Source: Torpedo marmorata (Eukaryota). Taken from it: a DNA stretch of 64,000 nucleotides. The stretch spans positions 88,412,001 through 88,476,000 of the forward strand of contig OZ360224.1 in NCBI GenBank assembly GCA_977017645.1. The letters run 5' to 3'. Position 1 is the stretch's first letter. Each line of letters begins with the position of its first letter. The translations under genes and the position numbers were made by a program. Positions 1-64,000 of this stretch are shown here, piece after piece. The notes beneath the pieces are model-generated. The model was not told the origin of the DNA. It searched no databases and saw only the letters and a list, made by a program, of their open reading frames with translations.

Positions 1-140
1 GCATGTTAAAGATTTACCAGTGATGGGGAATTTGTTAATTAATCTTGCTCGATATGCTTGACCCATTGAGCTCCTCCAGCAGATTGTGCTTGGGTTCAAA
101 TGCCAGCATTTGCAGTCTCCAGTGTGTCTCTTGTTAATTA

Positions 141-2632
141 ATCATAGAACCATAGAACACTACAGCACAAAAAACAGGCCATTCGGCCAGTTTGTGCCGA
201 CCATTATTCCGCTAGTCCCATTGACCTGCTCCCATTCCATAACCCTCCAGACCTCTCCCATCCCTGTATCTATCCAATTTATTCTTAAAACTTAAGATCG
301 AGCCCGCATTCACCACATCAGATGGCAGCTCATTCCACACTCCCACCACTCTCTGAGTGAACTTTCCCCTAATGTTCCACCTAAACCTTTCCCCTTTCAG
401 CTTAAAACGATGACCTCTCGTATTTATCTTCCCCAATCTAAGTGGAAAAAGCCTACTCGCATCCACTCTGCCTATACCTCTCATAATTTTGTAAACCTCT
501 ATCAAATCTCCCCTCATTCTTCTACGCTCCAAGGAATAAAGTCCTAACCTGTTTAATCTTTCCCTGTAACTCAACTCCTGAAGACCCAGCAACATCCTAG
601 TAAGTCTTCTCTGCACTCTTTCAATCTTATTGATATCCTTCCTGTAGTTAGGCGACCAGAACTGCACACAATATTACAAATTTGGCCTCACCAATGTCTT
701 AAACAACTTCAACATAACATCCCAACTCCTATACTCAATACTTTGATTTATAAAGGCTAAGATTCCAAAAGCTTTCTTTACAACCCTGTCCACCTGCGAC
801 GCCACCTTTCAGGGAACAATGTATCTGCATTCCCAGATCTCTTTGCTCCTCCGCACTCCTCAGTGCCCTACCATTTACTGTGTATGTCCTACCTTGGTTT
901 GCCCTTCCAAAATGCATCACCTCACACTTGTCTTCATTAAACTCCATCTGCCATTTTTTGGCCCATTCTCCCAGTTGGTCCAGATCCCTCTGCAAGCTTT
1001 GAAAATCTTCTTCACTGTCCACAATGCCTCCTATCTTTGTGTCACCAGCAAACTTGCTGATCCAATTTACCACATTATCATCCAGATAATTGATATAGAC
1101 AACAAACAACAATGGTCCCAACACAGATCCCTGAGGCACACCACTAGTCACAGGCCTCCAGTCTAAGAAGCAACCATCCACTACCCTGTTTTCTCCCACA
1201 CAGCCAATTTCGAATCCAGTTTACAACCTCTCATGGATACCTAGTGTCTTAACCTTCTGAACTAACCTCCCATGTGGGACCTTGTTAAAGGCTTTACTAA
1301 AGTCCATGTAGACAACATCCACAGCCTTTCCTTCATCTACCTTCCTGGTAACCTCCTCGAAAAACTCTACAAGATTCGTTAAACACAACCTACCACGCAC
1401 AAAGCCATGCTGACTGTCCTTAATCAGCCCATGGCTGTCCAAATACCTATATATCCTATCTCTCAGAACTCCTTACAATAATTTACCTACTACTGACGTC
1501 AGGCTCACCGGCCTATAATTACCTGGTTTATTTTTGGAGCCTTTTTTAAACAACGGGACATGAGCTACCCTCCAATCCTCCGGCACCTCACCCGTGGCTA
1601 AGGACATTTTGAATATATCTGCCAGGGCCCCTGCAATTTCTACACTAGTCTCCCTCAAGGTCCGAGGGAATATCATGTCCAGCCCGGGGGATTTATTTAC
1701 CTTTATTCGCTGTAAGGCAGCAAGCACCTCCTCCTCCTTAATCTCCATATGTTTCATGACATTTATGTTTGTTTCCCTTCCTTCCTTATGTACTATGCCA
1801 GTTTCCTGAGTAAATACTGATGCAAAAAAAAACTGTTTAAGATCTCCCCATTACGTGACCACACATAGTTGACCACTCTGATCCTCTAGGGGACCAATTT
1901 TGTCCCTTACTATCCTTTTACTCTTAATATACTTGTAGAAACCCTTCGGGTTTACCTTCACATTATCTGCCAAAGCAACTTCATGCCTTCTTTTTGCCCT
2001 CCTGATTTCCTTTACTTTTACTTTTTTTTTTGTTGAGTATTTTCTTGCATTTTCTGTACTCTTCAAGTACCTCATTAGCTCCTTGTTGCCTATACTTGAT
2101 ATACACTTCCTCTTCTTCTTAACCAGATCGCCAATATCCCTTCAAAACCAGGGTTCCCTATGTCTGCTAACTTTACCTTTAATCCTAACAGGAACATGCA
2201 AACTTTGCACTCTCAAAATTTTGCCTTTGAAGGCCATCCACTTACCTAACACACCCTTGCCAGAAAACAACATATCCCAATCCACTCTTCCTAGATCCTT
2301 TCTGATTTCCACAAGATTTGCCTTCCTCCAATGTAGAATCCCAACACGAGGAACAGACTTATCCTTTTCCATAATTAACGTGAAGCTAACGACATTATGG
2401 TCACTGGACCCAAAATGTTCGCCTACACATACATCTGTCATCTGATCTGTCTTGTTCCCTAATAGGAGATCAAGTATCGCATCCTCTCTCGTTGGCACCT
2501 CTATATATTGATTCAGAAAATTTTCATGAACACACTTCACGAACTCCAAGCCATCCAGCCCTTTCACAGTATGGGAGTCCCAGTCAATATTTGGAAAGTT
2601 AAAATCTCCTACTATCACAACTTTCTCATTAC
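141..2632 (-). mobile_element. CR1-clade LINE, 5'-truncated, frameshifted ORF2 (EN end, RT, 3' tail)
   Basis: Consecutive minus ORFs 2142..2735 (VIVGDFNFPNIDW, SDHN), 1473..1757 (NYRPVSLTS), 1221..1442 (YMDFSKAF), 735..1199 (GVPQGSVLGP, KFAGDTK), 212..667 (SLERRRMRGDLIEVYK). Short-repeat tail catagaac catagaac near 143. Confidence 0.93.
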
Positions 2633-3085
2633 ACAAATACCATCTCATATACAGTGCAGGAATTCCTTCTACAAGGTCATAGACACATACAGCACAGAAA
2701 CAGAACAGGCCCAACTTATCCATGCCAAACAACATGCCCTTCTGCTTTAGTCCTACTTGCCCGCATTAGGCCCATCTCCTCCAATCTCCTCCCATTATCT
2801 GTAATCATACACATCCACTTGTGCAATTAATTCATCTATCTTTGTGTGTCTTAATGCATAAAGCATGTGGAAAGCCTTCAAGCTCTTCCTAATGTTCTTT
2901 TTCATCTCCTTATCATTATTTTTGCTCTGTGAATCTGTTTACTTATTGCCCTTGATTTCTTTGTCTTCCACTTTTGGTTTTCTCCTTTCTGTCTTTTGCT
3001 TCCCCTTCCTGTGTCACCCTTCATCTGCTATTTCAGTTCAAACCCTACACAATAGCACACATAAAAACCTCACAAGAACATGGAC

Positions 3086-4707
3086 ACTCTACAAAAACTT
3101 AAAAAGAATGGAGGTTTAGCCTTACCAAACTTTAGGTTCTATTATTGGGCAGTCAATGTACGAAATCTTACATTTTGGTCACATTATATTAACCGTGAAG
3201 ACTGTCCAATATAGGTCTCTTTGGAATCTAATTCTGTTACAAAATTTTCCATTATTTCTCTTCTCGGATCCTCACTTCCCCTATCTTTAAATAAAGTAAC
3301 TGACAACCCAGTGGTTAAACATACTTTGAGGATCTGGATACAATTTAGAAAACATTTTGATTTACTGAGATTTTCTCTTTCTAGTCCCATTTTTAAAAAT
3401 TATTTCTTTAAACCTTCCATGAGTGACGTAGCTTTTAAAGAATGGTATAGATTAGGCATTAAATGTTTTTTTTTTAAAATGGAACGCTTCACGAATTTGC
3501 GTATCATCCTTGCACAGGGGCCATGCTAATCTTCTCTGCATCGTTCCAATTTTAGTATATGTGCTTCCGAAGCGAGCACTAAATGTTTTAAAGATTTATT
3601 TATTGAGGGAAGTCTTGGTTCTTTTGAACAACTGTCAGTTAAATATAGCTTACCAAATACTCATTTTTTTCGTTATTTACAGATTAGAGATATTTTGCGA
3701 TCTCAATTACATACATTTCCTAAGAGCATTGATAAGAATTTAATAGATATAATTTTTAATTTACAACCTTTTTATAATGGTTCAATATCTAACATTTATG
3801 ACATGTTGTTGGGAATAAGAGAGGCTCCCTTAGATAAAATTTAAAAAGCCTGGGAACAGAACCTACATCTTTTAATCTCTGAAGAAACTTGGAATGTAAT
3901 TTTAAAATTGGTTAATACCTCATCTTTATGTGCTCGCCACTCCCTCCTACAATTTAAAGTAGTCCATAGGGCTCACATGTCCAAAGTCAAATTATCTTGC
4001 TTTTATGCAGATGTATCTCCTCGTTGTGATAGATGCAACAATGGAGATGCTTCACTAATTCATATGTTTTGGACATGCCAGAGTCTTGGGAAATACTGGA
4101 ATGAAGTATTTCAAACTTTTTCTGTACTTTTTAAAGTTAATTTTAAGATTAATCCTTTAACTGCCTTGTTTGGTATTGTTAGAGACAGTGGCATAACTTT
4201 TAACGACATCTGATTTGCATGTATTAGTTTTTATTTCTCTTATGGCTAGGCGGGCAGTGTTGCTCAAATAGAAGGACGTTGCTCCGCCGACTCATGCTCA
4301 ATGGCTGCGTGACGTTATGTCATGTTTAAATTTAGAGAAGATTAGATGCTCAATTTCCGATTTGAATTTAAATTTTCAAACACTGTGGGGACCCTTTTTG
4401 AATTACTTTCAAAATCTTTGATTTGGTATTAATGCAGAGGTGTTGACTAATAAGGTAATTTATTACTCTGGTAAGGAATTTTTTTCCCTCTCTTTGCCAA
4501 ACAGCTTCGTTTTTGGTAGTGGTCTTAGATTTACTTTTTTATAATAAAATATTACTATAATATAATGTTTGATTGAGAATGCGGGGTACCTTGGATGAAT
4601 TGGTATGATCTAAGTGTAATGTATTATTTTTTGACTTTTAATATGTATTCTTATGTACTCTGTATTTTTCGATGTGGAATTTCAATTTCAATAAAAATAT
4701 TGAAAAA
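3086..4707 (+). mobile_element. L1-clade LINE, 5'-truncated 3' fragment with 12-bp TSD
   Basis: ORF2 C-terminal motifs (GGLALPNFRFYYWA; LLQFKVVHRAH; CDRC...HMFWTC). AATAAA and A-tail at ~4690-4709. AAGAACATGGAC at 3074-3085 and 4708-4719. Confidence 0.92.
3476..3579 (-). pseudogene. U6: U6 snRNA retrotransposed copy, full length
   Basis: Minus strand reads GTGCTCGCTTCGGAAGCACATATACTAAAATTGGAACGATGCAGAGAAGATTAGCATGGCCCCTGTGCAAGGATGATACGCAAATTCGTGAAGCGTTCCATTTT followed by an A-run. This differs from vertebrate U6 as I recall it by 4 substitutions and a shortened 3' end. TSD TAAATGTTTT at 3460-3469 and 3580-3589. The 5' flank is L1 sequence, with no evident PSE/TATA. Confidence 0.97.
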
Positions 4708-5436
4708 AAGAACATGGACTCTGGAAATGTCATCTCTCCTTGAACCAGTTCCACTGTCCCAGGATTTAATTCTCTCCCCGTTACACCATTTCTCATGTCC
4801 CATACTCAACATTCCATTTCTGCTTTGATTAGCATGTGACATTGATAATAATTCTGAGATTACGAGCCATAAAATCATATTTTCAAAACATTATTTCATT
4901 AAGCCCATTATTCAGCTGGTAGGATTCCTTCCTTCTTTTACCTAGATTACTAGTACTAATATCCTCCTCAATACCCAGCTGTTTGCCCTCCTCCACTCTA
5001 GAAACACACTGATACATCCTTGACCTTAGAACCAGGGAGACAACATACTGTCCTGGAGTCTTGTTTGCAAGTGCAGAAATGTCCAGTTTTTTTTCAAATC
5101 ATGTTTGAGTCCCCTATCACTGTAGCTTTCCCATCTTTTGTCCTCCCCTCCTGTGCAGCAGAGCAACCGATGGTACCATGGACTTGCCGATGGCCTTGCC
5201 TTGATAAGCAATTTTCCTCAACACCCAACATCTGTTAGTGAGGGAGATAACCAGAGGACACACTGGCACTATCTGCTTTCTTTGACGATGCTTGGGTCAC
5301 CCATATCTCCAACCCGCCTGTTCAGTTTTTACCTATGGAGTGACCACATCCCTAAATGTTCTATTCAAAGACATCACAGCATCATATGTGCTCCACAATG
5401 ATTCATCCACAGCTCTAGGTTTATAATAGTTAATAT

Positions 5437-6038
5437 CACTGGACAACAACTGTTTTCAAAAGGTTTGCTTCCTCAAAAAAATGGGGGATTATGATAGACA
5501 ACTTCAAGCTGAACACAAAGATAATTTCAGATTTGCTGTATCACATAGGAAGTTGGAGAAACATTAAATTAACTTTTATTCAATTTACTTGTTTAATCGC
5601 ATAACGTTGCGTTAGTTCAACTGACCCAAAAATGCTTAGCCACTGATTTTCGTTTGTACTCAGCATCTGATGCATCTCGTGTCAGTGTCCAACAATAGTC
5701 GGCCAGCATTGATAGATTCCAGTTGCTCCGATACCACTTTTCCATGGTCGCAATGTCCTGGTGAAACCTTTCACCATGTTCATCACTGACTGCACCAAGA
5801 TCAGCAGGGAAGAAGTACAAGTGCGAATGCAGAAAATGAATTTTCAATGACATGTTGCACTTCATGGTTTTGTATGCTTGAAGTAGACTTAAAATATGAC
5901 AGGAAATCACAAAAATAGGTTATATATAAAAAATGGTACGTGATAGGAAAATCTTAAGGTGACTTTCAAGATCAGCAGCCAAAAATCTATAAAATATACC
6001 TAAAAGTGTTCAGGAAGCAAAATCTTCATTGTGCAGTG
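5437..6038 (-). mobile_element. Non-autonomous Chapaev3-like (CMC) DNA transposon with transposase C-terminal remnant
   Basis: Imperfect TIRs: CACTGGACAAC...TTTGCTTCCT (left) and reverse complement CACTGCACAAT...TTTGCTTCCT (right). Flanks TAT and TAA. ORF 5617..5910 contains CNMSLKIHFLHSHL..F...LGAVSDEHGERFHQDI..ME..Y....MLADYCW, which I recognise from Chapaev3-type transposases. Confidence 0.78.
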
Positions 6039-6461
6039 TAATTAACGGCAATTGGATACTTTATCTGCACAAATGGTCATTGGCAAAAGGTGAAATGTAG
6101 CTGATCTCCCAAGTTGCTCTGGTGGAGTATGCTAAGGTTTAGAGCTCTCCCAGCCATGATTTAACCTGTAATTACTTTCAATTATATTAAAGCTTACAAA
6201 TTACATTAGGGCCTTATTTTACTTTCAACACTCCCCAATACAAACAAAAGACCTTTTAAACTCTTTGCGTCTTGTCCCCCATCATTTTTAAGCCATCGTC
6301 TTCTATTCCTGCTCCTTGTAAACCAACAGTTTTCAAAAAGGTAATTGGAAATGTATTTGAAGACAATCTCAGTTGCAGGTTATAGAGAAAAGCCAGGGTC
6401 TGTAACTTAGAAAATCTCAGTTAACTTAAAGGTATAGCAAGGGAAAAGAAAGCTATACATT

Positions 6462-7498
6462 AACCTACGATAAACAAAAGTGCTGGAGAAACTCAGCAAG
6501 CCACGGAGTATCTACTGGAAGAGTAACCAACGTTATGGGCCTGAGCCTTCATCAAGGTATGAGCAAAAAGCAGACAGGCACCTGAATAAAAAGATTGGGG
6601 GGGGGGGGAGGGAAGGGAGGAGAGGAGGGAGGAACACAAGCTAACAGGTAAGGTCATTGGTGGATATACTGTAGGTGGGAGGTAGAAGAGAAAAAAGCTG
6701 AGAAGTGATGGGGAGGGTGTAGCTCTGGAAAGGGAAGGGAAGGGGGTGGGAAGTTGGAGGAAAGGAGACAGAAAGATAGGGAAAGAGGGACTGGGGGAGA
6801 GGGTTAACGGAAATTAGAGAAGATGTTAATGCCATCTGGTTGGTGAGTGCCAAGACAGAATACAAGGTGCTGTTCCTCCAAATTGTGGGTAGTCTTTGTT
6901 TGGCAGTGCATGAGGCCATGGATTGACATGTCAGTATGGGAATGGCAAGCGGAATTAAAATGGACAATGAAGGAGCTCAACGAGGCAGTTTCCCAGTCTG
7001 CGTCATCTCTCTAATGTAGAGAGGGTCACAACTGGAGCACCAGATACAGTAGATGACCCTGCAGATTCACAAGTGAAGTGTTGCTTCACTTGGAAGGAGT
7101 GTTTGTGCCCCGAATGATGGCGAGGGAGGAGGTGTGGGTAGAAGTGCAGCATTTCCTGCGCTCACATGGGTAGGTAACAAGGGGGTGATTAGTGGGAAGG
7201 GATAAGTGGACGAGGGAATCCCAGAGGGAGCGGTTCCTGCGGAAAGCATAGAGGGGAAGATGTGTCTAGTGGCGGGATCAGGTTAAAGGTGGCGGAAATT
7301 GCGAAAGATAATGTGTTGGAAGTGGAGGCTGGGGGGGTGGTAGGCAAGGACAAGGGGAATCCTGTCCTTGTTGCATCTCGGGGCCAAGGGGGCCAGGGAA
7401 GATGTGCAGGAAATAGAGGAGAAGCCACATATTTTGAAGGAGAGCATCTCCGATGTTTTGGAATGGAAGACCTCATCCTGGGAGTAGATGTGCAAGGG
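6462..7498 (-). mobile_element. Penelope-like retroelement fragment (post-RT region, degenerate GIY-YIG, terminal repeat)
   Basis: RCNKDRIPLVLAYHPPSLHFQHIIFRNFRHL in ORF 7283..7534. Shares its terminal segment (gctggagaaactcagc...cctgagccttcatcaagg) with other copies in the window. Confidence 0.8.
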
Positions 7499-7855
7499 TA
7501 TTGAACAATAAGAATCCTTGATGCAATTACACAAATAGTCTGTGGAACATTTAGTCTACTTGCCCAAAGGATACAGAAAGAGAGCAATAACAATTCCTGG
7601 GAGGGGATGGCTCTCTTACAAGGAAAAGCAGAATGCATAATAGTCTTACAATTCCAGAATTGAGTAGAAAAGAGAGGTGATTCCCCCAGAAATGCACAAA
7701 GTTCTTGAGGGCTTGACAGGATGGATGAAAGTGGGTTCTTTCTCCAAGCTGAAGGGCTGAGAAGTAGGAGTTAAGATAGGATAAAATACATGTCCATTTA
7801 GGATTGAAATTTGGAGACAGTTCTTCAATCAGTTTGCTGTGAATCTTTGGAACTA

Positions 7856-9009
7856 CCGTATTTTACAAACCAGGTACCCCCCCCCCACCCCCGCGCGTTA
7901 TATGCATTTTCGCGCTATACAAGAATATTTTTACATGTTGAAACAACGCGCACAATTTAAATCATGACAGGATTAAATCCTGCTTAACTCTGAAGCCGAT
8001 CTATTTAATTGAATCCTCTCCAAAACTTGTTAATGTGTTGCAGGATGATGTCATCTATATAATGGGTGATTAATACCTCTGGGGGGGGGGGGGGGAGTTG
8101 AATGGGTGTATATCGTGGGAGATTAACTGTGGCAGATAGTGGGACTATGGAATGTGTTTGTCTCATGTCCCAAGTAAATGTTTTGTCTCATATCCCAAGT
8201 ACCGGGTAAATGAGACAAGAATGTGTTTTGTCTCACGACCCAAGAACATGCACAATTTATAGCGGGCGTGGGAAAGTCGCACCGGCAATTTATAGCGAGC
8301 GTGGGAATGCAATAGTGGCAATGAAAGAACATGCACAATTTAAAGCTAGCGTGGGAATGTATGGTAATAACGGCAATGAAAGAACGCGCACAATTTAAAG
8401 CTAGCGTGGGAATGTACGGTGATAGCAGCAATGAAAGAATGCGCTCAATTTATAGCTAGCGTGGGAATGTAATAGCGACAATGAAAGAACGCACTCAATT
8501 TATAGTTAGCGTGGGAATGTAATAGCGGCAATGATTCTGCCCTATGGCATCAGTTTAATCATCCTCATTACATCAAATCAAACCATAAATTTCTCAATTG
8601 CACACTGTTTTTAACAAGATAAGGTTTCTTTTAAAGAAAGGCTTTTTAAATCATGACAGATTTAACATCCTGCTTAATTCTGAAGCCTGTCTTCGATCTA
8701 TTTAATTGAATCCTCTCCAAAACTTGTTAATGTGTTGCAGGATGATGTCTTCTATATAATGGGCGATTAACACTTCTGGGGGAATTGAATGGGTGTAAAT
8801 AGCGGGAGATTAACTGTGGCAGATAGTGGGACTATGGAATGTGTTTTGTCTCATGTCCCAATTAAATGCAAATTGCTTTTGTCAGTCGGAATTTAGAATA
8901 CTGCACCTGCGCGGTATATGCGTGTGTGCGTTATACGAGAATATTTTTACACAATTTATGATTTTCTACGCGTTATATGCGGGTGCACGTTATATGAGTG
9001 AAAATACAG
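7856..9009. mobile_element. Non-autonomous Tc1/mariner-pogo (Tc2-like) DNA element with internal repeats
   Basis: Ends TA|CCGTATTTT ... AAAATACAG|TA (TIR plus TA TSD). Subterminal GCGTTATA repeats. Appears to interrupt a degenerate CR1 3' end. Confidence 0.72.
8228..8535. repeat. Minisatellite, ~55-60-bp unit, ~5 copies
   Basis: Recurring caattt(a/t)(a/t)agctagcgtgggaatgta...gcaatgaaagaacgc. Confidence 0.88.
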
Positions 9010-9535
9010 TAACCCAAAGCTTTTGCTTAGTCATTCAGTGCAATAAAGACAGATTAATACTGAGATGTACAGAGCTCATGAAGACAAAGGGATTGGATAA
9101 ACTGTGGTAAAAGTTCAAACATGATCAGAACTGAACAGATTAAAGGAGTAAAACAATAAAGCCCCTATGACCAAGATATTATGATTCACAATAATATTCC
9201 ATGATGAAGATAAAGCTATCCTTCTTACAGCTATATTTACCATTTAAATTGTTAAATCCACCTCCATGTTTAGTGCCTGACTAATGATCGTCAGTTTTAC
9301 AATCAAGTTTAAATTAATGGATTTGAACTTGCCATTATTTGGACTATAATTTTTGAACACGAAAACAATATTTCCATTTTCTATCAGTTGGATCTGTAGA
9401 GGTACCTGTAAAAATGATGGTGGTTCAAAAATATCTTAAATGTATATTTGTGGCTCATTTATCCATCCCAGCTACTTTCAGTTCAAACTCCTTTTTCTCC
9501 TTTGTTTCACCAGCAATATTCATATCCATACACTT

Positions 9536-10388
9536 CAGAATCAGAATTTATTGACATGAACAAGTCATGAAATTCGGTGTTTTATGGCAGCATCATAGTG
9601 CAATTAACATTCATATTAACCATCTTACGACATTACTATAAAAAATTATAAATAATAGTGCACGAAAAGTAAGGCAGTGTCTGGTTCATTGATTATTCAG
9701 GAATCTGATGGCAGCGGGGAAGAAGCTGTCCCTGTGCCGTTGAGTGCTCGTCTTTAGGCTCCTGTACCTTTTTCCCGATGGAAGCAGAGTGAAGAGGGCA
9801 TGGCCTGGGTGGTGGGGGTCTTTGAGGATAGAGGCTGCTTTTTTAAGACACCGCCTCATGTAGATGTCCTCGATGGAGTGAAGTTTGGTGCCTGTGATGT
9901 CACAGGCTGAGTTAACAACCCTCTGGAGTTTATTCTTGTCCTGAGAGTTGGCGGCTCCATACCAGGCAGTGATGCAACCAGCCAGAATGCTCTCCACGGT
10001 ACACCTGTAGAGGTTTATGAGAGTCTTCGGTGACATACCGAATCTCCGCAAACACCTCACAAAGTATAGCCGCTGACGAGCCTTCTTTGTGATTGCATCA
10101 ACGTGGATGCTCCAGGACAGATCCTCGGAGATGTTGACACCCAGGAATTTGAAGTTCTTGACCCTCTCCACTACTGAGCCCTCGATGAGGGCTGGGTTAT
10201 GTTCCCCTGACTTCCTCCTGAAGTCCACAATCATCTCCTTGGTTTTGCTAACGTTGAGCTCAAGGTTTTTGTTGTTACACCATTCAACGAGCTGATCTAT
10301 CTCCCTCCTATATGCTTCCTCATTGCCGTTTGTGATTCTGCCGACAACTGTGGCGTCATCGGCAAACTTGTAGATGGCATTGGAATTG
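9536..10388 (-). mobile_element. Rex1/Babar LINE 3' fragment (family A, copy 1)
   Basis: ORF 9686..10468 has [41 protein letters not shown]. (TTCTGA)n tail. Near-identical to 28901-29848 and 34250-35833. Confidence 0.92.
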
Positions 10389-10534
10389 TTATTCTTATTA
10401 CCACTTACATTGCAGTTAAACCAAACCTTTGAGGAATCATAATTTACCCTAACGATCATTACGTTCAACTGTTTGAGGCTGCAAAGAAATCAGTTCTCTT
10501 CTACAAAAATAACACCTGAATTAGAAATACATGT

Positions 10535-12235
10535 GAAACAAGAAAGTTTGCAGATGCTGTGATTGTGGTAAATACACAAAAGTGCTGGAGAAACTCAGCA
10601 AATCCCGTAGTGTGCAGAGGAGGCAAAGATATATAACCAACGTTTCGAGCCTGAGCCCTTTGTCATGAGCAAAAATCAGGCAGGTGCCTGAATGAAAAGG
10701 TAGGGGGAGGAGCACAGGCCAACAGCCAAGAGGCCATAGGTGGACATGAGAGAAAAGCTGAGAATTGATCGGGGGAGGGTGGTTAGCTCTGTGAATGCAG
10801 AGCTGGAGGAAGGAGAGAGGAATCGGGAAAGAGAGAGAGAGAAAGCGAGAGAGCAAGAGAGAAGGGGTAGGGAGCTGGAGGAAAGGAGACATAGGGATAA
10901 TAAGGATAGGGAGCGAGAGAGACAGGGAGGGGCACTAATGGAAACTGGAGAAGTCGATGTTAATGCCATCTGGTTGGAGGGTGCCCAGCTGGAATACAAG
11001 CTGTTGTTCCTTCAATTTGCAGGTGGTCTCAGTTGGGCAGGCCATGACACCATGGAAAGATATGTTGGCATGGCATGGGAATGGTGCAAGGAATTGAATG
11101 GGTTACCACAGGGAGGTCCCCGCTATTACAGTAGACAGTGCTCAACGAAGCTATCTCCCAAAACTGCGCCCAGTCTCTCCGATGTACAGGAGACCACAAT
11201 GGGAGCACCGGATGCAGTAGATGACCTCTTCAAATTCACAAGTGAAGTGTTGCTTCACTTGGAATGGCTCTGAGGGAGGAGGTGTGGGCACAAGTGCAGC
11301 ATTTCCTGCAGTCACAGGGGTAGGTGCCAAGGGGCGATTGGTGGGAAGGGATGAGTGGACGAGGGAGTCACGGAGGGAGCAGTCCCTGTGAAGATGTGTC
11401 TGATGGTGGGATCACTTTGTAGGTGGCAGAAATTGTGGAGAATGATGTGTTGAATGCAGAGGCTGGTGGGGTTGGAAGCAAGGAAAAGGGGAATCCTGTC
11501 CTTGTAGCATCTTGGGGCAGAGGGGGCCAGGGCAGATATGCAGGAAATGGAGGATATGCGGGTGAGGGCCCAGTTGACGGTAGTGGAGAGGAAGCCACAT
11601 TTTTCGAAGAAGGATGACATCTTGGATGATCGCGCATGAAAGACCTTGTCCTAGGAGCAGACGCGACGGAGACGGAGGAATTGAGAGAAAGGAATAGAAT
11701 CCTGAAGGGGACCGAGTGTGAAGAGCTGCAGTCGAGGTAACTGTGAGAGTTGGTGGATTTGTAGAAAATGTCTGTCGAGAGTTTGTCTCTCAAGATGGAG
11801 TCAGAGAGATCGAGAAAGGGGAGAGTGTTGCTTAGTGATGGACCAAAGTGAATTTGAGGTCAGGGTGGAAGTTAGCAGCAAAGTGGATGAAGTTGACTCG
11901 CTCATCATGGGTGCATGAGGCAGCACCAATCTAGTCGTCAATGTAGCGGAGGAAGAGTTGAAGGGCCTTACCTGTGAAGGCTTGCAACATGGATTGCTCC
12001 ACATAGCCAACAAAAAGGCAGGCATAGCTGGGGGCCCATGCGGGTATAAATAGCTACCCCTTTGACTTGGAGAAAGTGGGATGAGTCAGTTATTGAGGGT
12101 AATTTTTAACCAGGTGCCTGACTGCTTTTTGCTCATACCTTGACGAAGGGCTCAGGCCTGAATCGTTGGCTATACATCTTTGCCTACTCTGTACGCTGCG
12201 GGACCTGCTGAGTTTCTCCAGCACTTTTGTGAATT
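10535..12235 (-). mobile_element. Penelope-like retroelement fragment with inverted terminal repeat
   Basis: RT remnants (MG..MGP.YACLFVGY and RY.DD at ~11930-12050; LSTDIFYKSTNSHSYLD). Segment ~10575-10690 reappears reverse-complemented at ~12110-12232. Confidence 0.83.
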
Positions 12236-12424
12236 GGAAATACAATGTTTTTTTGAAAAATATGCATGAATGCCAAAAACTAGGCCAGTTGATTTTGGGT
12301 TTCATTGTTTCTCTGATAATTTACACAAGATTTATCAATTTTGTCTGCATTAACAGGTTCTGTCATTGATATTAACAATGAATCAACATACAAAACTCAA
12401 TTAATTTTTTTTATTACAATTTGG

Positions 12425-13175
12425 AACGCATGCGCAGATTGCCGTCACTGGGGAGGGAGAGAGATTGAAGAGGGAGAGAGAGTGACGGAAATCTGCGCAT
12501 GTGTTCCAAATCACAACGCAGGAGCGGGGCCGACGTCGGACTCCCAGCAGGGCAGGGGCCCTTCTGGCAGGTCAGGAATAGGTCTGGCGTTGGCCTCCTG
12601 GCAGGTTAGAATCAGTGCCGGCGTCAGCCTCCCGGCAGGAGCAAAAGCAGCATCAGCCTCCCGGCAGGTCAGGAATAGATCCGGCGTCGGCCTCCCGGCA
12701 GGTCAGTAAAAGTGTAGACGTCAGCAGGTCAGGAGTAGGTTCGGCGTCGGCCTCCCGGCAGGTCAGTAACAGTGTAGACGTCAGCAGGTCAGGAATAGAT
12801 CCGGCGTCGGCCTCCCGGCAGGTCAGTAACAGTGTAGACGTCAGCAGGTCAGGAGTAGGTTCGGCGTCGGCCTCCCGGCAGGTCAGGAACAGGGCCAGCA
12901 TCGGCCTCCCGACAGGTCAGGAGCAGAACAGGCGTCGGCCTCCCGACAGGTCAGGAGCAGGGCCGGCGTTGGCCTCGCGGCAGGTCAGGAGCTGGGTCGG
13001 CTTTCCAAATCACAACGGGGCCGGTGACGTTGGCCTCCCGGGTCGGCAGCAGCGGGGACATTGGCCTCCCGGCAGCAGCGGAGACATCGGCCTCTATAAT
13101 TCTATAATCCGAAAAAAATCCGAATTCCGAAAAGTGTCCGTTCCCAAGGTTTTCAGATAAAAGGTTAGGCACCTG
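12425..13175. mobile_element. Partial pogo/Tigger-like non-autonomous DNA element with GC-rich minisatellite
   Basis: Right end ...ggttttcagataaaaggttaggcacctg|TA resembles a CAGGT-type TIR with TA TSD. Left TIR not found. Confidence 0.55.
12520..13000. repeat. GC-rich minisatellite: ~35-bp base unit and four 60-bp composite units alternating A/B
   Basis: Lines at 12661, 12721, 12781 and 12841 are near-identical 60-mers alternating aggaatagatccgg and aggagtaggttcgg. Confidence 0.93.
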
Positions 13176-14221
13176 TATACAATAGTCTAAAAAAATACCA
13201 GTCTGGCACACTCAAAGTCCCCTGACGCAGAAAATTCTCTTCAAATATGGATACGCAGTGCTTTTTACCTTGCAGCTGTCTCATGCTCATGTAAATTAGA
13301 ATCACAGAACATTTACATGCAACAGGTGGCCATTAAGCCCATCAGGTCTGAGCTAGTCAACAATGACATACCCAACTTAATCCTAACTTCCAGCACCAGT
13401 CTCAAATCCCTGCAGTCATACCTCTTCGAGTATACTCCCATGTACTCTTTTAATGTGATGGAAGTTTTTGTCTCTACTACTACTTCAGACACCACATATC
13501 CATGATTGAAAAAAAAGTTTCTTTATCTCCTTTCAAATCCATCTACCAATTGCTTTAAATCCATGACCCCCAGGTTTTTGACTCCCGTAGGAAAATAAAT
13601 CCTGCCTAATTATTCTATTCAGGCCATCAATTTTGTATCTCGCAATTATAATTTCCCCTCAGCCTTCTCTCCTCCAAAGAACGCAAACACAGTCCATCTC
13701 AAACCCAGCTCTATTTTCAGGTTTTGGCTACATTCTAACAAGTCTCCTCTGCATGCTCACCAATACAGTCATATTTTAAAAATTTTACTATTATTATATT
13801 TCCTTAGGTCATTGATTTAGGCCATTTAGCCCATCTAATCGACATCTTAAAGAAATACTATTAGTTGCATTGCCCCTTTTTTATTAATTCATTCAAGGGA
13901 TATGGGGTTCACAGGCTGAGGCAGCATCCCTAACTGCCCTTAAACTGTGTTAAACCAGAGTCTGCAGATGCTGGAGTGGAGTGCAATACATTTGAACACT
14001 ACTGTGAGAGGTGGGTATATGTAAAACTGCTGTTCGGGTGGGAGTTCCAGGATTTCGACCCAACGATGGTGAAGGAACAGCATAATATTTGCAAGTCAGG
14101 ATTACGTGTGGCTTGGAGGGGCAACTGCCAGATGGTGGTGCTTCCATGCTTTTGCTGCCCTGTCCTTCTAGTGGCTAGAGGTGGTGGGTTTAGAAGGTGG
14201 AGATCAGAATATTATTATTGA

Positions 14222-15006
14222 GGATCAGAATATTATTTAAATGGGAAGCGATTGCAGCATGATGCCATGCAGAAGGACTTGGGAGTGCTTGTACATGAAT
14301 CACAAAAGATAGGAAAGATAGGTTTGCAGGTGCAGCAGGCTATCAAGAAGGCAAATGGAATGTTGGCCTTCATTGCTGGAGGGATTGAATTTAAGAGCAG
14401 GGAGGTTATGCTGCAACTGTACAAGGCTGAGACCGCATCTGAAGTACTGTGTGCAGTTCTGGTCTCCATACTTGAGGAAGGATGTATTAGCTTTGGAGGC
14501 GGTGCAGAGGAGGTTAACCAGGTTGATTCCAGGGTTGAAGGGGTTAGTCTATAAGGAGAGATTGAGTCATCTGGGACTGTACTCACTGGAATTTAGAAGA
14601 ATGAGAGGGAATCTTATAGAAACATATAAAATTATGAAAGGCATAAATAGGATAGAGGTAGGCAAGTTGTTTACATTGATAGGGGAGACCAGAACTAGGG
14701 GACATAGCCTCAAGATTCAGGGTAGTAAATTTAGGACAGAGATGAGGAGGAACTGCTTTTCCCAGAGGGTGGTGAATCTGTGGAATTCACTGCCCATTGA
14801 AGCAGTGGAGGCGACTTCAGTACATATTTAAGACAAGGTTGGATAGATTTTTACATAGTAAGGAAATTAAGGGATATGGGGAAAAGGCAGGTAGCTGGAG
14901 ATGAGCCCATCATCAGATCAGTCATGATCTCATTGAATGGCAGAGCAGGCTCGACGGACCGGATGGCCTACTCCTACTCCTGCTCCTATTTCTTATGTTC
15001 TTATGT
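14222..15006 (+). mobile_element. CR1 LINE 3' fragment inserted into an older degenerate repeat
   Basis: ORFs 14252..14554 and 14355..14831 (QKDLGVLV; RPHLKYCVQFWSPYLRKD; NLWNSLP). (TTCTTATG)n tail. GATCAGAATATTATT duplicated at the 5' junction. Confidence 0.9.
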
Positions 15007-16667
15007 CCTGTCTAAGGAACTTTGGTGAATTGCTGCAGTGCATCCTGTGGATATTAAAAACTGCTGCTCCTGCATGTCGGTGACGGAGTGATTGAATGGT
15101 TGTCGACCAAGGATCGGAGAACTATAGTCAGAGACTGCGATTTCTTTCCTTGCTAGATGAAATACGTCCCAGGCAAAAAAAAACATGTTCATCTCACCTA
15201 ATGTTTCACACTCATTCACTTCAATTATGGTGAACTTCATGCACAAGACCCTAGTCTTCTGCAGAACAGTTGAATTAAGGTATATTAAGATAGGGAAAAC
15301 AGGATTATGGTTTCCTCGTATTTGTCCACTGTTCACTATCTTTAAAAGCAAATCAGAAGGCATTTTGCATGGAAGTCCCCTCTCAACTGGATTGCAAACG
15401 AGGATACTACTGTAAAGATAGCATTCTCTCATTATCCATAAAATATATTCTTGGCCATCTCTTAAAAGCTTTCTGAACAATAAGATCAGATAAATGGTAA
15501 ATATTAGCACTGTTCAACAGCCATCTTTTGGATAAGGCGTTAAACTGAGGCCATATCCGCATTTTCAGTGCATGGCTATTTTTTTTGAAATTGAGCAAAT
15601 CCTAGCCAATACTTGATCCTCGTCGGTCACAGGGAGGAAGATACAATTAAAAGTTAGTTGATGCAGAGCAACATGTTGATCTGACATACTGCAGCCACTT
15701 CGTCTTGATCTTCATCAGCATCATTATCACTCACTTATCTTTTTGCAGGTCACCGTTCAGCAGAAGTGTTGTTGAAACAGCAATCTCAACATCATGGTTC
15801 CAATAAGAACAGAGGCTGAGTAAGTTGAATCAAGTGATTCACTCACCTCAAAGGCTCTGCCTTTAGTTACAAGACACTTGAAACATATTTTCCCTGCCTT
15901 GGATGCTGCAGCTAGAATTATGTTTCAAATTCAGCCCTTTCAACATTGAACAGTTGATGGATGTCTGAAGAACAGAGAGTAGTTATTGAATTTTCTTCGA
16001 GATTATCACTCTCTGGCACTAGCATGATTCAATTCTTGCTTGCCACTTGGCAGTCCAATCTTGTAGGTTGGAATGGGCTGCTTCATTATCAGCAACAGTC
16101 CATATAGCACTGAACAATGTCAGGCAAAAGCACAAACACTGACAAAATGAAGAGAAGGTCAACCAGTGAAGCTGTTGAAGGGCCTGTGACAATTGACCTC
16201 TAACCACACTCACTGCTTTCCTTTGCAGACTGATAAGGTTGTATTTACCAGGTCATTTCCTTTGACGCCCCCAGATCTCAATTTCTACTGAAGTCCTGGA
16301 TATCATACTTAATAAAAGGTTATCTTGATGTCAAGGTAGTCTACTCCTGCCTCTTCCCAGGTAATTAGACCTCCTGACCATGTCTGGATTAAAGCTGTGG
16401 AATGAGGTCAGGATGAAGGCGAGCTGACACAATTGGTGAATTCCTGCCATCATTGCACTATGGGACAAAGCTGACAGAAAACTCTGTTTTTTTTCCAGGT
16501 CTGTTATATCTGGATAACCACCCACACTATCTACAATGCATGAATCTGCTTAATATATTGCAGCAAAAAAAAAGTTAAAAACATGGTTAAAAATATTCTA
16601 TCAACTACACTAGACCAATGATAATGTTAGACATGAAAATGAAAGTCATAAAAATATTACATAGCAC

Positions 16668-16800
16668 CTTTATGTCTTGGCATCTGGATTGGGGGCAGCT
16701 TTTTCACCAGTAAAAATAGTCGTTCTGCACATTTCAGACTCTTTAGCTGTTTCAAATCTGTTTCAACTGTAAAGAACACTTTGCCTGATATCTGTTCCAC
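16668..16800 (-). CDS. THUMPD2: THUMPD2 coding exon 2 (133 nt)
   Basis: Acceptor tttgtag, then VEQISGKVFFTVETDLKQLKSLKCAERLFLLVKKLPPIQMPRHK+G, then gtgcta. Matches my recollection of human THUMPD2 VEYISGKVFFTTCSDLNMLKKLKSAERLFLLIKKQFP. In phase with exon 1. Absent from the ORF track. Confidence 0.9.
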
Positions 16801-16976
16801 CTACAAACACAAGGGAAGGAAGACAAATGTCAGTATTTTTTGGTCTTTATCGTAGGCCCTAATTTTTGTTGTGTTTCTGGAGGTTTTTTGTTTCAAAACA
16901 TCTTTATTTAAAATACCTTAAATTAAATATTTTCTGGTCCACAATATACTCCAGTCCCTGTAGAAGTAAGAGTACA

Positions 16977-19525
16977 TTTTATAAGACTTTTTCTCATTTA
17001 TTAATACCTCATTTGGATTCGGTTCTTTCTGAATCCTTGGCTGCTGGGAAATTACCAGATACTTTTTATGAAGCTTCAATCTCTCTTATTCCTAAAAAGA
17101 ATAAAGATTCTTCTGATTGTTCTTCCTACAGACCAATTTCTCTCTTGAATGCCGATACTAAGATACTGTCTAAGATTGTGGCCCGTAAGTTAGAAAATAT
17201 TATGCCCCTTATTATCTCTGAAGATCAAACTGGTTTTATCAAGGGTCTTTATTCACAATTTAATATCCGTCGCCTGTTAAATATCCTTTATTCTGCCAGT
17301 TACACCTTCTGAATGTACTATTTCATTGGATGCTGAAAAAGCATTTGACAGAGTAGAATGGGATTACTTATTTAACGTGTTAGAGAAATTTAACTTTGGT
17401 CCTAAATTTATTAATTGGATTAAATTAATATACTTATCTCCTACTGCTTCAATTTTCACTATTCAATTAAATCCAAACCTTTCAAACTTCACCGTGGAAC
17501 TAGACAAGGTTGCCCTTTAAGCCCGTTATTATTTAATTTGGCATTAGAACCATTAGCGGTGGCCTTTCGGCAATCTGATGGTATCTCTGGAATTATAAGA
17601 GGTGGGAATGTTCATAAGGTCTCTCTATATGCAGATGACCTTCTATTGTATATATCTGATCCTGATCGTTCGATTCCAGCCATTGTATCACTCCTTCATC
17701 AATTTGGTCAATTTTCAGGACATAAATTAAATCTCAATAAAAGTGAGATGTTTGTTTTGAATTCTTCTAGCTCTCTAGACTTTGCCGTTCCTTTTAAAAT
17801 TGCTAAAAATTAATTTAATTATTTGGGTGTTACCGTTACTAAGAACTTCAATAATTTGTTCAATGAGAACTTTCTTACCTTAATGAATCATGTCAAAAAG
17901 TTCTTAGTCAATGGTCTCCTTTTTCAATGTCCTTAATTGGATGCATTAATATTATTAAGATGAATATCCTATCCAAGTTCTTATATATTTTTCAAGCTGT
18001 ACCTGTTTTTGCTCCCAAAATGTTTTTCGATTCGCTTGATTCAATTATATCTTCTTTTGTTTGGAAAAATAAGTGCCTCCATCTTAATAAAACTCTCCTT
18101 CAAAACCCTAACAAGAAAGGGGCTTTGGCACTGCCTAATTTTAGATATTATTATTGGGCAGCTAATATTAGATATATTACTTTTTGGATTCACCATAAGG
18201 ATAGACAGGATGCTGCAATCTACTATTCTCTTATTTCGTTAGTTGGAGCATCATTACCTTTTTCCGCCTCTAGATTAACTGATAATTTTGTTGTTAAAGA
18301 ACTTGGTTTCAATTTAGAAAACACTTTGGTTACCATAGATTTTTACTAGTCAGTCCCCTTTTAGCTAATTCTTTTTTTTTTAACCTTCAGTACAAGATTT
18401 TGGTTTTCATGAATGGTCTGAATTAGGTATCCAATCTTTTCAGGATCTTTTTATTGACCAGAATTTGGCTTCTTTTGAACAATTATCTTCTAAGTTTAAA
18501 TTATTTAAACAATTTTTTTTAGATATTTACAGATTATGAGCTTCTTGAACTCCTTAGTATTGAGACTCCCTCAAGATTTGGAATCAAATATGATAGGGAA
18601 GATTTATAATTTTAAACCGAATCATAAAAATTTGATATCAGTTCTTTATGACTTATTATTGTTGTCTAGAGGTAATTTCTTGGACAAGACTAAGAAATTA
18701 TGGGAGCAAGATTTTCAACAATTATTTTTGGATGCTACATGGGATTCTATTTTGAAACTGGTAAATTCATCTTCTCTATGTGCCCGACACTCATTATTAC
18801 AATTTAAAGTAGTACATTGAGCTTACTTCTCCAAAGTTCAATTGGCTAAATTCTATTCTAATATTTCTTCAAAATGTGATAAATGTAAGACTGAAGAAGG
18901 TACATTGTTTCATATGTTTTGGTCATGTTCTTCTCTTTCCAATGATTGGGAAAGTATTTTTCGTAACTTGTCTTTAGTTCTTAATATTAATTTGACTCCT
19001 AATCCTTTTCTTGCCCTCTTTGGAACAAGTAAGCCTACTGACTTGAATTTGTCTGGGTCACAATCCCATGTAGTTGCCTTCGTTTTTCTTATCGCTAGAA
19101 GAGCTATATTGATGAGGTGGAAAGATGCTGTCCCTCCTACACATATCCAGTGGCTGTCTGATGTGATGGCATGTCTGACTTTAGAAAAAATTAGATGTTC
19201 TACTACTGAAATGAAATTTAACTTTAAGTTTATGGGGTCCTTTTCTTTCTTATTTTCATAATTTATAAGGCTACTTAGATCTCGTTTAGTGATTTGGTTG
19301 TTTTCTCTTTCACAGTAGTGGAGCATGTATGTTTAACCAACAACTTCATAAGGGTGGGGTTAGATTATTAGTATAATTTTCTTTTTTTTTCCTGATTTTT
19401 GGTTATGTATCATAGGTTATTTGTAGTTATATGTACCAATATAGTTATTTTGTTGGATATTTACTTTTATTATTATTATTACCTATGTATCATTTACTGT
19501 TAAAATTCAATAAAAATATTAAAAG
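16977..19525 (+). mobile_element. L1-clade LINE, 5'-truncated (RT to 3' end), 15-bp TSD
   Basis: [32 protein letters not shown]...HMFWSC. AATAAA near 19509. AGAAGTAAGAGTACA at 16962-16976 and 19526-19540. Confidence 0.94.
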
Positions 19526-19544
19526 AGAAGTAAGAGTACAGGTG

Positions 19545-20740
19545 ACTACAGTTCGTCTGTGATCTATTCTGGTCATTAACTATATCCGGTGCTCCCAATG
19601 CAGCCTCCTCTAAATCGGGAAACCAGATGCAGATTAGATCGTGTCGTTGGGCACCTTCGCTCTGTCCACTGCAACAGTAAGGACCTCCCAGTGGCAACCA
19701 CTTCAGATCCACATCCCATAGCCATACTGACAGGTCTGTCCATGGCCTCATTTACTGCCAAGTTGAGGTCACTCGCAAATTGTATTCTGTCTTGGCAGTC
19801 TCCAGACAGACAGCATCAATATTGACTTCTCTGACGCAGGTTCCCATCTCGGCCCCGTCTGTCCCCAGACTGGAGCCCCCGATGGGGTACAGAGTACAAA
19901 AGTTAAGACCTCATGATTCAGCTGAACAAGGCGTTGGAGAGAACACACTTACAATACTGTGTGCAGCTCTGGTTGTCCAGATAGAGAGAGGGCATCAATA
20001 AACAAGAAAATCTGCAGATGCTGGGATCTAGTGCAATACACAAACGTGCTGGAGAAACTCAACGGGTCATACAGCATCCATAGGGAGTAAAATGCAATCA
20101 ACATTTCAGCCTGAGCCCTTCGTAGGGAATGTGGAAAAACACAGACACATGAATAAAAAGGTGGGGGCAAAGAGAGGATGGAGGAAGTGGAAGGAGTACA
20201 GCCTAACAAATAAGAGGTGGGAGAAGAGAAAGAAACTGAAAAGTGATAGGGGAAGAGGGCAGAGGGCTACGATGGAAGGAAGGGGGTGGCAAACTGCAGG
20301 AAAGGAGACAGAGGGGTAGGGAAAGAGAGGGGGAGGAGAGTTAATGAAAATTGGACGTTGACATTGATGCCGTCTGGTTAGAGACTGTCGAGATGGAATA
20401 CATGGTGCTGTTCCTCCAGTTTGTCATGGAGGGATCGAACCCTACAGAAAGCAGAGAGGGGAGGGGAAGATGCGTTTGGTGGTGGGATCCTGTCTACAAT
20501 CTTCGCTCTGCAACACTAAGGACCTCCCAGAGGACAATCACTTCACTTCCACACCCCATTACCACATGGACATGTCCGTTTACGGCCTCATGTACTGCCA
20601 AGTTGAGGACACCTGCAATTGGAGGAACACCTTGTATTACATCTCGACAGTCTCCAAGCAAATGGCATTAATATCGATCTCCAATTTCCGTTAACCCCCT
20701 CCCCTGTGACCTGCTGAGTTTATCCAGAAATTTTGTATAT
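19545..20740. mobile_element. Degenerate Penelope-like fragments in mixed orientation
   Basis: GIY-YIG-like remnants at ~19580-19830 and ~20480-20700. Terminal repeat ctgcagatgctgg...gctggagaaactc at ~20000-20130. Confidence 0.62.
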
Positions 20741-20744
20741 TCCA

Positions 20745-21200
20745 TCAATAAATTGGAAGGGTGCAGATTCAACAGGATGTTGCTGGGACTGGAGGGGTCA
20801 AGTTATGGGGAGAGGATAGATAGGCTCGGTCTTTATTTCCTTGAGCAAAGGAGGCTGAGGGGCAATCTTATAGAGGTTTATAAAATCACGAGGGGCATGG
20901 ATAAAGCGCATCCTTAGTCTTTTTCCCCAGGGTAGATGATTATAGAACTGGAGGACATCGGTTTAAAGTGAGAGAGGAAAGATTTAAGAGGGACCTGAGA
21001 GGCAACCTTTAACTCAGAGGGTGGTCTATATCCAGAACGAGCTGCCAAAGGAAACTGTAGAAGTGGGCACAATTACAACGTTCAAAAGACAGTTGGACAG
21101 AGTTATGGATGGAAAGGTGAACCAAATGCAGGCAAATGGGATTAGCCCAGAATGCCAACTTGGTTAAGGGCCTGTTCTATGCTGTATGGTTACGACTTTG
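20745..21200 (+). mobile_element. CR1 3' end, degenerate
   Basis: gggtgcag...aggatgttgctgggactggaggg...gaggctgaggggcaatcttatagaggtttataaaatc, typical of the CR1 ORF2 end. Confidence 0.8.
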
Positions 21201-22560
21201 TGATTTGTCAGACTCAGGTTTCAGGATGATTTCACTACCATTTAAATTAGCATCTTTAAATTGTTCAGAAGTTAGTAAAGCAGCCATTTCCACTTTAAAA
21301 AGATAATTGAATTTGGGAAGGCTATACAGTCCATCATCTGTTCCCACTCATTAGTACAATGGAACAGTACAGCACAGAAAAAAGCTCTTCGGCCCATCTA
21401 GCCCATGCCTAGACCCATTGACCTGCACCCAGACCATAGCCCTTCATATTCCTCCTATCCATGTACCTATCCAAATCTTTCATAATGTTGAAATCGAATC
21501 CGTATTCACCACTTCAGTTGGCAGCTTGTTCCACACTCTCACCACCATCTGCGTGAAGAAGTTCCCCCCAATGTTCCCTTTAAACATTTCACCTTTCACC
21601 CTTAACCTCTGGAGATCAGGACAGTTCGAAGGTGGTCGCAGAAGTCTGAAGAACGGTTACAGGACTTTCTCGAGTCAGCGGATTGGCCGGTGTTCAAGGA
21701 CTCAGCTGAGGATCTGAATGATTACACCAGGGCTGTCACAGACTTTATCAAAACAGCTGTGGATGGGTGTGTCCCCACCAAATCGTTCAGGGTTTTCCCC
21801 AACCAGAAGCCCTGGATAAACAATGAAATCCAGAACTTGCTGAGAGCCAGATCACAGGCATTTAAGTCTGGAGATCCAGATCACTATAGGAGCAGGTAAG
21901 ACCTACGGAAAGCGATCTTCTGGGCAAAGTGGAGTTTCCAGACAAAAATGGAAACAACAAAGGATACTTGACAGCTGTGGCAAGGCCTAAATGACATAAC
22001 CTGCTACAAAACCAAATCCGGTGCAGTAGGAGATGGCAAAGCTTCACTCCCAGATGAACTCAATGATTTCTATGCCCGATTCGACCACAAGAACAAGGAA
22101 GAACCACCACTGCGCACCCCCATGTCTCCTGATGATCCTCTTCTGTCCGTATCCGAGGTTGACGTGCGGGCTGCCTTCAGGAGAGTGAATCCAAGGAAAG
22201 CATACAGTCCGGACGGAGTACTCGGCCGAGTATTAAAAATCTGTGCTGACCAACTTACCAATGTATTCACTGATATTTTCAACATCTCACTTCAGCAGGC
22301 ATGGCACCTACCTGCTTCAAACAGGTGTCAATCGTACCAGTGCCCCAGAAGACTGTGATAACCTGCCTAAATGACTATTGACCAGTGGCAGTCACATCAA
22401 CAGTGATGAAGTGTTTTGAAAGGCTGGTATTGTCAGCTCCTGTCTGAGCGGCGACATAGATCCGTTCCAATTCGCCTATCACAGCAACACGTCTAAGGCA
22501 GGCTCTACAAAGAGCCCTGGAACACCTGGACAGCAAAGATGCATACATCAGGATGCTCTT

Positions 22561-25430
22561 TTTAAAAATAAATATTTTATTTAAAATTTTAAATCACTCG
22601 ATAATACATATTTATAAAATGCAAAATTATAAAAATACATGTGATATATTTTCACCCCCCCTCCCTTCCCTCCCACCCTTACTATTCTAATATAAAACAA
22701 AAGAAAAAAAGAAAAAGATAAAGTATGGAGAATGTCAATCTAAAAAGAACAACTATAAGCTGATTTAATTGTGGAGGATAGGTTCGCCAGTCAGATCTGA
22801 TATTCAGAGATCTTCAAATCCTTAGACCCATAGTTTTTATATATGGGCTCCATATTTTCAAAAAGAAATGATATTTGTTACGTAAATTATAAGTAATTTT
22901 TTCAAGTGGTATAGCTGACCGAAGTTCTGCATGCCATCTTTCTAACCCTAAATCTACATCAGATTTCCATGTAATAGCAATGCATTTCTTTGAAACAGCT
23001 AAAGCAATTCGCAAAAATTCGATTTGATACATATTTAATCTCAATTTAATACTAATTCTTTTAATATCTCCAAACAAAAATATCATAGGATCCATTGGGA
23101 ATGTAATTCTTAATACTTTATCTAAAAACTTTTTAACTTTCAACCAAAAATCATATATCTTTGGACAAAGCCATGTAGAGTGTACAAAAGAACCTTCCTC
23201 TTTATTACGTCTAAAACAAACCTGATAATGTCGAATTAAATTTCTTAGGTGTTAAATATAATTGATGCAAAAAGTTATATTGCACTAACCTATATCTAAC
23301 GTTAATAATCTTCGTCATACTTTGTTTACATATTTCTTTCCAATGTTCCTCATCTATTGTTACATTCAGATCTGATTCCCATTTTAATCTTGATTTATGA
23401 ATTCCTAATTTAGGCATTTTTCTCTGTAACAATCTATACATTTGAGAAATAAATTTATTTATACCCCCATTAGTAACTAATAGTTCCAATTCACTTTGTC
23501 TTGGTAAAGTTAAACTATAACCCAACCTTTCAACTAAAAATGCTCTATTTTGATAATAAGCAAAAAGTGTATTATTTAATACATTAAACTTCTCTTTCAT
23601 TCTTTGAAAAGTAATAAATTTACTAGCTTCAAAACAATCATTTATTTTTTTAATTCCTTTTTCAAACCAAATTTTAAATAATTGATTGTCAATAGTAAAT
23701 GGAATGTTTATTTTGATATAAAGGCATTTTTAGAGCAATTAACCCTTTCCCTCCTATCTCCCTATCCATTTTATTCCATATTTCTAACAGATGTTTTAAA
23801 ATAGGAGAATTATTACCTTTCCTTAATAATAATTTAGAATTCCATTTATAAATAACTTCTTCTTTCAAATCCTCTCCTATATTATTTAATTCTATTCTAA
23901 TCCAAGCAGAAGATTTTTTCTAAATCAAACATTTTATTAATAAATTTCAATTGGGCTGCTTTATAATAATTTTGAAAATTGGGGAGTTGTAAACTTCCCA
24001 TTTCGTCATCCCAAGTTAATTTCTCCATACCTACTCTGGCCAACTTTCCTTTCCACAAAAATTTCCTAATAATTAAATTTAAATCTTTGAAGAATTTTTG
24101 AGGAATTTCATAAGGAATTGATTGAAAAAGATATTGAATTCTTGGAAAAGCATTCATTTTAATACAATTTACCCTTCCTATTAAAGTTATAGGTAAATCA
24201 ATCCAACTTTCTAAATCTTTTTTAATATTCATAAATAATGGTAAATAATTTAATTTACATAAATTAGCTAATCTTGTATTTGTTTATTCCCAAATACTTA
24301 ATTCCATTATTTGACCATTTAAATCGTGTAATTTCTTTACATTTGTTATAATCTCCTTGTGTCAATGCCATAATTTCACTTTTATCAGAATTAATCTTAT
24401 AACCAGATATTTCCCCATATTCTCTCAATAAAACAGTCAATTGTGTTAAAAAAGTAATAGGTTTTGTCATGTAAATCAATACATCATCTGCAAATAAACT
24501 AATTTTATGCTCTTCTTTTCCAACTTTAATACCTACAATCTTAATATCTTGTCTAATTAATTCTGCCAAAGGTCCTATTGCTAAAATAAACAATGCTGGC
24601 GACAAAGGGCATCCTTGTCTAGTTGACCTAGTCAACAAAAATTTTGAAGAAATTTGTCCATTTGTCACCACTCTGGCAGAGGGTTCTTTATATATAGTTT
24701 TAATCCAATTAATAAATGTAGTTACAAAACCAAATTTTTCCAACACTTTAAATAAATAATTCCACTCTCATCTATCAAAAGCCTTTTCAGCATCTAATGT
24801 TAATACTAGTGCTAATTTCCTCTTTCTTTTGTGCCACATTTATTAAACTAATCAATCTGGCAATATTATCTTTTGAATATCTATTCTTAAAAAAACCTGC
24901 TTGATCTATATGAATTAAATCTGGTAAATATTTAGCCACTCTATTTGCGAAAATTTTCGCCATTATCTTATAATCCACATTTAACAATGAAATTGGTCTA
25001 TATGATTCTGTTTTCAACAAATCTCTATCTTTTTTAGGTATAACTGTTATTATTGCATGTGAAAATGTTTTCGGTAGAGAATGAGTTTCCGTTATTTGTT
25101 TTAACACCTCCATATATGGAGGTATCAATAAATCCTTAAATTCCTTATAAAATTCTGATGGGAAACCATCCTCCCCCGGAGATTTTCCACTTGTTAAAGA
25201 ACTAAGAACATCGTTAACTTCTCTCATCGTAAACGATGTATCTAAAAGTTTTACTTTGAATATTTAATCTAGGTAACTTAATTTTAGAAAAAATTCATTA
25301 ATTTTAGAATCATCTTTATCAGTTTGAGATTTATATAAATTTAGATAAAATTCCTTAAATTAATCATTTATTTCTCGAGGTTTATATGTTATTTTCTTTG
25401 GATTCTTTTTTATAGCACTTATAGTTCTAG
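22561..25430 (-). mobile_element. L1-clade LINE, 5'-truncated, 15-bp TSD, same family as 55401-61245
   Basis: ORF2 pieces 24787..25227, 24264..24746, 23897..24232, 23211..23600 and 22814..23143 align by eye to the 1231-aa ORF. CATCAGGATGCTCTT at 22546-22560 and 25431-25445. Confidence 0.95.
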
Positions 25431-25545
25431 CATCAGGATGCTCTTCATTGACTACAGTTCGGCATTTAACTACATCACCCCCTCAAAATTGATTAGCAAA
25501 TTCCAAGACCTGGGACTCAGCACCACTGTGTAATTGGATACTTGA

Positions 25546-25790
25546 TTTAAATTTTAAAATTTAGACATACAGCATGGTAACAGGCCATTTCGGCCCATGA
25601 GTCTGTGCCGTTCAATTTACACCCAATTAACCTACACCCCTGGTACGTTTCGAACAGTGGGAGGTAACCGGAGCCCCTGGGGGAAACCCACGCAGACACG
25701 GGGAGAACGTACAAACTCCTTACAGACAGCGCGGGATATGAACCCTTGTCCCGAACGCTGGCGCTGTAAAGGCATTGCGCTAACTGCTAC
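25546..25790 (-). mobile_element. tRNA-derived SINE (HE1/V-SINE-like)
   Basis: Reverse complement has a tRNA-like head, core ggagtttgtacgttctccccgtgtctgcgtgggtttcc and a CR1-like tail. Homologous to 46002-46250. Confidence 0.85.
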
Positions 25791-28199
25791 AGACCACAAT
25801 CAGTGAAGATTGGCAAGAACATCTCCTCCACGATCTCCATCAGTACTGGAGCACCACAGGGCTGCGTTCTTAGCCCCCTGCGTTACTCACTTTACACCTA
25901 TGACTGTGTGGCTTGGTACGACAATACAACCATCTATAAATTCGCTGACGATACCACAGTAGTGGGTTGCATAAAAAGGGGCAGCAGACAGGAGGGAGAT
26001 TGAAAACTTGGCTGAATGGTGCACCAACAACAACCTCGCACTCAATACCACCAAAACCAAGGAGCTGATTGTTGACTTCAGGAAGGGTAAACCAGAGGTG
26101 CACGATCCAGTGATTATTGGGGGAATCAGAGGTGGAGGGTGAGCAAATTTAAGTTCTTGGGATTCACTATCTCAGAGGATCTTTTCTGGACTCAACACAC
26201 CAATGGCATCTTAAAGAAAGCACGTTAGCACCTCTACTTCCTCAGGAGTTTGCAAAGGTTTGGTATGACATCGGAAACCCTGGCAAATTTCTACAGATGT
26301 GTGGTGGAGAGTGTGCTGATCGGTTGTATCACAGTCTGGTATGGGGACAACAATAGCCCTGAACATAAAGCCCTGCAAAATGTAGTGGACACAGCCCAGG
26401 ACATCACAGGCAAAACCCTCCCTAACATCGAGAACATCTACAGGGAATGTTGACGTTGGAGAGCAGCAGCAATCATCAAGGATCCACATCACCCAGCACA
26501 CGCTCTGTTCTCGCTGCTACCATCAGGAAAGAGGTTTAGGTGCCACAAGACTCGCACCATTAGGTTCAGGAACAGCTGCTACCCCTCCACCATCAGACTC
26601 CTTAACAACAAACTCAATCAGGTACTCATTTAAGGACTCTTACTTTTGCAATTTATTGATTTTTTTTATTCTCACTGTATTTCAGTTTGTTTACATTTCT
26701 TTATTTGTTTAAATGTGTACGTTGAGTACAGTTTTGTTTGCACTACCAATAAGTGGTAATTCTGCCTCACCTGTAGGAAAAAGAATCTCAGAGTTGTATG
26801 TGATGTATGTACTCTGACAATAAATCTGAAATCTAACCCATGTCATTTATAGAGTAATCTCGTCATTCCCATTTCCTTGCTCTACCTCAGCAGTCCTATA
26901 TGTTCCCTCCCGTGCCTGTACAATGCACTATTGAAAGCACTGATTAATTCTACTTTCATTACCCTAACCATCAACATTATCTGCAAAATTATTTCATTCA
27001 TATACCCCTCTATTTTGTCTATCAGGCAATAATGGGATAACCTATTTATTCTGTTCAATAGCATAGTGACTTTAAAAAAATTTAAACCCAAGATTCTCTA
27101 GTCTATTTTGTAAATGCAACGTCTCATTTCTGAAATCAGAAATCCTGTCTGCACCATATCTCCCACAATCTGCTTTCTGTCCTTATTGCCACTGACCTTT
27201 TAATCCATATCAATTTTACTTCATTAAATGCAATCCGAAAATCATATAGATAACCCCTGAAACATTCCTTTCATCAACCTTTGAGCTCATCAAAATTACA
27301 GAAGGAAGGCAGTAAAACACAATTTTGTTGCAACAATTACACGTATTCATCATCAGACGACATGGAAACAGGCCCTTCTACCCAGTAGGTTGACATAAAC
27401 GGTCAAACAGCCATTTACGGTCATCCCATTTTATTGTCCACACATTCTCATCACCTCTCTCAGATTCTACTCCTCATCTTTATAGTGGACAAAATTTACA
27501 GGGGCCAATTAACCGACACATTCTTGAGGTGGGTGGAAACCCATGTGTCACAGGAAAACTGCAAACTCCACAAAGACATCTCAATAAGTCAGAACGGAAT
27601 TCAAATCGCTAGAACTGTGAACACCAGTGGCCGCGCCTGGCTTTTGCCTGGCTGAACTCATTCTTGGATTGAGCAACTTCTCTCACATTTCCACTCTGAG
27701 GAGCAGAAAGAACTTGTTCAAGACAGATGGGTGCAAACCAACAGTACAGGAATCAGTGTCCTCATAGGAAATTTAATTAAAATATTTAAATTGGCAAAGG
27801 TTCAGACATCAAAGCACGGAGATAGTAAATGGAAAAAAAATGTATGAAGAAGTGAGACCATTAAATAGGAGAGTATGAAGTAGTACAGCATTAGGTATGA
27901 GTTGACTAAGAAACTGAGGACAAAATGTGTACGTTTTATCCTGCTCATGATTGGTATGTTGGATGCACAAACATTTAGTGGTGGATGATAGCTGAAACAT
28001 TGCTGACAATGAAAGGACAGGGCTGGGTAATTAATAAAAGTGTAGTGTTCAGAAAAGATAAGGTAAAAAAGGAGACATAGCAGCAAGATATAGTCTTGAA
28101 GAGAGATATCCTTCAGGTGTCAAGGACAAAATCAACTGGGGTAGAAATCAGAAACAAGGGAGTTGTCATCACATTGCTGGCACTAAACAGAGGAAGACA

Positions 28200-28545
28200 A
28201 AGGAGAAAGCCGTACCCGGGACGAGTGACCGAGCGGGGCCCAGGAGGGAAGGCTGCCGCCCCGCTTCCTGCTCACTTACCTCGCAGGCGCCCAGCTTGGC
28301 GCGCACTTCCTCGGCCAGAAAGCGCTCCAGCCCCCGGCTGGCCGTGCAGAAATAGCGGCACGCAGCGCTTGGCATCGCAGCCGGAGGCCGTGCCCTTTCC
28401 TCAGGACACAACATGGGCACCAGGCCCAGGGTTGCCTGGGAAACAAACCGGAACTCCCGTGCCCAACCGGAGGTTACGATCGCACAGAACGCGTGCGGTT
28501 CTACTTTAAATTAAACCGCAAACATTTCCAGAGCGTGCATTGCTT
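28200..28545 (-). promoter_or_regulatory. CpG island / probable THUMPD2 promoter
   Basis: High GC and CpG density around exon 1 in non-repeat sequence. ETS-like ACCGGAA at ~28447. Confidence 0.7.
28280..28414 (-). CDS. THUMPD2: THUMPD2 coding exon 1 (start ATG at 28414, alternatively 28375)
   Basis: MLCPEERARPPAAMPSAACRYFCTASRGLERFLAEEVRAKLGACE followed by strong donor GTAAGT. Resembles human ARFFCTAGRGLEPFVMREVRARLAATQ as recalled. Lies in a CpG-rich island. Confidence 0.88.
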
Positions 28546-28595
28546 CGGTTAGGACTGCACAGTGGGGGAAGGAGTTGCAGTGGTTCCACTGGGGG

Positions 28596-28717
28596 CTTCA
28601 CTGAGAGGAGGAATTGTACTAGTCCCACTGCGGGCTTGCCCTGTCTTCACTGAGGGGAGGAATTGTACTAGTCCCACTGCGGGCTTGCACTGTCTTCACT
28701 GAGGGGAGGAATTGCAC
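28596..28717. repeat. 49-bp tandem repeat (~2.5 copies plus a degenerate one) upstream of THUMPD2
   Basis: cttcactgag(a/g)ggaggaattgtactagtcccactgcgggcttgc(c/a)ctgt starts at 28596, 28645 and 28694. Confidence 0.92.
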
Positions 28718-28900
28718 GATTAACAGTTGGGTTTGATGTTGTTTACATTGGTGAGAGGAGTTGCATGCTTACATTCTGGAGAGAAGGGTACATTGTTCAC
28801 ACATGGGTGGGGCTGTACGAAGTGAAACACTATCGGCTGCAGACGCTGTGATTGTAGGAGACAAAGATATATTGCCAGCGTTTCGGGCCTGAGCCCTTCT

Positions 28901-29848
28901 TCAGAATCAGAATCAGAATTTATTGTCATGAACAAGTCATGAAATTCGGTGCTTTGCGGCAGCATCATAGTGCAATTAACATTCATATTAACCATTCTAA
29001 CGACATTACTATATAAAAATTATAAACAATAGTGCACTAGTGTCTTTGGTTCATTGATTGTTCAGGAATCTGATGGCAGCAGGGAAGAAGCTGACCTTGT
29101 GCCGTTGAGTGCTCGTCTTTAGGCTCCTGTACCTTTTCCCCGATGGAAGCAGCGTGAAGAGGGCATGGCCTGGGTGGTGGGGGTCCTTGAGGATAGAGGC
29201 AGCTTTATTAAGACATCGCCTCATGTAGATGTCCTCGATGGAGTGAAGTTTGGTGCCCGTGATGTCACAGGCCAAGGTAACAACCTTCTGGAGTTTGCTC
29301 TTGTCCTGGGAGTTGGCACCACCATACCAGGCAGTGATGCAACCAGCTAGAATGCTCTCCACGGTACACCTGTAGAAGTTCACGAGAGTCTTTGGCGACA
29401 TACCGAATCTCCGCAATCGCCTCACAAAGTATAGCCGCTGACGAGCCTTCTTTGTGATTGCATCCACGTGGATGCTCCAGGACAGATCCTCGGAGATGTT
29501 GACACCCAGGAATTTGAAGTTCTTGACCCTCTCCACGACTGAGCCCTCGATGAGGACTGGGTTGTGTTCCCCTGACTTCCTCCTGAAGTCCACAATCATC
29601 TCCTTGGTTTTACTGACGTTGAGCTCGAGGTTGTTGTCATTACACCATTCAATGAGCTGATCTATCTCCCTCCTGTACGCTTCCTCATTGCCGTTTGTGA
29701 TTCTGCCGACAACTGTGGTGTCATCGGCAAACTTGTATATGGCATTGGAATTGTGCCTGGCCACACAGTCATGAGTGTATAGCGAGTAGAGCAGTGGACT
29801 AAGCACGCATCCTTGGGGTGCGCCTGTGTTTATAATCAGTGAGGAGGA
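28901..29848 (-). mobile_element. Rex1/Babar LINE 3' fragment (family A, copy 2)
   Basis: Uninterrupted ORF 29051..29806 ([13 protein letters not shown]...KFADD...AIRFLNNQ). (TTCTGA)3 tail. Confidence 0.94.
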
Positions 29849-29934
29849 GTAAAATCAGAAAAGGCAGAAGCAGGATATATCAGAAAGTCTCAGAATTGAA
29901 ACAATAGGGGAGGAATCCAGACCGATGTTGGATT

Positions 29935-31230
29935 ACCAGGACTCTGCGATGCCACTTTGTTGAAAGGCTCTACGAATAATCCAGGAAATTATAGGTCGGT
30001 GAGCCTCACATCAGTAATGGGTACATTTTTGGAAGGTATCCGAAGAGACCCGATATATGTACTTGAATAGACAGGGACTGATTTAGGGATAGTCAATATT
30101 GGCGTTGTGCATGGTAGGTCATATCCAACCAATCTTACAGAGCTTTTTGAGGAGGTTACCAGGACAGTTGATGAAGGAAAGGCATACATGGACTTTAGTT
30201 GGCCTTTAACAAGGTCCCTCATGGGAGTTAAACAGGAAAGTTTGCAGACCTTGTAATTGTAGGTTGGTCAAGAAGTTTCTGTCACTTGACATCCAGGATG
30301 AAGTAATAAACTTGATTAGACATAGACTCTGTGGGAGAAGCCAAAGAGTGATAGTAGAGGATTGCTGCTCTGACCGGAAGCCTATGACTAGTGGTGTGCC
30401 TCAGATGCATCTATATCAATTATCTGGATTTTAATGTGATACATTGGAATTTAATACGGACAAGTGTAAGATGTGGCAGTTTGGGAGGACAAACCAGGGT
30501 AGGATTTGCACTGTAAATGGTAAGGAATTGTGCAGTGCGGCAGAACAGAGGGATCTGGGAATACAGATACACAATTCCTTGAGGTGTCACAGGTAGATAG
30601 GATCGTGAAAAAAGGTTTTGGCACATTGGCCTTCATAGATCAAGATACTGAGTTTGGATGTTATGTTGAAATTGTATAACACATTAGTAAGACCAAATTT
30701 GGAGTATTATGTGCAGGTTTGGCCACCTACCTCCAGGAAAGATATCAATAAAATTGAAAGAGTGTAGAGAAAATTTACAAGGATGTTGCCAGGATTTGAA
30801 GAGTAGAGTTCTGGGGCAAGGTTGAATAAGTTAGGACTTTATTTTCTGGAGCATTGGAGAATGAGTGGAGATTAGATAGAGGTATACAAAATTCTGAGGT
30901 GCATAGATAAGGCAAGCAGGCCTTTTCCATTGAGGATGGTGAGACAAGAACAAAAGGACATGGGTTAAGAGTGAAAGGTGAAATATTTAAGGGGAACATT
31001 AGGAGGAACTTCTTCTCACAGAGAGTGGTGAGAGTGTGGAACAAGCTGCCAGCAGAGGTGGTGGATGTGGGTTCAATTTTAACATTTAAGAGAAGATTGG
31101 ATAGGTCCATAGATGGGAGGGGTATGAAGGGCTATGGTCCGGCTGCAGGTCGATGGGACTAGGCAGAATAAATAGTTTGGGACGACTAGATGATCTGAAG
31201 GGCCTGTTTCTGTACTGTAGTGTTCTATGG
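29935..31230 (+). mobile_element. CR1 LINE, old, with internal deletions
   Basis: NPGNYRSVSLTS, SGVPQ and FFSQRVVRVWNKLP remnants; tail ...gtgttctatgg. Confidence 0.85.
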
Positions 31231-31497
31231 TTTTATTTGGTTAAATGCTATCCTGATGTCAAAGGTACTTACTTCCAGTTCACCCTTGGCATTTAGCCCT
31301 TTGGTTCCATGTTTAGAGCAATAATGTGGTGACACGTGGAGCTGAGTGGCTCTGGTGAGATGCTTACTGGGTATTGCTGAACAGGTTATTGGTAAGTGCC
31401 GCTTGTTTGCACTGTTAACTACATTTTCCATCATTTTGTTGATAAGTCAGAGTAAATCAGGGAATTAAAAAGGCAATCTATATACAATACACAAAAT

Positions 31498-31663
31498 TGT
31501 TGGATAGTGTGCTACCACTAGAAGGAGTCAGAGATGAGTTGTGTGGCAGCTGTTGCATCTTGTCTGTATGTGTTCTGTTCTTAGTGCTATTTTCTTTAGT
31601 TAATAAATGTAGTTGTTTAAAAAAGAACCTAAGTTTCTTTATTGTAATAGAAGAAACATCACA
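31498..31663 (+). repeat. 5' LTR of Gypsy element
   Basis: Matches 37131-37322 (gatagtgtgctaccactag...agaagaaacatcaca). First bases diverge, so the start is approximate. Confidence 0.9.
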
Positions 31664-31678
31664 TGGTACCAGGAGTGG
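31664..31678 (+). promoter_or_regulatory. Primer-binding site complementary to tRNA-Leu(TAA) 3' end
   Basis: TGGTACCAGGAGTGG is the reverse complement of CCACTCCTGGTA-CCA, the 3' end of vertebrate tRNA-Leu(TAA) as I recall it. Confidence 0.75.
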
Positions 31679-34249
31679 CAAACCGGATACACGGAAGATT
31701 GCAATGCGACTTACTGTGGCGGGACCTAAAGCTCTAGAGGTTTTCAACACATTTGTTTTTGCCGAGGCAGAAGACCAGAGCAAATTCGACAAGGTTATCG
31801 AGATGTTTGATGAACACTGTTCATCAAAGAAAAATGAAACCTTCGAGAGGTACGTGTTTCGCTCGCACACACAGCTGCAGGGAGAGAGCTTTGATACTTT
31901 TGCAACAGACTTAAAATTAAAAGCAAGAACATGCAATTTCAGACCGCTGCAAGATTCAATGATCCGTGATCAAATTTTGTTCGGAATTAATGATAGGAAA
32001 GTGAGAGAGAGGTTGCTGCAAGAGACAGAGCTTATATTAGCTGGAGCTGTGAAGATATGCCACGTCAGTGAATTAGCTCTGCAGCACGCAAAAAAGTTTG
32101 GTGATAGAGGAAAAGCCAGTGAAAATGAAGGCATAGTCATAGCCACAGTGTCTGGACACACACACAAACAAAATATGAGATATAGGAAACATCAAAAAGC
32201 TGGAGAGACATTCATTTGTAAACGATGTGGCACTAAACATGCGCCCAAACAATGCCCAGCTTATGGGAAAGTCTGTAATAAGTGCAAAGGGCAGAATCAC
32301 TATGCAAAGCAATGTTTTTCCAAAGGGAAACAAGACAGAAGTAAAAGTGTACACACTATAGAAGAAACTGCTCTCAGTGATACACTTTTCGTGGGCATGG
32401 TAGTGCAGGAAGTGAACAGTGTCGAGCAGGATAAGTAGACTGTGTCATTGCATACAAATGGAACAAATGTTCCTTTCAACATGGACACAGGGGCAATGGT
32501 CAATTTGATCTGTGAGCGCGACATCAGGGCAATGAAGATAAAGCCATAAATCCATACAAATCCTGTACTGCTCAAAGCCTACAATGGACAGAGCATTGAC
32601 ACGAAAGGTACATGTAACTCAAGGTGAAAGTTAAAGATAAAGAGCACCACCGCAGGTTCACAGTAGTCCCAGATGGACATTATTCACTGGTGACAAAGCA
32701 TGTGAAAACTTAAGCCTAGTCTAGAGGGTGTACCACATTAACAGTGACAATGCACGGAACAGCGTAGAGGAAATACTGGATCAATCTCCAGACATCTTCA
32801 AGGGGTTTGGAGTTCTACCATTCACCTATAAGATACAGTTAAAGGAGGACGCACAGCCAGTAGTGCATGCCCCGAGGCGGGTTCCAGCGCCACTAAAAGA
32901 AAAGCTCAAGCAGGAATGACGGCACTAGGGGTCATAAAGTGGAGGAGCCCACAGAATGGGTGAATTCAATGGTGTGTGTCAAAAAGAAGAACGGTGACCT
33001 ACGTGTGTGCAAGGACCCAAAAGACTTGAATGCCAATATAAAGAGGGAACATTATCAGATTCCGACGAGGGATGAAATTACAAGTGAGATGGCAGTTGCA
33101 GTTTTTCACTAAATTGAATGCATCCCAGGGCTTCTGGCAAATAAAACTGCATGATGATAGCACAAAATACTGTACATTTAATACACCGTTTGGCCGATAC
33201 TCCTGACTGAGGATGTCTTTTGGAATTTCCTCAGCTCCGGAACTGTTCCACAGGACAATGGAGCACATCATAGAAGGCATAAATGGGGTACGTGTGCACA
33301 TGGATGACATGATCCTATGGGGATCAACACAACACAACGAGAGGCTCATCAAAGTGCTACAACACATCCAGAAGAATGGATTAAAGTTAAACAGAGAAAA
33401 ATGTCAGTTTGGTATGAAGGAAATCATCTTTCTGGGAGATAAACTGTCAGAGAAGGTGTGGAGCCAGACAAGAGCAAGGTGAAAGCAATTTTAGAGATGC
33501 CCAGACCCACTGACAAAAAAGGCATATCGAGAGTGCTGGGAATGATCAATTTCATTGGTAAATTCATACCAAACCTGTCTTCCAAAACAATGCACCTGTT
33601 ACAGGACAAATGTGAATTCAAGTGGACAGACAACCACGAGGAAGAATGGGGACGACTGAAGACCATTCTAACTATAGAACCAGTACTTTTGATGTTCTTT
33701 GACGCATCCAGAAGGACGAAAATATCAATGTACGCTTCAAAAAGATGGAATAGGTGCCGTACTACTTCAGGCTATGGGAGAAGATTGGAGGCCAGTAGCA
33801 TACGCATCAAGGACGATGACAATATCTGAATGTCGATATGCACAGATCGAGAAAGAGTGTCTCAGTCTGGTTTATGGACTCGAGAAATTTCACAGTTATG
33901 TGTATGGTCCACCAACATTCGTGGCAGAGACAGACCACAAGCCATTAATAGCGATAATCAAGAAAAATCTCTGAAATGTCGCCAAGAATCCAAAGACTGA
34001 TGATGAAGCTACAACGTTATGACTTTGAATTGGTGTACACACCAGGGAAATTTATTGTGTTAGCTGATGCGTTATCCAGCGCAACGACGCAGAGTGAAGC
34101 ACACAATGAGAGTTCCACAGAGACAGATGTGAATCTGATCACTGAATCGCTTCCCGTATCTGACATGAAGTCCAAGCAGATCGCAGCTGAAACAGAAAAG
34201 GACACAGTTCTGCAGAAAGTCATCAAGAATCTGAATGAAGGATGGCCTA

Positions 34250-35833
34250 ATAGAACAGTGCCTAATAGAATCCCTGAAAAGGCTGAGGACCCTGTGATAT
34301 CTGTCTCTGAGGGCGACGTCAGAACATCATTCAAGAGGGTGAACCCTCGCAAGGCGTCAGGCCCTGACGGCGTACCTGGCAGGGTATTGAAAATCTGCGC
34401 CAACCAACTAGCCGGAATGTTCACGGACATTTTCAACCTCTCATTGCGGCAGTCAGAGGTTCCCACCTGCTTCAAAAGGGCACTTCCGGTACCCAAGAAG
34501 AGTAGCGTGAGCTGCCTCAACGACTACTGCCCAGTAGCACTAACTTCTACTGTGGTGAAATGCTTTGAGAGGCTGGTCATGGCCAGAATTAACACATACC
34601 TAAGCAAAGATCTGGACCCACTGCAATTCGCCTATCGCCACAATCGCTCCACAGCAGATGCAATATCGCTGGCTCTCCACTCAGCTCTGGATCACCTCGA
34701 AAACAGCAATTCATACATACGGTTGCTCTTCATCGACTACAGCTCGGCCTTCAATACCATTATTCCCTCAGTGCTGGTCAAGAAACTACAAACTCTAGGC
34801 CTCTGTACCCCACTCTGCAACTGGATCCTTGACTTTCTCATCGGAAGACCACAGTCAGTACGAATTGGAAACAAGGTCTCCTCCTCACTGATTATCAACA
34901 CAGGCGCACCCCAAGGATGCGTGCTTAGTCCACTGCTCTACTCGTTATACACTCATGACTGTGTGGCCAGGCACAATTCCAATGCCATATACAAGTTTGC
35001 CGATGACACCACAGTTGTCGGCAGAATCACAAACGGCAATGAGGAAGCGTACAGGAGGGAGATAGATCAGCTCGTTGAATGGTGTAATGACAACAACCTT
35101 GAGCTCAACATCAGCAAAACCAAGGAGATGATTGTGGACTTCCGGAGGAAGTCAGGGGAACACGACCCAGTCCTCATCGAGGGCTCAGTAGTGGAGAGGG
35201 TCAAGAACTTCAAATTCCTGGGTGTCAACATCTCCGAGGATCTGTCCTGGAGCATCCACGTGGATGCAATCACAAAGAAGGCTCATCAGCGGCTATACTT
35301 TGTGAGGTGTTTGCGGAGATTTGGTATGTCACCAAAGACTCTCGTAAACTTCTACAGGTGTACCGTGGAGAGCATTCTGGCTGGTTGCATCACTGCCTGG
35401 TATGGCGGCGCCAACTCCCAGGACAAGAGTAAACTCCAGAAGGTTGTTAACTCGGCCTGTGACATCACAGGCACCAAACTTCACTCCATCGAGGACATCT
35501 ACATGAGGCGGTGTCTTAAAAAAAGCAGCCTCTATCCTTAAAGACCCCACCACCCAGGCCATGCCCTCTTCACTCTGCTTCCATCGGGGAAAAGGTACAG
35601 GAGCCTAAAGACGAGCACTCAATGGCACAAGGACAGCTTCTTCCCCGCTGCCATCAGATTCCTGAATAATCAATGAACCAAAGACACTACCTTACTTTTC
35701 GTGCACTATTGTTTATAATTTTGTATAGTAATGTCGTTAGATGGTTAATATGAATGTTAATTGCACTATGATGCTGCCGCAAAACACCGAATTTCATGAC
35801 TTGTTCATGACAATAAATTCTGATTCTGATTCT
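34250..35833 (+). mobile_element. Rex1/Babar LINE (family A, copy 3) inserted into Gypsy pol
   Basis: Gypsy NLNEGWP|RGEYQQYYNIRAEL is split by ~1.58 kb of Rex RT ([12 protein letters not shown]...IDYSSAFN...KFADD) ending in (TTCTGA)n. CTA is shared at both junctions. Confidence 0.94.
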
Positions 35834-37130
35834 AGAGGTGAATATCAGCAATACTACAACATCAGAGCTGAGCTGAGTGTTGTCAATGGGCTTCTACTCA
35901 GACAGAGCAGAATTGTCATTCCTCAATCACTGCGACAAGAGATGCTGAAAAGGGTGCATGAGGGGCACCTTGGAATGGAAAAATGCAAGAGGAGGGCCAG
36001 AACTGCTGTTTATTGGCCAGGGATAAACGCTGACATTGACAGAATGGTTTCCAGCTGCGAGACCTGTTTGAAACATCACGCAAAGCAGGCAAAGGAACCC
36101 ATGATGATAATTTACTTACCAGCAGAACCATGGCAGAAAGTTGGGGCTGATCTGTTCTACATGGATGGAAATAATTACTTGCTGGTTATTGATTATCTAT
36201 CGAACTATCCGGAGATAGCGCTGCTTCCTAGCATGTCTGCTGCTTGTGTGATCAAATATATGAAATCGATCTTTGCAAGACATGGAATTCCTCAAATTGT
36301 CTACATTGAAAATGGACCATGCTACAGCTGTGGAGAATTCCAGAACTTTGCAGAAGAGTATGATTTTCAACATGTGACTTCAAGTCTGCATCCACAGTCA
36401 AACGGTAAAGCAGAGAAAGGAGTTCATATAGTTAAACAGTTGCTCATGAAAGCACTAGACAGTGGCTCAGACCCATATCTAGCTCTATTGAGTTACAGAG
36501 CTTTGCCACTTGAACATGGCATGTCACCCACTGAGCTTCTGATGGGACGTAGACTACGCACCGCACTTCCCTACTCTGCAGACCCAAACAAGAACAGAGA
36601 TGTCGAAGATGTCGAACGAAACAAAAGCATCTGCAATGGAGACAAAAAGCAAACTATGACAAGTCAGCAAGAAGCTTAGGGCCACTGGCACAACATGACG
36701 CTGTGAGACTCAGAGATTCCAACACTTGGGACAAAAAGGCTACTGTTCTGGAGGAAGTAAATCCAAGATCCTACACTGTCAGAACAGAGGATGGTCAAAT
36801 ACTGAGGAGGAATCGAAAGAGCCTTCTGAAAATGCAAGAGATACTGCAGGAACAGACAGATGCAGAAGATTCAGTCTGAACAGCAACAGAGGAAACACCA
36901 CCAGTGCTAGACAGGAGTGGACCAGCAGAGCCGACACAAGCACCTGTGTTAAGAAGATCCACATGTGTTATCAAAGCACCTGACAGACTGAATCTCTAAA
37001 AGAAAAAGAACTGCACACTTCAAAGTTTGTGCTGCTGATGTTTGTGTTTACGTTTGTGTTGAACTTTAAATTGAAAGAATACTGTATTAGTGTGTCATGT
37101 TGTTAGATTAAATATCTCAAGGAAAGGGGA

Positions 37131-37322
37131 TGCAGTGATAGTGTGCTACCACTAGGAGGAGTCGGAGATGAGTTGTGTGGTAGCTGTTGCATCTTGGGTA
37201 GAATCAAGATGGATGCCTCCACATGAGGTCTTGTCTGTGTGTGTTCTGTTCTTAGTGCTGTTTGCTTTAGTTAATTTTAAAAATAACCCAAGTTTCTTTA
37301 TTGTAATAGAAGAAACATCACA
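37131..37322 (+). repeat. 3' LTR of Gypsy element
   Basis: Follows the polypurine tract; TG...CA; matches the 5' LTR. Confidence 0.92.
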
Positions 37323-39769
37323 CTCAGCAGGACCCGCATCATCTGTTTACATAAAACGACACTGTATTCTGTCTCGGAAGTCGCCAACCAGATGGCTTCA
37401 ATATCGACCTCCAACTTCTGGTAACCCCTCCCCTGTTATCTTGCTTTCTCACATCCCTCTGACTCCTTTCCTTCCCTCTTACTGCTGCCAATACCTTCTT
37501 TCCTCCAGATTTCCAGGCATTTCCCTTCCTGTCTCCTATTAGAGATCATCTTTCTCTGCCCTCTGCCTCCTCCCCCTTTCCCCTCTCAGATCTTTTCTCT
37601 TCTTTCCCTCCTGCCTGTATCTACCAATCAACTGTTACACTGTGCTCTTCTCCCTTCTCCTCCACACCCCCCCCCCTTCCTATTCTGGCATTTTCCTGAA
37701 TTTTTGGCATACCAGAAGGGCTAAGGCCCAGGAAGTCATACTGCTTTTTGCTTTCCATGGATACTGCGTGACTTGCTGAGTTCCTCCAGCACTTTTGTGT
37801 ATTGTACTAGTCCCTCAGCATCTGCAGACTTCTTGTTATCTGTATTCTATGTACAGAGGTTCTAGAACTAAAGGGCACAGGTTTAAGGCGAGAGACTCGA
37901 ACAACAACTTTTTCACTAAGAGGGTAATCTGGAAAAAGCTGCCAGTGGAAGGTATAGAACCAGGGACAATTACAACATTCAAAAAAACATTTGCACAGAT
38001 ATATGGAGGAGATGGGCTGAGAAGGCTACTCAAGATTATGGTAATGAGTTTATTATCATATACATTGTACAATGTATATATGCACCAAAATTCTTACTTG
38101 CTGCAGCTGAACAGGCACTTTGTTGTTTTTGTAGCTGTTTTTTTTAAACAGAACGCCAACTACAATAGTATACTTAATTGAATTAAAATGAGACAATAAC
38201 TATTAGAAAGATAATAAATATTCACAGTTATCCTCGAAAAAGTGACTTGGCAATAATGCAAGCAATCCTTTTGTGGTGTCGGAACAGTTCCATTTATTGT
38301 AATGTCCATGAAATACAAAAAAATAATTTTTACTTTGTTTGAACTGGATCGGGACCAAATGCAGGCAAATAGGACTAGCCCAGAATGCCAACAGTAGGGC
38401 TGAATGGCCTGCTCTGTGCTCAATGATTCTGTGGAAGGAATGAATAGCACTTCATATTCACATTTATCAAGGAAGAAGATGCTCCCAACGTTTCAAAAGG
38501 AGAGGCAGTCGCTGCAAAGGAGAATTGAAAATTGATAAAGCACTAGAAAGACTTGCTACGATTAAATTCAATGTCGCCTGGTCCGGATGGCATCCCAAGG
38601 GAAAGGGGGGTGGAGGTAATAGAATGTATTTTAGAAACTTCTGATACTTCCTATTTACAGGGAAAATGCTAGAGGACTCAAAAATGCCAATTTAACGTTG
38701 TTATTCAAGTGTTTGGAATTTGGAAGGGTAGGGCCATCAACCAGGCCATTGATGTTACTACAGTGGAGGGGAAAATTATGAAGAACTTGCAGAAATTTGC
38801 ATTGATAAAGGAGAGCCAGCACAAATAACTCAAAGGCAAATAATGTTTGATTAGCCTCCGTGATTTTTCTTTGATGATGAAAAGAATACAGTGAAAGTCA
38901 TCTATGTGGATTTTCAAGTGTGACATTTGGCAAAGAAACGAATGATTAGCAAAATGAAAGCCAGTAGAATGATGCAGTCAGTAGCAGTGTAAAGAATTAT
39001 GGGGCTTCTGCTGTAGTAAGTAGGCTAACAAAGAGTTAACGCTTTAGTATAGTATGCAGCTAAGCAGTTCTCAGCTGCAGAGTCATCGCAGCCTTGGACA
39101 GGTTGGGAATATGAGGTAATGGCATACCAGGATGTCTCTGGTAAAGAGAAAGGATGATTGATCACAGAAACTGTGAAGGACAAGAGTAGCAAAACATCAG
39201 ATTGCCAATTAGTGAAAAATATGTAAAACTGCACGTAGGCATCGGTCCAAAGGACTATATAAGTTATATGTAAAAGAATGTTAAACAAGGATGTCAGACA
39301 TTACAGGAAAAGGGCCTCCTCTGTCTGTAGATTAATAGAGATTCACTAGCCTTACAGATAAAGAATCCCAGTAAGGCTATAGACTGGAACAAGGTTGCAT
39401 AAGTACAAGGTTACCAGAGTTTGATAACAAAACCACAAGACGGCTCAATTAATATAAAATTAACAAAGATTAACCTGTCTAAAGTTAATTAAGTTGCATA
39501 TCTGTAAAAACCATAAGGACGGATGTTAATGAAAAACCGGAACAATCAGCTGCAATAAATCTGTACAATTAACTTGTGAAACTGTATGTATCTCCTGACA
39601 AAAGAACTATGTAAGATGTACCAAAAGGCTGTATGAGTTGAGTTAGGTTCAGTGCAGGGAACGAGTGACACTGTCTTTTTCAATATTTTTATTAACATTG
39701 AAATTTCAGATCCAAAATACAGAGTACATATGGATATATGTTAAAATTCAAAAAGATACATTACACTTA

Positions 39770-40640
39770 CCGTATTTGACGGCATATAAGACCCCCCTTT
39801 TTTTTACAAAATAATCACCTCAAAAACCACCCCGGGTCTTATACGCGAAAGTGACATTTTGGTGCCGCCATTTTGGGCACCGAGTGGAGTCCAGGAAGCG
39901 GGATCGCAGCTTTGCGGACCACATTCCCTTGGGTGGCCCGTGCTTTCCGGACTCGCCGCCGCCGCCGCTCACTTCCCCCGGTAAGAAACCTCATTCTCTC
40001 CCTCCCGTTCGCTCTCCCCACCTGCCCGCCCGCTAGCTCGCTCTCGCCCACTTCCTCCCCGCCCGTTCGCTCTCCCCACCCGCACTCGCCCCTTCTCTCC
40101 CCGCCCGTCCGCTCGCTCGCTCTCGCCTGATCTCTCCCCGCCCACTCGCTCGCCGCTCGCTCGCTCTCGCCCGCTCTCTCCCCGCCCGTTCACTCTCCCT
40201 GCCCGCTTGCTCTCACTCGCTCTCTCCCCGCCCGTTCGCTCTCACCAACAGTGTTTTGAGGGGTGCGCTGGGCCTCGATGATCAGCCTTTGTTCGACGAA
40301 CACGAACCATCGAGCAAATTGAATGAGGCGCGGGGGCGGGTGGCAGTGAGCGAGCGGCCTGTCAAGCTCAGCTCAACAGGCCGCCCGCTCGCTCACTGCC
40401 ACCCACCCCCGCGCCTCATTCAATCTGTTCGGGGGGCCGTGCACGTCGAACAAAGGCTCAGCGTGGAGCCTGATCACCGAGGCACAGCGCTCCCCTCAAA
40501 GCAAGCGATCGAGGGCATGGGCCCTGCCCGTTGTCCTGGCTTCTCTCCCTCCCACCCTCGCGCGCCCGCAGGTCCCGTCACACCTGTCAATTAATTAGCG
40601 TTTGGATGGTGGGGGGAAAGCAGCCTAAGCCTCGGTGTTG
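39770..40640. mobile_element. Left part of a Tc2/pogo-like non-autonomous DNA element with GC-rich low-complexity interior
   Basis: TA|CCGTATTTGACGGCATATAAGAC start and subterminal GTCTTATACGC. Right TIR not found, so the right end is uncertain. Confidence 0.6.
40284..40458. repeat. Long imperfect inverted repeat (palindrome)
   Basis: AGCCTTTGTTCGACG/CGTCGAACAAAGGCT and ATTGAATGAGGCGCGGGGGCGGGTGGCAGTGAGCGAGCGG/CCGCTCGCTCACTGCCACCCACCCCCGCGCCTCATTCAAT pair around ~40369. Confidence 0.92.
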
Positions 40641-40663
40641 TTCACCTCCCCCCTCACCACGGG

Positions 40664-41300
40664 CCAGGGCCCCAAACAGGCCTTCCAAGTGAAACTACAC
40701 TTCACTTGTACATCCAGAGAACTTATTTACTGCATCCGGTGCTCCCTTTGTGGCTTTCTATACATTGGAGAGACTGGTCGTAGATTGGGAGACCGCTTTG
40801 CTGAGCACCTCCTCTCCGTCCGCAACAACAGCGACCTCCCAGTAGCCAACCATTTCAATTCCGGGTCACACTCCCACACTCACATGTCTGTCCATGGCCT
40901 CATGTACTATCCCACCCAGACTACCCGCAAATTGGAGGAACAACATCTCATATTCCGTCTCGGCACTCTCCAGCCAGATGGCATTAACATTGACTTTTCT
41001 GCTTTCCACTAAACCTGCTTGTCGTTCCCTTCCCCTCCCCCCTCACCTGTCCTTCCTGTTTTTCTCCAGCTACCTAGCCATCCCTCCTCCCCCTCTTTGC
41101 TGCTGTCCCCTCCCTCCTTTCTCCACCTATCATCTCCTGCCTTTGCCATCCCCCTTCCCCCCTCACTCCTTTGTTCGGACGCCTGCCGGCATTTTCTCAT
41201 ACTTTGATGAAGGGCTCAAGCCCGAAACGTCGGTGATGTATTTCTACCTTTGCTACATAAAAGACACTGTTTGACCTGCTGAGTTTCTCCAGCATTTGTG
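40664..41300 (+). mobile_element. Penelope-like element 3' part with open GIY-YIG endonuclease frame
   Basis: ORF 40635..41012: FTCTSRELIYCIRCSLCGFLYIGETGRRLGDRFAEH...RKLEEQHLIFRLGTLQPDGIN, followed by a pyrimidine-rich UTR and terminal repeat. Confidence 0.9.
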
Positions 41301-41446
41301 TTTTTTATTACTTAAGGTGGTATGTGAGTGGGAAAAAAAGGTTGAGAACCACTGGTTTAGAGTGATGGGCAAAGGATACAAGGGGGTTTTGAATTTTTTT
41401 TTGGATTGGGGAGCAATTAGGACTTTCACATATGAATTTGATGTTA

Positions 41447-44400
41447 TCATAGAATCATATAAAACCGAAAGCACAATACAGGCCCTTCGGCCCACAAAGT
41501 TGTGCTGAACATGTCACTACTCTAGGAATTGATAGACCTACTTATATCCCTCTATATTTCTGAGCTCCATGTACCTATCCAAAAGTCTCTTAAAAGTCCC
41601 TATAGAATCCGCCTCCACCACCGTTGCCGGCAACTCATTCCACGCACCCACCACTCTCTGCGTAAAAAACGTACCTCTGACATTTCCTCTATACCTTCTT
41701 CCTAACACCTTAAACCTGTGTCCCCCTGTAGCAACCATTTCAGCCCTTGGAAAAAGCCTCTGACTGTCTACCCGATCAAAGCCCCTTATCATCTTAAACA
41801 CCTCAATCATGTCCCCTTTCATCCTCCTTCGTTCCAAGGAGAAAAGGCCTAGTTCCCTCAACCTGTTTTCATAGGGCATGCTCCCTAAACCAGGCAACAT
41901 CCTAGTAAATCTCCTCTGCACCCTTTCTAATGCCTCCACATCCTTCCTGTAGTGAGGCGACCAGAACTGCGCACAATACTCCAATATAGGTCTGACCAAC
42001 GTCCTATACAGTTGCAACATTACCTCTCGACTCCTAAATTCAATTCCTCTATTTATAAAGGCCAATACGCCGTATGCCTTCTTAACCACTGACTCAACCT
42101 GTGCAGTTGGTTTGAGTGTTCTATGTACTTGAACCCCAAGATCCGTTTGAACTTCCACGCTGCCAATAGTGTTATCATTAATACTATATTCTGCCATCCT
42201 ATTTGACCTACCAAAATGAACCACTTCACATTTGTCCAGGTTAAACTCCATCTGCCACTTCTCAGCCCAGTTTTGCATTCTATCAATATCCCTCTGTACC
42301 TTCTGACAGCCCTCCACATTATCAACAACTCCCCCAACTTTAGTGTCATCAGCAAATTTACTAACCCATCCCTCCACTTCCTCATCCAAGTCATCTATAA
42401 AAATCACGAATAGTAGAGGTCCCAGGACAGATCCCTGAGGAACACCACTGGTCACCGACCTCCATGAAGAATATGACCCATCCACTACCACTCTTTGCCT
42501 TCTGTTGTCAAGCCAGTTCTGGATCCACAAAGCAACATCCCCCATGGATCCCATGCCTCCTTACCTTCTCAATTAGCCTTGCATGTGGAACCTTATCAAA
42601 TGCTTTGCTGAAATCCATATACATCACATCCACTTGCTTCTCCTTCGTCAATGTGTTTAGTCACATCTTCAAAAAATTCAATCAGGTTCGTAAGGCACGA
42701 CCTGCCCTTAAAGCCATGTTGACTATTCCTAATCCTATTATAAGTCTCTAAATGCTCATAAATCCTGCCTCTCAAGATCCTCTCCATCAATTTTTGAACC
42801 ACCGAAATAAGACTTACCGGTCTATAATTTCCTGGGCTATCTTTACTCCCATTCTTAAACAAAGGAACAACATTTGCAACTCTCCAGTCCTCCGGCACCT
42901 CTCCCTTCCCCAATGATGATTCAAATATCAGCGCCAGAGGTTCAGCAATTTCTTCCCTTGCCTCCCACAGCAGCCAAGGGTACATCTCATCCTGTCCCGG
43001 TGACTTATCCAACTTGATGCTTTCCAAAAGCTCCAACGCATCCTTTCTCTTAATATCTACATTCTCAATCTTTTCAGTCTGCTGTAAGTCATTACTACAA
43101 TCCCCTAGATCCTTTTCAATAGTGAATACTGAAGCAAAGTATTCATTAAGTACCTCCGCTATTTCCTCCGGTTCCATACACACCTTCCCACTGTCACACT
43201 TAATAGGTCCTATCTTCTCACGTCTAATCCTCTTACTCTTCACATACTTGTAGAATGCCTTTGGGTTTTCCTTAATTCTGCCCGCCAAGGCCTTCTCATG
43301 GCCCCTTCTTGCTCTCCTAATTTCCTTTTTAAGCTCCCTCCTGCTAGTCTTATACTCTTCTCATTCTCTAACACTATCCCTCTTAACCTTTTGTAAGCCT
43401 TTCTTTTCTTCTTCACTAGCCTTTTCACAGCCTTTGTATACCATGGTTCCTGTACCCTACCATAACTTCCCTTCCTCATTGGAACATATCTATTCATAAC
43501 TTCACATAAATATCCCCTAAACGTTTGCCACATTTCTTCTGTACTTTTCCCCGAGAACATCCGTTCCCAATTTAATCTTCCAATTTCTTGCCTGATAGCC
43601 TCATAATTCCCCTTACTCCAATTAAATGTTTTTCTAACTTGTCTATTCTTATCACTCTCCAAAGCTATTGTAAAGGAGATAGAGTTATGACCACTATCTC
43701 CAAGATGCTCTCCCACTGAGAGATCTGACACCTGACCAGGTGCATTTCCCAATACCAAATCAAGTACAGACTCTCCTCTTGTAGGCATATCCACATATTG
43801 TGTCAAGAATCTTTCCTGAACACATCTAACAAACTCCACCCCATCTAAACCCCTTACTCTAGGGATAATCCAATCAATATTTGGGAAATTAAAATCCCCC
43901 ATCACGACAACTCTGTTGTTATTTGACATTTCCAAAATCTGTTTCCCTATGTGCTCCTCAATTTCCCTTTCTGCATTGGGTGGCCGATTTAAAAAAAAAA
44001 AAAACAAAAAAAAAACACCTAATAAAGTTTTTAACATATAACAATTACAGCACGGAAACAGGCCATTAGGCCCTTCCAGTCCGCACCGAACCAAACATTC
44101 CTATCTAGTCCCACCTACCTGCACCCTGCCCATAACCCTCCACTTCCTTCTCATCCATATACTTGTCCAACTTTTTCTTAAATAATAAAACTGACTCTGC
44201 CGCCACTACTTCTCCCGGAAGCTCATTCCACACCGCTACCACTCTCTGAGTAAAGAAGTTCCCCCTCATGTTACCTCTAAACCTCTGCCCCTTAATTCTT
44301 AGCTAATGTCCTCTTGTTTCAATCTCTCCTGTTCTTAATGGAAATAGTCTATCCACATCCACTCTGTCTATCCCCTTCATAATTTTAAATACCTCTATCA

Positions 44401-45370
44401 AATCCCCTCTCAACCTTCTACGCTCCAAAGAATAAAGACCTAATCTGCTCAATCTCTCCTTGTACTCTAGATTCTTAAACCCAGGCAACATTCTGGTAAA
44501 CCTTCTCTGCACTCTCTCCACCTTGTTGATATCCTTCCTATAATTTGGCGACCAGAACTGCACACAGAACTCTAAATTAGGCCGCACCAAAGCCTTATAT
44601 AATCTCAACATCACTTCCCAACTCCTATATTCTATGCAATGATTGATAAAGGCCAGCATACTAAAAGCCTTCTTCACCACCCTGTTCACATGAGTTTCCA
44701 CCTTCAGGGAACGATGCACCGTTATTCCTAAATCTTTCTGCTCTTCTGTATTCATCAATGCTCTCCCATTTACTACATATGTCCTGTTCTGATTCTTCCT
44801 ACCAAAATGAAGCACCTCACACTTATCAGCATTAAACTCCATCTGCCATTTTTCAGCCCACTTTTCTAAGCAGCCCAAATCCCTCTGCAATCCTTGAAAA
44901 CCTTCTTCATTATCCACTATTCCACCTATCTTAGTATCATCTGCATATTTACTAATCCAGTTTACCACCCCATCATCTAGATCATTGATATATATAACAA
45001 ACAACAACGGGCCCAATACAGATCCCTGAGGCACACCGCTGGTCACCTGCCTCCAACCTGACAGACAATTATCCACTACCACTCTCTGGCCTCTCCCTTC
45101 CAGCCAATGTTCAATCCATTTGACTATCTCAGAATTTATACCTAAAGACTGCACCTTCCTAACTAACCTTCCATGCGGAACCTTATCGACCCCTTCCTAT
45201 TCATAAGCTCCACCCATATATGTTCTGTAGTCAAACCCTCTATGCCGTCCACCTTTTCTGCAGCCGTGACATTATCCCTGATCAACAAAGCCACGCCCCC
45301 TCCTCTTTTACCTCCCTTCCTGTCCTTTCTAAAACATCTAAAACCCGGCACTTGAAGCACCCAATCCTGT
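41447..45370 (-). mobile_element. CR1 LINE, most of ORF2, interrupted by a second CR1
   Basis: ORFs 41538..42554 (RT), 42596..43288 and 43240..~44028 (EN). The EN domain continues at 45186-45360 (GGGVALLIRD...IWVELMNRKG). Confidence 0.93.
44030..45186 (-). mobile_element. CR1 LINE 3' fragment nested in another CR1
   Basis: ORF 44303..45154 (GVPQGSVLGP, KYADDTK) with its own 3' tail at ~44035-44100, lying between the host motifs NRKG and TLLGVF. Confidence 0.92.
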
Positions 45371-45732
45371 ACAGCAGAAAATAATCTGCAGGTTTATCAG
45401 GAAAGAATGGGGAAATTTGATTGAAAAAAATGAATTGAATTGTTTATTGTCATGAATACTGAAATACAGTAAAAAAGACTTTGATTTGCATGCCTTCCAA
45501 GCAAGTCAGTTTATACATAGCTGATAGTGTTGGAGTAGAGATATGAGGGAGTGGAACAATAAATGAATGGAAGGAGAGGATCTGCTAGGAGCAGCTAGTA
45601 AAATGTCACATGCTCTTGTTCCATATACTTCAAGCTTCTGCAGGTTTGATGGACTTCATGGCTGCTTTGGGTGCTGTGACAATTCCATGATGGTAATGTA
45701 GCTTCGTTCTTATTAATTGGAAATTTCTAGGA

Positions 45733-46393
45733 CAGTGGTTCTCAACCTTATCTCCACCACAGACTAATTTAGATATTCCATTACTTACCACCTATAACAA
45801 ACTCATGGTCCACCTATGCAGAGGGAGTGGGAGAGGTTAGTGGACTGTTGACCTCGCACCCCTTCCCAGATCACTGATGGGATTTTTGATTTGGAGACAC
45901 ACGAGGCACTGCCGATGCTGGAACTCAATGGGTCAAGCAGCATCAGAGGGAGAAAAAGAATGGTCGACGTCTTGGGCCAGAACCCTCCATCAAGTTTTAG
46001 TGGGCGGCACGGTTAGCGTAGCGGTTAGCACAACGCTATTACAGCACCAGCGATCCGGGTTCGAATCCGGCGCTGTCTGTAAGGAGTTTGTACATTCTAC
46101 CTGTGTCTGTGTGGGTTTCCTCGAGGTGCTCCGGTTTCCTCCCATCCTTAAAATATGCGGGGATGGTAGGTTGATAAGGATATTTGGGCAGCATAGGCTC
46201 CTCGGCCAGAATGGCCTGTAACCGTGCTGTATGTGTAAATTTAAAAATGTAAATTGAATTTTTTGAGAATTTTTTTTTGTCGTTGTATTTACAACCTTGT
46301 TTTAGATATGACTTGTTTATTATATCAGCAATATTTCTCTTCCCCAAATCACAGCGGATCTCCTTTCACAAGCCCACAGGTTGAGAAAAACTG
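45733..46393. mobile_element. hAT/Charlie-like MITE containing later insertions
   Basis: TIRs CAGTGGTTCTCAACC ... GGTTGAGAAAAACTG. Flanks TTCTAGGA and CTCTCGAG resemble NTCTAGAN but do not match each other. A similar end occurs at ~41340-41354. Confidence 0.6.
46002..46250 (+). mobile_element. tRNA-derived SINE (HE1/V-SINE-like), full length
   Basis: A-box-like TAGCGTAGCGG, B box GGTTCGAATCC, core GGAGTTTGTACATTCT...GGGTTTCCTC..GGTGCTCCGGTTTCCTCCC, CR1-like tail. Confidence 0.88.
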
Positions 46394-47052
46394 CTCTCGA
46401 GTCATTTTGGCATACAGGTAGAAAGGGATAATGTTGAATCTGAGGTAAATAGATTATTTGCTAAAGATTCAGAGGTGAATGAATTGCTGATCTTTTAGCA
46501 TGAGACATGGCCATTATGGTGATAGATGCATTGAACAGTTCATGAGTATTTCTAAAAGGAAATAATAGGAAATGAGGACCAAGAATTCTGCATTTTCAAA
46601 AGGATTTAATAAAATAACTGGAGTATGACAGGTCCTTAATGTGGCCACAGTGCTTAATGATGAACTTGCAGAGATTGGTCATAAATTCGTGCAGCTGACA
46701 TCAATAATTATTAGACTGGCCTGCCAAAAACAAGGCAATAAAACTAGAAATGGTTATGTGAGAGATTGTGCAGTATAATGTGGAATTTATGAGGATATGA
46801 CCAAATAAACGATGAGGCAGTGCAGTTGGTATAAGGTGCCTTGACTTTTAAAAGACCTCTGATAAATAACTAACTGGACATTGGAAGCACACCAAGTAGC
46901 ACTGATGTCTATTTCAGGACATTCCAAAGTACTTTGTGGTCATCGAAATATTTTTGCAGAGTGGCTGTTGGTGGAATATAGGAATATAGAAAAACAACAA
47001 GCTGCCATAAATACAAAATGATCATGAACAGATAATCTGCTTATAGTGTTAT

Positions 47053-48225
47053 TCAAGTCAAGTCAAATCAGGTTTATTGTCATCCGATTGCACAAGTACA
47101 ACCCGACGAAACAGCGTTCTCTGGTCCTCCGTGTAAAACATGCAGACACACAACCAGACAACACACATACAAACAATACATAAGCAGGACGTATTTCAGC
47201 TATACAAATAAATAAATAAATATTGTTTCATGAATATGAAAGTCTCAGATGGTTAATGTGAGCAGTTCTTTTGGTTGTTTAGCAATCTCTCTGCCTGTGG
47301 GAAGAAGCTGTTCCTCAGTTTGGTGGTGCTCTGATACTCCTGTATCTCTTCCCCGACGGAAGCAGCTGAAAGATGCTGTGTGCAGGGCGGAAGGGGTCCT
47401 CAATGATTTTGCGCGCCCTCTTCAGACATCGATCCCAGTAGATCACGTCGATGGGGTGGGGGGGGGGGAGGGAGACTCCATTGATCCTCTCTGCCACTCT
47501 TATGATCCTGTGGATTGACCTCCCATCCATTTCTCTGCAGCAACCGTACCACACTGTGATGCAGCTGGCCAGGATGCTCTCGATAGAGCTCTTATAGAAG
47601 GTTGACATAATGGTGGCCGGTAGCCTTGTCTGCTTCAGTCTTCTCAGGAATTACAGTCGCTGGACAAAATAGCGACCCTCTGTCTGCCTTACGGTAGACA
47701 AAAATTAAAGATTTTCATGTATGTTACATTCTAAATGTAGTATTACTTGACAATAAATGTAACCTTTACCTTTACCTTTCTTGACAAGTGAGATTTTGAG
47801 TGTCCACGATAGGTCACTAGTTAAGTGAACTCCAAGGAACTTTTCACTCTCTACTACAGAGTTGTTGATGTATAGTGGAGGGTGGTCGTTCCTGGTCCTC
47901 CTGAAGTCCACAATCATCTCCTTCGTCTTGTCCACGTTGAGACTCAGGTTGTTACTCTCGTACCATTTCACAAGATTTTTCACCTCTTTGTTGTGCGACT
48001 CATCGTTGTTACAGATGTGGCCAACTACTGTTGTGTCATCTGCAAACGATGACACTGTTGGAGCTTGATCTAGCGATGCAGTCGTGGGTCACTAGTGTGA
48101 ACAGGAGCGAGCTGAGCACACAGCCCTGAGGTGCGCCAGTGCTCAGCATGACGGTGCTCGGCGTTCTGCTGCTGACCTGGACAGACTGTGGTCTTTCCGT
48201 TAAGAAGTCCAGTATCTGGTTACTG
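47053..48225 (-). mobile_element. Rex1/Babar LINE 3' fragment (family C, copy 1)
   Basis: ORFs 47705..48055 ([13 protein letters not shown]) and 47315..47608. (ACTTG)n tail. A ~120-bp foreign insert at ~47662-47780. Confidence 0.88.
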
Positions 48226-48429
48226 AGTGAAAGATAAATATTGGCATGGACTCAAGGGACAATTCCCCTCTTTCACAAAATGAAAATACAGGATCTTCTA
48301 TGTCCACCTAAGAGAGGAGAATTGGCTTCATTTTCACCGGAGAGTTAGCCTGAATTTTTGATTGTTAAATCTGTTGGGCAGAATCCAGACACTTCTAGTG
48401 CAAATGCTGAGCCATATCACTGTCTCTCC

Positions 48430-49280
48430 CTCAAGATACACAGGAAACTGCAGATGCTGGAATCTTCACCTACTGCATTCGGTGCTCCCGATGTGGTGTC
48501 ATCTACATCAGTAAGACCAAGCGCAGACTTGGGGACCGCTTCACAGAGCATCCACGCTTTCAAACTCCAAGTTGCATGCCAATTCAACTCCCCTTTCCAT
48601 TCCCACACTGACCTGTCTATCCGTGGTCTTCTCCACTGCCAGAGAAAGGCCTACCCTAAACTGAAGAACAACACCTCATACTATCCCTGGGCTGTCTACA
48701 GCACAATTGTATGATCATTGAATTTTCCAACTTTGGGTAATGTCCCATTTCACTTCTGATTTTCTTCTGTTCTTTCCCCTTCCCCCTGTCCCATTTTTGT
48801 CTCATTCCCCTCCTAGAACCCCCACCCATTCTCATTCCCCCACTGACACTGATTTCATCCACAATTCCCCTGGATTCTTCCTCCTTGCCCCCTCTCTCCC
48901 TTCTTAGGGGCCATCTGGCCACATCTTTCATCCCAAACAGTTCTTTCCCAACAACTATTATTATACCAGCCTCGCCACCCTTTCATCAGAACCCAGCATT
49001 GGCAGCATTTTGTCTCCACTTGTCACCCTGCTCCACACTATAAGACCTGACCTTTGTTTTCCCTCATTCCCTCTCTCTACCTTTAGGTGGCACATTCCTC
49101 TATCCATCACCTATCCCCCACTGGCCCCTGTCCAACCCTCCCATCCTGTCCTCATCATACCAGCTATCACCCCTCTGCACTCTCAGTCTTAATGAAGGGT
49201 TCCGACCCGAAATGTTGATGATTCTTTTTCTCCCACTGATGCTGTTCGACCTGCTGAGTTCTTCCAGCACATTGTTTGAT
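48430..49280 (+). mobile_element. Degenerate Penelope-like 3' fragment
   Basis: GIY-YIG-like remnant at ~48465-48730, pyrimidine-rich UTR, terminal gaagggttccgacccgaaatgttg...gacctgctgagtt. Confidence 0.7.
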
Positions 49281-49441
49281 TTCTCTATCCCTTAACCTTT
49301 TCATTCTGCTTCTGCTAGAATATACGCATTCACAATTCACTTACCTCTATATTTCCAGAATTTCATTTGTCCAGACTTTGCTTTGCATTTGGCTAATTTT
49401 CTGTACATACCATACCCTCACTGTAACTGTTGATGCTAATG

Positions 49442-50647
49442 TCAAGTTGAGTCAAGTTTATTATCATCTGATTGCACAAGTACAACCCGACGAAACAGCG
49501 TTCTCCAGTGCTTGGTGTAAAACATGCAGGCACACAACCAGACATAACACACATACAGGCAAGCAATACATATGCAGGACAAGTATACAAATAAATAAAT
49601 ATTGTTTCATAAATATGAAAGTCTCGAATGGTTAGTGTGAGCAATTCCTTCTCACTGCCCACGGGAAGAAGCTGTTTCTCAGCCTGGTGGTGCTGGCTCT
49701 GATACTCCTGTATCTCTCTTTCCCGACAGAAGTAGCTGAAAGATGCTGTGTGCAGGGTGGAAGTGGTCCTCAATGATTTTGCGCGCCCTCTTCAGACATC
49801 GATCTCGGTAGATCACGTCGATGGGGAGGGAGACTCCATTGATCCTCTCTGCCACTCTTATGGTCCTGTGGATTGACCTCCAATCCATTTCTCTGCAGCA
49901 ACCGTACCACACTGTGATGCAGCTGGCCAGGACGCTCTCGATAGAGCTGCTATAGAAGGTTGACATGATGGTAGTCGGTAGCCTTGCCCACTTCAGTTTT
50001 CTCAGGAAGTGCAGTCGCTATTGCACCTTCCTGACAAGTGAGGAAATGTTGTGTGTCCACAATACGTCACTAGTTAAGTGGACTCTAAGGAACTTGGTGT
50101 TCTCCACTCTCTCCACTGATGTGTAGTGGAGGGTGGTTGTTCAGCAAGTCCCCCTGAAGTCCACAATCATCTCCTTCGTCTTGTCCACGTTGAGACTCAG
50201 GTTGTTACTCTCACACCATATCACAAGATTTTCCACCTCTTTTCTGTAATCCGTCTCATCGTTGTTGCTGATGAGGTCAAGTACTGTTGTGTCAACTGCA
50301 AACTTGATGTCACTGTTGGAGCTGGATCTGGCGACGCAGCTGTGGGTCCGTAGCATGAACAGGAGGTGGCTGAGCACACAGCCCTGAGGTGCGCCAGCGC
50401 TCAGCGTGACGGTGCTCGACATTCTGCTACCGACCCGGACAGACTGTGGTCTTTCCATTAGGAAGTCCAGAATCCAGTTACAGAGAGGGGTGTTGAGTCC
50501 CAGGGAGGACAGCTTCTCCACCAGCCTCTGGGGAATGATCGTATTAAACGCCGAGCTAAAGTCAATGAACAGTGTATGAGGTGCCGTTCTCCAGGTGAGT
50601 CAGAACCAAGTGAAGGGACAAGGCTATAGCGTCGTCTGTGGAACGAT
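49442..50647 (-). mobile_element. Rex1/Babar LINE 3' fragment (family C, copy 2)
   Basis: ORFs 50141..50521 ([18 protein letters not shown]) and 49679..49966. 3' UTR homologous to 47053-47320. Confidence 0.9.
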
Positions 50648-52532
50648 ATTCCACTTAAACTAATTAGCCTCCCAACCTGGGTGTTTCTTTCGTACAGCTC
50701 ACATTTCCATTCTTTTAAGTTCTAGGAGTGCAGACAAATAGATATGACAGGCATCTGGTTTAGGCATTCACTTCCATGCTTGGTTGGTGTGCATACACTT
50801 CTAGTGTGTTTTAATCTAGTTTTCCACTACAGCACGTCATCCAAGATCATCCTGGGATAGAAAGTTGACTCCTGATTTTCTTTCCCAATTTTCTTAAAAC
50901 CCCCTTCCATATCCTCCGCTCTCATCCCCAACAGTTGATGTGAGGAGCTGTTGGACTTCTTTATCACTAATGCTGAGATCAATCTTCAGCTGATTCTGCC
51001 AATTTGATTGTTGAACAGAAACGATAAAGTTTTGGGATAGAATGCGGAAGAGATTAATTAAAATGACTCCTATAATGGAAGACTGGATCAGCTTTAATAA
51101 AGCAAAAAGGTGGTTGGTAAATCAGAAACTAAATGGCATGAATAAATGATCATCTTCAAAATAATAAAGTGAATGATTAGGGGATTATTCTCAGTGTCTA
51201 AAATCAATAAGTAGTTGAAAGCCCCACCAGGATCCGTTCACAAGCAGAATATTTTTTAAAGGGCAGGGATGTGATTGAAAGTTGGCAGAATGGAATGAAT
51301 GGCCTCTTCTTGTTCCAAAATTCTTTTAAGCAGTAAAGTGACGGACAAAGATTGAATGGGGAGCAACTGTTTCTGCAGAATCCCAGCAGCGGCTCTGTTC
51401 TGCATCTCACAGTTACTGCCTTTTTATTTCTCTCTATGGTCTTCATTTATATCTCTCTATTTACACTCCTCCAGGCAAATCAACTATGATTAACAAACAT
51501 TTATTTCCCTCTCCCAGATGGAACCATAAGTATTGAGTTACTTGGACAACTCTTGCACATCTTTGCAATTCAAATCACAAGGTTCAAGATTTATTGTCAT
51601 GTAATAAAACAGAAGCTGCAATATTACATGACATTTCCTTTAGCCTACTGTAAAGCAGACAAAGATTCGCCATCAGCTGAAATTGCCCGGTGCCCCTTAC
51701 AGTCAGAGAACGGGAAGCAAAAGGGAGTCGTCCCCCCAGAGTCATCGAGTGTCCGTGGATTCGTCTCCAGCGCTCCCGCAGCCTCCGCAGCCACACAGAC
51801 TCCAGTCCAAACCATCAGCAACCCGAGCTCCAGATCCAAACCTCTGACATGATCAGGAATCCCTCAGCGCCCTTGGCACCTTCTCCCATCTCAGTTCCGA
51901 TACCTGGTACCCCTTCAGCCAGTCTCAAGCCAGTCTCCAGCACTCTGCAGCTTGGTGCATGTCCCTTGAGCGTAGACACCAGCAGCCCACAGCCTGCATG
52001 GGTTCCTCGCCTCAAGTCACCAACAGCCCGCCGCCTGTGTGTTCTTCAGCCTCAGAGCCCCTTGCTGGTCCATCACTGTGGCCACTGTCCCATGGGTCGT
52101 TTCTTTTACTTCTCTTTCTAAAACAGGGGGTGGTCTCCCTGTTTTCTGGTGCCCTATGCCAGAAAATCACCTTAATTCTCTTAATTTTCCAGTTCTGATG
52201 AAGGGTTGATGAAATGTTCACTCTCCATAGATGCTGACTTAACCTCTTAGAATGTTTCCAGCATTTTCTGTTTTATTCTGATTTCAATTAGTTTAATTCA
52301 CTGCCCCTTCTCTTGCAGGGAGGCTCACCTTGTGGACGCTCTGCTCCTCTCTCTAATGAGATTTTTGAATGTCTCTTTCACAGCTTAAATGATCTAAGTT
52401 TCTCTTCTTATTTTTGATAAGGCACTGATCAAAATCTCTTATCAGAGATGAATTTCCTTCCTAAGCAAATGTCTCTGGCTCCAACTTATGTCATGCAGAT
52501 TCCAATTGAAATTCCATCCTTTTCAGTTTGGA

Positions 52533-55400
52533 TCAAGTCAAGTCACCTTTATTTGTCGTTCATTACCATATACACAGTAAGACGAGATAGCGTTTCTCCA
52601 GGACCATGGGCAAATGTACATAAATATCATAATACAATAGAAAAACTATAACATGCTAATACACATAAATATCTAGGAATTGAGGAGCCTGATGGCTTGG
52701 GGGAAAAAACTGTTGCACAGTCTGGACGTACGAGCCCGAGTGCTTCGGTACCTCCTTCCAGATGGCAAAGGGGAAAACAGTTTACCAAAGGGGTGTGAGA
52801 AGTCCTTCACAATGTTATTAGCCTTCCTCATGCATTGTGTGTTGTAGATGTCCGTCATAGTGGGGAGAGAGACTCCAATAATTTTCCCGCTGACCTCACT
52901 ATCCTCTGCAGGGTCTTTCGGTCTGAGATGGAACAGTTACCAAACCAAGCAGTGATGCAATTGCTCAGAATACTCTCAATACATCCCCTGTAGAATGTAG
53001 TAAGGATAGGGGGTGGGAGATGATCTTTCCTCAGCCTTCACAGGAAGTAAAGACGCTGCTGGGCTTTCTTGACTATGGAACTGGTGTTGAGGGACCAGCT
53101 GAGACTCTCCGCCAAGTGCACTCCAAGAAACTTGGTACTCTTTACGACCTCAACGGTAGAGCCATCCATGGTCAATGGAGAATGATCCCCCCGGGCCCTT
53201 CTGAAGTCGACAACCAACTCTTTTGTTTTGTTTACATTCAGCTGCAGGTTGTTGGTTCCGCACCATTCCATTAGCGACTGCACCTCATCTCTGAATGCTG
53301 ACTCATTGTTCTTACTGATAAGGCCCACCACGGTTGTATCATCAGCGAACTTTATGATGTGATTCGAGCTGTGTTTTGCTGCACAGTCATGAGTCAGCAG
53401 GGTGAACAGCAATGGACTAAGCACACAGCCCTGGGGAGCCCCCGTGCTCAATGTAATGACCTTAGAAGTGCTGTTTCCAATCCGGACTGCCTGAGGTCTT
53501 CCCGCCAGGAAGTCTAGGATCCAATTACAGAGGATGTAGTTTAGGCCCAGCCCCCTCAACTTCCCTATCCGGTACTGAGGTATGATCGTGTTGAATGCCG
53601 AGCTGAAGTCCATGAACAACATTCGAACATACACGTCCTTATTTTCCAGGTGGGTGAGGGCTAGGTGGAGGGTGGTAATGATGGCATCATCTGTGGAGCG
53701 GTTTGATCTATATGCGAACTGCAGGGGGTCCAGTGAGGGGGGCAGCAGAAGCTTGATGTTCCTCATGACGAGCCTCTCGAAGCACTTCATGACGGTAGAT
53801 GTGAGTGCGACAGGGCGGTAGTCACTGAGGCAGGACACCATCGACTTTTTTGGCACGGGGATGATGGTAGCGGCTTTGAAGCACGTTGGAACCACGGCAC
53901 TGCTCAGGGAGATGTTAAAGATGTCGGTGAGAACATCAGCCAGCTGGGCCGCACGTTCCCTGAGCACTCTGCCGGGAATATTATCTGGCCCAGCAGCTTT
54001 CCGTGGGTTAACCTTGCTTAACACTCTCCTCACATCGGCCACTGTGAAACACAGCACCTGATCATTTGGAGGAGGAGTTGCCTTCTTTGCCACTACATCA
54101 TTTTTCGCATCAAAACGCGGGTAGAAGTTGTTCAGTGCATCTGGGAGGGAGGCATCACCAGCACAGTCAGATGGTGTAGTCTTGTGGTTAGTGATATCTT
54201 GAATGCCCTTCCACATGCGTCGCGTGTCCTTGCTGTCCTGAAAGTGACTCTGAATTCGCTGGGCATGTGCACGCTTTGCCTCCCTGATGGCCTTAGACAG
54301 CTTGGCTCTTACGATAGCTAGGGTTACCTTGTTGCCCGCATGAAGGCAGAGTTTCGGCTCCTCAGCAGCACACGCACCTCCGCAGTCATCCGTGGCTTCT
54401 AATTAGAGTGAGTAATGATGGTCTTGGGCACAGTGACTTCGTCAGTACACTTACTAATGTAGCTAGTCACTGATGCCGTATACTCCTCCAGATTGATGCA
54501 GTCGCCATCGGTTGCTGCTTCCCTGAACATGTGCCAATCTGTACACTCAAAGCAGTCCTGAAGTGCATGGATGGCACCTGCTGGCCAGGTTTTAACCTGC
54601 TTCCGAACTGGTCTGGAGCGTCTGGCGAGCGGTCTGTATGCTGGGTTTAGCATTACAGAGATGTGGTCTGAGTATCCGAGGTGGGGGCAGGGCTCCGCCC
54701 GATACGCGCCGGAAATGTTCGTGAACACAAGATCCAATGCGTTCGCCCCTCTCGTAGCAAAGTCCACATACTGATGGAATTTAGGTAGCCCTGACTTGAG
54801 GTTCGCCTGGTTTAAGTCGCCAGCGATAATCAGCAGTCCGTCAGGGTGTGCGGTCTGCAGTTCGCCTATAGCCCCACACTGTTCCCAGATAGCCTCCTTG
54901 GCATTAGCGCTGGGGGGGATGTACACTCCAACTATGAGGACCATGGTAAATTCCCGCGGTAGATAAAATGGTTTACATCTGACAGTCACAAGTTCCACCA
55001 ACGCTGAGCAGTGACTGGAGACTAGTACAGAGTCCTTACACCATTCTGTGTTGATGTAAACACACAAGCCACCGCCACGGACTTTTCCATAGAGAGCAGC
55101 ATCTCTGTCAGCCCGAAATAAAGCGAGTCTATCCAGCTGAATGACAGCGTCCGGGACCCTGTCGCTGAGCCACGTTTCAACAAAGACCAACACACAGCAG
55201 TCCCTGTACTCACGCTGCGCAGACCTCTGGAGTCGGATGTGGTCCATTTTGTTTTGCAGAGAACAGACGTTGGCGAGCAGGATGGACGGGAGAGCCCGGC
55301 GGCAGGGGTTCGCTCTCAGTCTAGCGCGCACCCCCGCTCGCTTCCCACGCTTCCTCCACCTCGCGCACTGCTTCCGATTTCTCCGCGATCTACCCATATT
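52533..55400 (-). mobile_element. Rex1/Babar LINE (family D), near-complete EN+RT ORF with a few lesions
   Basis: ORF 54399..55397 (KRGKRAG, LPSILLANV, ETWL, AGDLN, SDH: APE endonuclease), 53038..54216 (RT), 52673..52858 (C-terminus). (GACTT)n tail. Confidence 0.93.
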
Positions 55401-55670
55401 TTTTTTAAAAAATATTTTATTTAAATTTTTAAATCACAAAATACATAAAATAATTTTGCATATATTTAAAAATACATGTGATATACATTTTCTCCCCCCC
55501 TTCCCACCCTCCCCTCCCTAACCCCTATATCCCCACTACTCTAAAAATAAAATATAGTAAAAGAGAAAAAGAAAAAGGAAAGATAGAAAAATAGAGTGAG
55601 GAGACAACAAACTTCAAACTAATTCTACCATAGAGGTTATTTTCGCCAGTGGATCTGATATCTAGAGAAT

Positions 55671-58600
55671 TTAAATTGTTAAACCCATAATTCTCATATA
55701 TGGGCCCCAAATTTTCAAGAAAAAATGATATTTATTTCGCAAATTGTAAGTAATTTTTTCTAATGGTATACATGAACGTAACTCTGCATGCCATCATTCT
55801 AAATTTAAATCCACATCTGACTTCCAAGTAATAGCTATACACTTTTTCGAAACTGCTAATACTATACGTAAAAATTCTACTTGGTACATATTTAATCTAT
55901 TTCTAATACTAAATTTTTTAATATCTCCAAATAAAAATAACATAGGATCCATTGTAAACCCAACATTAAAAATTCTCTCTAAAAAATTCTTAACTTTCAA
56001 CCAAAAATCTTGAATTTTTGAACATAACCATGTACAATGAACAAAAGAACCTATTTCACTTTTACATCTAAAACACATTTCTGATAACGCTGGATTGAAT
56101 TTCTTCAATTTTTTAGGTGTTAAATATAATTGATGAAAAAAATTATATTGCACTAATCTATATCTAACATTAATAACTTTAGTCATACTTAATTTACATA
56201 AGTCTTTCCAATGATTTTCATCTATATTAACATTTAAGTCTAGTTTCCATTTTAATCTAGATTTATGTGACCCTACTTTAGACATCTTTCTCTGAAATAA
56301 TTTATACATTTGTGATATAAACTTATTAACATTAACTTTAGTAATTAACAATTCCAATTCATTTTGTCTTGGTGCTATTAATTCATTCCCTAATATCTCA
56401 GTCAAAAAGGCTTTAACTTGAAAATAAACTAACATTGTATTGTCTAGTATATTAAATTTTTCTTTTAACCTTTGAAAAGTAACGAATCTACCAGCTTCAA
56501 AACAATCTTTTAAGGTCTTAATTCCCTTTTGAAACCATAATTTAAGTAACTGAATGTCAATAGAAAATGGTATAAGCAGATTTTGGTATATTGGTGTATT
56601 TAAAGAAATTGATCCTTTCCGACCTATCTCTTTATCTACCTGTGACCAAATTTCCAACAAATGTTTAATAATTGGTGAATTTTTCTTTTTAGCTAATAAC
56701 AATTTAGAATTCCACTTATAAATAATCTCTTCTTTATGTATTTCTCCTATATTATTCAATTCTATATTAATCCAAGCAGAAGATTTAGTTGAATCAAAAA
56801 ATTCATTAATAAATTTTAATTGAGCTACTTTGCAATAATACTGAAAATTAGGAAGTTGCAATCCTCCCATCTCATAATTCCATGTTAATTTATCTATACT
56901 TACTCTTGCCAACTTTCCTTTCCATAAAAATTTCCTAATAACAAATTTTAAATCCTTAAAAAATTTATTTGGGATACCAAAAGGAATCGATTGAAAAAGA
57001 TATTGAATTCTTGGAAAAACATTCATTTTAATACAGTTTACTCTTCCCATCAAAGTTATAGGTAAGTCTTTCCAAAGTTCTAAGTCTTTTTTTATTTTCA
57101 TAAATAAAGGTATATAGTTTAATTTATACAAATTTTCCAGCTTTGTATCCACTTTAACTCCCAAATATTTAATACTTTCTTTAGCCCATTTAAACTCCGT
57201 AACCTCTCTACATCTAGTATAATTCCCTTGAGATAAAGCCAAAATCTCACTTTTATCTGAATTAATTTTATATCCAGATATCTCACCATATTCTATCAAT
57301 ATAGTAGCCAATTGCTGAAGTGATGTGACAGATTTTGTCATATATATTAATACATCATCTGCAAACAAGCTAATCTTATGTTCTTCCCTACCAACTTTTA
57401 TACCCATTATATTTATATCTTCTCTAATCATTTCAGCTAAAGGTTCTATTACCAAAACAAATAAAGCAGGTGACAGAGGGCATCCCTGTCTTGTTGATCT
57501 TGATAATAAGAATTTTTGCGATATTTGTCCATTTGTAACTACTTTAGCTGTAGTTTCTTTGTATATAGTTTTAATCCAATTTATAAAAATATTTCCAAAA
57601 CCAAATTTTTCCAAAACCTTAAATAAAAAATTCCACTCTACCCTATCAAAAGCCTTCTCTGCATCCAATGTTACCACCAATGGTAAATCTTGTTTCTTCT
57701 TATATAAATTAATCAAACTTATCAATCTAGCTATATTATCTTTCGAATATCTATTCTTAATAAATCCAGCTTGATCTGAATGTATCAAGTTTGGTAAATA
57801 TTTAGCTAATCTATTTGCTAAAATTTTTGCCATTATTTTATAATCTACATTTAACAATGAAATAGGCCTATAAGACTCCGTTTTCAACACATCTCTATCT
57901 TTCTTTGGTATAACTGTAATAATAGCGTTTAAAAATGTCTTCGGTAATAAATGAGTTTCAGTAACTTGATTCAATACCTCCATATATAAAGGTATCAATA
58001 AATCTTTAAATTCTTTATAAAATTCTACTGGAAACCCATCATCACCCGGAGATTTACCACTTTTCAACGTCGATATTGCCTCAGTAACTTCTCTCATCGT
58101 AAAAGGTAGGTCCAAAGAATATTTACTCTGAACATTCAGTTTAGGTAGAGTAATTTTAGATAAAAATCTATTAATCTTCATATCATCATGATCGATCTCA
58201 GATCTATATAAATTCTGGTAATAATCTTTAAAAGATTCATTTATTTCTTGTGGCTTATAAGTTATATCCCCAGTATTTCTCTTCCTTATAGCATTAATAG
58301 TTTTAGAAACTTGCTCTTTTTTTAATTGCCATGATAAAACCTTATGAGCTTTTACCCCTAATTCATAATATCTTTGTTTCGTTCTTTCAATTAATTTTTC
58401 AATCTTACGAGTTTGTAATAAATTATAATGTAATTTCCTCCTAACTAAACGATTTCTCTTAAGAATTGACTTGTTTCTCTGTAAATCCTTTTCCATGAAT
58501 TCAATTTCCCTCTCTAATTTTTCTTCTTCTTTCAAATAATCTTTCTTAATCTTTGCTGAAAAACTTATTATTAAACCTCTTAAATAAGCTTTCAAAGCTT

Positions 58601-59462
58601 CCCATATCATAAATTTATCATTAACCGAATTATTATTTGTTCTTAAAAATTCCTGAATTTCTCTTCTCATATATTCACAAAAATCCTTCCTTTTCAATAA
58701 AGAAGAGTCAAATCTCCAATTATATACAGTTTTTTCCTTCTCCGGGATTATACATGTCATTAATAAAGGTGAATGATCTGAAATTATTCTTGCTTTGTAG
58801 GATACTTGTGTTATTCTATCTTGAATTTGTGAAGATAATAAAAATAAATCCATCCTAGAAAATGAATTATGTCTAAATGAATAAAATGAGTAATCTTTCT
58901 CTCTAGGATTCAATTTTCTCCAAATATCTACCAAATTTATATCGTTCATCAAATTAATAATCTTTTTAACTATTTTAGGTCTAACAGATGTCTTAGAAGT
59001 TTTATCCATTACCGGATTTAAACAACAATTAAAATCTCCACCAATTAAAATATTTTCTTTAGCATCTGATAAATGTAGAAAAACATCTTGGATAAATTGT
59101 TCATCATCAGGATTTGACACATATAAATTCATGAGAGTCCAAAATTCTGAATAAATTTGACAATATATCAAAACATATCTTCCTGCCATATCAGTCACTA
59201 TCGATTGTATCTTAAAAGGTAATTTTTTATTGACTAAAATAGCTACACCTCTGGCTCTAGAATTAAATGAAGAAGCTATAACATGCCCTACCCAATCTCT
59301 TTTCAATTTTTGATGTTCAATATCTGTCAGATGAGTTTCTTGTAAAAAAGCTATATCTACTTTCAACTTTTTAATATATGCCAAAGTTCTTTTTCTTTTA
59401 ATTGGATTATTAAGCCCATTTATATTAATACTTACTAAATTTATACTTCTAGAATCCCCCAT
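55671..59462 (-). CDS. L1 ORF2p (APE endonuclease, RT, CCHC), premature TGA at 55794
   Basis: [42 protein letters not shown]...HCTWLC. The frame continues after the TGA as WHAELRSCIPLEKITY...IMGLTI*, matching the sister copy at 22814..23143. Confidence 0.93.
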
Positions 59463-59729
59463 AATCAAATAATAACCATTCCATGTCAATCAAATCCACC
59501 AGCGTTTCCCTCTTATTCTGCTGTATATACATTTCCTCCTCAACTAGATTAAAAGACAGAAATAAAAAAAAGAAAAACTCCTCTATAAAAAACACTGGTC
59601 TTCTACTCCCAGTGCTACCCCCCTCCATTGTTCGAGAAGCAGCTCTCGCCGCTAAGGTGGTGATAGGTTCGGAAGAAGTGTCCGTAAACCCACCTCCCCC
59701 CAACAGATATATATTTGTCCAACATATAT

Positions 59730-61115
59730 TCAATCAACTCCTCCCACAGCTGAATCTTCCTGTTCTTCTTCAACTTGAACTAAGATACTTTCTCTTGACA
59801 CACCAGGTAGCATATCACCGTGACTTGCTTGGCTTTCCCGATCTTGTTGTTCAGGAATATACTGGAAACTTCTTGCCCGACGTGGAAGATCATTTGCATG
59901 GGAAAGAGCCTTTTCAGGATCCATAAACAATAAAAATTTATCACCGTTATCTTGAATCCTCAAAATTGCTGGATACTTAAACGAAAATTTATATCCTTTC
60001 TCCCACAATATAGCCTTTACGGGATTGAATTCTTTACGTTGCCTGACCACCATTGGACTAAAGTCAGGATAGAAGAAAACTCTACTTCCTTCTATCACCA
60101 TCGGACCCTTATTATCCCGTGCCTTTTGAATTGCCATTTAAAAATTTTTTTCTCTATCTTGATATCTGAGACACTTCATCAAAACTGGACGTGGTCTCCG
60201 ATCACCCTGATTTTTCCTTCCAATCCTGTGCGCTCTTTCCAATTCCATTGGTTGGTCAAGTTTAAATATCTGCACCAACCAATTCTGAAAAAATTGAGTT
60301 ATATCTTGTGACTCAGTTCCTTCCGGCAGTCCCAATATTTTAACATTGTTTTTCCGACTTTGATTTTCCATCTGGTCTATCTTCTGTATGAATTGATCGC
60401 GTTGTTCTTCCCAACCAGTAAAAGTATCATCCATTTTATCCACTCTTTCTTTACAATCTTCAATTTCATCTTCTACCTTCTGGACTCTAACATCCATTTT
60501 CTTCATATTTTGTTTTATCTCTTGAAACTCATTCTGCATTCTTTGTTCAAGTTGATTAATAGCTGCTTTAAATTCTATGTGTACATTTTTCTCTAAATTT
60601 GCAATGGCTTGTAGAATATTTTGTTGACTTTTCTTTACTAACCCTATATCCTTCTTTAAATCTTCTGTGTCTTCTGAATATGTATCATCTTCCTCACTGT
60701 CCTCTTCTTCCAGCTGCTGAATATCCTTTTCTCCTTCAGAGTCTGACGATATTTCTGGCTCCCCAGTCTGTAGCATAGCCTGGGGAGCCTTAACAAACAT
60801 CATCCTTTCTCCAGCTGTTTGTTGTTGCAGCTCATCGATCTTTGACGACTCGCGCATGCGCAGTGACTCCAAAGTTTTTTTTGTAGTTCTACGTCGGGTG
60901 TCGGCGCCATCTTCCGCAGCTCCCTGCGGAGTTAGCGTCGGCACTGCCGACTCACCTGACCGTCTTCTCCGTTGAGCCTTAGACTCCATCGACAGGACAG
61001 TCCCAGGATCCAAAGCCAAGGTAGGCCTCTTTTCTTCTTGTACTAAGGACAGTTGTTTTAAAGGTTTCAAGGGTTTCTTAGCCTTCTGTTCTTTCGTTTT
61101 TTTTCTAGTAGCCAT
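59730..61115 (-). CDS. L1 ORF1p (coiled coil, RRM, CTD) with one frameshift near 60140
   Basis: ORF 60138..61115 (MENQSRKNNVKILGLPEG, ELERAHR, PRPVLMK) continues in 59730..60137 (FFYPDFS, FKYPAILR). The break lies at an A/T homopolymer. Confidence 0.92.
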
Positions 61116-62119
61116 TGTATTACTTTATAACACTTTTAAGAGTATTCTAAAAAACTTTTAGAGTTAATTAAAAGGGCTTCTTGATTTAATCTGTTGGGAG
61201 AGGTGTATCCCTGCGTCTTCTCCCTACGCCATCACGCCACGCCCCCCGCGATCTACCCATATTCACATACAGTATATGTACAAACCATTCAGTATTTATC
61301 AAATTGCTGTTCTCTCCACCTCCTGAGATCTGTGTCTAATGCTTTGCATTGACACAAGCATACTCTTGACATCTCTCTGTAAAAACATTGAATCACTCTA
61401 TCTCAAAGCCGTCTGGTCCACAACTCCATCCATTCTTTGTTGCACTCAGTTTTTCAACAAAAGACATTTAATTTTTTTTCAGACATCAGAGGTCACAAAC
61501 TTCAACAAAGTTCAATTTTAATGCTCCTCCAGATTTTTCTCCTGGTTCACTTTCCTCCACACCATCCTTCTCTCAGGTTCCACCCTGTGCGGTGTTTTAG
61601 CCAGTTCAAGTTTATTGTAACATTATCAAAGATGCAGTGATGGAGGTTGTTTTGCAAGCAAAATGTAAACATCACAAGTTGGACAAAGGTGCAGAATTAC
61701 AGAGAGAAATCAATTGGTACCAATCAAAGGCAAAATAATTTTACTTTTTAGGTTTACTATTTCAGGAGTCTGATTACACTGGGAAATAAATCTACTTCCT
61801 TACAGGAGGGGGTGAAGAGAGTGTAGCCAGGACAGATGAGTCTTTTAATATGTTGGCTGCTTTTCCAAAGCAATGAGAGTTATAGATGGAAGAGAGGGGG
61901 ATGTGTCTGATGGCATGAGCCACATTCACAACCCTCTGCAGTTTCTTGCGGCCTTGTGTAGAGGAGTTCCCGTACCACACAGTGATGCAATCTGATAGGA
62001 TGCTTTCACTGGTACACCTGTAGAAGTTGTTAAGGGATGCAGGTATCTTTTCTTGAGTTCAGTTGTTTTTTGCACTACTGAAAAGTATCTCAGGGTTGTA
62101 TGTGAGGTAAGACCATAAG

Positions 62120-62630
62120 GCATATGACCACAAATAGGCTAGTAAGCCCATTGAGTCTGCCCCACCATTCAATCATGAGCTGATCCATTTTCCCACAGCC
62201 CCACTACTTGGCCTTCTCCCCATAACCTTTGATGCCTTGGCTAAACAAGAACCTATCAAACTCTTCCTTAAATACACCCAATAACCTGGCTTCCACAACT
62301 GCCTGCGGCAACAAATTCCACAGATTTACCACCCTCTGGTTGAAGAAATTCCTGCACATCTCTGTTCTAAGTGGCTGCCCTTTAATCCTGAAGTTGTGCC
62401 CTCTTGTCCTACCTAGACTCTCCTACTATGGGAAACAACCTTTCTATATCTACTCTGTCCATGCCTTTCAACATTCGAAATGTTTTAATGAGATCCCCCT
62501 TCATTCTCCTAAATTCCAATGAAATTCCAGGCAAAGAGCTGTCAAACGCTTCTCATATGATAACCCTTTCATTCCTGGAACCATCCTAGTGAACCTCCTT
62601 TCAACCCTCTCCAACGTCAGCACATCCTTT
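62120..62630 (-). mobile_element. CR1 3' fragment
   Basis: Reverse complement encodes FFNQRVVNLWNLLP and related motifs. Cut off by the LTR at 62631. Confidence 0.82.
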
Positions 62631-64000
62631 TGATAGGCCTATCAATAATACTCAATAGACGGTGAGTAGAACACGAACAGTCGGCTTTTATTATCTATAA
62701 AGGAAGCTACAGTTGACCTGCTGATCTATCCCGGACTGAGGGCGGAGCAGTGGCACAAGGGCCTTTATTCGGGGGAGGGAGGGGGAGGGGTTACCGGGAC
62801 AGCCAGGAAAAGGGGAGGAGCCACCGGGACAGACAGCAGGACATGCCCATACTAATCCCCAGCCCACAATACACATAACAGTGGTTTACCACATTCACCC
62901 CTCCTTTTTAAAAGAGTCCAACGGGGTTACGAGGCCACTGTGATTATTTTACAAGATACAAATGCAAAAAAAAAAACTGAAGATATAAACAGATATATAC
63001 ATTCACATTTACAGGTCGAGCCGATCAGGCGGTCTGATCCGCCGCTGCGACCTGCGCAGTACCCGCGGTGACGGGGCGGGTTGTGGTGATGGGGGAGATG
63101 GCAGGGTTGTCTCCTGCCTGGTTCTCTGCAGAGTTGCCTCCTGCCTGGCTTCTTGCGGCACATTCGGCACCGGCGAGGGTGCTGGAGCTGACGTGCTGGG
63201 GGGGTGGGGAGGGGCTGCGACAAGTGGTCTTCGATGTCGAGGGCTTCTCCCGGCGCTCCTGCGGGCGCCAGGTCGCGAATTGAAACGGTGTCTTCCCGCC
63301 CATCAGGGAAGACCACGTAGGCGTATTGAGGGTTAGCGTGGGCTAACTGCACCCTCTGGACCATAGGTTCGTATTTGCTGCTCCGAAGGTGCTTGCGGAG
63401 CAGCACAGGTCCCGGGGACGTCAGCCAGGCAGGTAGGGTGGTTCCGGTGGTCGACTTCCTGGGGAAGGAGAAAAGTTGTTCGTGAGGGGTTGAATTTGTG
63501 GACGTGCACAGCAGGGACCAGATAGAGTGGAGAGCTTCGGGGAGGACCTCTTGCCAGCAGGAGACCGGCCCGTCCCTTGGACTTGAGTGCCAAGAGCGCG
63601 GCCTTCCAGACCGTGGCGTTCTCCCTTTCCACTTGTCCGTTTCCCCGTGGGTTGTACCACGTGGTCCTACTAGTGGCGATGCCCCGGGCCTGCAGGTACT
63701 GTCGCAGCTCCTTGCTCATAAAAGCTGATCCCCGGTCGCTATGTATATAGCTGGGGAAGCCGAATAGCGTAAATACCTGGCGAAGAGCTTTAATGGCAGA
63801 GGTGGTCGAAGTATCGGGGCAGGGAATGGCAAAGGGGAACCGCGAGTACTCATCAATGATATTGAGGAAATACACATTGCGGTCCGTGGAGGGGAGGGGG
63901 CCCTTGAAATCGATGCTGAGTCGTTCGAAAGGGCGGGTGGCTTTGACCAGCTGTGCCTTGTCGGGGCGGTAGAACTGGGGTTTGCACTCCGCGCAGACCC
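62631..64000 (-). mobile_element. Second Ty3/Gypsy element: 3' LTR (62631-62893), PPT and integrase, continuing past the window
   Basis: On the minus strand, PPT GGAGGGGTGAA precedes TGTGGTAAACC...GGCCTATCA. Integrase core IIDEYSRFPFA...HSDRG...NPRGNGQVER in ORF 63333..63875, frameshifted downstream. Confidence 0.9.

Follow-up and report, generated by a model that had tools for sequence, protein, structure and literature searches.

A full-length U6 snRNA retrocopy nested in an L1-like element within intron 2 of the U6 methyltransferase gene THUMPD2 of Torpedo marmorata: a probably inert processed pseudogene

Copies of U6 snRNA mobilised by the L1 machinery constitute the poly(A) class of U6 pseudogenes, which mostly become non-functional (Doucet 2015, PMC4476161). 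As described in that source, members of this class consist of a full-length U6 sequence with an A-rich tail and a target-site duplication (TSD), inserted at a TTTT/A-type site and devoid of a promoter, and the genomes surveyed contain hundreds to thousands of U6 matches each. In the U6/L1 chimeric pseudogenes of the same source (PMC4476161), as at the locus described here, U6 adjoins L1. A second system that comes close to the locus described here is that of METTL16, a U6-modifying enzyme that acts on hairpins in the MAT2A 3′-UTR, controlling intron detention and decay (Hunter 2023, PMC10578476). With its substrate-like elements in a pre-mRNA, METTL16-MAT2A (PMC10578476) is the model for a feedback role that an initial annotation of this DNA had proposed for the U6 copy under study. 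The third is the modification of U6 itself at m2G72 by THUMPD2-TRMT112 (Wang 2024, PMC11014329; Kleiber 2026, PMC13109388), whose known substrate is mature, 2′-O-methylated U6 in the late snRNP (PMC13109388).

The DNA analysed (from now on, the window) is a stretch of 64,000 nucleotides of the genome of Torpedo marmorata, a cartilaginous fish. It contains a U6 copy that resembles the poly(A) class in all of the above respects, and what is peculiar to it is the host gene, which encodes the U6 m2G72 methyltransferase. In particular, six chondrichthyan THUMPD2 proteins were compared by tblastn with 264 kb (the window and the 200 kb before it, numbered negatively), and the coding exons of THUMPD2 were found in their proper order along the minus strand, between about 28400 and about -43420. 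The parts of the gene within the window that matter here are the following:

28280..28375, minus strand: coding part of THUMPD2 exon 1, counted from the second in-frame ATG and ending at a GT donor (tblastn)
16668..16800, minus strand: THUMPD2 exon 2, 91-95% identical to ray THUMPD2, with AG/GT boundaries
1..16667, minus strand: portion of THUMPD2 intron 2 within the window, from tblastn and splice sites (acceptor at -4475)

The homology of exon 1 reaches about 28414. Exon 3 starts after a normal AG at -4476, that is, 4.5 kb before the window, and the last coding exon ends near -43420. The host gene is the THUMPD2 orthologue. Since exons 2 and 3 flank the U6 copy and lie on the minus strand, the copy resides in intron 2 and in the sense of THUMPD2. 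The intronic position, which the initial annotation had only presumed, is therefore borne out by the location of exon 3 (tblastn and splice sites), and the alternative that the gene ends before the copy was rejected, as exon 3 and later exons were found beyond it. Intron 2 measures 21,143 bp, and the distances from the copy to the donor and to the acceptor are 13,088 nt and 7,948 nt, respectively. In the 150 kb beyond the window, the sole Rfam match is 5S rRNA-like, namely a degenerate match of 51 bits (L036:2088-2202) beyond the 3′ end of THUMPD2.

Within the window, the U6 copy is the sole Rfam match at gathering score (RF00026, 3473-3579, minus strand, model positions 1-105 of 105, 102.9 bits, E 1.2e-25). 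The copy and the element that surrounds it are made up of the following parts:

3580..3589, minus strand: TSD 5′ of U6, AAAACATTTA, identical to the other TSD copy at 10/10 positions
3476..3579, minus strand: full-length U6 copy (nt 1-100 followed by TTTT), from Rfam and comparison with 100 genomic copies
3470..3475, minus strand: A tail of the U6 copy, six A, or ten when the four A of the TSD are counted
3460..3469, minus strand: TSD 3′ of U6, AAAACATTTA, present once in 29/29 paralogous L1 copies
3089..4707, plus strand: host L1-like LINE, 5′-truncated (3′ part of ORF2, 3′ UTR, short A tail), from paralogue alignments
3074..3088, plus strand: TSD of the host L1, 5′ copy, about 15 bp with one mismatch, flanks read by eye
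4708..4722, plus strand: TSD of the host L1, 3′ copy, flanks read by eye

Read on the minus strand, the order is AAAACATTTA, U6 nt 1-100 (window positions 3579-3480), TTTT (3479-3476), six A and again AAAACATTTA, in agreement with the full-length, A-tailed copy in THUMPD2 sense that had been recognised at the outset. Compared with the majority of 100 sampled genomic copies, the sequence carries C14A, A41G, C66T and C77T, and its 3′ end reads CCA-TTTT, not CCATATTT; these four changes and the retention of G72 had already been noticed and are confirmed. A41G alters the ACAGAGA box. Functional U6 genes are preceded by a PSE and a TATA element; upstream of the copy there is antisense L1 ORF2 sequence, and elements of the U6 type are absent, as judged by eye against the usual promoter layout. 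In other words, full length, an adjoining A-rich tract, a TSD and a TTTT/A-type site are all present, while a functional gene would have PSE and TATA, an intact ACAGAGA box and neither A tail nor TSD. The copy is thus an ordinary poly(A)-class U6 processed pseudogene.

The site of insertion can be reconstructed from paralogues of the host element, which are 93-95% identical to it (best 40 of 5951 candidates scored) and whose alignments span 3088-3469 and 3576-4712, either side of the insert. In the 29 best paralogous copies of the 5951 candidates, U6 is absent and the site is present once (29/29), with an identical 10-mer in 25/29, and the empty site reads TGTTTT/AAAG on the plus strand. The 10-bp repeat is therefore a true TSD, and the pre-insertion site TTTT/AA that had been proposed holds. 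The host L1 is antisense to both THUMPD2 and the U6 copy and possesses its own TSD of about 15 bp, separate from that of U6, so that two separate events took place: the L1 inserted first, and U6 then entered it in the opposite orientation. U6/L1 chimeric pseudogenes, reportedly treated also by Moldovan in 2019, have U6 fused in sense to a 3′ fragment of L1 within one TSD. Here, on the contrary, the U6 copy runs antisense to the L1, ends in a tail of its own, is bounded by its own TSD and is flanked on either side by L1 sequence; a chimeric origin was rejected because of the orientation and the two separate TSDs. Likewise, the insert is found in 0/29 of the best paralogues (of 5951 candidates), which speaks against its having been carried along by an amplifying L1 subfamily.

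The protein relationships of the host element are distant. A zf-RVT match in it is weak (E 1.2e-4) and falls below the cut-off, and its identity to the ORF2 with endonuclease and reverse transcriptase (RT) at 55794-59489 is 27% over 336 aa. The latter belongs to an L1-like element on the minus strand (window positions 55794-61124), with an uninterrupted endonuclease and RT frame of 1231 aa and, upstream of it, an ORF1-like frame of 328 aa; by protein identity (27%) this element would be of a different family from the host L1. The window also contains LTR-retrotransposon-like frames on the plus strand (31446-36679), with integrase domains at 35741-36676 and, among them, a LINE RT frame at 33958-35538. 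In addition, an independent U6 insertion elsewhere in the genome (L016/L134, G000:C5:89.17 Mb) lies in a related L1, 72% identical to the host L1, about 25 bp from the equivalent site and in the opposite orientation relative to the L1. As for public sequencing runs, none of the 21 screened contained half of the sampled words, the best share being 0.25 (four runs of one sample). For the interval 2640-3460, contigs from such runs cover the L1 part (3088-3460) deeply and leave the unique flank (2808-3087) uncovered, which indicates that these runs contain the same L1 family and are uninformative on the locus.

That U6 retrocopies can be numerous, as anticipated, is evident from the 6.22-Gb genome, in which a 24-nt core of U6 is matched exactly at 283 sites and, when up to 2 mismatches are allowed, at 481, the reversed control giving 0; a DNA search with U6 returned 603 first-look candidates, of which 40 were scored. 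The 283 exact sites are distributed almost equally between the strands (141 vs 142). The first 100 of them in contig order, across six contigs, were taken as a sample that, being chosen on an exact core, leans young and does not allow positions 42-65 to be assessed for change. In this sample 88/100 copies are near full length, and 77 of these 88 show a T run followed by an A-rich tail, so that the poly(A) class dominates. An exact TSD of at least 9 bp accompanies 65/100 (4/492 in a shuffled control), rising to 83/100 when one mismatch is allowed (control 57/496), with a median of 15 bp and A as the first TSD base in 72 of the 83. Both flanks are L1-like in 6/100 copies by blastn and in 10/100, counted by hand, when tblastn is added; accordingly, nesting of U6 in L1 is unremarkable. 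Five further copies (L083, L096, L097, L103, L105), in which U6 is followed by repeat-like sequence and has no nearby TSD, are possible U6/LINE chimeras.

Three sampled loci are of another kind. They are identical to the majority sequence, have no A tail and share PSE/TATA-like upstream sequence: one (L115) is at G000:C2:239.89 Mb, and two (L164 and L165) are at C11:265.80 Mb, 5.7 kb apart in opposite orientation. With the upstream sequence judged by eye, they are probable U6 genes. All three have C14, and no promoter-bearing A14 source gene was found among the 100 listed of the 283 exact sites. C14A, in turn, occurs in 29/95 sampled copies and is likely to come from a variant source gene or allele.

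The frequencies of the individual changes determine what can be read from them. The changes A41G, C66T and C77T are shared by just 1/88, 2/88 and 2/88 siblings, respectively. Of the four variants put forward as diagnostic of this copy, A41G, C66T and C77T are hence rare in the sample, while C14A, common to 29/95 siblings, is uninformative and the shortened 3′ end recurs in 9/86. The retention of G72 is uninformative as well, since 86/88 siblings keep it. Not counting C14A, which is a shared variant, 3 of 100 nt are substituted in the copy, and the host L1 has 39 changes in 1492 nt (2.6%) relative to its family majority (Fisher p=0.74). At the CpG and non-CpG rates of the host L1, 3.35 changes would be expected in the copy (P(X<=3)=0.57), a weak comparison, as with 100 sites and 3.35 expected changes only near-total conservation is detectable. 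The copy has diverged at the rate of its host L1 and, in this low-power comparison, there is no sign of constraint relative to it; the copy is younger than the L1, yet its changes per site are not fewer. Siblings average 1.92 changes, and 63/88 have fewer than the present copy, in a sample that leans young. Reverse transcription errors at modified U6 bases were considered as a source of the variants and are not supported: in the 88 copies changes cluster at CpG (0.080 per site, vs 0.013 elsewhere), and positions 41, 70, 72 and 77 show no excess (1, 0, 2 and 2 of 88 copies changed).

Taken together, we are highly confident in reading this as a full-length, A-tailed U6 copy within an older, truncated L1 in intron 2 of THUMPD2, which L1-type machinery probably produced by reverse transcription and which is probably inert. 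On the established TPRT pathway, an L1-type ORF2 protein would have nicked TTTT/AA in the older L1, primed synthesis on an oligoadenylated U6 RNA whose source gene probably carried A14, and copied this RNA in full. The hallmarks of the insertion point to L1 ORF2p as the maker, and L1-like elements are abundant in this genome. Having no U6 upstream promoter elements, the copy would not be transcribed on its own; it would pass through the THUMPD2 pre-mRNA as 0.5% of a 21-kb intron, be discarded with it and drift. As such, it neatly illustrates a by-product of L1 that is already well described, and matters little by itself. Of modest value is the side result that this genome carries poly(A)-class U6 retrocopies by the hundreds, young and mostly full-length, in a lineage absent from the genome table of Doucet 2015 (PMC4476161), where the species range from Xenopus to mammals and cartilaginous fish are missing. 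Among the top listings of a literature search no title dealt with U6 retrocopies of sharks or rays; as evidence that such work does not exist, this is weak.

The place of such a copy in a gene that modifies U6 is likely a coincidence. With uniform insertion and 283-603 copies, the chance that one falls in the 71.8-kb coding span of THUMPD2 is 0.33-0.69%, and half of that for a copy in sense. As this single-gene chance is low, the reading as coincidence needs a look-elsewhere argument. Many genes handle U6, among them METTL16, TUT1, USB1, LARP7, MEPCE, SART3, LSm2-8 and the PRPF genes, THUMPD2 was singled out afterwards, and very many windows were scanned; across 10-30 genes of the span size of THUMPD2, the chance becomes 3-19%. 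Chance co-location, which had been offered from the start as an alternative to function, is supported.

The low single-gene probability would also fit a non-random but non-functional targeting, in which U6 retrocopies would accumulate preferentially in genes that act in U6 metabolism or in loci that are open and expressed. We consider this very unlikely, as the 100 sampled sites are scattered over six contigs, the strand counts are nearly equal overall, and we know of no mechanism linking L1 target choice to gene function.

Read as cis feedback, the proposal of a feedback or decoy element would mean that THUMPD2-TRMT112 binds or methylates the ISL in its own intron 2, thereby tuning the splicing or decay of its own pre-mRNA. 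The copy is indeed in sense and within the intron of the enzyme itself, and the single-gene chance of only 0.2-0.7% is the one result that favours this earlier idea. G72, C61, C62, C63, A73 and U74 are unchanged, and all three pairs of the upper ISL stem (62-72, 63-71, 64-70) are preserved at the sequence level. The predicted pairing of this stem is 0.97 for the gene copy vs 0.72 for the U6 copy alone, and, with no matched control, 0.55 when 100 nt of flank are added on each side and 0.06 with 250 nt.

Published work on the enzyme bears on both sides of the question. THUMPD2-TRMT112 is reported to have a similar Kd for unmodified and 2′-O-methylated ISL, and neither C77A nor changes in the loop, position 66 among them, impeded methylation of the 2′-O-methylated ISL (PMC13109388); in vitro, the enzyme requires neither the 5′ stem-loop nor the 3′ U tail of U6 (PMC11014329). 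On the other hand, efficient methylation depends on Cm62 and Cm63, which make a difference of more than 10-fold, and U6 reaches THUMPD2 late, once its 3′ end has been processed (PMC13109388). The present copy, like U6, keeps G72 and the bulge nucleotides; its RNA would be part of an intron, lack the modifications and have C66U in the apical loop. Recognition of U6 that is unmodified reportedly requires this loop, 65GCGCA69, and each single change in it lowered the methylation of such U6 to about 15-50%, the published variant being C66G and not the C66U of the copy (PMC11014329); as far as the two accounts go, PMC13109388 and PMC11014329 disagree on the weight of the loop. In human CRAC of THUMPD2 most peak reads are U6, and THUMPD2 itself is absent from the peak gene list of that data set, which is human and not from this species (PMC13109388). 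Names of RNU6 pseudogenes appear in the CRAC table with fractional counts (PMC13109388), and these entries are probably multi-mapped true U6 reads.

The hairpins of METTL16-MAT2A are conserved and adjoin the regulated intron (PMC10578476), whereas the copy described here is one retrocopy, of recent origin, that lies far inside an intron. Its distance from either splice site, the absence of a constraint signal (in a weak comparison), the hundreds of similar copies and C66U all weigh against a regulatory role, and a loosely worded literature query on THUMPD2 autoregulation or decoys showed nothing relevant among its top listings. The claim of a feedback or decoy element is consequently not supported, and we hold cis feedback to be exceedingly improbable. 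If it were true, a retrocopy of a substrate RNA would have come to regulate the very enzyme that modifies this RNA, and a single L1 accident would have given rise to a young counterpart of the METTL16-MAT2A circuit.

In another reading, the intron, once excised, would give off a stable small RNA resembling U6 that serves in trans as a decoy or as a variant of U6. A full-length copy in sense to a transcribed gene would be in keeping with this reading, which is nonetheless extremely doubtful: U6-type upstream elements are absent, A41G alters the ACAGAGA box and is rare among siblings (1/88), U6 needs a Pol III 5′ end for capping and a free 3′ oligo-U for LSm2-8 binding, it is not known to have ends protected in the manner of snoRNAs when these are freed from introns, and any single intron is greatly outnumbered by true U6. 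The preferred reading thus remains that of an inert processed pseudogene.

Elsewhere in the genome, the survey of U6 copies brought to light a retrocopy that is more unusual than the one in THUMPD2. Specifically, at L181:611-1229 (G000:C2:43,224,010 onward, plus strand; also L104) three small RNAs lie head to tail in one sense: a full-length U6 (114 bits), an A-rich linker, a full-length U1 (144.8 bits), a second A-rich linker, 7SL/SRP RNA (135.5 bits) and an A-rich tail. The whole is bounded by one 13-bp TSD, AAGAAAGGTCTTA, which was read by eye, a scripted search having found none. The U1-7SL junction matched one place among the 40 scored of 236 candidates, so that within these the tripartite retrocopy looks single-copy. 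Tripartite chimeras are known; a chimera of three small RNAs with no LINE part was not found in a brief literature search. Two template switches, or the ligation of oligoadenylated RNAs, are its likely origin. Finally, near-identical 7SL-like matches form clusters on G000:C25, at about 165.6-166.1 Mb and 202.5-204.2 Mb, which are probably 7SL gene arrays.
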